Source: a virus (taxonomy: Duplodnaviria > Caudoviricetes). Taken from it: a stretch of 53,127 bases of DNA. A program made the translations under genes and the position numbers. The notes beneath the pieces are model-generated. The model had not been told where the DNA came from. It saw only the letters and a list, made by a program, of their open reading frames with translations, and made no database searches. This document shows, one piece after another, positions 1 to 53,127 of this stretch. The first letter of the stretch is position 1, and every line of letters begins with the position of its first letter. The stretch lies in IMG/VR virus record IMGVR_UViG_3300044675_006021, positions 1-53,127 of that record. One strand, given 5' to 3'.

Positions 1-132
1 ACTGGCGACGATATCCGTGCGCAGTTCACCGAGTCCAAGAGCATTGAGGATGATGTGAACGAGACGCTGGTGTCGGAAGACGTAGAGGAAAAGGATCCTC
101 TAAAGTACTTCTCCGAAATGGAGAATGATTGA
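1..132 (+). CDS. gp32: ssDNA-binding protein gp32, C-terminal fragment (partial)
   Basis: Frame 1 reads TGDDIRAQFTESKSIEDDVNETLVSEDVEEKDPLKYFSEMEND*. The acidic tail ending D-x-L-x-YF resembles T4-like gp32 C-termini, and gp32 commonly abuts the baseplate genes. Confidence 0.7.
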   Translation, partial: TGDDIRAQFTESKSIEDDVNETLVSEDVEEKDPLKYFSEMEND

Positions 133-133
133 G

Positions 134-160
134 AAAAGCCCCCGCAAGGGGGCTTTTTTT
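134..160. terminator. Bidirectional Rho-independent terminator
   Basis: AAAAGCCCCC-GCAA-GGGGGCTTTTTTT: GC stem, GNRA loop and A/T tracts on both sides, between convergent genes. Confidence 0.9.
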
Positions 161-590
161 ATCCCCACTTGGGATAGTCTGAAAACTGTTCTTTTCTGGT
201 TTCAAAAATTAAATTATTTTGTTCTAAAGTGGGTTTTTCATCAAAATTTGATTTTGCTTTTGGATCCGTGATCCATTTAGATTGCAAAGAATTTATTGTT
301 TCTGATAAATTTCTTTGAAGTCCACTTATTTGTGTTTCCAGTTTAGATATTTGATCTTCCATGTCTGCCTTTATCCGCAAATCTAAAGCGACTTTTGCGG
401 TTTGGGCAACTGGGGTTTCAGATATAAGAACTTGTGTTGGCTCAAATAAAATTGGTGGTGGTAGCGGTAAATCTGGCTGACTGGTTACAGCAAGCTGTAC
501 TTGTTTTTGTGATTCTGTAATAGCTGCAGAGAATACTTTTTGTTCTGCGGATACATCAATGTTTACTGGTGATTTAGACTCTTCCATCAT
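159..590 (-). CDS. Hypothetical protein with predicted coiled coil, in the position after gp26/gp51 (possible very short tape measure)
   Basis: 143-aa ORF whose ATG overlaps the gp51 stop (ATGA). Contains a heptad-like segment, MEDQISKLETQISGLQRNLSETINSLQ. Confidence 0.65.
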   Translation of the reverse strand: MMEESKSPVNIDVSAEQKVFSAAITESQKQVQLAVTSQPDLPLPPPILFEPTQVLISETPVAQTAKVALDLRIKADMEDQISKLETQISGLQRNLSETINSLQSKWITDPKAKSNFDEKPTLEQNNLIFETRKEQFSDYPKWG

Positions 591-790
591 TGAAAGCCTT
601 CATATTGTTTCATCATGCTAGTTTGTTTTTTCTGTTCTTGGTATTCAATCAGTAAGGTGATGTAAATTTCTCGTTCCCACCATATCATGTTATCTATATC
701 ATATAGATTCCAATTAAAATTATTTATTAATGTAAAGTTGGTGGTAAAGTAGTCTTTTAAGTCAAAAAACTTTACCGATAGGTAAAAAAA
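587..790 (-). CDS. gp51: Baseplate hub assembly chaperone gp51-like reading frame (no start codon; probably expressed by -1 frameshift from gp26)
   Basis: Not in the ORF track. Translates FFYLSVKFFDLKDYFTTNFTLINNFNWNLYDIDNMIWWEREIYITLLIEYQEQKKQ..., matching the gp51 motif L..Y..TNF.L......L..I.NM..WEREIY..LL. Confidence 0.8.
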   Translation of the reverse strand, partial: FFYLSVKFFDLKDYFTTNFTLINNFNWNLYDIDNMIWWEREIYITLLIEYQEQKKQTSMMKQYEGFQ

Positions 791-1434
791 GTAAGTAAAC
801 CACTTACCTCCTTTTCACCATCTTTGGTGTTTAACATTACGTAAAGTTCAGGTTGTTTGGCAAAAAACTCTTCAATTTTTGGTAAAACATTCATCGGCAA
901 ATTGTCAATTAAATTTTCTATGTCTTTTGTCACAAATTTATTTAAATAATAAATTTCGTTTTTAACAATTACTTTTTTAATACAGGCTTTGATAAAAACA
1001 TCTTTGTCGAATGATGAAAGTTTTAACAGATCTTTTATTGTAGGAGTTTGAACTACGATATGAGTATCGTCTGTTAATTTTATTTTATCTTCTGATATTG
1101 CATTTCGATGCAATATATCAAATATATAAACTTGAACTTTTTCTTGGTTGTATATCAAGTTTAGACGTTCGTCCACACTCTTTGATCTAATTTGCAAAAA
1201 TAAAAATTCAGCGTCAGCCAAACACAAGTCCAATACGTTTACTCCTTTTGTGTTTGTTTTTAAAAGTTCAACCATTGATTGCAGAGCTAATTTTTTATTT
1301 TCTTCTTGCAATACGATTGATATGTTTTTTGCATCTTTTACTCTAAATGGAGTAAATGATGCTTTTTCATTGGAAAAAGGCAATACAGTTTCATATTGTG
1401 GTAACAGTGCTTCTAAAGAAGGAAACGAGTCCAT
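772..1434 (-). CDS. gp26: Baseplate hub assembly protein gp26
   Basis: Motifs LP.YE..LP, F.PF.VK, L...D.E.LFLQIRSKSV.E, and C-terminal GL..FF. Confidence 0.85.
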   Translation of the reverse strand: MDSFPSLEALLPQYETVLPFSNEKASFTPFRVKDAKNISIVLQEENKKLALQSMVELLKTNTKGVNVLDLCLADAEFLFLQIRSKSVDERLNLIYNQEKVQVYIFDILHRNAISEDKIKLTDDTHIVVQTPTIKDLLKLSSFDKDVFIKACIKKVIVKNEIYYLNKFVTKDIENLIDNLPMNVLPKIEEFFAKQPELYVMLNTKDGEKEVSGLLTFFTYR

Positions 1435-1443
1435 TTATAATCC

Positions 1444-2013
1444 TCACGATGGGCTGGTAAATGTAAAGTCTCTAAAATTAATCAATACTTGATATGTCGA
1501 ATATTTATTAGCATCGATCATATCCAAAACAATCGGTAATGTCTCTATGGGATATATTTCATAAAATGTAAATGTTCTATTGATATTTCCATTTAAATCT
1601 AAAAGATTGATGTTCATTGAGGCGTCCAAGATGATATCATCATAATAAGAAAGTTGAAACGGAGCACCATAATAGCCTTTTTGTCTACCACCAGAATAAA
1701 TTGTATTAAACCAGGTATCAAAAAAATCGGTAATAAAATTATCGTTGGTGACGGCAAATGTCAGTAAAACGCCCTGTGGAAATTTTTGAGAGCGTGGAAC
1801 GGTTCTTCCGAGACCATAACCAGCTAAATTATCTGCAATTCCGTCAATAGCTCTAGATCCAATCGTAACTGCAAGTGGCTGGAGATCATCATTTGAAATC
1901 TGCGGCAATGTCTCTGGTAGAGACAAAGACATGGAAAATCTGTTTGATCGCTGTAGACCTTTATGGCGATCAAAAAAGTCTTTAATATTGATTATTGAGT
2001 TTGAGTTAGCCAT
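1444..2013 (-). CDS. Tail tube-fold protein, gp54-like baseplate tube initiator
   Basis: GLQRSNRF N-terminus, FFDTWFN, YYDD, LLDLNG and YPI...I.L match the gp19/gp54 family. Lies between gp4 and gp26. Confidence 0.7.
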   Translation of the reverse strand: MANSNSIINIKDFFDRHKGLQRSNRFSMSLSLPETLPQISNDDLQPLAVTIGSRAIDGIADNLAGYGLGRTVPRSQKFPQGVLLTFAVTNDNFITDFFDTWFNTIYSGGRQKGYYGAPFQLSYYDDIILDASMNINLLDLNGNINRTFTFYEIYPIETLPIVLDMIDANKYSTYQVLINFRDFTFTSPS

Positions 2014-2425
2014 TGGTAAATAATTCTTTTTCTGTTATTATTTTAAAAATCATATTGTTTTTTGTGCAATAGTCTTTTGCTGCTTTCCATTTTGCGTTGT
2101 TTACAGCCCAAATCATTCTCTCTCTTTTAGAGGCACTTTCTTTCAATATGGTTTGCTTTTTTGGCTTTACCTCAACCATCCATGTATGCAATCCATCATT
2201 GTTTTTAAACTGGATGATGAAATCCGGATAGTAGGTGTGCATTTTACTGTCGATGGGGCTCATATAAGGAATCCCGATTTCCTCAGATGACCATTTGATT
2301 ATACTGGGGTGCTCATCACAAAATTTGCAAACATTACGTTCCCAAAGAGAACGGCAGACAATTTTGCTCGCATCTCCCACGTATTTTTTATAATTTTTGG
2401 GATTAAATACCGTTTTGTATGCCAT
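2006..2425 (-). CDS. gp4: Head completion nuclease gp4
   Basis: Motifs F.PKN.KKY.GD, RSLWER, W.SEE..IPY.SP.D, YYPDF, EVKPKKQT and W.VN.AKW.AA. The second ATG is the preferred start. Confidence 0.9.
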   Translation of the reverse strand: MAYKTVFNPKNYKKYVGDASKIVCRSLWERNVCKFCDEHPSIIKWSSEEIGIPYMSPIDSKMHTYYPDFIIQFKNNDGLHTWMVEVKPKKQTILKESASKRERMIWAVNNAKWKAAKDYCTKNNMIFKIITEKELFTNG

Positions 2426-2428
2426 CAT

Positions 2429-2455
2429 AATATTTAGAGAAATTGTCTAAATATT
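2429..2455. promoter_or_regulatory. Back-to-back T4-type late promoters (TCTAAATA on both strands)
   Basis: AATATTTAGA-gaaattg-TCTAAATATT is a perfect 10-bp inverted repeat between the divergent gp4 and gp48 genes. Confidence 0.75.
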
Positions 2456-2460
2456 TACAT

Positions 2461-3276
2461 ATGGCCTATTTCTACAAATATCCAACGGGCAGTGCAGCAG
2501 ACGAACAACCTATGTGGTTGAATTTTTATGCTGCAAACTATTCATTAATTGATACGGATAGAACTCGATCAGGGGTCATCAGCCGTTCCTTCGCTCATTT
2601 GCAGCTACCGATGCCAAAGGAACCGGGTTACCAAATAGCACACGAATATGGTGAAAGTAATAACAATCCGGTAGGCCCGGTTCTCAGTGCAGCTGGTATC
2701 GCCAATGCCGGTGGTGGCCTAAAAGGTACGCTTAATGTCTTAAAAAGAACCCTGCAACCCGCTACTTTTTACTGGGAACGTATGTTTGCTACTTCAACTT
2801 TCAGACGTTTTAGCAACATTGCGGAATATACTATGGTAAGTGAAGGAAGAAAACGGTATTTTTTCCAATATGTTTTTACGCCCAAAAATGAAAGAGAAAC
2901 AATTGAAGTCGAAAGTATCGTTGGAACTTTTAGAAAAGCATCATATCCAACTGTAGCTTCAGGGCTACCAGAAAGATCCTATCCACAAAATTTGTGGTGC
3001 ATTCAAGCAACCCCAGGAAATCAAACACCGCTGGGTGGATCGGATCCATTTAATCTTACTGCAAACTGGCTCGGTGAACCATTGGTGTGCGTACTGGAAA
3101 CAGTAAAGGTAGAAAAAAATGACGCAAGCGATCCCATAATTCGCTACTTGCCAAACGGAGCGTCTTCGCTGACTCTCCTTGGCCTCTATTTTACGGAATT
3201 TGAAACCGGCTCTTATGTTCCAGAGTGGAATGCACTCTGGTCAAAATCAGAAATATCTTCATATTACTTAACTTAA
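2461..3276 (+). CDS. gp48: Baseplate tail tube cap gp48-like
   Basis: Motifs YP, LPMP, R.Y.FQY.FTPKN..E...V..IV..FR...YP, CVLE.V.V and L.FTE.E. ATG at 2461 follows a late promoter. Confidence 0.8.
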   Translation: MAYFYKYPTGSAADEQPMWLNFYAANYSLIDTDRTRSGVISRSFAHLQLPMPKEPGYQIAHEYGESNNNPVGPVLSAAGIANAGGGLKGTLNVLKRTLQPATFYWERMFATSTFRRFSNIAEYTMVSEGRKRYFFQYVFTPKNERETIEVESIVGTFRKASYPTVASGLPERSYPQNLWCIQATPGNQTPLGGSDPFNLTANWLGEPLVCVLETVKVEKNDASDPIIRYLPNGASSLTLLGLYFTEFETGSYVPEWNALWSKSEISSYYLT

Positions 3277-3277
3277 A

Positions 3278-4123
3278 ATGAAATTTTTTACTAATCTACC
3301 AAAAACAACTTTTGCAAGCACAATCGGTAATTTTACAATTTCTGATTTTTTTACCTACTTGGACGTGGACAATACCCAAGTACAGGAAGCAGCTGTTGCT
3401 GTTGATGATAAAACGACTTTAGTAGAAGCTGCAGTAACGGTTTACCAAGATCCAAATGCGTTTTGGGCATTTGTTGCTGCTAGCAATACAGTAAATCCAT
3501 TTGCGCTTTTAGATATAAACAGCAATCTTTTTACAAAAAATACAGAAGATAAAATTAACCTTACTCTTTTACCCGGTCCTACATCGGTTACAGGGGGAAC
3601 GGCATTTCCAGCTGGAAGTCTAATAGTGCCTTATTCGGCCAATACCGGATTTACCTTTAATTCTGGTTATACCGGCAACTTTAATATAAGTGGACCATTT
3701 GCAGTAATAGAGCAATCATCATTTTATGATGGAAATATGGTAATAAGCGGTCAGGTTGGCGGAACACAAGATTTTATAATTGTTGGAGCCACGTCAGAGC
3801 GAGTTACGGTTATCCAAAAAAACTTTGATGGGTCATTTACTTGGGCTGGCTCATATTATACTGGAAACAAAAAAACGTATTCTAATAAAGTTGTTTATCA
3901 GTCTTTGAATAAAGATGGTAAAAAAATATTTAAAGAACTAGTTTCATCCAACCCAACAATCGATCAATACTTACCAATTTCAACACCAATTGGCGGTTCT
4001 ACCGCTTATACTCCTACGACGGCTCTAGATAATATTGACGATCAGACAAAAGAAATACAAGCATATATACCAGCACAGATAGGTTTGATACAGTCCTCAT
4101 TTATAACAGCTACACACAGATAA
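3278..4123 (+). CDS. gp53: Baseplate wedge protein gp53-like
   Basis: N-terminal MKFF..LP and LysM-like A...Y.DP...W.....N...NPF segment; directly after gp48. Confidence 0.75.
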   Translation: MKFFTNLPKTTFASTIGNFTISDFFTYLDVDNTQVQEAAVAVDDKTTLVEAAVTVYQDPNAFWAFVAASNTVNPFALLDINSNLFTKNTEDKINLTLLPGPTSVTGGTAFPAGSLIVPYSANTGFTFNSGYTGNFNISGPFAVIEQSSFYDGNMVISGQVGGTQDFIIVGATSERVTVIQKNFDGSFTWAGSYYTGNKKTYSNKVVYQSLNKDGKKIFKELVSSNPTIDQYLPISTPIGGSTAYTPTTALDNIDDQTKEIQAYIPAQIGLIQSSFITATHR

Positions 4124-4124
4124 T

Positions 4125-6161
4125 ATGCCAGCTCCTCCAACATTTCCAAAATTTAATCCCGCGTATTCAACAATACGTTTTATTAGACTTGGTACGCTAG
4201 TTATCAATAAACAAAATAAAGAATGTAGATTTGAACGTTTGGAAATGGTTGAAAGCATAAATGAAATATTTCCAAGTGGAAGTATTGTTGTAACAGACCT
4301 AAAAGATATAGTTTCATACATTGGAGCAAGTTCAATAGATTATATTGAAATTGAATTTTTTGATGGAAAAGTTATTTTTGGAGATATTACCAGCGTTTCT
4401 TACATAGATAACGCCGCGTCTGATAATGAAACAACAACTGTTGCAATTAATTTTACAAATTCTTATTACAAATATTTTTCAAATAATTCAATAATTAATT
4501 TATTGGGCTATAAAAAACCAGTTGTATTTTCAATTAATGAATTGGTAACGCTATTGCGTACCTGGACATTTGGCTCGGCTCCTGGTTCAGGATATCAAGA
4601 TTTTGCTTCAAACTTTTTCCTATATCGTCCAAATATTCCTTATATGTCTGGAGATGAAACGCAGCCAGGAAATGCTCTCGAATTTATAAAGTATCTAACA
4701 AATGGTGCTGTAGACGAGGCCGGAGAACCAAACTTTTTCTTTTGGACCACTTTTGGTGGTGGCGTAAACTTTAAATCATTTAAAAGAAATCCAGCCGCAG
4801 ATTGTTCTTTTACAACGATAAATGCGGATTACCGCAATATAGCAGTATATGATAATGAAGCTGTTATACAGCGTTTGTCTGACAGAAAGGTGTACCGTAA
4901 AGCATATTTTGCTGCTACGAGCCCAGCTTATCAATGGATTTCTAAAAACTATTACTATATCAGAAAAACACCAAAATACTTGGATGTTCTTCCAAAAATA
5001 AAAATTGACCCATCATTGACTGGAACTGCATTGGATGAAGCTATGGCAGAAGCTGCAGCACAGACAGAAAAGGAAGCAACTAAAAATTTAATGTTTCATT
5101 TTCAAGATGATGGACAAAAATACAACATTGATGTTGTTACTGTAGATGGCAGAGGCACTATTGCACCTAAAGGTGGAGATGCTATACCATATGAAAAGGA
5201 TTGGGGTTACTTTGATGGTAAGGTTCCTACAAATACACAATCTGTAACAAATCTTTTAAGTAATCAATATGGAACAAATTTAAATTATGCTGGTTTAAAT
5301 TTTATGGGAGAAACTGGGTATATGCCTTTCTTGGATAGCCCAGACATGTGGAAAAATATGTTTGATTTGACACCAATACATCCCCATTATCCAGATGAAG
5401 GAAGCTTGTCGGCTACCAGTCCAGTACCATGCAGTGGTGGCGGTAGTGTCGGTATCGATGGCAAGGATACCAATCTCCAGCACATAATGGATATCCGATA
5501 TAAATCATTCATTGATAGCATTTCTTCAATCTCAGCAGACAGGGTATCTCAAATAAGAGACATAGAAACTCAAAACTTTGTACTTTACTCACTTTGTTGC
5601 ATGGGTAAAAAAGAGGATTGTTTCTTTGCTGTGTTACAAAGATATGAACCGGATTCAGCATATTACGGCACAACAGGGGCATCGGGTGGTTCTGGTGGAA
5701 CTGCAGGAGCTGGATTAACTCTACCCATGGGTGCTAAAATGTATCGTTATAAATGGAATAAAATAAATTTTGATTCCGGAACTACAGGTAGCTCAGGAGG
5801 AACCGGGTCAACTGGAGGGATGGGCGGATCGAGTGGTTCCTCTGGTGCTACTGGTTCTTATCTTGTACACCAATTAGAAAAATGGTCTCTTGATCCTACA
5901 GTTAAGTCAAATAATACACAAGATAGCACATGGGCCATTAATCTAAATGAAAGAGGTTTGAGTGGAAACGTTTTGCCACCGGGATGGGTTGTAAGCAGCA
6001 CAGGGAATTTTAAATATCGTCCTATAGGTGCATCTGGTTCTAGTAGCTTCAACGCTTCTGGAAATATATTTCACATTGCCAGAATTTGCGTTGAAACTGT
6101 GGATGGTAATAATCAATTGGCGTATTTTTGGGCCGAAAATACAGTGGATGGAGATTGCTGA
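4125..6161 (+). CDS. Baseplate hub (gp27-like) N-terminal part with large Gly/Ser-rich insertions
   Basis: ESINEIFPSGSIVVTD and FFFWTT....NFKS resemble the N-terminal half of T4-like hub proteins; synteny after gp53. Confidence 0.55.
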   Translation: MPAPPTFPKFNPAYSTIRFIRLGTLVINKQNKECRFERLEMVESINEIFPSGSIVVTDLKDIVSYIGASSIDYIEIEFFDGKVIFGDITSVSYIDNAASDNETTTVAINFTNSYYKYFSNNSIINLLGYKKPVVFSINELVTLLRTWTFGSAPGSGYQDFASNFFLYRPNIPYMSGDETQPGNALEFIKYLTNGAVDEAGEPNFFFWTTFGGGVNFKSFKRNPAADCSFTTINADYRNIAVYDNEAVIQRLSDRKVYRKAYFAATSPAYQWISKNYYYIRKTPKYLDVLPKIKIDPSLTGTALDEAMAEAAAQTEKEATKNLMFHFQDDGQKYNIDVVTVDGRGTIAPKGGDAIPYEKDWGYFDGKVPTNTQSVTNLLSNQYGTNLNYAGLNFMGETGYMPFLDSPDMWKNMFDLTPIHPHYPDEGSLSATSPVPCSGGGSVGIDGKDTNLQHIMDIRYKSFIDSISSISADRVSQIRDIETQNFVLYSLCCMGKKEDCFFAVLQRYEPDSAYYGTTGASGGSGGTAGAGLTLPMGAKMYRYKWNKINFDSGTTGSSGGTGSTGGMGGSSGSSGATGSYLVHQLEKWSLDPTVKSNNTQDSTWAINLNERGLSGNVLPPGWVVSSTGNFKYRPIGASGSSSFNASGNIFHIARICVETVDGNNQLAYFWAENTVDGDC

Positions 6162-6973
6162 TGGGAAAACAGATAATAACATATGGTACAAATTACTCAC
6201 AACATGCACTTTATACTGTTAATAGTAGGGGTGCATATGAATGTGCAAATGCAAAAATTACAAGAGGATATACCTCAATCCCATCAAATGTACAAGATTG
6301 CTTAGACAGATTTCCAGAAATAAAGGCAATTGCAGAAGCAGTTGGATTTTATTCTCCTCCGGAAGGTAGCTCGGGCTCATCTGGTGGTTCTGGAGCATCT
6401 GGCGGTAGTGGTGGAAATGGCGGTGGTGTAAATCTTTGGACCGGTAATGTTCCGGTTCCCGCGTTTAATACCAGTAATCCAGAAGATTTATATTTTGAAA
6501 AATCTTCTTCAGAATGTGGATATGTTAATGATGACCCAAATTTGGGCCCCGATTGGATGGGCTGCTTATGGGGAACCCCTTCTGCACCGTATAGCTGCAC
6601 ATGCCCCGAAGTTAGACCAAATTACGAAGCTTACATAAAACACAGATTAAATGTTGCTTCATTCTGGAATACACCAGTAGAAACACCGGTAAAGCGTGCT
6701 GAATTTTTAGATGCTTTACAATATGGAAGAAAAATAGATGTAACAATAGCTGGTGATTTTAATCTTAAAGTGGGGCAAGTCGTAAATATTAGATTAAATG
6801 GAATTAGTGGTTACCCCTATTCATCCAGCAATTCATTTTTAAATGGTTTATTTTACATAATTGCAATAAAGCACGTTGTTACAAATTCTGGAACACATGA
6901 AACGGCGTTGTCTTTGTCTACGATAGCATCGGATTACTCATCTTTTGGTGCAGTAGGCCCAGTTTACCCTTGA
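6161..6973 (+). CDS. Baseplate hub (gp27-like) C-terminal part
   Basis: TGATG overlap with the previous gene. C-terminal I.V.I.GDFNLKVGQVVNI...NG.FYII.IKH......HET.L.L is the conserved hub (gp27/Mu gp44) end. Confidence 0.65.
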   Translation: MGKQIITYGTNYSQHALYTVNSRGAYECANAKITRGYTSIPSNVQDCLDRFPEIKAIAEAVGFYSPPEGSSGSSGGSGASGGSGGNGGGVNLWTGNVPVPAFNTSNPEDLYFEKSSSECGYVNDDPNLGPDWMGCLWGTPSAPYSCTCPEVRPNYEAYIKHRLNVASFWNTPVETPVKRAEFLDALQYGRKIDVTIAGDFNLKVGQVVNIRLNGISGYPYSSSNSFLNGLFYIIAIKHVVTNSGTHETALSLSTIASDYSSFGAVGPVYP

Positions 6974-6981
6974 TATAAATA
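6974..6981 (+). promoter_or_regulatory. T4 late promoter TATAAATA
   Basis: Exact consensus, 5 nt before the gp25 ATG. Confidence 0.8.
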
Positions 6982-6986
6982 TTCTG

Positions 6987-7367
6987 ATGGGCACTAAAGA
7001 TTTTTCTATTCTTTTGGAAAAAGTAAGCGTAACTGATACAAAAAAGGATATCAGTTTGGTTACCGGTTTTAACGCTTACGCACAGTACATAGAAGTCGTG
7101 TGCAAAACCCAAAAAGGTGAACTCGTGTCAGACATGAACTTGGGTTCAAATTATTATGAATATATCTTTAATGGTCAGGCTGACCTGCCCGCATTACAAA
7201 ATTCGATGGCGGGATATATTCAGGCCGTAATACCTAAAGTAGCAAATGTTAAAGTTATCACACAATATTCTTCCGCAAGTCAATTTCAATTTAATGTTTA
7301 TTATTCAGTATCGGACGGGATAAACTCACAAACCAATAATAGTACTTTTGTCGAGGTCGAAATCTAA
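6987..7367 (+). CDS. gp25: Baseplate wedge subunit gp25-like
   Basis: 126 aa with KD.S, DI, T.KGE....LGS and I....P.V motifs; precedes gp6. Confidence 0.8.
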   Translation: MGTKDFSILLEKVSVTDTKKDISLVTGFNAYAQYIEVVCKTQKGELVSDMNLGSNYYEYIFNGQADLPALQNSMAGYIQAVIPKVANVKVITQYSSASQFQFNVYYSVSDGINSQTNNSTFVEVEI

Positions 7368-8446
7368 TGACATACCAAATACAAAATTTAAACGTATCTT
7401 CTTTAGACTTCGATGATATCAAAACATCGTTGGTTGATTTTTTTAAACAACAACCAGATCTGTCAGATATAGATTTTGACAATGAAGCAAGCACGGCCAA
7501 CCTATTAGTAAATATTTTAGCAACTGCAACAGCATATAATGGTGTTTATGCACAATTTGGATACGTAAATTCCTTTGCTACAACAACAACCCTGATGAAT
7601 AGTTTGCTCGGTATTGCAGCAAACAGCTCGGTATTGGTTGTACCGGTTCAAGGAGCATCTGCTACGAGAACGGTAACTGCAGTCGGTGCAACTTTGCAAG
7701 ATTATACAACTTTCCAAGCATCAACTACAAACGGGGCAGTCACGTTCTTCTTTAATATCGCATCTATACCAGCGGGTACAGCAAAATCAATAACACTATA
7801 TTCGGGATCTGAAGTTATCAGCTATACAAATTATGATTATGCGACACAATCATGCGAGCTTCCCTATTCAATAGATCCACGAACTATTTCTTTGTATGAA
7901 ACAACCACCAATTCTGGTGTAATCAATAAATGGACAAGAGTAGAGAAGAGTGATACGGCAACATCCGGTGACCAAAATATTTTTACCGTAATTAATGGAC
8001 CAAAAGGTTATATTGTAACAAACAATCTGCCCAATGCAAAGTATCTTACCACATCAAGCACGGTTCTCATAAGAGCCGTATCATCAAACGGTGATGAAGG
8101 CAATAATGCCTCTATCACCCAAAGAGCTGATGTCCAATTTAATACATCTGCTACACCAACAGGTGGTTACGATGAGATTTCAATAGAACAAGCACGATAT
8201 AGTCTTTTGTTCAATGCAACTGGCCAGGATCGATGTGTAACGGTAAACGATTACGTAAATGCAATTTTAAGTTCAGGTATATCCGGAACTAACGACGAAT
8301 CTTTAATTACCGTTCAAACACATTGTTGCATCCCCGGTGCTGTTAAAATTTATGTGTCTGGGCTATCTACCAGCAACCAAACTCTACTTATGCGCTATCT
8401 CACTACTAAATCTGTGGCGGGAATTCAGTTAATATACGAACTATGA
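7367..8446 (+). CDS. gp6: Baseplate wedge gp6-like, short form
   Basis: LDFDDIK.SL..F, D.DF, L..ILA..T.YN and GG.D..SIE..R.....Q.R.VT..DY motifs; only 359 aa. Confidence 0.85.
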   Translation: MTYQIQNLNVSSLDFDDIKTSLVDFFKQQPDLSDIDFDNEASTANLLVNILATATAYNGVYAQFGYVNSFATTTTLMNSLLGIAANSSVLVVPVQGASATRTVTAVGATLQDYTTFQASTTNGAVTFFFNIASIPAGTAKSITLYSGSEVISYTNYDYATQSCELPYSIDPRTISLYETTTNSGVINKWTRVEKSDTATSGDQNIFTVINGPKGYIVTNNLPNAKYLTTSSTVLIRAVSSNGDEGNNASITQRADVQFNTSATPTGGYDEISIEQARYSLLFNATGQDRCVTVNDYVNAILSSGISGTNDESLITVQTHCCIPGAVKIYVSGLSTSNQTLLMRYLTTKSVAGIQLIYEL

Positions 8447-9078
8447 TATCCGTAATAAATCCACAAACGGTAACATTAGACAGCAAGGTCAAAATTGCCA
8501 TATCTACGGCAGAACAGACCGTTGGAAGTGATTTTAATACAAGTGAGCTAAATCCTTGGCTCGGTGATAAACTCACCGTAGAATCTTTATTTCCTCAGTG
8601 GATTTTAAAAGCTTATGAAAATGACACCGAAAATGTCATGATCATTCCAATAATCAAACAATATTTTCGATGGTTGTTTAGCCAAGAGTATGGATACGGA
8701 GCTCAATTAAACTGGGAAAATATTCGAGTTCCATTGTTTGCAAATTCAATTTTTTTAGAAGCACTGGCTGATTACTATTTTCCAAATGCTGATTTTTCAA
8801 CTCCGGCATTAAATGCAGTCTTGCCAAACATACGTCAATTTGCTGTAAAATCGGATTCAAACTATTTTAATATAAAGGGCACCCCATCTGCAATAAAGTA
8901 TGTAATATGCTCTTTGCTTGGTTTTAATTGGGATGACGTGTTTGTCTATACAAACAGCGGTGTCTTGGTAGAAATTAGAATTGCAAGCGCACAGGCAAGC
9001 TTGCTTGAGCCTTTTAAACCATTTTTAGTAAGTCATGTAATACCAGTGGGATCTGTTCCTAACTACACTACATTTTAA
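8443..9078 (+). CDS. Baseplate wedge gp7-like, short form
   Basis: FP.WI, IKQYFRWL and KGT..AIKY....L.G resemble the gp7/P2 gpI core; follows gp6. Confidence 0.6.
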   Translation: MISVINPQTVTLDSKVKIAISTAEQTVGSDFNTSELNPWLGDKLTVESLFPQWILKAYENDTENVMIIPIIKQYFRWLFSQEYGYGAQLNWENIRVPLFANSIFLEALADYYFPNADFSTPALNAVLPNIRQFAVKSDSNYFNIKGTPSAIKYVICSLLGFNWDDVFVYTNSGVLVEIRIASAQASLLEPFKPFLVSHVIPVGSVPNYTTF

Positions 9079-9083
9079 TTTTT

Positions 9084-9536
9084 ATGTTTAAAAAGATGAT
9101 CATGTTTGCCTCATCCCTCGCTTCACGGGGGCTTGGCAATAAAAAAACAGATATTGAAACAAAAAAACTACGCGTTCTATCCTGTTTTGGTGGAATAGAG
9201 GATATTCCACCATGCCCATATTTAATACAAAGCAGGGTGGACCAGTCAAAGCATTACTGTGGGAAGTGCGGCTGCGGTGATAAAAAAATGACTTGGTTAA
9301 TGACTAATGAGGAAGATTACTCCAAATTAGATTTTCCAGTATTGAATTGCCCCATCAAGATGCCTGGATTTAGCAACTATGATCCTAATTTTGTAAGTCC
9401 AGAAATAAAAGTCAGAAAAGAAAGCATAGAATCACTAGATCCAGAAAAACTGAATTTAATTCAGGTAACTTTGGGTGCCAGTGAAGAAAAAGAAAAAATT
9501 ATAGCCGAGGTTACCAAAATAACTAAGAATACATAA
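9084..9536 (+). CDS. Cys-rich hypothetical protein (possible metal binding)
   Basis: SCFGG..PPCPYL..HYCGKCGCGD..LNCP cysteine pattern. Confidence 0.7.
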   Translation: MFKKMIMFASSLASRGLGNKKTDIETKKLRVLSCFGGIEDIPPCPYLIQSRVDQSKHYCGKCGCGDKKMTWLMTNEEDYSKLDFPVLNCPIKMPGFSNYDPNFVSPEIKVRKESIESLDPEKLNLIQVTLGASEEKEKIIAEVTKITKNT

Positions 9537-9539
9537 ATA
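9532..9539 (+). promoter_or_regulatory. Late promoter CATAAATA
   Basis: 5 nt before the gp13 ATG. Confidence 0.7.
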
Positions 9540-9544
9540 TTTGT

Positions 9545-10381
9545 ATGGCTATAACCTCACGACAAGAATTCATCGACTTTACATTTAGACGGTTGGGTGC
9601 TCCAGTAATCCAGATAAACGTGGACATGGAGCAAGCACACGACCGTTTAGATGAATCCTTGGAATACATGCAAGAACGTCATTTTGATTTTAATGAGCGA
9701 GCTCAGTTCGTTGTTCCCGTTACACAACAAAATATAAATCAACAATATTTTGACGTAACTCAATTTGGATATGCCCTGGGAGCCCAAGGAGTAACATCCG
9801 CAGAAACGGGAGCAACTGCTTTTTGGCCTGCTGCAGCAGATATTAGAACTATAAGTAACGTGTATAGCCCGGGTAACCAAGTTGGTGACTATATGTTTGA
9901 TTTGCGTTATCAGATGACTTTGTTTGATTTCTTTGGTCTTTATTTTAACCAAGGAGGTCTCCAACAGGGACCGATGGCGACATATATGGAGGCCATGCAA
10001 TACATCTCACTCATTAATGATGTGTTTAATTATCCTGTACCATATACATTCACAAAAACTACCAATAGGTTATTTTTGGAAACTCAGCCTTCAGATACGT
10101 ACAGCACTGCAGGGTCATATTTGATGGTTGATGCATATGTGCAGGTAAACCCTGAATATTATCCAAGAGTCTGGAGTGATCGTATTTTTCAAAGACACTA
10201 CTCCGCTTTGCTCAAAAAGCAATGGGCACAAAATTTAATGAAGTACACCGGAATACCGCTTCCCGGTGGAGCTTCGATCAATGCAGCTGCGATAATGCAA
10301 GATGCAGTTAGAGAGTTGGCAGAAATTGAAGCAATGCTGCTCAAGACACAAGAACTACCAGTTAACCCACTTATAGGATAA
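9545..10381 (+). CDS. gp13: Neck protein gp13
   Basis: SRQE.ID...RRLGAPVI.INV and K.QW.QNL.KY.G..LPGG..IN motifs. Confidence 0.93.
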   Translation: MAITSRQEFIDFTFRRLGAPVIQINVDMEQAHDRLDESLEYMQERHFDFNERAQFVVPVTQQNINQQYFDVTQFGYALGAQGVTSAETGATAFWPAAADIRTISNVYSPGNQVGDYMFDLRYQMTLFDFFGLYFNQGGLQQGPMATYMEAMQYISLINDVFNYPVPYTFTKTTNRLFLETQPSDTYSTAGSYLMVDAYVQVNPEYYPRVWSDRIFQRHYSALLKKQWAQNLMKYTGIPLPGGASINAAAIMQDAVRELAEIEAMLLKTQELPVNPLIG

Positions 10382-10382
10382 C

Positions 10383-11069
10383 ATGGCAACTAATCCCTAC
10401 ATCAATTTAACAAATTTTGGTCCCGAACAGTCTCTAATAGAAAGTTTGACCATTGAATTGATTCAGGGCATGGGACAAAATTGCTATTACGTTCCAAGAA
10501 AATATTTTAACATTGATAAAATATTTGGTGAAGATCCAGCGACTTCATTTGAAAAAACATATGTTATAGAGATGTACATTCAATCCTATAAAGGATTTGA
10601 AGGTACTGATGTGATCTCACAATTTGGATTGGAAATTAGAGATAAAATATCTCTTTTATTTGCAAGAGCAAGATTCCGTCAACAGGTTACGGTGTACGAT
10701 CCAGAAATAACAAGACCAAGAGAAGGCGATTTAATATATTTTCCTCTATCAAAATCTCTGTTTGAGATAAACTTTGTAGAACATGAAAATCCATTATATC
10801 CTCTTGGGCGTTTGTATTCCTATCAAGTAACAGCCGAACTGTTTACTTACAGCTACGAAAGAATCGAAACCAACGTGGCCAATATCAATTCACCGTATAC
10901 GTCTACTCGCGGTTTAAGCGGTTCTGTTGTAATTCCACTAAACAACAATCTTGGAACTACAATGGGCATCAATGATATTCTTGCCCAAGAAGGCAATAGT
11001 TATGGCTTTGATCCCAATAACCCATTCAATGACTGTGCAATCGATGCTAGCTGCGATAAAGAGCAATAA
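10383..11069 (+). CDS. gp14: Neck protein gp14
   Basis: EQ.LIE.L..E.I, YY.PR, FGED, FGLEIRD, RPREGDLIYFP and FEI.FVEHE.P.Y.LG motifs. Confidence 0.93.
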   Translation: MATNPYINLTNFGPEQSLIESLTIELIQGMGQNCYYVPRKYFNIDKIFGEDPATSFEKTYVIEMYIQSYKGFEGTDVISQFGLEIRDKISLLFARARFRQQVTVYDPEITRPREGDLIYFPLSKSLFEINFVEHENPLYPLGRLYSYQVTAELFTYSYERIETNVANINSPYTSTRGLSGSVVIPLNNNLGTTMGINDILAQEGNSYGFDPNNPFNDCAIDASCDKEQ

Positions 11070-11078
11070 AGGATTAAA

Positions 11079-11735
11079 ATGTTTGGATATTACTATAATC
11101 AAAATTTAAGAAAATTGGTTGTTGGGTTTGGTGCACTTTTCCAAAATATCCAAGTAGCCCATCTAGACCCTGTCACAGAACAACCTTTTAATATACGGGT
11201 GCCAATACATTATTCTGCACAGGAAAAGTTTATCCAAAGGTTACTACAACCCTCTTCAATCACAGAGGGCACTCGTATTGAGTTCCAGCTTCCCATCATG
11301 AGTTTTGTGATGAATAGTATTGTTGCAGACCCGGGACGAAGAATAAGTAGATTTGCTTCCAACATAAATTTACAAAATGGAGAATCGTGTGATTTTGAAG
11401 GTAAAAAAATTCAAACACAGATCCCAGTAAATGTATCGTTTAATCTATTCGTATATACTAGGCATACTGACGATATGCTGCAAATTGTAGAACAGATTAT
11501 GCCATTTTTTACTCCAGATCATCTTATTAAGTTAGATATGAATGAAGTGCAACCTGATCTGCAGATACCAATTGTTATGATAAGCAATAATTTGACCGAA
11601 AAATATGAAGGTGATTTGAATTCACGAAGAATAAACATAGCGTCGTTTCAATTTGTTGCAAAATCCTGGATATTCGGTGAAGTGAGCAGTGTGACCACTA
11701 TTAGTACATCTCAAGAGATTGTAGATTTGGATTAA
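11079..11735 (+). CDS. gp15: Tail sheath stabiliser/terminator gp15
   Basis: MFGYYYN..LRK.VV.FG.LF, VPI.Y...EKF, LP.MSF and QIVEQI.P.F.P motifs. Confidence 0.93.
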   Translation: MFGYYYNQNLRKLVVGFGALFQNIQVAHLDPVTEQPFNIRVPIHYSAQEKFIQRLLQPSSITEGTRIEFQLPIMSFVMNSIVADPGRRISRFASNINLQNGESCDFEGKKIQTQIPVNVSFNLFVYTRHTDDMLQIVEQIMPFFTPDHLIKLDMNEVQPDLQIPIVMISNNLTEKYEGDLNSRRINIASFQFVAKSWIFGEVSSVTTISTSQEIVDLD

Positions 11736-11738
11736 ATT

Positions 11739-12182
11739 ATGAATTTAAATAAAAATTTGGCAAAGCTGTTTGACGTTGATACGAAAGAAAGCAACAAAAA
11801 ACAGATTGCAGGTGGAACATTTGATGCAAATAATTTTCAAAAAGATTACGAATTTGTTCAAACAAATTTAAAAGATTTGATTGGAAACGGAAATGTTGCA
11901 TTGGAGTCGGCCCTAAAGGTTGCAACAGAATCTGATAGCCCTCGGGCCTTCGAGGTTGTGGCAATACTATTAAAAACCATGGCCGATTTGAATAATAATG
12001 TTTTAGATGTGCATAAAAAAGCAAAAGACACGACTGCACCTGTTAAGGCAGAGTTAAAGCAAACCAATAATTCCGTCTTTATTGGTTCAACAAAAGATCT
12101 GCAGAACCTATTAAATAAAGATAGAAGCACGGAAAAAGAAATTGTGGATGTGGAGACTATAGAAAATGGCGATAAACAATAA
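11739..12182 (+). CDS. gp16: Terminase small subunit gp16
   Basis: DYE....NL..LI..G, A.ESDSPRAFEV and NNSVFIGST.DLQ motifs. Confidence 0.92.
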   Translation: MNLNKNLAKLFDVDTKESNKKQIAGGTFDANNFQKDYEFVQTNLKDLIGNGNVALESALKVATESDSPRAFEVVAILLKTMADLNNNVLDVHKKAKDTTAPVKAELKQTNNSVFIGSTKDLQNLLNKDRSTEKEIVDVETIENGDKQ

Positions 12183-13821
12183 AGAGGGTTATCGGAATAA
12201 TCCAAAATTAAAACTTCCGGGAGTTGAGCTCCAATATACAGAGGAGCAGTTAAAAGAATACGTCAGATGTGCAAAAGATCCGGTTTATTTTTGTGAAAAA
12301 TATATTAAAGTCAAAACCCTAGATAAGGGAATCGTTCCCTTCAATCTATACCAATATCAAAAAAACTTTGTGAATGCAATTCACGATAGCCGATTTGTAA
12401 TTTCAAAGTGGCCTCGCCAATGTGGTAAGTCTACCTGTGTAACGAGTTATATTTGCCATTATATTACCTTTAACCAAAGCGTAAACGTTGCAATCCTTGC
12501 CAACCGATTAAAAACAGCCAAAGAAGAACTTTTTTCCAAGTTGCAATTAGCTTACGAAAATTTACCGCACTTTTTGCAACAAGGTGTTGTGGAATGGAAT
12601 AAAACCAGCTTTAAGTTGGAAAATGGCTCTAGAGTAATGTGTGATGCCACAAGCTCATCTGCAATCCGTGGTGGTTCTTATAACCTTCTTCTGTTGGACG
12701 AATACGCATTCTTACCCAGTCACGTAGCAGAAGAATTCTATACATCTACTTACCCAACCATTTCTGCAGGTACTACAACCAAACTCATCATCGTTTCTAC
12801 GCCAAACGGCATGAACCACTTCCACAAGCTTTGGGTTGACGCTAAAAGACCAGACGGGCACAAGTTAAAAAATAAATTCGTGCCAGTAGAAGTAACTTGG
12901 CGGGATACTCCAATAAGCCCAGGAAGTCCAAAACTCAGAGATGATGAATGGGCAGCAGAACAGATAGCAAATACAAGCGCTGATCAGTTTGAACAAGAAT
13001 ATGGCTGTAGCTTTTTGGGCTCATCAAATACTCTGATATCTTCAAGCAAACTAAACGTACTTGCTGGAGAAGAACCGATAACTGAAAATGCAGACGGATA
13101 TCGTGTATATGAAACCCCACAGGCAGAAAAAACATATTTTTTGCAGGCTGACGTATCCCGTGGGCAGGGTATTGATTATTCCGCCTTTACAGTAATAGAA
13201 GGTTCCTCTACTCCATATAAGATCGTAGCCAGCTACAGAAACAATACGATCAGCCCGTTTAACTTCCCAACAGTTATAAGAGATGCTGCTAAAGCCTATA
13301 ACAATGCATATGTTTTAATTGAAACCAACGATTTGGGTGGACAGGTATCAAATATCTTGCACGCGGATCTGGAATATGAAAATGTGCTTATGACTAAGGT
13401 TTTGGGAAGAAAGGGTCAGGTACTTTCTCAGGGGTTCGGTGGAGTTGGAAAAAATGAAATGGGTATCCGTACAACAGCCCAAACTAAAAAAATTGGCTGT
13501 GCTATTTTAAAAAGACTTGTTGAAGAAAACAAAATTTTGTTAAATGATGACAGAATCATTGCAGAATTGATGTCTTTCGTATCTAAATCCAATACATATA
13601 AAGCGGACGACGGTCAAACTGACGACTTGGTAATGAGTTTGGTTTTCTTTGCATGGCTTACCAGACAAGAATATTTTGCTGATTTGATCGAACAGGCAAA
13701 ATTTAACTATGAAGAGAGTATAAAACCAGAAGATGACAACGTTTTATTTGTTCCAGAGAGCAAAAATGATGATGATAATGGTGAATTTATCCACGGAGGG
13801 GCAATTTGGTATCCTGTATAA
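12166..13821 (+). CDS. gp17: Terminase large subunit gp17
   Basis: Walker A RQCGKST, Walker B LLLLDEYAF, IIVSTPNG, FEQEY.C.F, DVSRG.G.DYS and DDLVM motifs. Confidence 0.97.
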   Translation: MAINNKEGYRNNPKLKLPGVELQYTEEQLKEYVRCAKDPVYFCEKYIKVKTLDKGIVPFNLYQYQKNFVNAIHDSRFVISKWPRQCGKSTCVTSYICHYITFNQSVNVAILANRLKTAKEELFSKLQLAYENLPHFLQQGVVEWNKTSFKLENGSRVMCDATSSSAIRGGSYNLLLLDEYAFLPSHVAEEFYTSTYPTISAGTTTKLIIVSTPNGMNHFHKLWVDAKRPDGHKLKNKFVPVEVTWRDTPISPGSPKLRDDEWAAEQIANTSADQFEQEYGCSFLGSSNTLISSSKLNVLAGEEPITENADGYRVYETPQAEKTYFLQADVSRGQGIDYSAFTVIEGSSTPYKIVASYRNNTISPFNFPTVIRDAAKAYNNAYVLIETNDLGGQVSNILHADLEYENVLMTKVLGRKGQVLSQGFGGVGKNEMGIRTTAQTKKIGCAILKRLVEENKILLNDDRIIAELMSFVSKSNTYKADDGQTDDLVMSLVFFAWLTRQEYFADLIEQAKFNYEESIKPEDDNVLFVPESKNDDDNGEFIHGGAIWYPV

Positions 13822-13825
13822 AAAG

Positions 13826-13833
13826 TATAAATA
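13826..13833 (+). promoter_or_regulatory. Late promoter TATAAATA
   Basis: Exact consensus upstream of gp18, followed by an AAGGA SD. Confidence 0.8.
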
Positions 13834-13854
13834 ATTTACATAGAAGGATAATAA

Positions 13855-15147
13855 ATGCCATCACTCAGCTCTTTTATCAGCACAAACCAATATAATAAAG
13901 AAAGTACTACAATTCCTCTATTGGGAGGAATGCAGCTGGGCTCAACATACGCTGGCGTTACTTTTAATGGTGCTGGTGTGGCAATAACCGATCCAGGTGG
14001 CTTATTTGGATGGCTTGTTTATTCCAGATACACAAGATATAGTCCACCAAAAGGCGGAACAGCTGACAAATATATTGTTTATACCAACCCTTCTGATTTA
14101 GTTGGCGATCTCAATAAGCTTGGAAGCATTCCAAAATGTTTAATAAGTGATCAAAATAGCGGTGGAACTTATGGATTTTTTGAAAATATTGGTGTTTTTA
14201 ACAATGTTATTCGTCTAAAACCATTACAAAATGGACAAGATTTCTTGTATGCAATACACTATCTCGCATACGGCGGTCAATTAATCTTAACAGGCGGTCC
14301 CCAAGGATTTGACCAATATCAAAACGATACTAATAAGTCTCTTGATGTTATCATAGATACTGTTGGTACGACATCAAATGCCCGGTGGTTAATCGATCAA
14401 CCCAATACAGTTGGTATTTTTCCAACGATAACTGTTGGTGGTTTAACCGGAGCAGGATACACCATGGCAGATTTTGCTACGCTTCTAGGTAGCACAACCT
14501 ATCTTAGCGGGACAACTGTAGCAAATAGAATTTTTAATGTCTGTGGTGTAAAGAGAGTTAATCTTGCAGACACTACAACGCTTTTGGCAAACAGTAAAAT
14601 TAGTTACGATTTGAGTGCTGTTTCCGACGTTGGTGGCTTCTTTACTCGGTCAAAGAATAGAAACCAATTGTATTTGACGGTTGCAGGTGTTAGACTTTCT
14701 ACCGTTTTGAACGGTAGTATAACTAATACCGTCGATTGGCAAGATTCTCTTAAAGATGCTTTGCGTTTAAATCGCGTAAACTTCTTTGTAAACAACATCC
14801 CAAAGTTTTTGGGCGGTGATGTTGTCGGTGCTACATCTGGAGGGCCAGTAACCCAAGAAGAGAGAATTGGTGTATCAAAACTCAAATCAGCTATTGGAAA
14901 TGATTTGAACAAAATTGGGTTAAAATATCTGTTCGAACCCAATAATGCAACCACAAGAGCCAGAGTTACTACGGAAATGCGAACAGCAATGAATAAGTAC
15001 TCATCCTTCGTATTTCCGGCATCTACTCAGATAATTTGCGATAGCTCAAACAATACGAATGATAGCTCGACTCTAGTGATGACGGTTGTATTCCAACCAG
15101 TTTTGAGTATTGATAGCTTTGAAGTAACAGTCAGCGTCACACCATAA
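13855..15147 (+). CDS. gp18: Tail sheath protein gp18, divergent short form
   Basis: C-terminal RI.V..L, LFEPNN..TR, ICD.SNNT and F.P..SI motifs; position between gp17 and gp19; 430 aa. Confidence 0.8.
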   Translation: MPSLSSFISTNQYNKESTTIPLLGGMQLGSTYAGVTFNGAGVAITDPGGLFGWLVYSRYTRYSPPKGGTADKYIVYTNPSDLVGDLNKLGSIPKCLISDQNSGGTYGFFENIGVFNNVIRLKPLQNGQDFLYAIHYLAYGGQLILTGGPQGFDQYQNDTNKSLDVIIDTVGTTSNARWLIDQPNTVGIFPTITVGGLTGAGYTMADFATLLGSTTYLSGTTVANRIFNVCGVKRVNLADTTTLLANSKISYDLSAVSDVGGFFTRSKNRNQLYLTVAGVRLSTVLNGSITNTVDWQDSLKDALRLNRVNFFVNNIPKFLGGDVVGATSGGPVTQEERIGVSKLKSAIGNDLNKIGLKYLFEPNNATTRARVTTEMRTAMNKYSSFVFPASTQIICDSSNNTNDSSTLVMTVVFQPVLSIDSFEVTVSVTP

Positions 15148-15692
15148 TGGCAATAAATAATTCCAATTCCATAACAGCATTTAAAAACGGGTTCAACGGA
15201 GGAACCCGTGCAAACAGATTTATTGTTCGGCCAGATTGGCCAAATAAAATTACTGTACCGCAGGCGGATAGTAGTTTTAAGATTGTATCTGCATCTCTAC
15301 CAGCAGTTCAAATCAATACTATAGGTGTTCCCTACCGTGGGCGCATGATAACCTTCCCAGGAGACCGTCAATACAGTACTTGGGCGATTGGTATCTATGA
15401 TGACAATAACACCAGAAACATCTGGAAGGGCCTACACAGATGGGGTGAATTGATGGATGGTCACTTTACGCACTTGGTAGATGACGACGATTATGCATTT
15501 ACCAGTCTCCAGACAGATTGGTCAATCCAGCAATTGGATTTAAATGGAACTGTTTTAAAAACAATCACTTTATATAAATGCTGGCCATCCGTAGTTGGTG
15601 AAATAAATCTAAACATGGGAGAAGCTGGGTTCGTAAGTTTTAGTGCTACTTTAACGTTTGATTATATTTCCATTGACGACAATTACAATTAA
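15147..15692 (+). CDS. gp19: Tail tube protein gp19 (copy 1)
   Basis: GG.RANRF, ASLP, VPYRGR....PGDR.Y..W, QLD.NG and CWPS.VG.I.L motifs. Confidence 0.9.
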   Translation: MAINNSNSITAFKNGFNGGTRANRFIVRPDWPNKITVPQADSSFKIVSASLPAVQINTIGVPYRGRMITFPGDRQYSTWAIGIYDDNNTRNIWKGLHRWGELMDGHFTHLVDDDDYAFTSLQTDWSIQQLDLNGTVLKTITLYKCWPSVVGEINLNMGEAGFVSFSATLTFDYISIDDNYN

Positions 15693-15697
15693 TACAA

Positions 15698-16219
15698 ATG
15701 CTAATTGATTTTAAAAACAACTTCTATGGTGGAACCAGATCAAATAGATTTCGTATCAGTGGAAATTTTCCAACTGGCGGTGGTTTTACAGACTTTCACG
15801 TAAGATCGACCACAATACCCAATGCTGCGTCCAAAACGATCAGTTATGATTATTTTGGAAGAAAGTTTCACTATCCGGGAGAAAAAGATTACGGAACTTG
15901 GTCATTTACTGCTTGGGATGATACCGGTGGGCAAAATATATGGGGCCGTTTACAAAAATGGCAAGATTTTATAAACAATCACGATACCAATATTTCTGCC
16001 CTTGATGCGGATGATTATAAAGCATATGACTGGAGAATCCAGCATTTAGACTTAAATGGCAATGCAGATCCATTAAAAGAATGGGTCTTGCATGGTTGTT
16101 GGCCCGTTGGCATCCAACAAGTTACCTTAAACATGGGCAATCCAAACACGTTAAATAGTTTTAACGTTATTATTGTGTACGACTATATTGAAATTGAAGG
16201 AATAACAGATACAAGGTGA
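15698..16219 (+). CDS. gp19: Tail tube protein gp19 (copy 2, diverged paralog)
   Basis: GGTRSNRF, YFGR...YPGE..Y..W, LDLNG, GCWP and LNMG motifs. Confidence 0.85.
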   Translation: MLIDFKNNFYGGTRSNRFRISGNFPTGGGFTDFHVRSTTIPNAASKTISYDYFGRKFHYPGEKDYGTWSFTAWDDTGGQNIWGRLQKWQDFINNHDTNISALDADDYKAYDWRIQHLDLNGNADPLKEWVLHGCWPVGIQQVTLNMGNPNTLNSFNVIIVYDYIEIEGITDTR

Positions 16220-16222
16220 TAT

Positions 16223-17791
16223 ATGGAAATTGATATATTAGGATTTCAGTTTGGAAAAAAGAAAAAACCGGAAATTGACCGCAAGGCAAATCCGATTGAG
16301 ACATTTACCGAGCCAGAGGTTTATGATGGCACAGTAACCATCGAAGCAGGTGGTTTCTTCGGCACAGCTCTTGATTATGCTGCGACCATGAAAGATGAGT
16401 CGCAGTCTATAATTCAGTATCGGAACATGTCAGTTTATCCTGAACTGGACAATGCAATCGATGAGATTGTAAATGCATCAATTGTTCCTGGAACAGATCA
16501 CAAACCAGTAAAACTAGACCTAAGCAATTGCCCGGTTTCTGATAATATCAAGACAAAAATTTATAGAGAATTTGAAACCATTCTTCACTTACTAGATTTT
16601 AATCATAGATCATATGAAATTTTTAGAAGATGGTATATTGATTCAAAAATTTATTACAATATCGTAATAGACAAAGATCTACCAAACGAGGGAATCAAAG
16701 AGATTATTCCTATCGATCCCCTAAAAATCAAAAAAGTCCGCAAGGTTAAAAAAGAAATTGATAGAAAATCTGGTAGCACTCCAACTCAAATTGTAACGGA
16801 CATCGAAGAATTCTATCTTTATACAAATACGGACAAAGAATCTTATGTAATGACTGGACCACAGGGTCTGCATTTATCCACCGATAGCATAGTTTATGTT
16901 CCATCTGGTCTAGTTGAACTAAACAGCAAGCGCGTATTGGGTTATCTTTATAAGGCAATTCGTCCTTTAAACATGTTGCGTCAGATGGAGGATGCTCTTC
17001 TTGTTTACCGTATTGCGAGAGCCCCTGAGCGTAGAGTGTTCTATGTCGATGTAGGACAGCTCCCAAAACAAAAAGCCGAGCAGTACATGCGTGACATGAT
17101 GAGCCGTTTTAGAACTCGTTTGGTATATAATCAAGATACCGGAGAAGTTCGTGATGAACGCAAGTTCATGTCAGTGTTGGAAGATTACTGGCTTCCCCGA
17201 CGTGAAGGATCAAGAGGAACTGAAATCACCACTTTGCCGGGTGCACAATCTCTTTCTCAAATTGAGGATGCGGAATACTTCAAAAAGAAACTCTACATGG
17301 CTTTAAATGTTCCCATGAGTCGTTTGCAACCTGAAAGCAACGGTTTTAATATGGGTCGTTCAACGGAAATTACAAGAGAAGAAATTAAGTTCTACAAGTT
17401 TATAGATAGACTAAGATTTCAGTTTTCAAAGTTGTTCTTGGATACTTTAAGAGTGCAGTTGCTTCTTAAAGGAATTATGACGGATGACGATTGGAAGCAT
17501 CTGAAGACTGATATCAAGTTTGTCTTTAACACCGATAACTATTTCTGGGATCTAAAAGAGGCAGAAATATTAGCAGAACGGTTAAAGATGCTTTCTTTCG
17601 TAGAGCCATACATCGGAAAGTATTTTTCTACCGATTACGTCAAAACAGATATTCTCAAATTTACTCCAGAAACTCTTATGGTTCTGGAACGTCAAATGGC
17701 CGCTGATCGCCAGAGAATGGCGCAAGAGCAAGCTGCTCTTGCAGCACAGCAAGCGGCACAGGGAATGCAAGCCGAAGAACAGGGTCAATGA
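16223..17791 (+). CDS. gp20: Portal protein gp20
   Basis: FRRWYID, YRI.RAPERRVFYVDVG.LPK.KAEQY and EDYWLPRREG.RGTEI.TLPG motifs. Confidence 0.97.
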   Translation: MEIDILGFQFGKKKKPEIDRKANPIETFTEPEVYDGTVTIEAGGFFGTALDYAATMKDESQSIIQYRNMSVYPELDNAIDEIVNASIVPGTDHKPVKLDLSNCPVSDNIKTKIYREFETILHLLDFNHRSYEIFRRWYIDSKIYYNIVIDKDLPNEGIKEIIPIDPLKIKKVRKVKKEIDRKSGSTPTQIVTDIEEFYLYTNTDKESYVMTGPQGLHLSTDSIVYVPSGLVELNSKRVLGYLYKAIRPLNMLRQMEDALLVYRIARAPERRVFYVDVGQLPKQKAEQYMRDMMSRFRTRLVYNQDTGEVRDERKFMSVLEDYWLPRREGSRGTEITTLPGAQSLSQIEDAEYFKKKLYMALNVPMSRLQPESNGFNMGRSTEITREEIKFYKFIDRLRFQFSKLFLDTLRVQLLLKGIMTDDDWKHLKTDIKFVFNTDNYFWDLKEAEILAERLKMLSFVEPYIGKYFSTDYVKTDILKFTPETLMVLERQMAADRQRMAQEQAALAAQQAAQGMQAEEQGQ

Positions 17792-18204
17792 TGCAAAACG
17801 TAACAAAACTTTTATTAAAACACGGAGTCGAAGGGCTTATCTCAGAAAATGAGGACTTTTTTAGACAAAACATAACACAAGCCCTTGCTTTAAAATTAAA
17901 TGAAAGTGTGAAAGAAATAAGAGAAAACGTTTCAGAAAAACTTTTGTTTAATGATACGTACACCACAGAGTCTGGTGAATTATCTGAATTTTTAAATTTT
18001 ATCGATAATTTTAAACCAGGAATTTATAATTTTAAAAATGGTTCTAGTATAAATATTACCGAATCAAATATAGATGATCTACAGGAATTGTTTGAGTGCC
18101 TGAACCCACAAAACAGACAAAAAATGGTATCCGAAATCTTTACTGATGCCATAACCTTCAAACAACATTTAAATTTCTTTCAGAAAGCAAAGCAAGTATT
18201 ATGA
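17788..18204 (+). CDS. Prohead core protein (gp67/gp68-like)
   Basis: Lies between gp20 and gp21; helical N-terminus and F.NG....I......L......LN..N..KM motif. Confidence 0.6.
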   Translation: MMQNVTKLLLKHGVEGLISENEDFFRQNITQALALKLNESVKEIRENVSEKLLFNDTYTTESGELSEFLNFIDNFKPGIYNFKNGSSINITESNIDDLQELFECLNPQNRQKMVSEIFTDAITFKQHLNFFQKAKQVL

Positions 18205-18365
18205 AAAACAACGTCCGCCAAATGTTAAAAAACGTCATTGAAGAAAACGCAGTTGGATTTAAGTCCAGCACCTCTCGCGTTTTATATGGAAAAATGGCAA
18301 CTAGATTGCAAGAGCAATATAAGTCAGTTGCAAAAAACGTAATGGGAAAGATCAATAAGCAATGA
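18201..18365 (+). CDS. Small prohead core protein (gp67-like), 54 aa
   Basis: Not in the ORF track. Reads MKNNVRQMLKNVIEENAVGFKSSTSRVLYGKMATRLQEQYKSVAKNVMGKINKQ* with ATGA overlaps at both ends. Confidence 0.7.
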   Translation: MKNNVRQMLKNVIEENAVGFKSSTSRVLYGKMATRLQEQYKSVAKNVMGKINKQ

Positions 18366-19006
18366 AGCTCATCACAGAACTCAACGAAGATGTAAAGTAC
18401 ATCAAGGAAAATGTCGGAAACGGTGAAAAAGCATATTTCATCGAAGGCATTTTCATGCAATCCAACGTAAAGAACCGCAATGGCCGTTTATACCCACAAA
18501 ATACATTGCTCAAGGAATGCAAAAGATACATCAATGAGTATGTGAATAAAGGCCGTGCTCTCGGAGAGCTAAACCACCCAACTGGCCCAACTGTTAATTT
18601 GGATCGTGTTTCTCACATCGTAAAAGAACTTCACGAAGACGGGAACAATGTCTATGGTAAGGCTAAGATCATGGACACGCCAACCGGCAAAATTGTTAAA
18701 AATTTGATTGACGAGGGAGCCCAACTCGGTGTATCAACGCGTGGAATGGGTTCTTTGTCAAAGAAAAATGGCTACCAAGAGGTCCAAGAAGACTTCATGC
18801 TTGCCGCAATTGATATTGTTGCCGATCCTTCAGCACCAAATGCTTTCGTAAATGGAATCATGGAAGGCCGCGATTGGATGTTGATCGAGGGAGTATGGCA
18901 AGAAAAAGAAGCAGCTGAGGCGAGAAAGCTTATCAGACGTTCTTCTAGCAGAAACCTTAATCAAAATATTGTCAAGGTATTCAACGATTACTTTAAAAAC
19001 CTATAA
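18362..19006 (+). CDS. gp21: Prohead protease gp21
   Basis: MKLITE, IEGIFMQ, NRNGR.YP, ALGELNHP, GVSTRGMGS and DIVADPSAPNAFV motifs. Confidence 0.97.
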   Translation: MKLITELNEDVKYIKENVGNGEKAYFIEGIFMQSNVKNRNGRLYPQNTLLKECKRYINEYVNKGRALGELNHPTGPTVNLDRVSHIVKELHEDGNNVYGKAKIMDTPTGKIVKNLIDEGAQLGVSTRGMGSLSKKNGYQEVQEDFMLAAIDIVADPSAPNAFVNGIMEGRDWMLIEGVWQEKEAAEARKLIRRSSSRNLNQNIVKVFNDYFKNL

Positions 19007-19014
19007 GAACTTTA

Positions 19015-19719
19015 ATGTTTTCAGAACAAACAAAAAAATATTTACTTGAGGGTCTTAATAAAAATCTGACCGAAAATATTCATTGTGAGTTTTTAAGGGA
19101 TGTTAGAGTTATCAATGAAGTTACTGGGCCGGGTGGTGGTGCAGGTGTCGGTGGTCCAGCACCATCATCAGCAAAAAAATCTAAAAAAGCTTCTGATCCA
19201 GCTCCCGAAGAAAGTGAAGAAACCCGCGAAGTGGGCGACAGCGAAATGGATCAAAATATCCTATTCGGAGATTCTAACATAAACTGGGCCGGTGCCATGG
19301 GTATGTACGCAGGTGGTAAAGCTCTTGAACAGCTTGCAGACATGGCTGAAACAGGAGTTGGAAAATTTGCAAGCGGTGCCGTAGCCAAGGGATTAAAATA
19401 TCTTCCCAAATCTATAACTAACCTACCCATTCTTGGGCCTGCAGCAAAATTTGCAGCTGGTCTGCCACCACAGCTGGCAGGAGCCATGCTTAGAAATCTA
19501 GCAGATTTGAGTGGCGCAAACATGTTCGATGCCAATGTTAAAAATATTGGTACAGGACAGCTGGGTCTAAGCGTTCAAGGTGCAGGTAAACCATTCGTTC
19601 CAATTCAAGTACCGAAGGGCGTTGAACGTGGCGATTCTCCTGCTGATAGAGCCTTGGCAGCAGCCAAGAGAGAAGAAGAGGCCAAGAAATACCGTGGCCT
19701 GGGTTATTCAATACCTTAA
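19015..19719 (+). CDS. Gly/Ala/Pro-rich hypothetical protein, possible internal head protein
   Basis: 234-aa ORF between gp21 and gp22, with N-terminal LLE/LTE/INE motifs. Confidence 0.7.
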   Translation: MFSEQTKKYLLEGLNKNLTENIHCEFLRDVRVINEVTGPGGGAGVGGPAPSSAKKSKKASDPAPEESEETREVGDSEMDQNILFGDSNINWAGAMGMYAGGKALEQLADMAETGVGKFASGAVAKGLKYLPKSITNLPILGPAAKFAAGLPPQLAGAMLRNLADLSGANMFDANVKNIGTGQLGLSVQGAGKPFVPIQVPKGVERGDSPADRALAAAKREEEAKKYRGLGYSIP

Positions 19720-19731
19720 ATTTAAAATTCT

Positions 19732-19739
19732 ACTAAATA
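19732..19739 (+). promoter_or_regulatory. Late promoter ACTAAATA
   Basis: Upstream of gp22, followed by ATTT and an AAGGA SD. Confidence 0.7.
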
Positions 19740-19760
19740 ATTTACAAGGATTCCTTTACT

Positions 19761-20771
19761 ATGAAAAACAAAAAGAAATATATTTCAGAAGCTGCCGCAG
19801 AAGCCATGGGGCTTGGTAGCTATGCACAAGATGCAACCGGAAAAGGTGACTTTGATCTTCAAGGTCGTGGTTCAATGATCGCTCAACCCGCAATTTCTGC
19901 TCCACCCGCAGCTACCCCCACAGCTCCAATGGCAATGGCTGGTGCTTCCGAGGAGATGGAAGAAGAAGAGGGTGAAGAGGGCGGCGAAGATGAACTTCTC
20001 GTCAAGCCAACCCCAACTTCAATGCCATACGAGACCACTGAAGAAGTAAAACACCAATTCCGCAATGCTTTGGTTTCTCTATTGGGCGAAGATGTCGATG
20101 CTTCTCTCATCACACAACTAGAGGCTGTCTTTGAGGCTGCTGTTTCTGATCGTGTTGAGAAAACCGTTGCACACATCGTTGAAAACGTAGATGGCAACGT
20201 CAAAGAATATCTCGAAAACGTAACAGAATCATTGGTTGAAAAAGTCGATGATTATCTGGATTACGTCGTTGAAGAATGGATGACCGAGAATGCTGTTGCT
20301 GTTGAGCAAGGCATCAAGACTCAGATTGCCGAAAACTTCATCCATGGCCTCAAGAACCTCTTCGAAAATCACTACATTGATGTTCCTTCGGAGAAGTATA
20401 ACGTTCTTGACGATCTCTATGCACAAAACAGAGAACTTGAGAACAAACTCAACGAGTCCGTCAAGTACAACATGAACCTCAAGAAGGAAATTGAGCTAAC
20501 TGAATGTGCCGGTATCTTTGTCGCGGAAACCCGTGATTTGGCCGACACCCAAGTTGCCAAGCTCCAAAGCTTGATGGAAAACGTTAACTTCACAACCTCA
20601 GAAGAATATCGTGAAAAGCTTGTTGCAATTCGTGAAAATTACATGTCTTCACGTCCCATGCCAGCAAGAACCATCGAGCCAGAACAATCTTTTGCTCCAG
20701 TAAAGCAAATCCCCACAACCTTGGTTGAGGGCTATGCTGGCGCAATCGGTAGACTTAATAAAAAGATCTAA
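19761..20771 (+). CDS. gp22: Prohead core scaffold gp22
   Basis: FEAAV, EKVD.YLDYVVEEWM.EN..AVE.GIK and GLK.LFE.HYIDVP.EK motifs. Confidence 0.95.
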   Translation: MKNKKKYISEAAAEAMGLGSYAQDATGKGDFDLQGRGSMIAQPAISAPPAATPTAPMAMAGASEEMEEEEGEEGGEDELLVKPTPTSMPYETTEEVKHQFRNALVSLLGEDVDASLITQLEAVFEAAVSDRVEKTVAHIVENVDGNVKEYLENVTESLVEKVDDYLDYVVEEWMTENAVAVEQGIKTQIAENFIHGLKNLFENHYIDVPSEKYNVLDDLYAQNRELENKLNESVKYNMNLKKEIELTECAGIFVAETRDLADTQVAKLQSLMENVNFTTSEEYREKLVAIRENYMSSRPMPARTIEPEQSFAPVKQIPTTLVEGYAGAIGRLNKKI

Positions 20772-20782
20772 AATTTCACTTT

Positions 20783-20790
20783 ACTAAATA
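20783..20790 (+). promoter_or_regulatory. Late promoter ACTAAATA
   Basis: Upstream of gp23, followed by an AGGAG SD. Confidence 0.75.
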
Positions 20791-20820
20791 ATTTTAACTC
20801 ACTAGGAGATTACTACTACA

Positions 20821-22272
20821 ATGAACTTTCAAGACAACACACCATATGATGTCCTAACTGAAAAGTGGGACCCAGTCCTCAATCACGAGGCACTTCCATC
20901 CATTAAGGATGACTATCGTAAGAAGGTTACTGCCGTTCTTCTCGAGAACCAAGAGCAAGCCCTTCGTCAACAACATCTAGTCGAAGACATGGGTGGCAAC
21001 GCCAACCTCGGCGGTCCAGCCACCTCTACTGGTTATAACACCGGTAGCGTCTCAGGTTACGATCCAGTACTCATTTCATTGATCCGTCGTTCCATGCCAA
21101 ACCTCATGGCTTACGACATCTGCGGCGTTCAGCCAATGACTGCCCCAACCGGCTTGATCTTTGCAATGCGTTCGCAATATCAATTTGCTGGTACCGGTAG
21201 AACCTACGGTCAATCCGGCTACGCTGAAGCTATGTTCCAAGAGCCACAACCATCTTACGGTGGTTCTGGTTGGACCTTGCCAGCTGGCTACAACGGTTTG
21301 TCTGCTGGCTTCAACCTCACCTACGGTGCTAGCGGATCGGTTGTTCCTAACGCAGCTTCCTTGACTGCTCTCCGTGGTATCCTCACCTCAAACGGTGAAG
21401 GCATCGGAAACAACACCGTTGTTGGTGCATCTGGATTCTATCAACCAAATAGTGCAAACTATTATGGTACCTGGAACCAAATGTCGTTCTCCATCGACCG
21501 TGTTGCAGTACAAGCTCGTACCCGCGCTCTGTCCAGCAACTACACCGTCGAATTGGCACAAGACCTCAAGGCTGTTCACGGATTGGATGCCGAAGCCGAA
21601 CTCGCAAATCTCCTCAGCACAGAAATTCTTGCTGAAATCAACCGCGAGATCGTCAAGACCATCTATTACGTCGCCAAGCCAGGTTCACAACAAGGTGATA
21701 TCACCACCAGAGGTGTTTATGACCTTGATCAAGACTCAGACGGTCGTTGGTCTGCTGAACGCTTCCGTGGCCTTAGCTTCCAAATCGAGCGTGAGTGCAA
21801 CCAAATTGCCAAGGAAACCCGCCGTGGTAAGGGCAACTTCATCATCTGCGATAGCGATACCGCAGCTGCCCTCGCTATGTCTGGCTTCATGAGCCTCAGC
21901 CCAGCAATTGCTCCACAAATCAATGCTGATGATACTCAAAGCACCTTCGCAGGTATCTTGAGTGGTAAGATCCGCGTCTACATCGACCCATATAGCCCAG
22001 CCGGATTCAACTTCTTCGTTGCCGGTTATAAGGGTGAGTCGCCATATGACGCTGGTCTCTTCTACTGCCCATACGTTCCGCTACAAATGGTACGTGCAGT
22101 CGATCCTAACACTTTCCAGCCACGCATTGCGTTCAAGACCCGTTACGGTGTTGTTGCTAACCCATTCGTTCTCAACAGCAACAACGTTCCAGACGCTGAT
22201 ACCCTCACCGCTGGATTGAACCAATACTACCGCTTGACTGCAATCACACACCTCCACGGTAACACCATCTAA
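20821..22272 (+). CDS. gp23: Major capsid protein gp23
   Basis: LLENQE, DPVLISLIRR.MPNL.AYDICGVQPM..PTGLIFAMR, ELAQDLKAVHGLDAEAEL, YCPYVPLQM and FQP.I.FKTRYG motifs. Confidence 0.98.
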   Translation: MNFQDNTPYDVLTEKWDPVLNHEALPSIKDDYRKKVTAVLLENQEQALRQQHLVEDMGGNANLGGPATSTGYNTGSVSGYDPVLISLIRRSMPNLMAYDICGVQPMTAPTGLIFAMRSQYQFAGTGRTYGQSGYAEAMFQEPQPSYGGSGWTLPAGYNGLSAGFNLTYGASGSVVPNAASLTALRGILTSNGEGIGNNTVVGASGFYQPNSANYYGTWNQMSFSIDRVAVQARTRALSSNYTVELAQDLKAVHGLDAEAELANLLSTEILAEINREIVKTIYYVAKPGSQQGDITTRGVYDLDQDSDGRWSAERFRGLSFQIERECNQIAKETRRGKGNFIICDSDTAAALAMSGFMSLSPAIAPQINADDTQSTFAGILSGKIRVYIDPYSPAGFNFFVAGYKGESPYDAGLFYCPYVPLQMVRAVDPNTFQPRIAFKTRYGVVANPFVLNSNNVPDADTLTAGLNQYYRLTAITHLHGNTI

Positions 22273-22309
22273 TAGATGGTAGGTTAAGGGAAAGTAAGTA
22301 AACCTTTCG

Positions 22310-22343
22310 AGACCTCCCCAGAAATGGGGAGGTCTTTGCTTTT
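22310..22343 (+). terminator. Rho-independent terminator after gp23
   Basis: AGACCTCCCCA-GAAA-TGGGGAGGTCT followed by TTGCTTTT. Confidence 0.9.
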
Positions 22344-22344
22344 A

Positions 22345-22352
22345 CATAAATA
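22345..22352 (+). promoter_or_regulatory. Late promoter CATAAATA
   Basis: Immediately after the terminator, 5 nt before the gp3 ATG. Confidence 0.75.
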
Positions 22353-22357
22353 ATTTT

Positions 22358-22882
22358 ATGAGTTGCATTCCAAACATCAATCCACTCTACAATACGTACT
22401 TTACTTTGTTTTTTGGTAGAGGAACGAAGCAGTTTGAATTAAATTGCCAAAAAGCAAATTTGCCGGGATGCACGGTTCCCGACGTAAATCAACCAACCAT
22501 TTTGGGAACAACCATTCCAGTACCCACCATGCAATTCAACTATGAAACTTTAAATGTTGAGTTTATAGTTGATTCAAATTTAAATAACTGGAAGGCCATA
22601 TATTCTTGGATGAGAAATTTGGCAAATATTGAAAACGATGAAGAATTTAATTTAGATTACCAGGATTGGCATCACCAGGCAACCTTGACTCTCTATGATC
22701 CTTCAAACCAATGCCCTGTTTTAAATGTTAGATTTTATTACATTGTTCCGGTAAAATTAAGTGGTCTTGTTTTCCAAGTTGACAGCGCAGATGCTTTGAT
22801 TCAAAAAGCAACATGTCAGTTCAAATATTCTTACTATGATTTGTGCCCGGATGCCCCAGCAGATCTAAAAAATCAAAATTAA
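22358..22882 (+). CDS. gp3: Tail tube terminator/completion protein gp3
   Basis: CQ.ANLPG, Y..L.V.FIVD..L.NW..IY.WM, P..LSGL.F and F.YSYY motifs. Confidence 0.9.
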   Translation: MSCIPNINPLYNTYFTLFFGRGTKQFELNCQKANLPGCTVPDVNQPTILGTTIPVPTMQFNYETLNVEFIVDSNLNNWKAIYSWMRNLANIENDEEFNLDYQDWHHQATLTLYDPSNQCPVLNVRFYYIVPVKLSGLVFQVDSADALIQKATCQFKYSYYDLCPDAPADLKNQN

Positions 22883-23565
22883 AAGTAATCCATAGGGTTA
22901 TCTGACCAACCTTCAGCAGAGTTGGGGTCTGCATCTGGTTTAAAAGGTATCTCAGAGCTGCTAGGATTGATTATACGGCGTTTCTTCTTGCGGGATGGCT
23001 TCGGAGACTCTTTTGGTTCCGGAAGGCTTATAGGGCTTTCTGGCTCACTTTCTTCGCTTTCAGCCGCAGCCTCTTCTTCCTCTATTTCATCCAAAATTTC
23101 ATTCATAACCCCATCGGCTTCAAAATTTTCAATAAGATCATTTACAAATTCAACAAAGTCTTCATTGTTAAAAAGATCATTTAAAAGTTTTAATCCACTT
23201 TCCAAAGATTCATTTCCTTCGGGCATTGAGCTTACAACAGCTGCAGGATCATTTTGCATTGCCATAAAATAAATTTCATACATCTTCTCAAGATCCATTG
23301 CTGGTTGGCCAATGTATAATATTGCAGTTCTTGAAACAGATATTTCATGGCCCTTTATACTGGCCAAATAATTTGTTAATTTTACGTATTCAACAATATT
23401 GCCTTCGGGATCCTTACTATTGTAAAGTTCCATCTTTGCTGGCAATTTAATTGTTATCTTTTCGGGCATTGCTTCGCAAACCATTCCAATGAGTTCTTCA
23501 CCGGTGATAAGCTTTACAACTCTGAGTACGCCCGAGAATGAGTTCTCAGGAAGTGAATCGGACAT
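22879..23565 (-). CDS. Conserved T4-like hypothetical protein downstream of uvsW, with acidic C-terminal tail
   Basis: N-terminal VKL.TGEELIG motif typical of the gene following uvsW; strong GGAGG SD. Confidence 0.7.
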   Translation of the reverse strand: MSDSLPENSFSGVLRVVKLITGEELIGMVCEAMPEKITIKLPAKMELYNSKDPEGNIVEYVKLTNYLASIKGHEISVSRTAILYIGQPAMDLEKMYEIYFMAMQNDPAAVVSSMPEGNESLESGLKLLNDLFNNEDFVEFVNDLIENFEADGVMNEILDEIEEEEAAAESEESEPESPISLPEPKESPKPSRKKKRRIINPSSSEIPFKPDADPNSAEGWSDNPMDYF

Positions 23566-23586
23566 AAGTATGTCCTCCCTTCCCTA

Positions 23587-25086
23587 TTATTTATCTTTTG
23601 GTAGTTCCATCGACACTATCTTGTAATCAAACTTTTCTTTCTTGTATATCTTTATGCGTTCTTCAAAATGCTTGAATACGTGATTTTTGTATGACTTAGT
23701 GCAAAGATCGTCAACAATGTCAAAAACCTTGAGTGTTTTCTTTCGTGCAGATACACGCAAGCCTCTTCCGATGCTTTGCAGCAATCGTATTACTGACTTA
23801 GTAGGTGACGCAAAAATAATATTGTCGAGATTAACAATGTTGATGCCAGCACTAGTAGTACCATAACTGGCAACAAGGATCGCATTTTTTTCCGTGTCGA
23901 TGACACGGCGGATGTATTCTCTTGCGTCTGCATCCGTTTTTCCGTAGATAAGATATACTTTTCTATCGCCAGCCGCTGCCTTAAGGAGAGAGTACAGGGG
24001 CTTTCCTTGTCCTTCGACATAGTTGAAGAGGACAAGGGTGTTTCCTTTGGTGCTGAGTGCGAGGTCTCGGATGAACTCATTGCGCCTATCATTACTTATC
24101 AACCACTTGATTTCATCTGGGTATCGTTGCTTTTTTAGCAACTCTTTTTCAGCTTCGGTGTACTTCAACAGTATGGCGTCGATTCCAAGTGTGGCAAGCA
24201 ATCCCTTATTCATGAGATTCTTGGTCTGTATGAACTGTACAGCTGGGCCAAGAATGCCTTCAATGCTGAGACGATGTGCTTGTGCTTGATCCAAGGTTCC
24301 TGTTGTACCGATGCGGAACCAAGCCTTTGACATCTTTTGTCCAATCATGTTTATGGATTCGGCCTTGGCTTGGTGGCATTCATCGAAGATCACAGCATCA
24401 AATTGGTCAAACCATTCTCTGGGCAATTTGTATACGGATTGCCAAGTCGAAACAATTATTTGCTTATTTGTTTCCTTCTCCGCTCCAGCGCTGATCTTGT
24501 GTACTGACTTCCTGCAATTCCACTTGGGATCGTTCTTTGAATAGTCAAAGAAGTCAGACTCCATCTGGTTTACCAGTCCCACCGTGGGGACCAGAATCAA
24601 TATTTTTCTGTCTGATTTTATTACGGATAGTAGCCAACGGAGCAAGACGTATATTATCAAACTTTTTCCAGATCCTGTTGGGGATATAATCACGCAACGG
24701 TGATTGTTTATAGCGTGGATGATTGCTTGTGACTGATGTGGATGCATTTGTATAATAGACTTTTTCACCGTCACATTTAGTCCAGTATAAAGGGTAGCAA
24801 GTTCCTCCTGTGTTATGCATAGGTCTTTTTTGCTTTCTTTGAAAGAAATGGAATACTTGCGTTCATCCGCAAACTTTTTTAAATAAGTCTTCAAGCCCCG
24901 GGGAAGGGTGGATGTAAGGATATCATACAGACGAATTTTGCCATCCCATATTCTGCGTTTGAACATGGGCATATATTGGGCGCCAGGAACCATGAAGGAA
25001 AAATAATCCCTCAGTTCCTTCTTTATCGCGTTGTCTGTCTTGATGTAGTAACGAACTTCATCATTAGATTCAACTTCAATATCCAC
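23587..25086 (-). CDS. uvsW: DNA helicase UvsW (SF2)
   Basis: WDGKIRL, SPTGSGKS, DECH, GTTGTL and LQSIGRGLR motifs. Confidence 0.96.
   Translation of the reverse strand: MDIEVESNDEVRYYIKTDNAIKKELRDYFSFMVPGAQYMPMFKRRIWDGKIRLYDILTSTLPRGLKTYLKKFADERKYSISFKESKKDLCITQEELATLYTGLNVTVKKSIIQMHPHQSQAIIHAINNHRCVIISPTGSGKSLIIYVLLRWLLSVIKSDRKILILVPTVGLVNQMESDFFDYSKNDPKWNCRKSVHKISAGAEKETNKQIIVSTWQSVYKLPREWFDQFDAVIFDECHQAKAESINMIGQKMSKAWFRIGTTGTLDQAQAHRLSIEGILGPAVQFIQTKNLMNKGLLATLGIDAILLKYTEAEKELLKKQRYPDEIKWLISNDRRNEFIRDLALSTKGNTLVLFNYVEGQGKPLYSLLKAAAGDRKVYLIYGKTDADAREYIRRVIDTEKNAILVASYGTTSAGINIVNLDNIIFASPTKSVIRLLQSIGRGLRVSARKKTLKVFDIVDDLCTKSYKNHVFKHFEERIKIYKKEKFDYKIVSMELPKDK
23588..23595 (-). promoter_or_regulatory. 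Late promoter-like GATAAATA
   Basis: Overlaps the uvsW stop, upstream of the SD of the next gene. Confidence 0.5.
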
Positions 25087-25090
25087 ATAA

Positions 25091-25098
25091 TATTTAGA
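25091..25098 (-). promoter_or_regulatory. Late promoter TCTAAATA
   Basis: 4 nt before the uvsW GTG start. Confidence 0.6.
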
Positions 25099-25531
25099 CC
25101 ACGCCGTTCATCATTTTATGCCACTCTATGGCTGACTTGATGGCAAAGTTTCTATTGTTGAGTGAACGCAAAAATTCCTCAACCATTTTTAGTTTTACTT
25201 CGCTCACGGCAATTTTAGATTTTAATTCAATAACCTTTGGATCAGCTTCCACAAACTGTTCCACATCACTCTTTAGTAGGGTTAGGTCAGAAGGATCTTC
25301 TCCCCATGATTCCAACTCCTCTTGGGAGGCTTTACCTGTATAAATTTTCCACTTGCGCAACTTTAGGATTGCCAAGTCATGCTGTTGTTTGGTCAAAAGT
25401 AATTTGACATCTGATAATATCGTAAGATACTTCGAGTGTATTTGAGGTATCTTAAGAGACTCTATTCCTAACTCTGTAGAGTCTATTTGAGAGTCTTTAG
25501 TAATAAGTTCTTTAAGGTTCTCTAGATTCAT
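25094..25531 (-). CDS. uvsY: Recombination mediator UvsY
   Basis: D..ID...L..ESLKIPQ.H.KY, Y.GKA, D and I.N..R.F.IK.AIEW motifs. Confidence 0.92.
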   Translation of the reverse strand: MNLENLKELITKDSQIDSTELGIESLKIPQIHSKYLTILSDVKLLLTKQQHDLAILKLRKWKIYTGKASQEELESWGEDPSDLTLLKSDVEQFVEADPKVIELKSKIAVSEVKLKMVEEFLRSLNNRNFAIKSAIEWHKMMNGVV

Positions 25532-25543
25532 CTTTTATAGATT

Positions 25544-25610
25544 ACTCTATAGTATACTCTAGATAATGTCAAATAAATATATTTGACTTTTAGTTTATAC
25601 AAATTATATT
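25544..25610. promoter_or_regulatory. Divergent sigma70-like promoters between uvsY and the glycosylation island
   Basis: Plus strand TTGACT-16-TATATT; minus strand TTGACA-17-TAGAGT. Confidence 0.55.
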
Positions 25611-25625
25611 GACTGTGAGGAATTT

Positions 25626-26261
25626 ATGATCATTGATTTACGAGAGATACCAGTTGTTTGGATAAATTTAGATTCAGCAACTAAAAATGCCGAATCCATG
25701 GAAGCAAAATTAAAAGAACATGGATTCAAACAAACCTATAGAAAATCTGCTAGGATTATACCAGCACCACCGGGAACAATCCCCAGTAATGCACATTATG
25801 TAGGTTGTGCCCAATCACATATTGATATTTTGGCTGATTCTGCATATGGTTCTCCCCTGCTTATTTTGGAGGACGATGCAGAATTTTCACAAAATTTTCA
25901 ACCTATTATCGACATACCAGATGATTCTGACGGGATCTACCTCGGTGTTTCTAGTGGAAACAGGGGTTATCAGACCAAACAATACAATGACCATTATATG
26001 AGAATTGGTGGTATTTTGGCTACCCATGCAATTCTATATGTAAATGACAAGTTTAAAATGACGATGGCGCAGGCAGCGATCCACTGCATTGAAGACTTAA
26101 AACAACCTTGGGATATGGGCGCAGCCTCAGTCCAGTTTCACACCAGAGTCTATACACCAAACAGACCTTATTTTTACCAATCAGATGAACGTCAGTCGGC
26201 CAATAAATGGCAATATTTTACTGATGTTGGTTTAGAAAATAGAAATTCTCCTTACCTATGA
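25626..26261 (+). CDS. Glycosyltransferase, GT25-like
   Basis: WINLD, GCAQSH, LILEDDA and THAILY motifs. Confidence 0.85.
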   Translation: MIIDLREIPVVWINLDSATKNAESMEAKLKEHGFKQTYRKSARIIPAPPGTIPSNAHYVGCAQSHIDILADSAYGSPLLILEDDAEFSQNFQPIIDIPDDSDGIYLGVSSGNRGYQTKQYNDHYMRIGGILATHAILYVNDKFKMTMAQAAIHCIEDLKQPWDMGAASVQFHTRVYTPNRPYFYQSDERQSANKWQYFTDVGLENRNSPYL

Positions 26262-27172
26262 AAATATTAATAACTGGTGGTTGTGGGTTTATTGGAAGCC
26301 ATTTGGTAGAAGAGTTGGCTAAACAAAATTATAATCTTATTGTTGTAGATGATTTATCTGCCAACAATGATCAATTTTATTTTTTAAAACAAGATAACGT
26401 CGAATACCATAAATTCGATATCGCAGACGAATCTAATTTTGAAATACTAAAAACCATTGCCAAAGATTGTAAATTTGTTTTTCATCTAGCTGCAGAAACT
26501 AGGATTCAAGACACAATAAACAACCCCAAAAAAACAATCCAAACAAATATTTTGGGAACGTTCTACATCTTAGAGTTGTGCATACAGCTTGGCGTAAAAG
26601 GTCTTTTGTTTTCTTCTACTTCTTCGGTATATGGGTTAACAGAAAATACACCGATTACAGAAAATGAAAAAGAATCGTGTTTAAATCCATACGCTTCAAC
26701 CAAATACTCTGCAGAATTGTTGATAAAAAATTATAACAAACTATATGGTGTAAAATCTTGTATCTTTAGATACTTTAATGTATTTGGCGAAAGAGCCCCT
26801 GCAAAAGGTCCGTATTCTTTGGTCACAGGAATATTTTTAAGACAAAAAAATAACGGAGAACCACTTACCATAGTTGGCGACGGAACCCAAGAACGAGATT
26901 TTATTTATGTAAAAGATATTGTAGCTGCAAATATACTAGCTATGTCAAAGTGGGACACTGTTCCAGAAATCAGTGAAGCAAATGTTTTTAACATTGGATC
27001 AGAAAAAGCAATCACAGTAAAACAACTTGCAGACGCAATAAGCAGCAACCAGACACATGTCTCTCTAAGAAAAGGAGAGGCAAGAACTAATTTGTCGTCT
27101 TCCAATAAATTTAAGGTGTTGACTGGGTGGGTTGCAAAAACTGATATTTTAGACTGGATTAAAACTCAATGA
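26258..27172 (+). CDS. NAD-dependent nucleotide-sugar epimerase/dehydratase (GalE-like SDR)
   Basis: TGGCGFIG, HLAA, SSTSSVYG, YASTK, RYFNVFG and GDGTQERDFIYV motifs. Confidence 0.92.
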   Translation: MKILITGGCGFIGSHLVEELAKQNYNLIVVDDLSANNDQFYFLKQDNVEYHKFDIADESNFEILKTIAKDCKFVFHLAAETRIQDTINNPKKTIQTNILGTFYILELCIQLGVKGLLFSSTSSVYGLTENTPITENEKESCLNPYASTKYSAELLIKNYNKLYGVKSCIFRYFNVFGERAPAKGPYSLVTGIFLRQKNNGEPLTIVGDGTQERDFIYVKDIVAANILAMSKWDTVPEISEANVFNIGSEKAITVKQLADAISSNQTHVSLRKGEARTNLSSSNKFKVLTGWVAKTDILDWIKTQ

Positions 27173-27957
27173 TAACTTTTAGTAAAATAGGAACATATGG
27201 AAGATTTGGAAACCAAATGTTTCAATATGCAACTTTGTTGGCAATAGCCAAATCAAAAGGTTATGATTATGGAGTTCCATACCAACACAAAAGCTCCAAT
27301 GAATTTTTTGATTTTTGTTTGCCAGAAGCCTTTTGCAATTTATCGGCAAAAGATTCATCTGATATTGTTGTACCGAACAAAGCAATAGAACGTGGATTTC
27401 CATATAGTTCTGGATTCTTTGGTATACAAGACAACACAGATATTTGTGGTTATTTTCAAACAGAAAAATATTTTAAAGATTATAAAAATGATATTTTAAA
27501 AGAATACACTTTTAAAAAAGATATTTTGGAAAAAGCTCATGACATGAGAGACTTAACCAAAAAAGATGCAATATCAATACATTTGCGTCTTGGTGACTAT
27601 TTACATCTTCAACATGTTTATCCAATATGTTCTTTGGAATATTATCAAGAAGCTTTAACAAAATTACCTGATGATATTTTAATATTTGTTTTTAGTGATG
27701 AGCCGGAAAAAGCGGAAACTTATTTTAAATCATTTAATAGGAAGATGGTTTTCTCTGATGGGACAGATAAATATGTTGACATGGCTACAATGAGTTTGTG
27801 TGATTATCATGTTATAGCAAATAGCTCGTTTAGTTGGTGGGGTGCTTGGTTAAGCAACTCTAAAAAAACAATAGCCCCATCTAGATGGTTTGGATCAGCA
27901 CCAAATGCACCTAAAGATTGGCGCGACATATACTGCAAAGAATGGGAAATAATTTAA
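27169..27957 (+). CDS. GT11 alpha-1,2-fucosyltransferase-like glycosyltransferase
   Basis: GRFGNQMFQYA, GYFQTEKYF, H.R.GDY, FSDE and ANSSFSWWGAWL motifs. Confidence 0.92.
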   Translation: MITFSKIGTYGRFGNQMFQYATLLAIAKSKGYDYGVPYQHKSSNEFFDFCLPEAFCNLSAKDSSDIVVPNKAIERGFPYSSGFFGIQDNTDICGYFQTEKYFKDYKNDILKEYTFKKDILEKAHDMRDLTKKDAISIHLRLGDYLHLQHVYPICSLEYYQEALTKLPDDILIFVFSDEPEKAETYFKSFNRKMVFSDGTDKYVDMATMSLCDYHVIANSSFSWWGAWLSNSKKTIAPSRWFGSAPNAPKDWRDIYCKEWEII

Positions 27958-28856
27958 TGATTGTTACTGAAATATATAATGGTCAAGGTTTAGGAAATCA
28001 GTTGGCATGTTATGTCACAACAAGGACAATAGCAGCAGACATGGGTGTACCTTTTGGAATTATGAATCCTCATAAATTTAAATGTCTTGAGTTTATGAAT
28101 TTAGATTTTGGCGAGGATGTAACTGGAGGTGAGGGGCCAGAAGGCGGTCCACCGACAGTTCTTCCAAATGACATTTTATATTACTATAAAGAAAAATATC
28201 ATGTCCTACCAAATGGATCAAACATTACAATTGATGATCCCAATTTAGAAATTGTTCCAGACAATACTAAAATTGATGGAATATTGCAGTCAGAAAATAG
28301 ATTTATACACAGAAAATCTGAAATAAAAGAATGGCTTAAAGTAAATTTAGATAAAGAAAATTACACCTATTCGGATCCAGACATTTGTGTATTAGCGTTT
28401 AGAGGTGGTGAGTATAAGTATGTACCAAATTTCTTTTTGAAACCGAAATATTGGCAGGATGCTGTAAATCATATGTTAAAAATCAACCCAAAGTTTAAAT
28501 TTGTAGTTGTAACCGACGATCCACAGTGTGCAAGACAGTTTTTTCCTGAATCTTTTTATGTTACACATTCTGAAATATGGAATGATTATACTATTATAAA
28601 AAATGCACATTATCTGATTTCATCAAATTCAAGTTTTCCGTATTTTCCAACGCTTACTAGTAATACTTTAAAGTATATTTTAGCGCCCAAATATTGGGGA
28701 CGCCATAATATATCTGATGGCTATTGGGCATGTGGATATAATATTTACAGAGGCTATAATTATATTGATAGAGAAGGTAAAGTTTTTAATTATGACGAAT
28801 GTGTAAAAGAATTTGAAGAATATAAACAAAAAACAAAAATATATAATAATTTGTAA
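27957..28856 (+). CDS. Second GT11-like glycosyltransferase
   Basis: GQGLGNQL, G..QSE, FRGGEY, VTDD, SNSSF and APKYW motifs; ATG overlaps the previous stop. Confidence 0.8.
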   Translation: MIVTEIYNGQGLGNQLACYVTTRTIAADMGVPFGIMNPHKFKCLEFMNLDFGEDVTGGEGPEGGPPTVLPNDILYYYKEKYHVLPNGSNITIDDPNLEIVPDNTKIDGILQSENRFIHRKSEIKEWLKVNLDKENYTYSDPDICVLAFRGGEYKYVPNFFLKPKYWQDAVNHMLKINPKFKFVVVTDDPQCARQFFPESFYVTHSEIWNDYTIIKNAHYLISSNSSFPYFPTLTSNTLKYILAPKYWGRHNISDGYWACGYNIYRGYNYIDREGKVFNYDECVKEFEEYKQKTKIYNNL

Positions 28857-28861
28857 AATTT

Positions 28862-29488
28862 ATGCCATATTCACACGAAGAACATGTAACATATACAAAT
28901 AAAGAATATAGAGATTATTCATATTATCAGTCTTTATTTAATATTTTAAAAAATAAAAATATTCAATCTTACATAGATATTGGTGCAAATGTAGGAGAAG
29001 TTTGTAATATTTATTTTGATACCCTGCCAACGCTTAAAAAAGCATACCTGTTTGAGGTGGAGGTGTCTGCATTTAATTTTTTAAACAACAATATTAAATA
29101 TCCAGAAAAAGTACAAAGTTATAACTTGGCAATTTATTATGGTTCAGATCCACCAAAGTTATTTAAAAATTTTAATACTGGTGGGGGTGTGGTTGCAACT
29201 GCTATAAACAACAACCAATTCACGGAATTTGATACTATAAAAAATTATAGCACTCTTGAGCAATTAAATTTACCTTTAGTTGATTTAATAAAAATGGATA
29301 TAGAGGGTGGAGAATATGATATTATTAAATATTCAAAATTTCTACATTCTGTAAAATACTTAGAAATAGAGTTTCATTATGATAATTTAAATATCGAGGA
29401 GTATATTGCCAATTCTTTTCCAAACCACAATATTATTTTAGCAGAAGATATAAAAGGTAGATTTTTATTTGAAAGTAAGTATTTATGA
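28862..29488 (+). CDS. FkbM-family SAM methyltransferase
   Basis: IDIGANVG, IKMDIEGGE and IEFH motifs. Confidence 0.88.
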   Translation: MPYSHEEHVTYTNKEYRDYSYYQSLFNILKNKNIQSYIDIGANVGEVCNIYFDTLPTLKKAYLFEVEVSAFNFLNNNIKYPEKVQSYNLAIYYGSDPPKLFKNFNTGGGVVATAINNNQFTEFDTIKNYSTLEQLNLPLVDLIKMDIEGGEYDIIKYSKFLHSVKYLEIEFHYDNLNIEEYIANSFPNHNIILAEDIKGRFLFESKYL

Positions 29489-30249
29489 AAATATATGATT
29501 GTTTTTCTTTTTTTGATGAACTGGATTTATTAGAAATTAGATTAAATATTTTAGACCAATATGTCGATAAATTTGTTATAGTTGAAGCAAGAGAAACATT
29601 TAATGGTCATAAAAAACCATTAGTTTTTTCTAAAAATCAAACTCGATACAAAAAATGGGAATCTAAAATAATACATTATGTTGTTGATGAATTTCCAAAT
29701 AATCAGGAAATATACAACAAAGCATTAAACAGCCCAAATACTGGAAATAAAGAACATTGGTGGTTAAGAGAATTTTACCAAAAAGAACATGTAAATATGC
29801 CTTTATCATCTTGCGATGATGATGATATAATTTATGTATCTGATGTTGACGAAATTTGGAATCCGGAATTATCAATTCCATTTGATGATAAAAATGTCTT
29901 TAGACCGATACAGACGGCTTATCCTTTTTTTTTAAATAATAGATCGAATCAAAATTATAATGATTGGACTGGCACCAGAGCTGCAAAATATAAAGTATTT
30001 AAAAAATATGGTGCCAATCATTTTAGAACCGAAAGAGAAGTAAAATCAACACCAATCTTTAACGGTGGATGGCATTTTTCTTGGCTTCATAAAAAAGAAG
30101 ATAAGTGGAATGATAGCCATCCAAACAATAATATTAGATTTGCATCTGTCAAAAATACAAAAATGTGGAAAGACGAATCGGAATTACCTTCATATTTGAA
30201 AGAAAATAAACAAACTTGGATAAACTTATTTTTGGCGGAAAATATATGA
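29485..30249 (+). CDS. GT17-like (beta-1,4-GlcNAc transferase family) glycosyltransferase
   Basis: IYDCF.FF.ELDLLEIRL..L...VD.FVIVE, RE.YQ, SDVDEI and GGWHFSW motifs. Confidence 0.88.
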   Translation: MKIYDCFSFFDELDLLEIRLNILDQYVDKFVIVEARETFNGHKKPLVFSKNQTRYKKWESKIIHYVVDEFPNNQEIYNKALNSPNTGNKEHWWLREFYQKEHVNMPLSSCDDDDIIYVSDVDEIWNPELSIPFDDKNVFRPIQTAYPFFLNNRSNQNYNDWTGTRAAKYKVFKKYGANHFRTEREVKSTPIFNGGWHFSWLHKKEDKWNDSHPNNNIRFASVKNTKMWKDESELPSYLKENKQTWINLFLAENI

Positions 30250-30983
30250 AACATATTAAAAATAATTTTTTAGTAGTCAGTGACTATAATTGGTTGCCGG
30301 ATAATTTGGAAGAATCTTGGGTAGAAAAATATTCAGACAATTATCTCATCTATGATAGGTATCATAGGTTTAAAGAAAGCGATAAAGTAAAACATCAAAA
30401 AAATGTTGGACAAAATATTTACGATATTTTTGATTTTATTGTAACACATTACAATAATTTACCAGAAAATATTATTTTTTGTCGTGCTTGTTTTTTAAAC
30501 CCAAAAGATGATGGAATTGTTCGGTATGATAAAAATAATAGAAGAATTTCTACTGGAAATTGTAGTGAAGAATATTTTTTAAAAAATGCAAACAATACCC
30601 ATTTAACCGAATTACAAGATTTTTTTACAGAATCGTGGAGATTTAATGGGTGGTCAAATAAAATAGGTCCAAATAATAGCTATTTGGAATTAAATCAAAA
30701 TTGGTATTTTGCAAGTTATAAGGGTAAATACTATAACGACATAAATGTATTTTTTAATGATATATACGAAAACCCCCCGCATCAACAATATTTGAGATTT
30801 TCTCCTGGTGGTAACTATATTGTCCCCAAAACAAATATTTTAAAATATAACATTAATTTTTATGAAAAAATTAAAAATATTTTGTCTTGGGATGTCATAG
30901 TTGGAGAAGCACATATGATTGAAAGAGCTTTATACACTATTTTTTTATGTGATTATGAAATAAAGAAAGAATTTAAACCATGA
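30246..30983 (+). CDS. DUF3431-like protein (possible glycosyltransferase)
   Basis: YLIYD, NVG, FI..HY.NLPE..IF, F.PG..YIVPK..I and H..ER motifs. Confidence 0.6.
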   Translation: MKHIKNNFLVVSDYNWLPDNLEESWVEKYSDNYLIYDRYHRFKESDKVKHQKNVGQNIYDIFDFIVTHYNNLPENIIFCRACFLNPKDDGIVRYDKNNRRISTGNCSEEYFLKNANNTHLTELQDFFTESWRFNGWSNKIGPNNSYLELNQNWYFASYKGKYYNDINVFFNDIYENPPHQQYLRFSPGGNYIVPKTNILKYNINFYEKIKNILSWDVIVGEAHMIERALYTIFLCDYEIKKEFKP

Positions 30984-31537
30984 GTATTCCAATATATCTT
31001 AGAAATGTTCCGCCTCCTGCTGAAACATTTGATCATGGATCATTGTTGCAGTTTTTATTATCTTATATCAAACCAAATGTATATCTTGAATTGGGAGTCC
31101 GAGAAGGAGTTACATTTACAAAATGTGCAACCCATGCCAAAAAAGCTATTGGAGTTGATATCTCCCCATGTCCTTTTTCTTTAAAAGAAAACATGGAATA
31201 TCATCAATGCACAACAGATATTTTTTTTACTAAATTAGATAAAAATGTAATATTTGACGCGGTTTTTATTGATGCGGACCACTCACATCAGCAATCTTTA
31301 AAAGATTTTTTAAATGTAAAAGATCATATTATAGATGATGGATTTGTTTTTTTTCATGATACTTATCCATATGATAAGTCAATGATGGATCCGGGATTAT
31401 GTAACGATGTATATAAAACGGCTCTATATATTAAAGAGCATTTTATAGAAGAATTTGAAGTTATTACTTTACCTTTTAATCCAGGTTTAAGTATACTTAA
31501 AAAGATGCCAAGAAAGAAACAGTTGCTTTATTTATGA
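30980..31537 (+). CDS. Class I SAM methyltransferase (Methyltransf_24-like)
   Basis: YLELGV..G, GVDI, FD.VFIDADH and FHDT motifs. Confidence 0.85.
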   Translation: MSIPIYLRNVPPPAETFDHGSLLQFLLSYIKPNVYLELGVREGVTFTKCATHAKKAIGVDISPCPFSLKENMEYHQCTTDIFFTKLDKNVIFDAVFIDADHSHQQSLKDFLNVKDHIIDDGFVFFHDTYPYDKSMMDPGLCNDVYKTALYIKEHFIEEFEVITLPFNPGLSILKKMPRKKQLLYL

Positions 31538-32463
31538 AGAATGAAAAAATTTTTATAACTGGTGGGGCCGGATATCTTGGTCAGAATTTGATAAAACAGT
31601 TTTATGATACAAATCAAATTACAGTTTATTCAAGAGATGAAGCAAAACACTATTACATAAAAAAACAATTTCCAAAAGTAAATTTTGTTGTTGGTGACAT
31701 ACGTAATAGAGATCTTCTTCTTAGAAAATCAAAAAACCATACTGTAGGGATTTTTGCCGCTTCATTGAAGCAAATCGATGCCTGCACGGAAAATTATGAA
31801 GAGGCTTCAAAAATTATTATAGATGGGGCATTCAATTCTCGTATATGTGCTGAAGAAAATAATTTTAAATCAGCTTGTTTTATTTCTTCTGATAAAAGTC
31901 GAGCAGCTACAACCATTTATGGGGCAATGAAGTATGTTGCGGGAGAAGGCTTTATTAGCGGACCTTCTAATTGTAATCTTACAACAGCCATATATGGTAA
32001 TGTAATGAATTCTACCGGATCCATTATTCCTCTAATATGGAAATATATAAATCAAAAAACAAAACTTCAACTGTATAGCACAGAAATGACACGATTTTTA
32101 TTGGACATAGAAGATGGTATCGATCTTATATGCAAAGCTTTAACATATTCTGGTTGCAATGTGATTATGAATGCCAAATCGTTTAAAATTTTAGATTTAT
32201 TTGAAATATATAAAGAAAAATATAATTTAGAATTTGAAGTTAGTTCTCCAAGAACTGGAGAAAAAATTCATGAAATCATGGCCGCATCAGAAGAAATTAG
32301 ACGAATGGAATATATAGAAAAAGACAATATTTTTCTTTTGCATCCAAATAAAAATTTTAATACGGTAGTTTTTAAAAATTCTGAATTTTCGTCAAAAGAC
32401 TATTGTATTTCAAAAGAAGAATTATTTAACTTTTTAAACAAAAGGAATTTTTATCAGCCATGA
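31534..32463 (+). CDS. UDP-N-acetylglucosamine 4,6-dehydratase (PseB/CapD-like)
   Basis: TGG.G.LG, YSRDEAK, GDIR, AA.LKQI, S.DK, YGAMK, YGNV..S.GS, MTRF and R.GEK.HE motifs. Confidence 0.85.
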   Translation: MKNEKIFITGGAGYLGQNLIKQFYDTNQITVYSRDEAKHYYIKKQFPKVNFVVGDIRNRDLLLRKSKNHTVGIFAASLKQIDACTENYEEASKIIIDGAFNSRICAEENNFKSACFISSDKSRAATTIYGAMKYVAGEGFISGPSNCNLTTAIYGNVMNSTGSIIPLIWKYINQKTKLQLYSTEMTRFLLDIEDGIDLICKALTYSGCNVIMNAKSFKILDLFEIYKEKYNLEFEVSSPRTGEKIHEIMAASEEIRRMEYIEKDNIFLLHPNKNFNTVVFKNSEFSSKDYCISKEELFNFLNKRNFYQP

Positions 32464-33260
32464 GCGTTTACATTTTTGGTTCCAACGGGATGTTGGGTAC
32501 GTATTTGACAACTTATTTAAAAAATTTTTATAATACAATTCCACTAACAAGACAGCATTTTAATATTTCGGAAACTAATTTTTCCGAGTATGACTCTTAT
32601 TTTAAGGACAAGCTCAATTCCGATGACATTATAATCAATGCTGCCGGAATTATTAAACAAAAAAGTTTTACAGCAAAAGATTTAATTTCTGTAAACTCTT
32701 TATTTCCTCATATATTGGCAGAACTAAAAAACAAATATAATTGTAATGTTATCCATGTAACAACTGATTGTGTTTTTAGTGGTCTGTATGGAAATTATAA
32801 TGAAAATAATCTTCACGATTGCACCGATGATTACGGAAAAAGTAAATCATTGGGTGAGAGTTCTTTATTAACAAATATTAGAACTTCTATAATTGGTGAA
32901 GAAAATCAAGGTAAAAAATCTCTTTTAGAATGGTGTAGATCCAATAAAAATAAACAAGTTTATGGATTTTTAAATCATACTTGGAATGGTGTAAGTTGTT
33001 TAGAATTAGCTAAAATTATACAAAATATAATATCAAATAATTTATACTGGAATGGAACCAAGCACATATTTTCCCCAAATGTTGTAAACAAATATGAATT
33101 AGTTAAGTGTATTTCGGATACTTACGACTTAAATTTAAGCATTGAAACAAAAAATACAGAAAAACATTGTTACAGAACCTTATCAACGATATATAACCAT
33201 AATTGGACTCAAAAAACCGTTCAAGAGCAAGTACAGGATCTGTATAATTATAAAATATAA
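32460..33260 (+). CDS. rmlD: dTDP-4-dehydrorhamnose reductase-like SDR
   Basis: GSNGMLG, INAAG, TTDCVFSG, YGKSKSLGE and RTSIIG motifs. Confidence 0.8.
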   Translation: MSVYIFGSNGMLGTYLTTYLKNFYNTIPLTRQHFNISETNFSEYDSYFKDKLNSDDIIINAAGIIKQKSFTAKDLISVNSLFPHILAELKNKYNCNVIHVTTDCVFSGLYGNYNENNLHDCTDDYGKSKSLGESSLLTNIRTSIIGEENQGKKSLLEWCRSNKNKQVYGFLNHTWNGVSCLELAKIIQNIISNNLYWNGTKHIFSPNVVNKYELVKCISDTYDLNLSIETKNTEKHCYRTLSTIYNHNWTQKTVQEQVQDLYNYKI

Positions 33261-33262
33261 GC

Positions 33263-33290
33263 TTGACTTTTCTGTAAAAAAAGATATACT
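33263..33290 (+). promoter_or_regulatory. Sigma70-like promoter
   Basis: TTGACT-16 nt-TATACT, 5 nt before the GT2 ATG. Confidence 0.65.
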
Positions 33291-33295
33291 TAGAT

Positions 33296-33976
33296 ATGCA
33301 AATTTCTTTAGCGGTACCTGTTTATGAATGCCATGGGATGGGATGGCTATATTTGAGTGAACTCTTGAATAGTGTCGCTAAACAGACTTATAAAAATATA
33401 GAGATCGTCATCAGCGATCAAAGTACTGATGATAAAATTAAAATTTTATGTGATGCGTATAAAAATTATTTAAATATAAAATACGTAACAGGACATCACC
33501 TATTACGCAGTAATTCGCCCAATGCGAATAATGCAATTAAAAATTGCTCATCAAAATATATTAAAATTCTTTTTCAAGACGATTTTTTTGTAGATGAAAT
33601 GGCATTACAAAAAATAGTTGCAGCGTTTGAAAGCGATGCAATGTGGATTGTCTCCGGTTGTGTTCACTGTAGCAATATTCACAGCCTTTATAGGCCCTTT
33701 GTGCCATATTATAATGATAATATGCTGGAAGGAAATAATACAATAAGTTCACCCAGCGTATTGTCTGTGCAAGAAAAAGAACTTTTTGATGAAAACTTAA
33801 TAATGTTAATGGACTGTGAGATGTATTATAGACTCCATAATAAATATGGAGAACCGTATATTATACGAGATTTATTAGTGTGCAATAGGCAGCATAAAAA
33901 CCAGTTGCAAAATTTAAATCAAGATAAATTGTCTGAAGAAATCGATTATTGTAAAAACAAATATAAAGGAGCTTAA
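33296..33976 (+). CDS. GT2 glycosyltransferase
   Basis: IS..VP.Y, S...QTY.NIE.VISD.S.D, N.N.AI, LFQDD and FDE.L....D.E motifs. Confidence 0.88.
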   Translation: MQISLAVPVYECHGMGWLYLSELLNSVAKQTYKNIEIVISDQSTDDKIKILCDAYKNYLNIKYVTGHHLLRSNSPNANNAIKNCSSKYIKILFQDDFFVDEMALQKIVAAFESDAMWIVSGCVHCSNIHSLYRPFVPYYNDNMLEGNNTISSPSVLSVQEKELFDENLIMLMDCEMYYRLHNKYGEPYIIRDLLVCNRQHKNQLQNLNQDKLSEEIDYCKNKYKGA

Positions 33977-34975
33977 ATGCGAAATCGTTTTTTAATTACT
34001 GGTGGTTGTGGTTTTATCGGTCATCACATGGTAGAATTTTTGTTGGAAAATGATGACTGTGATATTGTCGTATTAGATAGACTTGATGTTTCTGGTAATC
34101 TAAACCGTTTAACAGAATTGCCTGTTTGGGAAAAGGAACATAAAAGAGTAACATTTGTTTGGCACGATATGAAGGCTGAAATTCATAACAATGAAGTTTT
34201 GACATCAATGATTGGGCCGATAAATACGATTCTCCACATAGGAGCATCTTCTCACGTTGATCGTTCAATTTCAGATCCATTGAGTTTTGTGATGGACAAT
34301 GTTGTTGGAACCTGCAACGTATTAAATTATGCCAGAACACAAAACAATTTAACTAATTTTGTTTATTTTTCTACTGATGAAATTTTTGGTCCAGCACCAG
34401 AGGGTGTGAATTATAAAGAAAATGATCGTTATAATTCTGGAAACCCATATGCAGCAGCAAAAGCTGGCGGCGAAGAGTTGGCAGTATCGTTTCACAATAC
34501 CTACAAATTGCCGATTATGGTAACTCACTGCATGAATGTATTTGGTGAAAGACAACATCCAGAAAAATTTATTCCACTTTGCATTAAAAATAGCTTAATT
34601 GGAAAAAAGATTTTTATTCATGCAAATAAAAACCTAACAAAAGCTGGAAGCCGGTATTACATTCACGCTAAAAATGTCTGCCATGCAGTTAACTTTTTGC
34701 TAAAAAATGGAACTCCCGGAGAAAAATATAATATTGTTGGAGAAAAAGAAGTAGATAATCTCACACTTGCCAAGATGATTTCTTCATGCGTGGGCAAGGA
34801 GTTGGATTGTGAACTTGTAGATTTCCACAGCAGCAGACCGGGCCATGATTTGAGATATGCTTTGGATGGTTCTAAAATGGCAAATTTGGGGTGGGTTCCA
34901 CAAGATAATTTGGAACAATCTTTGGCAAAGTTGGTAGATTGGTCAATAAAAAACCCAAAGTGGATTGGACTGTAA
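33977..34975 (+). CDS. rmlB: dTDP-glucose 4,6-dehydratase
   Basis: TGGCGFIG, A.SHVDRSI, STDE.FG, PYAAAK, Q.PEK.IP and RPGHDLRYA.D motifs. Confidence 0.9.
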   Translation: MRNRFLITGGCGFIGHHMVEFLLENDDCDIVVLDRLDVSGNLNRLTELPVWEKEHKRVTFVWHDMKAEIHNNEVLTSMIGPINTILHIGASSHVDRSISDPLSFVMDNVVGTCNVLNYARTQNNLTNFVYFSTDEIFGPAPEGVNYKENDRYNSGNPYAAAKAGGEELAVSFHNTYKLPIMVTHCMNVFGERQHPEKFIPLCIKNSLIGKKIFIHANKNLTKAGSRYYIHAKNVCHAVNFLLKNGTPGEKYNIVGEKEVDNLTLAKMISSCVGKELDCELVDFHSSRPGHDLRYALDGSKMANLGWVPQDNLEQSLAKLVDWSIKNPKWIGL

Positions 34976-34976
34976 A

Positions 34977-35564
34977 ATGAACTTAACAGACATATACAAT
35001 TACTTGGTAAAATCTCCATCAGATATAAATGAACATCTTCCAGTATTAAAAGAATATGCGGAAAAATGTGAACATGTTACAGAAATGGGCGTAAGATACG
35101 TAGTATCTACTTTTGCATTGGTATTGGCTAAACCAAAAAATTTAATATCCATTGACCTATTTCATCCTAGCCACTACGGTGACAATGGTCGTTTGTACAT
35201 AATACAAAATTATGCTAAGGAAAATAATATTAATTTTAATTTTAAACTAGGTGATACTCTTAAAATTGATATCGAACCCACCGATCTACTGTTTATAGAT
35301 ACCCTTCATGTCTATGGTCAGTTAAAGGCTGAACTACACAAACACTCGAAAAATGTTAAAAAATATTTAATTTTTCATGATACAACAACCTTTGCCGAAA
35401 AAGACGAAGGTCACTATTATCAAACTCCCAATTTAGATAATTCTAAGGTGGGATTGTGGCCAGCCATTGAAGAGTTTTTAGAAGATAACAAAGACTGGGA
35501 ATTATTAGAAAGAAAAACTAATAATAACGGTTTAACCATTCTTCATAAAAAATCTTCCACATAA
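34977..35564 (+). CDS. Class I SAM methyltransferase (Methyltransf_24-like)
   Basis: SDINEHL, EMGVR, DLLFIDTLH, FHDT and NNNGLT motifs. Confidence 0.8.
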   Translation: MNLTDIYNYLVKSPSDINEHLPVLKEYAEKCEHVTEMGVRYVVSTFALVLAKPKNLISIDLFHPSHYGDNGRLYIIQNYAKENNINFNFKLGDTLKIDIEPTDLLFIDTLHVYGQLKAELHKHSKNVKKYLIFHDTTTFAEKDEGHYYQTPNLDNSKVGLWPAIEEFLEDNKDWELLERKTNNNGLTILHKKSST

Positions 35565-35578
35565 TTTGGGAGATTTCA

Positions 35579-36154
35579 ATGAAAAAGTATAAAAAGAAAA
35601 AAACAAAGCCATCGGACGCAGATTATGTGAGCAATGATGAATTATATATTGCTTTGGTGGACTATAAAAAGAAGTGTGTTGACGCAGAAAACGCTGGGAG
35701 AAAAAACCCAAAGCTGCCAGATTTTATAGGTGAGTGTATATTAAAAATAGCAACACGTCTTTCTTATAGGCCAAATTTTGCAAATTATCCATATAGAGAA
35801 GAGATGGTTTCTGACGCAGTATTGAATTGCGTCACTTACATTGATAATTTTGATCCTACAAAGTCTAGCAGTCCGTTTGGATATCTAACCCAAATATGCT
35901 GGTTTTCTTTTGTTAGAATTATAAACAAAGAAAAAAAAGAAAAATACATTCAATATAAATTTGCTGAACTTCAAAATGATAAAGATTTTCATAATTGGTT
36001 CAACGAAACCTATGCTGGAATAGATATAGGTCGGAGAGATTTTTTTGGTCTTACAGATCTGGACATGCAAAGATTTGATGATATGCTTAATCCACCAAAA
36101 AAGACAAAGGTTAAAAGAACCAGAAAATCAAAGGATAATGCTCTGGATTTATGA
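35579..36154 (+). CDS. gp55: Late-transcription sigma factor gp55
   Basis: YV.N, IGEC.LKIA..LS.RPNF.NY.YREEM.SD and NFDP.KS..PF.Y.TQI...F.R.I.KEKK motifs. Confidence 0.95.
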   Translation: MKKYKKKKTKPSDADYVSNDELYIALVDYKKKCVDAENAGRKNPKLPDFIGECILKIATRLSYRPNFANYPYREEMVSDAVLNCVTYIDNFDPTKSSSPFGYLTQICWFSFVRIINKEKKEKYIQYKFAELQNDKDFHNWFNETYAGIDIGRRDFFGLTDLDMQRFDDMLNPPKKTKVKRTRKSKDNALDL

Positions 36155-37197
36155 AAGCTGTTATACTAAACGACTCACACTTTGGATATAAAGCAGATTC
36201 TCCGATTGTATTGGAATATTTTTTAAAGTTTTTTGAAGATCAGCTATTTCCGTATCTAAAAGAAAACAATATTAAAACAGTATTTCATCTGGGAGATGTT
36301 TTTGATAGGCGAAAATATGTAAACTTTCGTACTTTAAACCAAGTTCGTACTAGGTTTATGGAACCTCTCCGCGATATGGGCATTAAGTGTATTGCTATTT
36401 GCGGTAATCACGATACTTATTACAAAAACAACAACCGAGTAAATTCTTTAGATGAGTTGGTATCCCAATATGCAAACTGGGAAATTTATTCAGAACCAAT
36501 TGAAATAAACACGACAGCTGGCTGCGTAGCTCTTCTGCCCTGGATTAATCCAGAAAACGAGGAAACTGCTGCAAAATTTATTACGGAAACTACATGTAGT
36601 GTTTTGCTGGGCCATCTTGAATTGTGTGGCTTTCAGAGCATTCGTGGAATTTTTATAGAGCAAGGATATGACCCAAAACACTTTGACAAGTTTGATTATG
36701 TACTCACCGGTCATTATCATGTTAAGTCTAGTCGTGATAATATTCATTACCTGGGTACGCAGTATCAGATGGCTTTCTCGGATGTATGGGAGCCGAAGGG
36801 CTTCCACGTATTTGATTTTTCGTCTAGAGAACTTGTATTCATCCAAAATACTAGAAAACTTTTTTATACGTTTGACTATAATGAAGACGAACCGCAAAAA
36901 CTGGACTATTCGACATTCAAGGATTGCTACGTCAAGATCTTTGTCAAGAAACGGACGAAGGCTGCGCCGTTTGAGAAGTACATGGATAAGTTTTATGAGG
37001 CGGGCGTGGCGGAATTGGCTGTCACCGAGGAAGTTAGCGCAAATCCTGAGCTGGTTGCGGTGGACGTGCACAAGGACACTCTACAGTTACTACATGAGGA
37101 ACTTGGAACCATTAACGAGAAGTCAATCGACAAGCAAATGCTTGCCAAGATAATAGATGAAGCGTATAATAGTGCACTGTCAAAGGATGAAGAGTGA
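36151..37197 (+). CDS. gp47: Recombination endonuclease subunit gp47 (Mre11-like)
   Basis: D.HFG, LGDVFDRRK, GNHD, GHLE..GF and GHYH motifs. Confidence 0.95.
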   Translation: MKAVILNDSHFGYKADSPIVLEYFLKFFEDQLFPYLKENNIKTVFHLGDVFDRRKYVNFRTLNQVRTRFMEPLRDMGIKCIAICGNHDTYYKNNNRVNSLDELVSQYANWEIYSEPIEINTTAGCVALLPWINPENEETAAKFITETTCSVLLGHLELCGFQSIRGIFIEQGYDPKHFDKFDYVLTGHYHVKSSRDNIHYLGTQYQMAFSDVWEPKGFHVFDFSSRELVFIQNTRKLFYTFDYNEDEPQKLDYSTFKDCYVKIFVKKRTKAAPFEKYMDKFYEAGVAELAVTEEVSANPELVAVDVHKDTLQLLHEELGTINEKSIDKQMLAKIIDEAYNSALSKDEE

Positions 37198-38915
37198 TTG
37201 AATTTTTAACTGTTCGCTTCAAAAACTTTGGGTCATTCGGCAACAACTTTTCCGAAATAGACCTTAACACAAGAAAGACAACGCTTGTAACTGGAACCAA
37301 TGGACACGGTAAGTCTTTTGCGTTGCTTGATTCTCTTTGCTTTGGATTGTTTGGCAAGCCATTTCGTCCAATTAATATTCCCCAGCTGGTAAACAGCGTC
37401 AACGGCAAGGGTTGTGTGGTTGAGATAGAATTTAACAAGTCTGGGTCGCACTACTTGATACGTCGTGGACTATCTCCCAAGATCTTTGAGATTCATAAAA
37501 ACGGAGAGATGATTGACCAAAATGCCAAAACTAAAGATTACCAAGAAATGTTCGAGGAACAGATTCTTGGTTTTGATTATTCTGCTTTCAAGCAAGTAGT
37601 GATTCTTGGTAAGTCAAATTTTATCCCCTTCATGCAGCTGACCCCTGCGGAGCGTAGGAAGATCATCGAAGGGCTGCTGGATCTGGATATCCTAGCAGAT
37701 ATGAATCAGTATGTTAAAGGACAGCTAGGATCGCTTAAGGTTAGCATAGCCGAGAATGAGTCTTTGGTTAAGATCTCACACGAAAAGATCAAAGCACAAA
37801 AACAATTTATCGATCAGGTAAAGACGCACAATGCTGATGATATCAAACTGCTTGATGAAAAAATTGAATCATTTGAGGCCAATATCAAACTAAGCAAATC
37901 TGAAAGAAGCGAGTTTGCAAAACAACTTGAAAAACTTTTAGGGGAGCAGGCAAAGTATCAAAAGACGGTTCAGTCTTTAAAAGACGTGCCTCTAATGCTG
38001 GCAAAAACAGAAGCTTTGGAGACGACGCTAAAAGAGGAAATAGAATCTCTGAATACTTCCGCAACATGTAAATGCTGCGGACAAGAACTTCCACTAGACC
38101 AAAAGCAAAAGCATATCCAGGATAAAGAAACCAAGCTTCTAGAATGTCAAAAAGCAATAAAAATTGCGCAAGACAAAAACCAAAAACTCCTTGATGCACA
38201 AAACCAATACAATTTTTATAAAGAAGAAATCGACACGATGAACAACGATATCGTGGGAATAAATTATAGAATTGGTAACGGTGAAGAGAACGTAAAGCGA
38301 CTCCAAAAAGAAAAGAAAGACAAACAAGCATCCAGCAACATATCTTCTTTGGAAGAAAGTCTGCACAAATCTGAATCTGAAAAACAAGAACTAGCTAATA
38401 CCCTACAGGCTCACATCAATGAACAAATTCACTACGATGTTGTCTACGATATTCTCAAGGATGGCGGTCTTAAGAGCCGTATCATCAAGCATTATGTTCC
38501 CATCATCAATGGACTCGTCAACAAGTTCCTCGGAAAGCTTAATCTCTATGTTGATTTCACCATCGATGAGGAATTCAAGGAAACAATCAAGTCTAGATAC
38601 AGAGATGCATTCTCATATTCCTCTTTCTCTGAGGGAGAAAAGCAGCGTATCGATTTGGCCATACTGCTGACTTGGCGTGAGATAGCCAAGATGAAGAACA
38701 GCCTAAATTGCAACCTGCTGATCTTTGATGAGATATTGGATTCATCCTTGGATGCTTCTGGTACAGAGTCGTTCCTGAAGCTCTTAAATAAGATGAAGAA
38801 TAAGTGCTCCATCTTTATCATTAGCCATAAGGCAGATGCGCTAGTGGATAAATTTGATTCTTCTATGCAGTTTGAAAAGAAAAATAATTTTTCAAAGATC
38901 AAGACAAATATCTAA
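37194..38915 (+). CDS. gp46: Recombination endonuclease subunit gp46 (Rad50-like ATPase)
   Basis: Walker A GTNGHGKS, coiled coil with CKCC hook, signature FSEGEKQRIDLA and Walker B FDEILDSSLD. Confidence 0.96.
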   Translation: MIEFLTVRFKNFGSFGNNFSEIDLNTRKTTLVTGTNGHGKSFALLDSLCFGLFGKPFRPINIPQLVNSVNGKGCVVEIEFNKSGSHYLIRRGLSPKIFEIHKNGEMIDQNAKTKDYQEMFEEQILGFDYSAFKQVVILGKSNFIPFMQLTPAERRKIIEGLLDLDILADMNQYVKGQLGSLKVSIAENESLVKISHEKIKAQKQFIDQVKTHNADDIKLLDEKIESFEANIKLSKSERSEFAKQLEKLLGEQAKYQKTVQSLKDVPLMLAKTEALETTLKEEIESLNTSATCKCCGQELPLDQKQKHIQDKETKLLECQKAIKIAQDKNQKLLDAQNQYNFYKEEIDTMNNDIVGINYRIGNGEENVKRLQKEKKDKQASSNISSLEESLHKSESEKQELANTLQAHINEQIHYDVVYDILKDGGLKSRIIKHYVPIINGLVNKFLGKLNLYVDFTIDEEFKETIKSRYRDAFSYSSFSEGEKQRIDLAILLTWREIAKMKNSLNCNLLIFDEILDSSLDASGTESFLKLLNKMKNKCSIFIISHKADALVDKFDSSMQFEKKNNFSKIKTNI

Positions 38916-38918
38916 ATA
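38911..38918 (+). promoter_or_regulatory. Late promoter TCTAAATA
   Basis: Overlaps the gp46 stop, 7 nt before the next ATG. Confidence 0.6.
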
Positions 38919-38925
38919 TTTGTAA

Positions 38926-39210
38926 ATGTTCAGAGGACAGTTTAAATTTAAAACAACTAATGGAGCCAGCATTCGTTATAATCTTGGCGATATTGTAGTT
39001 GAGCAAGGCCGTGCGTATGAGTGCAATACACCAACGACAAAGAGCCCTCTTCAATCGCCAAATAAATGGACTTTTACTGGACTGACTGAGGTTTTTAATT
39101 CGGAAAATCCGCCAATAAATCCAATCAGAAATCAAATTTGGGTTTCGGGGAACGGCACTCAATATATTTGGTATAAAGACCCAAATGGATTCCAGTGGGT
39201 TGAAATTTGA
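38926..39210 (+). CDS. Small probable virion protein (carbohydrate-binding-like plus fibre-junction motif)
   Basis: Y..GD.V...G..Y.C.......P......W (CBM5/12-like), followed by PP.NP...QIW....G..Y.W..D.N..QWV. Confidence 0.6.
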   Translation: MFRGQFKFKTTNGASIRYNLGDIVVEQGRAYECNTPTTKSPLQSPNKWTFTGLTEVFNSENPPINPIRNQIWVSGNGTQYIWYKDPNGFQWVEI

Positions 39211-39237
39211 CTTTATAATCTTTGGAGTTAATATAAT
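39207..39237 (+). promoter_or_regulatory. Sigma70-like promoter for the gp45 operon
   Basis: TTGACT-16-TAATAT, overlapping a TATAAT. Confidence 0.55.
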
Positions 39238-39240
39238 ACT

Positions 39241-39393
39241 ATGAATGAAGACAGTTTTGAGAAGTTTACCAATCGCCGTAAGAACAAGCCATCTGGTCTC
39301 AGCAAAAAGCAACACAAAAGAAGTGTGCGTGGAAACAGACATGAGCAGAAGCAAAAACTGAACGATTCGATTTACCGTAAAGATGTTGACTAA
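39241..39393 (+). CDS. Small basic protein, 50 aa
   Basis: Not in the ORF track. Reads MNEDSFEKFTNRRKNKPSGLSKKQHKRSVRGNRHEQKQKLNDSIYRKDVD* and fills the gap before gp45. Confidence 0.6.
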   Translation: MNEDSFEKFTNRRKNKPSGLSKKQHKRSVRGNRHEQKQKLNDSIYRKDVD

Positions 39394-39413
39394 TTTACAG
39401 AAAGATTTATATT

Positions 39414-40085
39414 ATGAACACTGTGACAAAAATGAGACTAACAAAAGAAACCTATAACATTCTCAAGAACTTTGCTGCGATCAATTCAAATATCTTGATC
39501 AATCCCGGCAACGTCTTGAAGACCATGAGCGCAGGCAAGAACATCTATGCTGAGGCTACGGTTGCTGAGGATTTTGATGTTGCTGTACCCATTTGGGATC
39601 TAAACAAGTTCCTTGGAGTAATCAGCATGTTTGCAAATCCAGATTTGGAGTTTCACGACACCCATGTCGTTATCTCCAATGGCCGGTCAAGCGTGACTTA
39701 TTTCTACTCTGAGCCTACTCTATTGACTGTTCCCACCAAGGAAGTCAAGATGCCCAGAACTGCAGTCAAATTTGATTTGGATGAAAAGGATCTAAACGAG
39801 GTCCTGAAGGCAGCAAACATTCTTCAGGTTAGTGATTTTAATCTTGTTGGTGCTGATGGTAAGTTTGTTATTACCGTTGATGATTCCAGCCAGAGCACCA
39901 GCAACAGCTTTGAGATCGTATTGGATGACAACTACAATGGTCCCGATGTTGAAGGTACGATCAACGTATCTGAAATAAAGTTTATTCCGGGTTCATACAC
40001 CGTGGAGTTGACTGATACCATTATTTCTAAGTTTACGCACAAGACTCTAAACCTATCTTACTTCGTCGCAATCAAGCGGGGATAA
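39414..40085 (+). CDS. gp45: Sliding clamp gp45
   Basis: T..ILKNFA.INS.I, KNI.AEA...E.F, I.DLN.FL and K..PG.Y.V motifs. Confidence 0.95.
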   Translation: MNTVTKMRLTKETYNILKNFAAINSNILINPGNVLKTMSAGKNIYAEATVAEDFDVAVPIWDLNKFLGVISMFANPDLEFHDTHVVISNGRSSVTYFYSEPTLLTVPTKEVKMPRTAVKFDLDEKDLNEVLKAANILQVSDFNLVGADGKFVITVDDSSQSTSNSFEIVLDDNYNGPDVEGTINVSEIKFIPGSYTVELTDTIISKFTHKTLNLSYFVAIKRG

Positions 40086-40087
40086 TC

Positions 40088-41032
40088 GTGACAGACATTA
40101 ATAACTTGCTTTGGGTCGAAAAGTATCGACCTAAGACGCTGTCGGATTGCATTCTTCCTGTAGATCTTTCCGTTGTTTTTAACGGAATGGTCAAAGAGGG
40201 TACAATTCCAAACATGATGTTATACGGCAAGGCAGGCACGGGAAAGACTACGGTCGCCCGTGCCATTGCCAATGACATTGGTGCAGATAGCATAATAATC
40301 AACTGCTCCGAAGAGAATGGTATCGATACTCTTCGTACAAAGATCCGCAATTATTGCTCTACGGTATCTTTGAACGGTGGGCTGAAGGTAGTCATTCTTG
40401 ATGAGTTTGATTACGCCAATCCAAACTCTGTTCAACCGGCTTTGCGTGGTGCGATTGAGGAGTTTGCCAAGAACTGCCGATTTATCATGACCTGTAACTA
40501 CAAAAACAGAGTCATTGATCCACTTCATTCTCGGTGCACTGGCATTGACTTTACGGTTCCTGCAGCAGAAAAAGCCCAGCTTGCCATGGGAATCCTTAAG
40601 CGTGTGGAACATATCCTAACTACTGAAAAGGTTCCATATGACACGCCAGTGCTCGTCAATCTCATCAAAAAGCATTTTCCGGACATTCGCCGTACTCTTA
40701 ATGAACTTCAGCGGTATTCTTCTTCTGGAAGAATTGATGTTGGGATACTGGCACAGGGTAGCTGCGATTCCTACAAGGAACTTCTTGGATATATGAAGGC
40801 CAAGGATTTTGCATCCTGCCGTAAGTGGACGATGCAAAACATTGACCTTAACACCACAGAGTTTTTCCGAAAGCTGTATAACGAGCTCTATAATGTGCTC
40901 AAGCCAAACTCAATTCCGCAGGCAATTTTGATAATTGCTGAGTATCAGTATAAGGCTTCGTTTGCAGCCGATCAGGAAATCAATACTATGGCAATGATTG
41001 TTCAAATCATGATGGATTGTGAGTTTAACTAA
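40088..41032 (+). CDS. gp44: Clamp loader large subunit gp44
   Basis: LWVEKYRP, G.AGTGKTT, DEFD, Q.ALRG.IE.F..NCRFI.TCN and PLHSR motifs. Confidence 0.97.
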   Translation: MTDINNLLWVEKYRPKTLSDCILPVDLSVVFNGMVKEGTIPNMMLYGKAGTGKTTVARAIANDIGADSIIINCSEENGIDTLRTKIRNYCSTVSLNGGLKVVILDEFDYANPNSVQPALRGAIEEFAKNCRFIMTCNYKNRVIDPLHSRCTGIDFTVPAAEKAQLAMGILKRVEHILTTEKVPYDTPVLVNLIKKHFPDIRRTLNELQRYSSSGRIDVGILAQGSCDSYKELLGYMKAKDFASCRKWTMQNIDLNTTEFFRKLYNELYNVLKPNSIPQAILIIAEYQYKASFAADQEINTMAMIVQIMMDCEFN

Positions 41033-41412
41033 TGGAGCTTAAACACTATCTCAATAGCATCAATTATGACAAAAAAGCCTTGATGGATAACGACGAAAAA
41101 GCAGAAAAGTTATATCCGCCATATATCGTGAATCGCTGCCTGTCATTTTTTTCTGACACCATATTTCATGCAAATGTCGCAAACTGCAACTGGACATTGG
41201 ACAAAAAAATGCAGTTTGATTTTTACAGACTTTCTATCAGAAAAAATAAACGGTTTTCTCCTTGGGTTAAAAAAGAGGAAAGTGCAGATATTGACCTGGT
41301 AAAACAGGCTTATGGATATACAGAACAGAAGGCTAGAGAAGTCCTAAATATATTGCGTCCCGAGGATTTGCAAGCAATACGCAAATCTCTAGATACTGGT
41401 GGGACAAAATAA
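41032..41412 (+). CDS. gp62: Clamp loader small subunit gp62
   Basis: LNSIN..K, YPPYIVNRCLS, RK.KRFSPW and K..YGY...KA motifs. Confidence 0.93.
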   Translation: MELKHYLNSINYDKKALMDNDEKAEKLYPPYIVNRCLSFFSDTIFHANVANCNWTLDKKMQFDFYRLSIRKNKRFSPWVKKEESADIDLVKQAYGYTEQKAREVLNILRPEDLQAIRKSLDTGGTK

Positions 41413-41427
41413 TATAAGGATTGTGTC

Positions 41428-41853
41428 ATGTCTGATGTTTCTAAGAATGTATTTAATGGTGTTGGAGTGCACATAAAATTATTAGATGATGAAGACTTCA
41501 TGGTAGTCCGTGAAACCTTATCTCGTATTGGTGTTTCTCCAAAGGGAAAAAACATATTGTATCAATCATGCCATCTTATCCATAAAGATGGCGTTTATGT
41601 TTTGGCACACTTCAAAGAATTGTTTGCTTTGGATGGCCTTCCTTCAAATGTCTCCGAAGAAGACATAAAACGTAGAAATGCCATAGCAAAACTTCTTGAA
41701 GAGTGGGAACTACTTGAAGTCGTGGACAAAGAAAAAATAAAAGAATCCATGGCAATCAATGGTTTAAAGATCATTAAATATACTGAAAAAGACAAATGGC
41801 AGTTGATACCGAAATTTAACACTGGTTCGTTGAGAAAATTTTTTAATTCATAA
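41428..41853 (+). CDS. regA: Translational repressor RegA
   Basis: DF..VRETLSRIGV, LYQSCH..HK.G.Y...HFKELFALDG, RRN.IA.LL.EW.L and W.L.PK motifs. Confidence 0.95.
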   Translation: MSDVSKNVFNGVGVHIKLLDDEDFMVVRETLSRIGVSPKGKNILYQSCHLIHKDGVYVLAHFKELFALDGLPSNVSEEDIKRRNAIAKLLEEWELLEVVDKEKIKESMAINGLKIIKYTEKDKWQLIPKFNTGSLRKFFNS

Positions 41854-41855
41854 GG

Positions 41856-43079
41856 ATGAAAATGCACAAATTAACACTTGCTATGATCGTCAAAAACGAA
41901 GCCCCAAACATTGAAAGATGTTTGGCTTCATGCGCCCCATTTATTGATTATTATGTAATCTGCGATACTGGTTCGACAGATAACACAAAAGAAATCATTA
42001 AAAACTTCTTTGATTCGAAGGGAATCCAGGGCGAGATCCATGACCATGAATGGTCCGATTTCGGAACCAACAGGTCAAAGGCACTTGAACTCTGCTTGGG
42101 TAAGACCAAGTGGGCTATGATGATTGATGCCGATGACTTTATTACCGGTACATTGCCCGTAAATAGTTTTGACGATAGCCTTGACGGTTATGTCGTAAAT
42201 ATCAGACGGGGTGAATTCCAGTGGCTGCGTGCACAAATTTTTAATCTTGCCAAGAAAAAGTGGTGGTATGAAGAGCCATTGCACGAATATGCAATGTGCG
42301 AACAGCCAATGAACGTGCAGCGCCTTGATGGAGACTATGCTTGGGAAGTTAGAACTGAGGGATGCCGGTCTCGGTCTTCGGCAAATGACATTGAAAAGTA
42401 CACCAAGGATTACCATGTCCTGAAGTCGTTCCTTGAAAAGGACCCAAATCAACCAAGAAAGCAATTCTATGCAGCGCAATCGGCATTTGATGCAAGGATG
42501 TATGATGTTGCTGAAAAGGAATATCTTGCTCGGGTTGCATTGGGTGCATGGCACGAAGAAGTTTTCTTTTCCTGGATGCGCATTGGAATGTGCCGAGAAT
42601 TTATAGGCAAACCAGTTGAACAAGTTGCAGATGCCTTTATGATGGCATTTGAAACTGCACCAAACCGTGTTGAGCCTCTATACCACCTTTCTTGCATCTA
42701 TAGAAAGCATAACAGGCCGAGAAATGCCTTCTTGGTAGCTTCTCTTGGTTTGACTATCCCAGTTCCAGAGAACGATATTCTGTTCGTGGATAAGGCGAAT
42801 TATAATTGGGGCATCTATGACGAAATTGCCACAACAGCGTATTATATCGGTCGCCCACATGTTGGTGTCGGTGCATGTGAAAAACTGCTTAAGGATTCCA
42901 ATCTTCCATCTGAACATAGAGAAAGAGTTTCAAATAACTACAAAATTTATGTCCAAGCCATGCACCAAATGCAACAGGCAATGATGGAACAGCAAAAAAT
43001 TTGGGCAGACAAAGTGGCAAAAGAATCCAATAAAACCACTTTAAATATCACGCCCGAGATGGCAAATTTAAAACTATAA
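41856..43079 (+). CDS. GT2 glycosyltransferase with C-terminal TPR repeats
   Basis: MIVKNE...I.RCL.S, DTGSTD.T, W.DF..NR, DAD, LHE, then a TPR-like region (FY.AQS, Y..R, A....P.R.EPLY). Confidence 0.9.
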   Translation: MKMHKLTLAMIVKNEAPNIERCLASCAPFIDYYVICDTGSTDNTKEIIKNFFDSKGIQGEIHDHEWSDFGTNRSKALELCLGKTKWAMMIDADDFITGTLPVNSFDDSLDGYVVNIRRGEFQWLRAQIFNLAKKKWWYEEPLHEYAMCEQPMNVQRLDGDYAWEVRTEGCRSRSSANDIEKYTKDYHVLKSFLEKDPNQPRKQFYAAQSAFDARMYDVAEKEYLARVALGAWHEEVFFSWMRIGMCREFIGKPVEQVADAFMMAFETAPNRVEPLYHLSCIYRKHNRPRNAFLVASLGLTIPVPENDILFVDKANYNWGIYDEIATTAYYIGRPHVGVGACEKLLKDSNLPSEHRERVSNNYKIYVQAMHQMQQAMMEQQKIWADKVAKESNKTTLNITPEMANLKL

Positions 43080-43094
43080 TCAAAATTTAGTTGT

Positions 43095-43102
43095 CCTAAA
43101 TA
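43095..43102 (+). promoter_or_regulatory. Late promoter CCTAAATA heading the fibre operon
   Basis: TAAATA core in the intergenic gap. Confidence 0.6.
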
Positions 43103-43112
43103 TAGGAGAATC

Positions 43113-43140
43113 AATAATAGCCCGTAAAAAGGCTATTATT
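43113..43140. other. Perfect 10-bp stem-loop in the leader
   Basis: AATAATAGCC-cgtaaaaa-GGCTATTATT. Confidence 0.75.
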
Positions 43141-43158
43141 ATTTGGAGAATCTTCTAG

Positions 43159-43557
43159 ATGTCAGACACCTTCAACCCTACGGCAGTAAAAGGCGATACA
43201 ATAAGCTGGGTTTTAAATTTAACCGGTCCTACGGGTGGAACCTATGACATTGGTGGTTGTACTTTTAATATGCAGGTAAGAAAAAGTTATCACCCTAGCG
43301 GATTGTTGGTTTCTTACGTGCTGCATGTAGAGGATGGTGATCCAGTAGTTCCAGCCAATGGTGTTGAAGGTGGCTTGGCTGCAAGTGCAACAGGTGGAAT
43401 TTTGTATGTGACAATAGGATCCACCTATTCACAGCATTTTTCTCAATATTCTTCATCTTTCTATGATATTCAGATGCAGTACCCAAATAATGGAGGTGTT
43501 ATCACCCTCCTCCGAGGAAGTATTGAAACTCTACCAGACGTAACTATACCACACTAA
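43159..43557 (+). CDS. Probable virion adaptor protein (BppU-like Ig fold)
   Basis: GDT, D..G.T..MQVR, G...V.I, YDIQ and LL.G.....PDVT motifs typical of the small gene preceding phage fibres. Confidence 0.65.
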
Positions 43558-43558
43558 T

Positions 43559-46500
43559 ATGGCAAGCACCAGCAGAACAATAAATGTAGAAGTAAACTCA
43601 ACACCTTATGCCGTTCAAGGTGCACGGGGAAATACCGGACCAACGGGACCAATTGGCCCAACAGGTCCCAGTTTCCCGCTGATGAATTTTACAGGAACTG
43701 TTGTTGTAAGTTACGGTTCCGCTTCAACGGTTACAGTAGATTCTTCTTATGGCGCCAATGCGTTTCAAATCGGAACTGTAATTAAAGTAAATTTTCCAGT
43801 TCTTGGAACGTTTCTTTATGGTGAAATTACAGCTTACGTCGGAACATCTCTGACTTTTAGACAAGTTAGTGGTACTGCAGTGGCTGCTTCTACGGCAACA
43901 TCTGGAACCATTGTTTTTGGTGCAACCTCACCAGATTTTGACACAGCTGTTCAAGTTCAGGTATCACAGGTTGCCAATGTAGGAACTTCGTATTACATTC
44001 CATTAGTTAGTGCATGTGGTGCCCAGTCCATATTTATTGATGCCAATGTCCTTCCATTAAGTTATATACCAAGTACATCATCCTTGCTATGTAATAATAT
44101 TGCTCTTGGAAATAAAAACGTTGGATTTGAATTTCTTAAAATTACAACAACTGAGATAAATTCAAATGATTTCTTTTATTTTATCTCGCAAAATGGTTTG
44201 TATTGCCAAGATAAAAATTTAGTTCAAATGGGAGACGTGACGGTTGAAAACTATGGAACCGTCATGGAAGTTTTGGGTGCAACATCTAATAACTTAGTTA
44301 AAATAAGAAATCAAGATGCTTCTGATACAACTCTAGCAATAAACAGAGATAGCGCTGATCCAAGAACCCATGCTCTTGAAATTAATAAGAGTGATGGAAA
44401 AGCCATAAAATTAATTTATAACGATGTAACAGACGGTGCACCTGATAATGTTCTACTAGAAGTAGGTAGCACGGGTTCATTTATAATTAACCCATCTGGA
44501 AGCTTAACCACAATTACAGGCGATCTATCTGTTTTGGGTGGCTATACCGGAAATCTTGTCACAAGCTTGAATAGTTTGGTTGGTGCTTTAAATCTAAGTG
44601 CTGGTCCAAATATTGGTATTACATCTGATAATGGTATAATTACTATTTCTGCGGTTGGGGGTCTAACTAGCGGAGTTTATGAATTAAATGGATTAAGTGG
44701 TGCTATAAATCTTGTTGCAGGAATGAATATCGGAATTACAGTTTCCGGTAATAATATTGAAATTTTATCAACAGGTGGCACTGGCAGTACTGGAAATACG
44801 GGTCCTACAGGACCACAGGGTCCACAAGGTAACACGGGCGCAACTGGTGAACAGGGCCCGCAAGGAAACACCGGTGCAACTGGTGAACAAGGTCCACAGG
44901 GGAACACAGGTGCAACTGGCAACCAAGGTCCTCAAGGCAATACCGGTAATACTGGGGCAACTGGCGCACCCGGAAATACTGGAGCCACTGGTGATCAAGG
45001 ACCACAGGGAAACACTGGTGCAACTGGTAATCAGGGACCACAGGGAAATACTGGTAATACTGGAGCAACTGGTTCACAAGGACCTCAAGGTAATACTGGT
45101 GCTACTGGTAATCCCGGACCACAAGGCCCCACTGGTGCAACTGGTTTAGCTGGAGATATCTTTTCTTCTACATCGACAACAGGAATTACTTTAGCTTCTA
45201 TAACTACAGGAAGTCAAGTTTCCTTAAATGTCGGTCCAGATTTAGCATATAGTCGTGTGCAGGATGTCTTAGTTGCTGCTGGTCTATCACAGTTTTTTAC
45301 AGCTACTGTAATAACATATGGCGGTGAAACTTTAACAGTACAAGTTTCTGGCGTTTGTGGATCAAACTTCTTTAATTCTTGGGATGTTAACCTTGCAGGT
45401 GCAGTTGGTCAGGCTGGACCACAGGGGCCACAAGGCAACACTGGTAATGCTGGTATACAAGGAAATACCGGTAATACTGGTGCTACAGGTGGAACAGGCC
45501 CACAAGGAAATACCGGTAATACAGGTAATACGGGTCCTACAGGAAATACTGGAAATACCGGGCTCCAAGGAAATACTGGCGCATCATATCTTGCACGAAC
45601 AACTACGCTTCAAGGCACAATAAGTGAACTCGTTAATCAAAATTTTGCTGGACCTTTCACTACGGCTAGATTCTTACCATATTCCGTTGGCGATAATGTC
45701 TTATGTTCTTCCATTTCAAACCCCACGAGGTGGATCATAGCGCCAGTAAGCGCATACAACCCGACAAATGGATCAATGACTATTTCTCCAATTTTGAGAA
45801 ATAGCGGCCCAGACGGAACTCTAATTACTAGCTGGTCTATAAATTTAACAGGCATACCAGGAATTACTGGTGCAACTGGTGCAACTGGTGCACAAGGCAA
45901 TACAGGCAATACCGGAAATACTGGACCGACCGGTCCACGCGGTAATACGGGAAATGATGGATTAAGTCCAACAAATTTCGTAGAATCTTTTAATGGATTA
46001 ACTGGTAGTGTATTTGGTGTTTCTTCAATCAATGGAGCAACGGGATCATTTCAAGTTGTAACATCTGTAAATGGTGCAACAGGAGCAGTCGAAAATGTTG
46101 CTAGACTAAATGTATCTCAAGACTTTACGTCTCAGCCTACATTTAGAAATGCGTTTACAATCCAAGCTCCATCTCCTGCGCCACTACTATCTGGTGGTCT
46201 CACTGCAAGCATAAACTTTAATACTCTATATGCACCAACACTGCAATATTACAATGAACCTTTTCAAAGTATTATTGTTCCTGCCGGAGGCGGTGCCGTA
46301 AATGTTGATCTAGCCGTTGCTCAGGTATTCTCGTTGCTTTTAAATGATAACATTACACAATTTAATATTCTGAATACTCCCCAAACAAACGACAGAACAA
46401 TTGGATTTACATTGATATTGCAGATGAATACTCCAAATAGAACTGTAAACTGGGGATCAAAAGTTCGCTGGCCAAATGGAATTGCACCTACTCTGAGCAG

Positions 46501-46594
46501 TCTACAAAAAATTGACGTGTTCTCATTCTTGACTATCGACAAGGGTGTTTCTTGGTTGGCATTTGTCGGTGGTCAAAACTTTGCAGGATCATAA
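43559..46594 (+). CDS. Collagen-like fibre protein 1 (1011 aa)
   Basis: Long G-X-Y tracts (GPQGNTGAT), repeated globular modules and NG.TG repeats. C-terminal W...V.WP.G.APTLS...DVFSF.T.D.G..W.A...GQNF fibre-tip domain. Confidence 0.85.
44790..45150 (+). repeat. Imperfect 36/45-bp tandem coding repeats ([12 protein letters not shown])
   Basis: Repeated ggNccacaRggNaaYacNggtgcaactgg units. Confidence 0.85.
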
Positions 46595-46601
46595 AAACTG
46601 A

Positions 46602-46609
46602 TATAAATA
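46602..46609 (+). promoter_or_regulatory. Late promoter TATAAATA
   Basis: Exact consensus before fibre protein 2. Confidence 0.8.
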
Positions 46610-46618
46610 TATTACTCC

Positions 46619-49303
46619 ATGGAAGACATCATTAATGTAACAGTATATGAAACACCATATGGTGTTGCGGGGCCGCAAGGTCCACAGGGTAGCACTGGTG
46701 CAACTGGACCACAGGGTCCAGCTGGTCCAACTGGAGCACAAGGTGATCCTGGATCTGTCGGTCCACCCGGACCTCCTGGAAATATTGGTCCAGAAGGACC
46801 ACAAGGACCAGAAGGACCTATTGGAAATACTGGGCCCCAAGGTGAAATAGGCCCAACTGGACCACAGGGGAATACTGGAGCTTGTGGTGATATATACCGA
46901 AGTACATCTAACACCACTGTAAATTTAAGTGCCATTACTTTTGGTAGTGTAGTTCAACTAAATGTTGGGGCAAACTATGCTTATAGCAAAGTTCAGACAA
47001 TTTTGGTTGCAAATGATACTTCAAATTATTTTACTGGTTTGGTCAATGGATACTCTGGCCAAACACTTTCTATTCAAGTAGATGGTGTGACTGGTTCTGG
47101 TAGTTTTTCTTCTTGGGACGTAAACCTTGCTGGAGCTGTTGGGCAGGCCGGACCACAAGGTGCACAAGGCAATACCGGTGCAACAGGAGCACAGGGAAAC
47201 ACGGGAAATACTCCGACAGAATATGTCGCCAGTTTCAATGGACTTACTGGCAATGTGTTTGGTGTTCCCAGTATAAACGGCAGCACTGCTGCAGCAGAAG
47301 TAGTTTCTACATTGAATGGAATGACTGGAACAATAACAAATGTTGCTTTCAGAAATATAGGAAATACATTTAGCGTAGACCAGCAGGTAAGTTACGCAAA
47401 TAGAGTAACTACCATTTCAAATAATTCAATTGTATTCAATAATAGTCTAACAGGTATAACCAGAACTATAAACTATTCTTCTCTAGGATTAACAGTTACG
47501 CAGATTACAATACCAGGAGAAAGTGGAACAATTGCTCTAACCTCCGGTGTTGTAAGTTCTTTCAATGGAAAGACGGGCGGTATTCAAGGGCTTGAATTGG
47601 TTACTGCTGGTGCCGGAATGAGTCTTTCCGGACAAACCGGAAGCGTAATATTCCAGAATACAGGAGTACTGCGCTTCAATGGATTGTCAGGTGGAATTAC
47701 TCTTGCGGCTGGTTCAAATATTGGATTGACTACCGATGGAAATGTTATAACCATTTCTTCAACCGGTTCTTCGGGCGGAACTTCTGGTGTAGAATCATTC
47801 AACGGATTTACGGGTGCAGTAACGGGAGTAAGCAATCTAGTTGCATCAACCGGAATTTTTGTATCTGGAGCTACTGGAAATATAACTGTATCGAATACAG
47901 GTGTTAGAACTCTTTCCGGTCAAGCCAGTCAGGTATCAGTTTCTGGATCTACAGGTGATGTTATTGTTTCTTTGCCAACAAGCATAATCAATATTAATTC
48001 TATATCGGCTGAAGAAGATACCAATTTGCTTTTAAACAGCACCGACAGTCTGATACCTTCACAAAATACAACTTTGACTTTAGGTGCAGCCGGAATTACT
48101 TCTAGCAGATCAGTCTCCATCGTAGGAAACCTAAAAGTAAGTGGTTCTTATGAAGGAAGAGTTGTCAGATCCTTCAATGGAATAACCGGAGCTGTACAGG
48201 GAGTGTGTGCGGCATTTGCAGGCACCGGAATTGGTTTGTCGGGAACTACCGGAAATATAACAATATCCAACCTCGGTGTACTTTCCATGACTTTGGGAAT
48301 AGGAAGAAATGCCGCTTTAGGTCCAGGTGTTGGTGCTGGATTGAATATTTCTGGAACAACTGGAAATATTACACTAGAGTATTATGGAATTAGGAGACTC
48401 TCTACACTTCAAGGTCTAACATTGAATCCTCCTGGTGGTACTGGTATCGTCACAATAGTTAATACGGGACTGTGGAGTCTTAATGGTTTGTCTTTTGGCA
48501 ATGCAAATATTGTGGGTTCTACTGGAATATCCGTAACAGTTCCTTCTTCGACTCAGATTTCTATTGAAAATTCTGGAGTTCTTTCTGTAAACGGACAAAC
48601 TGGCGACGTTACCGTATCTAGCGCAGCATCAGGTGTAACGGATGGCAGCGCCATAATATGGAATCTGAGACCTCTTGGAAATACGACAGGTGATTTGATT
48701 GCCTATAGCGGAAACAGCTGGTCCGTAACACCAAGAGATTATGTAACAACTCCCAGTATTTGGCAGACTGTTCCGGATTCAACAAATCAATACCCCTCAT
48801 CAAAATATTCAGCTAGCGGCGATTCAGTAAATGTAAACGGTGCGTCCGGCAATGGCTTTGTATTGGGTGAATTGGTTCAAATCAGTTTATGGACACAAGA
48901 TCCAAATGCAGGAATTACTTTAAATTCCGGAACATGGTGGTTAAATTATACTGTTTATGACGATAGTTTTGGTGGAAATCCTGGAACATTGCTTGGAGCA
49001 TTTTCTGGGTTGACTTTAGTATCCGCACCCAGACACTTCCAACCTCAAGTTTCCCATTCGGGTGATGTTATGGGATTTGCCTTAAAGGTTCGTGGTTCCA
49101 CTTACAACGCCTTTGATGGGCGTGGTGGCCCTTACGGAAACACTGGATGTACGCTAGACCCCAACCAAAAGCCGTTAAACCCAAGTGATCCATGTGCTTC
49201 AAACGGTATTGAAGAATGGACCATATGTACACAGCCTGTTCGTGGATTCACTTACAATGGTTGCTATTATGCAGATGGATGCGGGGACCCAATATGCCCC
49301 TAA
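46619..49303 (+). CDS. Collagen-like fibre protein 2 (894 aa)
   Basis: N-terminal G-X-Y tract, a module shared with fibre 1, many V.S.NG.TG and N.GV repeats, and a Cys-rich C-terminus. Confidence 0.85.
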
Positions 49304-49306
49304 ATA
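49299..49306 (+). promoter_or_regulatory. Late promoter CCTAAATA
   Basis: Overlaps the stop codon, 10 nt before the next ATG. Confidence 0.6.
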
Positions 49307-49316
49307 GTATAAACTA

Positions 49317-51524
49317 ATGTTCTTCGGAAAGAACAAAACATCCCTAAAACTGGCAAAACAGCACCCAGAACTGCTGATGGGGTGTGAGTATTTCATTGTA
49401 GAACAGGTAGAGAATCCAAAAAAAATAAAAATTGGTTCTGGTCTGACTCAATTATTACTAAAAAACTCCGATGGTGAAGAATACATCATCGAAGGAAACT
49501 CATCCAAAATCAAGGAATATTTTGTTCCAACAATGGCATTTGAATATCTAAACGGCAAATTAGTAAAAGTAAAGCACGCAGTAGGATCTCTTTTCCAAAA
49601 TCAGATTCTAAAAGAAGTTGCTCCTTGTAAGTATGATGAAAAAATTCAGCTGGGAATTGGCATCACTGAACATTATTTCATACAAAAAGACACAAACAAA
49701 GTAATAAAAGTTTATGGCAATTCCAAGCAAATTAAAAATTTGTTTGAGGAAATTGTAACTCCAAATAAACAAGCCGTCCAAATTCAACCAATACAAAATT
49801 CCGTTGGTCAAGTTTCCTTGACTGAAGATGCTTCAGGACAAAGCATTCAGATAAAGGGCGTGAAGGGAGATAAGGGTGACCGTGGTGAAGTTGGTCCACG
49901 TGGACTGGTTGGCCCAATGGGCCCAAAAGGCCCAGAAGGAGAACAAGGAGAAGTTGGCCCCCAAGGACCAAAAGGCGATAAGGGCGACAAAGGAGATGTT
50001 GGCGAACGAGGTTTGGTTGGACTGCGTGGGCCAAAGGGAGAAAAAGGTGACCGTGGAGATGCTGGACCGCAAGGCCCACAGGGACCTGATGGACCACAAG
50101 GAAAAGATGGAAAAGACGGTAAGGATGGAGCTCGGGGTCCAATCGGACTACCCGGACAAAACGGAGCTCCCGGAGCACGTGGTCCAGAAGGTGTTCCAGG
50201 AAAAGATGGTAGGGATGGAAAAGATGGAATATCACCGGTAATTTCTGCAAATTATCCTTTAATTTTAGAAGACGGTACTTTAAGTTTTGATTCTGACAAG
50301 TTTACTAAAGTACTTGATCATTTTAAAAACACAGATATTCAGAACGCCATTAATAAACTTTCCACCGCAATTCCTACAGGTGGCGGTGCGGTAGGAATCA
50401 AAGAAGATGGTAATAGGATTATTAAATCTGTAAGCGATATTAACTTTACAGGTTCTGGAGTCTCGGTTACTCGCCAAGGCAAAAATGTTACCGTTGATAT
50501 TTCCGGTGGAGGTGGACCTGGAGGCGGGGTTTCGCAAATAACGGCAGGACCCGGAATAACTTTAGATCCATCCGGTGGTACGGGTGTTGTACAAATTTCT
50601 AGTTTGGCTACTGTAAAAGGCACCCCAGGAATGTTGCAGTTGGCTGCAGCCAACGGGGATCTGGAAGTCAATACTGGTTTGATTTTGGATCCAATATCAG
50701 CTCAATTAAGTGTTCCGAACGGATTAAAAATATCTTCAGGTTTGCCAGAGTCTTATATTGAATTTGCCGATGGGACTACGCAGGGCACAGCAATGCTCCG
50801 AGGAAATACAGGTGCAACTGGACCAGCTGGACCTACCGGATCACAAGGAAGTACGGGATCAGCTGGTGCTACGGGATCTCAAGGTCCACAAGGAAATACT
50901 GGACCAGCTGGACCTACTGGTTCACAAGGTCCTCAAGGAAACACCGGTGCTACGGGATCACAAGGTCCACAAGGAAATACTGGACCAGCTGGACCTACTG
51001 GTCCCCAAGGGCCTCAAGGAAACACTGGTGCTACTGGACCAGCTGGCCCCGCTGGTGCTGGAGGAACTTATTATTATCAATTAACTGCACCAACAGGCCC
51101 CGGAATCACAATGGGGTTCCGCTGGATGGCTTCCGATACTGGTATTGAATATGTTTATATTAATGATGGTAATAGTAATCAGTGGGTTCAACCAACAAAT
51201 ACCGGAGGTTCTAGCACAACTTCAATTTCTATTCTTGCAACTACTGGTGTTACTGGTGCAACATACGCAGCTCTTTCTTCCGATTATTATATCGGAGTAA
51301 GTTACGCAGGTCCCGTTACTATAACTCTTCCAACCAACCCAGAAACAGGAAGAGAAATTGTGGTCAAGGATGAATCTGGAAATGCAGGAAACGGAGTCAA
51401 TCGTCAGATCACGATTGTCGGAGCCACTGCATCTCATAAGATAGACAATCAAAGTTCAGCAATAATAAATTTAGACAACGCTGGTCTGCATTTTATCTAC
51501 AGATCCGGCTGGAGAATAATATAA
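49317..51524 (+). CDS. Collagen-like protein 3 (735 aa)
   Basis: Charged G-X-Y tract ([15 protein letters not shown]), a second Thr-rich G-X-Y tract, and a C-terminal DYYIGV...TITLP....G....VKDESG.A....ITI domain. Confidence 0.85.
50865..51037 (+). repeat. 81-bp tandem duplication inside the collagen tract
   Basis: ggtgctacgggatcNcaaggtccacaaggaaatactggaccagctggacctactggt... starts at 50865 and 50946, with a partial third copy at 51027. Confidence 0.85.
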
Positions 51525-52759
51525 TGTCATACTTATACAATGATTTAGTAGGTTTCAAGGGAAATGTGGTTGATGCGTTTAATCGACTAAAAGTTAGCAA
51601 TCCTTTTACCTTATTTGACAGTCAGCAAAGATATACACTCAGTGATAAATGGAATTATGTTGGAGTAAGTGGCGGCACATATTCATTTAATCCAGTAGAA
51701 AGCACGGTATCTCTAACTTCAGGAACTACAAGTGGTTCTAAGATGTATGTTGAAACTAAAAGGGTGTTTCCATACCAGCCGGGAAAATCTTTGACTATTG
51801 TTGATTCGTTTGCAATGGCTCAACCAAAAAGTGGATTACGTCAACGGGTTGGATATTTTGGTATAACAGGTGGTGTTACAGCTGGAACGCCATATAACGG
51901 AGTATATCTACAGCAAGATGGATTGACGTTGTCAGTTTGCTTGACATCTGCTTCACTCGGAACCACACAAACGGTAACACAATCAAATTGGAATGGTGAC
52001 AAATTTGATGGAACTGGTGATTCTGGTGTTACGATAGATGTAACAAAAGGGAATATTTTTTGGCTAGACGTTGAATGGTTGGGTGTGGGTGATGTCCGCA
52101 CTGGATTCTTTATAGATGGTAAACCTGTTGTGGCACACACATTTTATAATACAAATAAAAATTCAACAACCTATATGTCAACTGCATGTTTGCCTTTGCG
52201 ATACGAGATTGAAAATACTGCTGGACAAACAGGCAGCAGTACCATGAGACAAATTTGTTCAACGATATTGTCTGAAGGTGGATATGAAGGATTCAGCAGA
52301 AGATACAACGTAACTCATAGTGGAACTACACCCCATACTTTAACAACAGCAGGAACTCAATATCCACTGGTTGCAATACGATTGGCCCCCGATAGATTGG
52401 ATAGTATTATTGTGCCGTCAAATATTAGTGTGGCAATAGAGCCGGATACAAACAACAAACCATTAGTAGTGCAATACAGAATTTTATTAAATCCAACTTT
52501 AACGGGAAACACGTGGGCAACACATTTCAATGGAAATGTTCAATATAATGTTACGGCTACGGGAGTTACTGGCGGAACTGATATTATAGGTGGATATATA
52601 AGTAGCAGCGGAACCTTGGATGTATCTTCCATAAATGATTTCAATTTTCAAATAGGAAGAACACAACTGGGAGTAAGCGATACATTTGTTCTCGTACTGG
52701 TTCCTACGGAAAATGGCACAGAAGGTTATACCGACCTTTCATGGTTTGAAATCATATAA
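51524..52759 (+). CDS. Probable virion structural protein (beta-rich, lectin-like)
   Basis: DAF.RL.VS.P.TLFDS, YQPGKS, WN.D..DGTG.SG and WLGVG.VR.GF motifs of a widespread phage family; part of the late operon. Confidence 0.7.
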   Translation: MSYLYNDLVGFKGNVVDAFNRLKVSNPFTLFDSQQRYTLSDKWNYVGVSGGTYSFNPVESTVSLTSGTTSGSKMYVETKRVFPYQPGKSLTIVDSFAMAQPKSGLRQRVGYFGITGGVTAGTPYNGVYLQQDGLTLSVCLTSASLGTTQTVTQSNWNGDKFDGTGDSGVTIDVTKGNIFWLDVEWLGVGDVRTGFFIDGKPVVAHTFYNTNKNSTTYMSTACLPLRYEIENTAGQTGSSTMRQICSTILSEGGYEGFSRRYNVTHSGTTPHTLTTAGTQYPLVAIRLAPDRLDSIIVPSNISVAIEPDTNNKPLVVQYRILLNPTLTGNTWATHFNGNVQYNVTATGVTGGTDIIGGYISSSGTLDVSSINDFNFQIGRTQLGVSDTFVLVLVPTENGTEGYTDLSWFEII

Positions 52760-52762
52760 ATA
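52755..52762 (+). promoter_or_regulatory. Late promoter TATAAATA
   Basis: Exact consensus, 7 nt before the ATG. Confidence 0.75.
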
Positions 52763-52769
52763 TTAAGAC

Positions 52770-53033
52770 ATGCCATTAGATTTTCCTCCATCCCCATCAC
52801 TAAACGAAATTTACACCTTTGGTGGTAGTTCTTGGATCTGGAATGGCAGCGCATGGAATGTTTATAGCACCACAGCGGTTGTAAATACCCTAAATGGACT
52901 TACTGGTACAGTAGGTCTTTCTGCCGGAAGTGGTATTACGTTAACTTCTGCAGGAAATACAATTACAATTTCTGCTTCTGGTGGTGGGGGAGTAGACGAA
53001 GCATTCGTAATCGCTATGGCAACTGTACTATAA
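52770..53033 (+). CDS. Small fibre-like protein (87 aa)
   Basis: FP.SP.....YT.....W.WNG.AW module, an NGLTG repeat and a C-terminal IAMA..L motif. Confidence 0.7.
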   Translation: MPLDFPPSPSLNEIYTFGGSSWIWNGSAWNVYSTTAVVNTLNGLTGTVGLSAGSGITLTSAGNTITISASGGGGVDEAFVIAMATVL

Positions 53034-53036
53034 ATA
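53029..53036 (+). promoter_or_regulatory. Late promoter TATAAATA
   Basis: Exact consensus overlapping the stop codon. Confidence 0.7.
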
Positions 53037-53049
53037 TAGGGGATACTAA

Positions 53050-53127
53050 ATGAAACAATTACTAGGCCAAGATACGTCAGGAACTTACACTTTTAACCCA
53101 ACTGCAAAGACAGTAACCTTTTCAGGA
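53050..53127 (+). CDS. Partial late gene (truncated by the window end)
   Basis: MKQLLGQDTSGTYTFNPTAKTVTFSG..., after a late promoter and an AGGGG SD. Confidence 0.65.
   Translation, partial: MKQLLGQDTSGTYTFNPTAKTVTFSG

Follow-up and report, generated by a model that had tools for sequence, protein, structure and literature searches.

What does a predicted protein glycosyltransferase do in a T4-like phage, where its gene sits in the DNA replication gene cluster and is followed by collagen-like fibre genes? The phage is uncultured, and we analyzed one IMG/VR record (IMGVR_UViG_3300044675_006021) over its full 53,127 nucleotides, referred to here as the window. A megablast of positions 39000-53127 against isolated phages returned no match. 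Close cultured relatives are lacking, its gp44 protein being at most ~54% identical to any pelagimyophage, Methylophilales or cyanophage protein. Along the + strand, the gene order is regA, the glycosyltransferase (GT), a 132-aa ORF, three collagen-like fibre genes and a virion protein:

41344..41350, +, CTAAATA, T4-late-promoter-like, inside the gp62 3' end, 84 nt before the regA start
41428..41853, +, regA translational repressor (Pfam Translat_reg 1.3e-36; phrog_242 8e-46)
41856..43079, +, predicted GT2-TPR glycosyltransferase, 407 aa (GT-A ~1-165; TPR-like helical domain ~178-391)
43096..43102, +, CTAAATA, late-promoter-like, between the GT and the 132-aa ORF
43108..43144, +, conserved A/T-rich hairpin, directly before the ribosome-binding site of the 132-aa ORF
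43159..43557, +, predicted Ig-like beta-sandwich protein, 132 aa, phrog_1084 (AF2 pLDDT 88)
43559..46594, +, collagen-like fibre protein 1, 1011 aa (Pfam Collagen 3.7e-33)
46602..46609, +, TATAAATA, late-promoter-like, 17 nt before fibre gene 2
46619..49303, +, collagen-like fibre protein 2, 894 aa (Pfam Collagen 3.5e-13)
49300..49306, +, CTAAATA, late-promoter-like, 17 nt before fibre gene 3
49317..51524, +, collagen-like fibre protein 3, 735 aa (Pfam Collagen 5.8e-32)
51524..52759, +, virion structural protein, 411 aa (phrog_1645 8e-98)
52770..53033, +, 87-aa ORF with fibre-type Gly/Thr/Ser repeats, preceded by TATAAATA at 52755

Only 2 bases separate the regA stop from the GT start, and the GT is translationally coupled to regA, not to the fibre genes. 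The sequence-only reading of this DNA had described a GT2+TPR gene after regA, and this was borne out, with GT2 assigned by Pfam and TPR by profile and fold rather than by Pfam. It had also placed the GT immediately upstream of the collagen genes, which is incorrect, as the 132-aa ORF lies between; the distance from the GT stop to the start of fibre gene 1, on the same strand, is 480 nt.

To describe the enzyme itself, Pfam locates a GT2 domain at residues 9-97 of the 407-aa ORF (6e-12). The DTGSTD and IDADD (DXD) motifs of the GT-A domain are intact, and neither motif varies across 18 sequences, the most distant at 41% identity, with D37, D42, D91, D93 and D94 all invariant. The AF2 model (pLDDT 86) has a beta/alpha/beta core at 1-165 and helices at 178-391. 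Pfam found no TPR in this ORF at E<=0.01 and does detect TPR in the homologues L109 and L110. Additionally, the helical half matches consensus-TPR proteins by profile (7obi 1.2e-6, 9qhb 5.5e-5, 8bu0 3e-4) and by fold (Foldseek: CTPR 9qhc 3.6e-6, OGT TPR 1w3b 6.8e-6). No TM-like segment was found in the 407-aa protein, which is predicted to be a soluble, metal-dependent GT-A glycosyltransferase.

The nearest solved relatives of the GT are the peptide or protein glycosyltransferases SunS, ThuS and GmaR. A profile search of the PDB returned GmaR (2e-17), SunS (2e-11) and ThuS (2e-9), while Foldseek with the full-length AF2 model returned SunS (E 4e-15) and ThuS (E 1e-14) at TM 0.57. SunS and ThuS (PDB 7msn, 7msk), the best full-length structural matches, also join a GT-A domain to a helical TPR-like domain, and they act on a peptide encoded next door. 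They differ in that identity is 15-16% and their substrates are small Cys-containing bacteriocin precursors, none of which was seen here; against the SunS equivalog (NCBIfam TIGR04195) the GT scores 36.2 bits, over the N-terminal 91 residues only, versus a 350-bit cut-off. Listeria GmaR (PDB 22ao) is the best sequence match to the catalytic N-terminal 116 residues, but the match is confined to the N-terminal domain and there is no flagellin gene here. GmaR has GT2-TPR architecture and, as a flagellin O-GlcNAc transferase, acts on a fibre-forming protein; its second role, as an anti-repressor, has no counterpart here. By its modelled fold, DXD motif, helical domain and similarity, the phage enzyme is a predicted member of the GT2-TPR class, of the SgtA, SunS, ThuS and GmaR type.

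Could the acceptor instead be something other than a protein, such as phage DNA (for anti-restriction), a host wall polymer (TarS, TarP and RmlT modify teichoic acid), or lipopolysaccharide? The position of the GT within the replication cluster would fit, and in the structural search TarS, TarP and RmlT come next (E 8e-8 to 1e-6). Aquatic phage glycosyltransferases and sugar islands are, moreover, usually read as changing the host O-antigen/O-chain or glucosylating DNA (available portions of PMC7029224 and PMC12801897). However, the TarS, TarP and RmlT matches cover the GT-A domain at TM 0.28-0.34, whereas SunS and ThuS align with the full-length model at 0.57, and no membrane segment was found in the GT. 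Nor would a non-protein acceptor explain why the enzyme has a TPR domain or why, across the family, it is paired with collagen genes (see below). We consider such an acceptor highly improbable.

The three fibre proteins are predicted to be collagen-like by G-X-Y repeats, in blocks of up to 43 triplets, that score above the Pfam cut-off (PF01391 bits of 113.5, 49.5 and 109.7 for fibres 1-3 versus 27.2). Fibre 1 has 83 triplets in 4 blocks (GNT 25, GPQ 12, GAT 12, GPT 6), among them a 43-triplet block at residues 406-534, with Thr at 57% of Y positions, and its C-terminal residues 912-1008 match the phrog_9017 tail fiber (4e-18). Fibre 2 has 39 triplets (GPQ 7, GNT 6; Thr at Y 31%). Fibre 3 combines a 42-triplet charged Lys/Asp/Arg block lacking Thr with a 30-triplet Thr/Gln block, giving 18% Thr overall. 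Thus, the earlier count of three collagen-like genes stands, while the accompanying claim that GNT, GAT and GPT dominate them is true of fibre 1 and not of fibres 2 and 3.

By fold, the 132-aa protein best matches T5/DT57C chains of the tail tip and baseplate (E 8e-6, TM 0.6), alongside many Ig domains. A positional homologue (28% identity, E 0.004) occurs between GT and collagen genes in a sister group of phages, clade iii, discussed below. Judging from the modelled fold, the 132-aa protein is probably a virion adaptor for the fibres. Downstream of the fibre genes, the 411-aa protein is ~39-40% identical to cyanomyovirus and phage HMO-2011 proteins that carry the annotation 'virion structural protein' or 'hypothetical protein'.

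Late-promoter-like motifs precede regA/GT and each fibre gene, and the CTAAATA at 41344 may serve regA and the GT as a late promoter. Of 77 related loci, 69 carry [CT]TAAATA at fixed distances within the 200 nt that precede regA; because this motif lies in coding sequence, its conservation could partly reflect the protein. Of 19 relatives displayed, from 78 loci, 18 retain the CTAAATA 3' of the GT (read by eye). Raw counts are not above chance, with 6 copies of TATAAATA versus 5.7 expected and 9 of CTAAATA versus 12.6 expected, and the suggestive case for these motifs is purely one of placement and conservation. The hairpin that follows the GT folds as RNA at -11.7 kcal/mol (z -3.7; 0/200 shuffles as good), and an inverted repeat is present at this position in 13 of the 19 intergenic sequences displayed from relatives (read by eye). 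A sigma-70 promoter scan found 38 sites versus 35 expected, and a terminator scan 16 versus 11.

A GT2-TPR enzyme encoded beside a collagen-like protein is known from C. difficile. There, SgtA (358 aa, GT-A plus 4 TPR) is encoded immediately upstream of bclA3 and adds beta-O-GlcNAc to Thr/Ser of GPT collagen peptides in vitro (PMC7157674, available portion). Like SgtA as described in that portion, the phage enzyme would be one soluble protein with an N-terminal GT-A and a C-terminal TPR domain. Its gene likewise lies just upstream of G-X-Thr-rich collagen-like genes, here on the same strand, and the reaction that we propose for the phage is similarly a priming O-glycosylation of Thr. Furthermore, bacterial relatives of 350-385 aa adjoin Thr-rich collagen genes. 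The phage GT differs from SgtA in being longer (407 aa), in belonging to a clade separate from the SgtA-like bacterial enzymes, and in being virus-encoded within a replication gene cluster. BclA3 is a spore surface protein, whereas the putative phage substrates are virion fibres.

We examined 80 bacterial loci carrying relatives of the GT. A G-X-Y ORF of at least 14 triplets lies within 8 kb in 24 of them, and in 20 of these 24 it is <=1.5 kb from the GT. At least one collagen ORF has Thr at Y of >=0.44 in 21 of the 24 paired loci. Where homology spans the TPR part, 15 of 28 bacterial loci are paired; 56 of the 80 have no collagen ORF nearby. The best cellular match, L109, is a fusion protein of GT2-TPR-GT2 layout. 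A GT1-type gene comes after it, and ~0.8 kb before it lies a Pfam-Collagen gene (7e-33), a single 252-aa ORF separating the two. L110, L111 and L113, which fall in the phage clade, have no collagen gene in their flanks.

In quick trees, the phage enzymes and L109-L113 form one clade (SH-aLRT 99-100) and 26 bacterial collagen-adjacent enzymes form another (99). These trees omit bacterial rows with a match short of query residue 250 or an ORF >450 aa; L109 was put back in the second tree as its first 400 residues, and the PaBG homologue (22% identity), on a very long branch, was left out of it. By its published size and gene context, SgtA fits the clade of collagen-adjacent bacterial enzymes of 350-385 aa, and since the GT groups apart from these, we rejected it as an SgtA orthologue. 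The bacterial and phage comparisons do support the proposal, made from the sequence, that a GT2-TPR enzyme is paired with Thr-rich collagen as in SgtA-BclA3.

Within phages, the most constant neighbour of the GT is regA, found 5' of it in 78 of 78 related loci. In clade ii (L060-L077, 43-48% identity), the GT follows regA and is itself followed by dUTPase-like, methyltransferase and gp43 genes, with no G-X-Y ORF downstream of the GT in the 6 loci inspected of ~20. Collagen genes of clade ii occur ~22 kb away in 2 of 5 records, the other three being fragments (11-42% completeness) without collagen. With regA as the constant link and clade ii lacking adjacent collagens, we rejected adjacency alone as proof of a GT-collagen link and therefore turned to wider co-occurrence tests.

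All 4 unrelated GT-positive phages examined had PF01391 scores above the cut-off, versus 2 of 11 GT-negative controls (0/6 T4-like isolates, 2/5 jumbo phages), these controls being few and hand-chosen and the six T4-like phages being called GT-negative by tblastn at E<=1e-5. A collagen fibre gene lies 4 kb from the GT in the Tunturiibacter phage Tunturi_5 and 6.5 kb in LR756502, and Thr fills 0.5-0.8 of the Y positions in the Tunturi_5, LR756502 and G001 collagens. Among relatives seeded by gp44, the GT follows regA in 43 of 59 loci with at least 2.5 kb downstream, and collagen ORFs are present in all 36 GT-positive loci with at least 6 kb downstream. Of the 13 GT-positive phage records examined, 10 have collagen genes, and the three that lack them are fragments of 11-42% completeness; a 29% fragment (G010) has collagen and no GT in that piece. 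In clade iii (G006-G008, 39% identity), the GT lies ~16 kb from regA, and the order is sugar genes, GT, small ORF and collagen fibres. The clade iii sugar block (SDR, sulfotransferase, RpiB-like, transketolase-like) directly adjoins the GT and fibre genes, all on a single strand. The GT family is thus recurrently paired with Thr-rich collagen genes in bacteria and phages, and the co-occurrence of GT and collagens across phage genomes, put forward earlier as a check, is positive.

A protein glycosyltransferase could nevertheless have another substrate: a different virion protein (compare the capsid and tail tube of mycobacteriophages), an early phage protein, a host protein such as flagellin (the GmaR case), or a secreted peptide (the SunS and ThuS case). 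The constancy of regA rather than collagen as neighbour is in line with this, as are the missing collagen neighbour in clade ii, the unpaired majority of bacterial relatives, and the flagellin or glycocin peptides on which the solved relatives act. However, no glycocin-like or flagellin gene was seen beside the GT in the phage loci read, the clade iii GT stays with the fibres after loss of its regA linkage, and, of the 13 GT-positive phage records, collagen is absent only from fragments. We regard a different protein substrate as unlikely.

We assign a probability of roughly 0.6 to the reading that the phage GT glycosylates Thr of its own collagen-like fibres, a proposal drawn from sequence, structural models and analogy. 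In the cytoplasm of the infected cell, the TPR-like domain would grip protein substrates, and the GT would move a first sugar from a nucleotide sugar onto G-X-Thr repeats (perhaps also Ser), before or during fibre trimerisation. The fibres would join the virion through the Ig-like 132-aa protein. For this reaction, we infer the acceptor, the donor sugar and the timing. There are viral parallels, as giant viruses have glycosylated collagen-like fibrils, and Freeman et al. in 2023 reportedly described mycobacteriophage virion glycosylation, with capsid and tail-tube C-termini cited as the targets. In both groups virus-encoded transferases decorate their own particle, as proposed here, although the reported mycobacteriophage targets are those C-termini and not collagen repeats.

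The window also holds a sugar island, annotated with Pfam and NCBIfam:

25626..34975, +, sugar island of 12 ORFs, ~28-29% GC versus 38-44% around
ORFs 1-6: GT25-like (weak), GalE-like SDR, GT11, unknown (312 aa), FkbM methyltransferase, GT17
ORFs 7-12: DUF3431 (weak), Methyltransf_24, PseB/FnlA-like dehydratase, RmlD-like reductase, GT2, RmlB-like dehydratase

Pfam was run on all 12 ORFs and NCBIfam on 9 of 12; by NCBIfam, FkbM was above its cut-off and the others were below equivalog cut-offs. The sequence-only reading had called this island complete. The low-GC island is real and holds four SDR-type sugar-nucleotide enzymes, but no sugar-1-phosphate nucleotidyltransferase or RmlC-type epimerase was found among its 12 ORFs (Pfam; NCBIfam on 9). 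Its GC content suggests recent transfer. None of the 12 ORFs, nor the two ORFs after the island, has a TM-like segment (19 residues, mean Kyte-Doolittle hydropathy >=1.6), and no Pfam family for a flippase, polymerase or lipid-carrier priming phosphoglycosyltransferase was found in the island. The island does not have the make-up of a lipid-carrier-dependent O-antigen/LPS cluster, as none of these membrane components was found in the 12 ORFs, although host enzymes could substitute for them.

The island lies 6.9 kb from the GT, with six replication and repair genes between. When sought in relatives, its genes were mostly absent and the content hypervariable, the exceptions being an SDR paralogue that recurs at 22-45% identity and an RmlB-like gene at 84% in one locus. 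Because its genes are mostly absent from relatives, no co-inheritance of island and GT can be claimed. In one sister clade the island is contiguous with GT and fibres, which hints at a part for it.

It is only slightly short of an even bet that the island is a means of remodelling the host surface, or has a different purpose, unconnected with the GT2-TPR enzyme or the fibres. Its distance from the GT, the lack of conservation and the GC signal of recent transfer all fit this, as does the published interpretation of such islands (PMC7029224 and PMC12801897, in the portions available). Against it, stepwise cytoplasmic protein glycosylation fits a gene set without membrane segment, flippase, polymerase or priming transferase better than O-antigen assembly does, unless host enzymes supply the membrane steps. 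The sugar block that abuts GT and fibres in clade iii, and the fusion of GT2-TPR to a second GT2 beside a GT1-type gene in L109, also argue against it. We infer the link between island and fibres, and we propose only tentatively that the island extends the first sugar added by the GT.

We found no paper in the literature linking GT2-TPR enzymes to phage collagen fibres. A doubtful but possible extension of our main reading is a three-part glyco-fibre system in aquatic T4-like and other large phages, in which a conserved GT2-TPR O-glycosyltransferase would prime, a fast-swapping soluble sugar island would build on this primer a glycan specific to the strain, and hypervariable Thr-rich collagen-like fibres would bear it. 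The island of this system would comprise sugar-nucleotide, transferase, methyl- and sulfo-transferase genes, all soluble. An exosporium-like nap with shielding or mimicry as its role is speculation.

If the GT glycosylates the fibres of its own phage, part of the sugar gene content of myoviruses would be virion chemistry, adding to host-range determinants a post-translational layer that is invisible to sequence-based host prediction. Virion glycosylation, so far a matter of mycobacteriophages and giant viruses, would then also take in an abundant group of aquatic phages. The enzyme could, in addition, serve as a tool for O-glycosylating designed collagen peptides. If the wider proposal is true, it is the virus particle, not the host cell, that the 'LPS-like' islands of marine and freshwater myoviruses would decorate. 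Fibre glycans would then be a hidden variable that affects how the phage recognises its host, how stable its particles are or how it escapes grazers and defences.

The window, 53,127 bases long, derives from an uncultured T4-like myovirus and comprises an entire IMG/VR record, a linear fragment estimated to be 30% complete. By megablast, no isolated phage matched the region, and the gp44 clamp loader shares at most ~54% identity with pelagimyophage Mosig, Methylophilales phage Melnitz and cyanomyoviruses. The glycosyltransferase under study (the enzyme) lies in the following gene order, in which gp47, gp46, gp45, gp44 and gp62 were named from position and similarity.

36151-37197, +, gp47
37194-38915, +, gp46
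38926-39210, +, 94-aa ORF, between gp46 and gp45
39414-40085, +, gp45
40088-41032, +, gp44
41032-41412, +, gp62
41428-41853, +, regA
41856-43079, +, 407-aa glycosyltransferase
43159-43557, +, 132-aa ORF
43559-46594, +, collagen-like gene 1
46619-49303, +, collagen-like gene 2
49317-51524, +, collagen-like gene 3
51524-52759, +, 411-aa virion structural protein
52770-53033, +, 87-aa ORF

The 94-aa ORF has a weak CBM5/12 carbohydrate-binding match (3.5e-4, under the cut-off) and CTAAATA 14 nt upstream, and is kept at 37-61% identity across most close relatives.

To characterize the enzyme, we combined profile searches with structure prediction. Pfam recognizes a GT2 domain limited to residues 9-97 and no TPR; the motifs DTGSTD and IDADD (the DXD motif) are invariant in an alignment of 18 homologues with identity down to 41%. 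In a profile search, positions 179-316 match several consensus TPR proteins (1e-6 to 3e-4), and the enzyme profile matches the peptide and protein glycosyltransferases GmaR (2e-17), SunS (2e-11) and ThuS (2e-9). The AF2 model (pLDDT 86.1) consists of a GT-A core (1-165) and an all-helical half (178-391). Its top full-length Foldseek matches are SunS (E 4e-15) and ThuS (1e-14), with a TM of 0.57, followed by TarS, TarP and RmlT, which align to the catalytic domain, and by CTPR and OGT-TPR, which align to the helical half. Together, the GT2 domain, the invariant motifs and the TPR profile and fold matches indicate that the sequence-only reading was correct to call this protein GT2-TPR. Neither the enzyme nor the fibre proteins contain a membrane-like segment. 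At one related locus (L041:10001-11227) the glycosyltransferase is split into two ORFs of 114 and 257 aa, followed by short broken ORFs, which could reflect a decayed copy or poor assembly.

Collagen-like genes 1, 2 and 3 score 113.5, 49.5 and 109.7 bits against Pfam Collagen. Gene 1 has 83 triplets (GNT 25, GPQ 12, GAT 12, GPT 6) with Thr at 57% of Y positions, gene 2 has 39 (GPQ 7, GNT 6; Thr at Y 31%), and gene 3 has 72, in which a 42-triplet charged block without Thr precedes a Thr/Gln block (Thr at Y 18%). Thus, the earlier description of triplets dominated by GNT, GAT and GPT suits gene 1 best, while genes 2 and 3 fit it less well. The 132-aa ORF is predicted to fold as an Ig-like sandwich (pLDDT 88). 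Its best fold matches are ~140-residue T5/DT57C tail tip and baseplate chains (E 8e-6, TM 0.6), which we take to be the T5 collar protein, the attachment point of side fibres; many generic Ig domains are also among the matches.

A precedent exists in C. difficile. According to PMC7157674, SgtA is a 358-aa protein with a GT-A domain (1-260) and four TPRs, encoded directly upstream of bclA3; in vitro, with Mn2+, it transfers beta-O-GlcNAc from UDP-GlcNAc onto Thr (and Ser) of GPT collagen-region peptides. The most likely explanation, to which we assign a probability of about 60%, is that the enzyme is a phage-encoded GT2-TPR O-glycosyltransferase, SgtA-like in function yet phylogenetically distinct, which would prime O-glycosylation on the Thr-rich collagen-like fibres of the same phage. 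Phage glycosyltransferases have been interpreted otherwise, as host O-chain modifiers in the tail-fibre hypervariable region of pelagimyophages (PMC7029224) and as host-surface or DNA modifiers in cyanophages (PMC12801897). Our literature search, made without supplements, found no paper in which collagen-like fibres of a phage are associated with an enzyme of the GT2-TPR type. Virion glycosylation has reportedly been described in mycobacteriophages by Freeman in 2023.

Scanning IMG/VR with the enzyme yielded 78 loci (43-89% identity), and in all 78 regA lies directly upstream on the same strand. Thus, the constant neighbour of the enzyme is regA, not collagen. At a single locus (L066:823-1854), ~600 extra bases separate the two genes. 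In clade ii (43-48% identity), the enzyme is followed by a dUTPase-like gene, two small ORFs, a DNA methyltransferase and gp43, and no G-X-Y ORF follows it in the six loci inspected. In the close clade, all five loci with long flanks (L015, L034, L035, L043, L049) have the fibre block and then the dUTPase-like gene, with a gp43 homologue also after the block in four and none within the L034 flank. This gene order suggests that the fibre module is a variable insertion separating the enzyme from gp43.

Because the lack of adjacent collagen in clade ii weakens naive guilt by association, we tested the enzyme-collagen link more widely. Two clade ii records, G001 (86% complete) and G003 (25%), carry collagen genes ~22 kb from the enzyme, and none were found in the three others, which are fragments 11-42% complete. 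In an unbiased sample of relatives seeded with gp44, the enzyme follows regA in 43 of 59 loci with at least 2.5 kb downstream, and collagen ORFs occur in all 36 enzyme-positive loci with at least 6 kb downstream. Additionally, in clade iii (G006-G008; gp44 60-61% and enzyme 39% identical to the window) the enzyme does not adjoin regA, lying ~16 kb from it in G006. The order there is SDR epimerase, enzyme, a 148-aa ORF and collagen fibres (Thr at Y 0.47-0.64), with an ORF weakly similar to the 132-aa ORF in the same position. Thus, the enzyme-fibre link survives loss of the regA link. Upstream of the enzyme, G006 has further sugar-type genes; this adjoining block (L269:8659-14595) encodes a sulfotransferase-family protein, a transketolase-N-like protein and an RpiB-like fusion, a gene content that hints at sulfated or unusual sugars.

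Pfam-Collagen genes were also present in all four unrelated phages with an enzyme homologue: 4 kb from it in Tunturi_5 (a 1474-aa 'tail fiber'), 6.5 kb in LR756502, 17 kb in PaBG, and in many copies in LR756501. Among a few control phages chosen by the analyst, all homologue-negative, none of six T4-like isolates (S-RIM12, Mosig, Melnitz, S-ShM2, P-TIM40, DLP_6) and two of five jumbo phages (phiKZ marginally, Bacillus phage G) exceeded the Pfam Collagen cut-off. Thr at Y is 0.79 in G001, 0.62 in Tunturi_5, 0.50-0.53 in LR756502, 0.31 in LR756501, 0.21 in G003 and at most 0.26 in PaBG. In Tunturi_5, a gene annotated 'nucleotidyltransferase' precedes the homologue, and four tandem ~850-bp hypothetical ORFs (L089:7391-10809) separate the latter from the collagen-like tail fibre.

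In a bacterial scan limited to a single genome for each species, 573 relatives were confirmed. Among the best 80 of these, an ORF with at least 14 G-X-Y triplets lies within 8 kb in 24, and in 15 of the 28 with homology across the TPR half. It lies within 1.5 kb in 20 of the 24, mostly on the same strand, and Thr at Y reaches at least 0.44 in one or more such ORFs in 21. Pfam Collagen matches occurred in 4 of 14 whole control genomes and, as a rough estimate, collagen density near the bacterial relatives is far above background. In quick IQ-TREE trees, with SH-aLRT as the only support, one clade comprises 26 bacterial enzymes, each 350-385 aa long (15 collagen-adjacent), and fits the description of SgtA in PMC7157674 by size and gene context. 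All phage enzymes fall in the second clade, together with L109-L113. The collagen-adjacent label requires 6-7 changes across the tree; with shuffled labels the mean is 13 (0/500 shuffles as low). The best cellular match, L109 (Pyrinomonadaceae MAG), in the phage clade, is an 846-aa GT2-TPR-GT2 fusion (L109:7980-10520) with a Pfam-Collagen gene ~0.8 kb upstream, one 252-aa ORF between them and a GT1-type gene downstream; judged by gene content, this locus is a putative compact bacterial glyco-collagen cluster. The fusion also lies downstream of a gene for a 1819-aa LysM-repeat protein. No collagen was found in the flanks of L110, L111 and L113, also of the phage clade.

The enzyme starts 2 bases past the regA stop codon. 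The motifs TATAAATA (6 sites) and CTAAATA (9 sites) are no commoner in the window than chance. Sites lie 13-37 nt upstream of major-capsid-region gene starts, 14-17 nt upstream of the 94-aa ORF, collagen genes 2 and 3 and the 87-aa ORF, and 63 nt upstream of the 132-aa ORF. By eye, among the 19 relatives whose intergenic sequences were displayed, 18 retain the motif between the enzyme and the 132-aa ORF, and 13 show a hairpin behind it (-11.7 kcal/mol, z -3.7 in the window). CTAAATA also occurs within gp62, 84 nt before regA, and in 69 of 77 loci [CT]TAAATA stands at fixed distances in the 200 nt that precede regA. Clade ii carries another copy ~48 nt ahead of the enzyme, and the clade iii locus L268 has TATAAATA ~30 nt upstream of it. 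This placement fits late expression of the enzyme, and coding constraint may account for part of the conservation.

The sugar island (25626-34975; 28-29% GC versus 38-44% in its neighbours) is real, but its earlier description as complete is not established, because neither a nucleotidyltransferase nor RmlC was found with Pfam and NCBIfam. NCBIfam assigns GalE-like, PseB/FnlA-like, RmlD-like and RmlB-like enzymes, all under equivalog cut-offs, and an FkbM methyltransferase over its cut-off. None of the 12 ORFs has a membrane-like segment, which fits cytoplasmic stepwise protein glycosylation better than lipid-carrier O-antigen assembly; host enzymes could substitute. Within the flanks covered, the island's gene content is not common to relatives, and we therefore regard its lengthening of the fibre glycan as hypothetical and rather doubtful. 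The island occupies a hypervariable spot that directly precedes gp47 and a conserved 191-aa ORF. Relatives carry other genes at this spot, and an SDR paralogue (22-45% identity) is often among them. In clade ii, the sugar genes are located beyond gp43 on its downstream side, not upstream of gp47 (L075:18365-20644, L060:18395-20816); by eye, N-terminal sequences there suggest RmlA-like and SDR-like proteins and transferase-looking ORFs.

As a whole, the earlier observation is real, with minor corrections. Priming of glycosylation on a phage's own collagen-like fibres would be of interest because the finding is widespread and easily tested.
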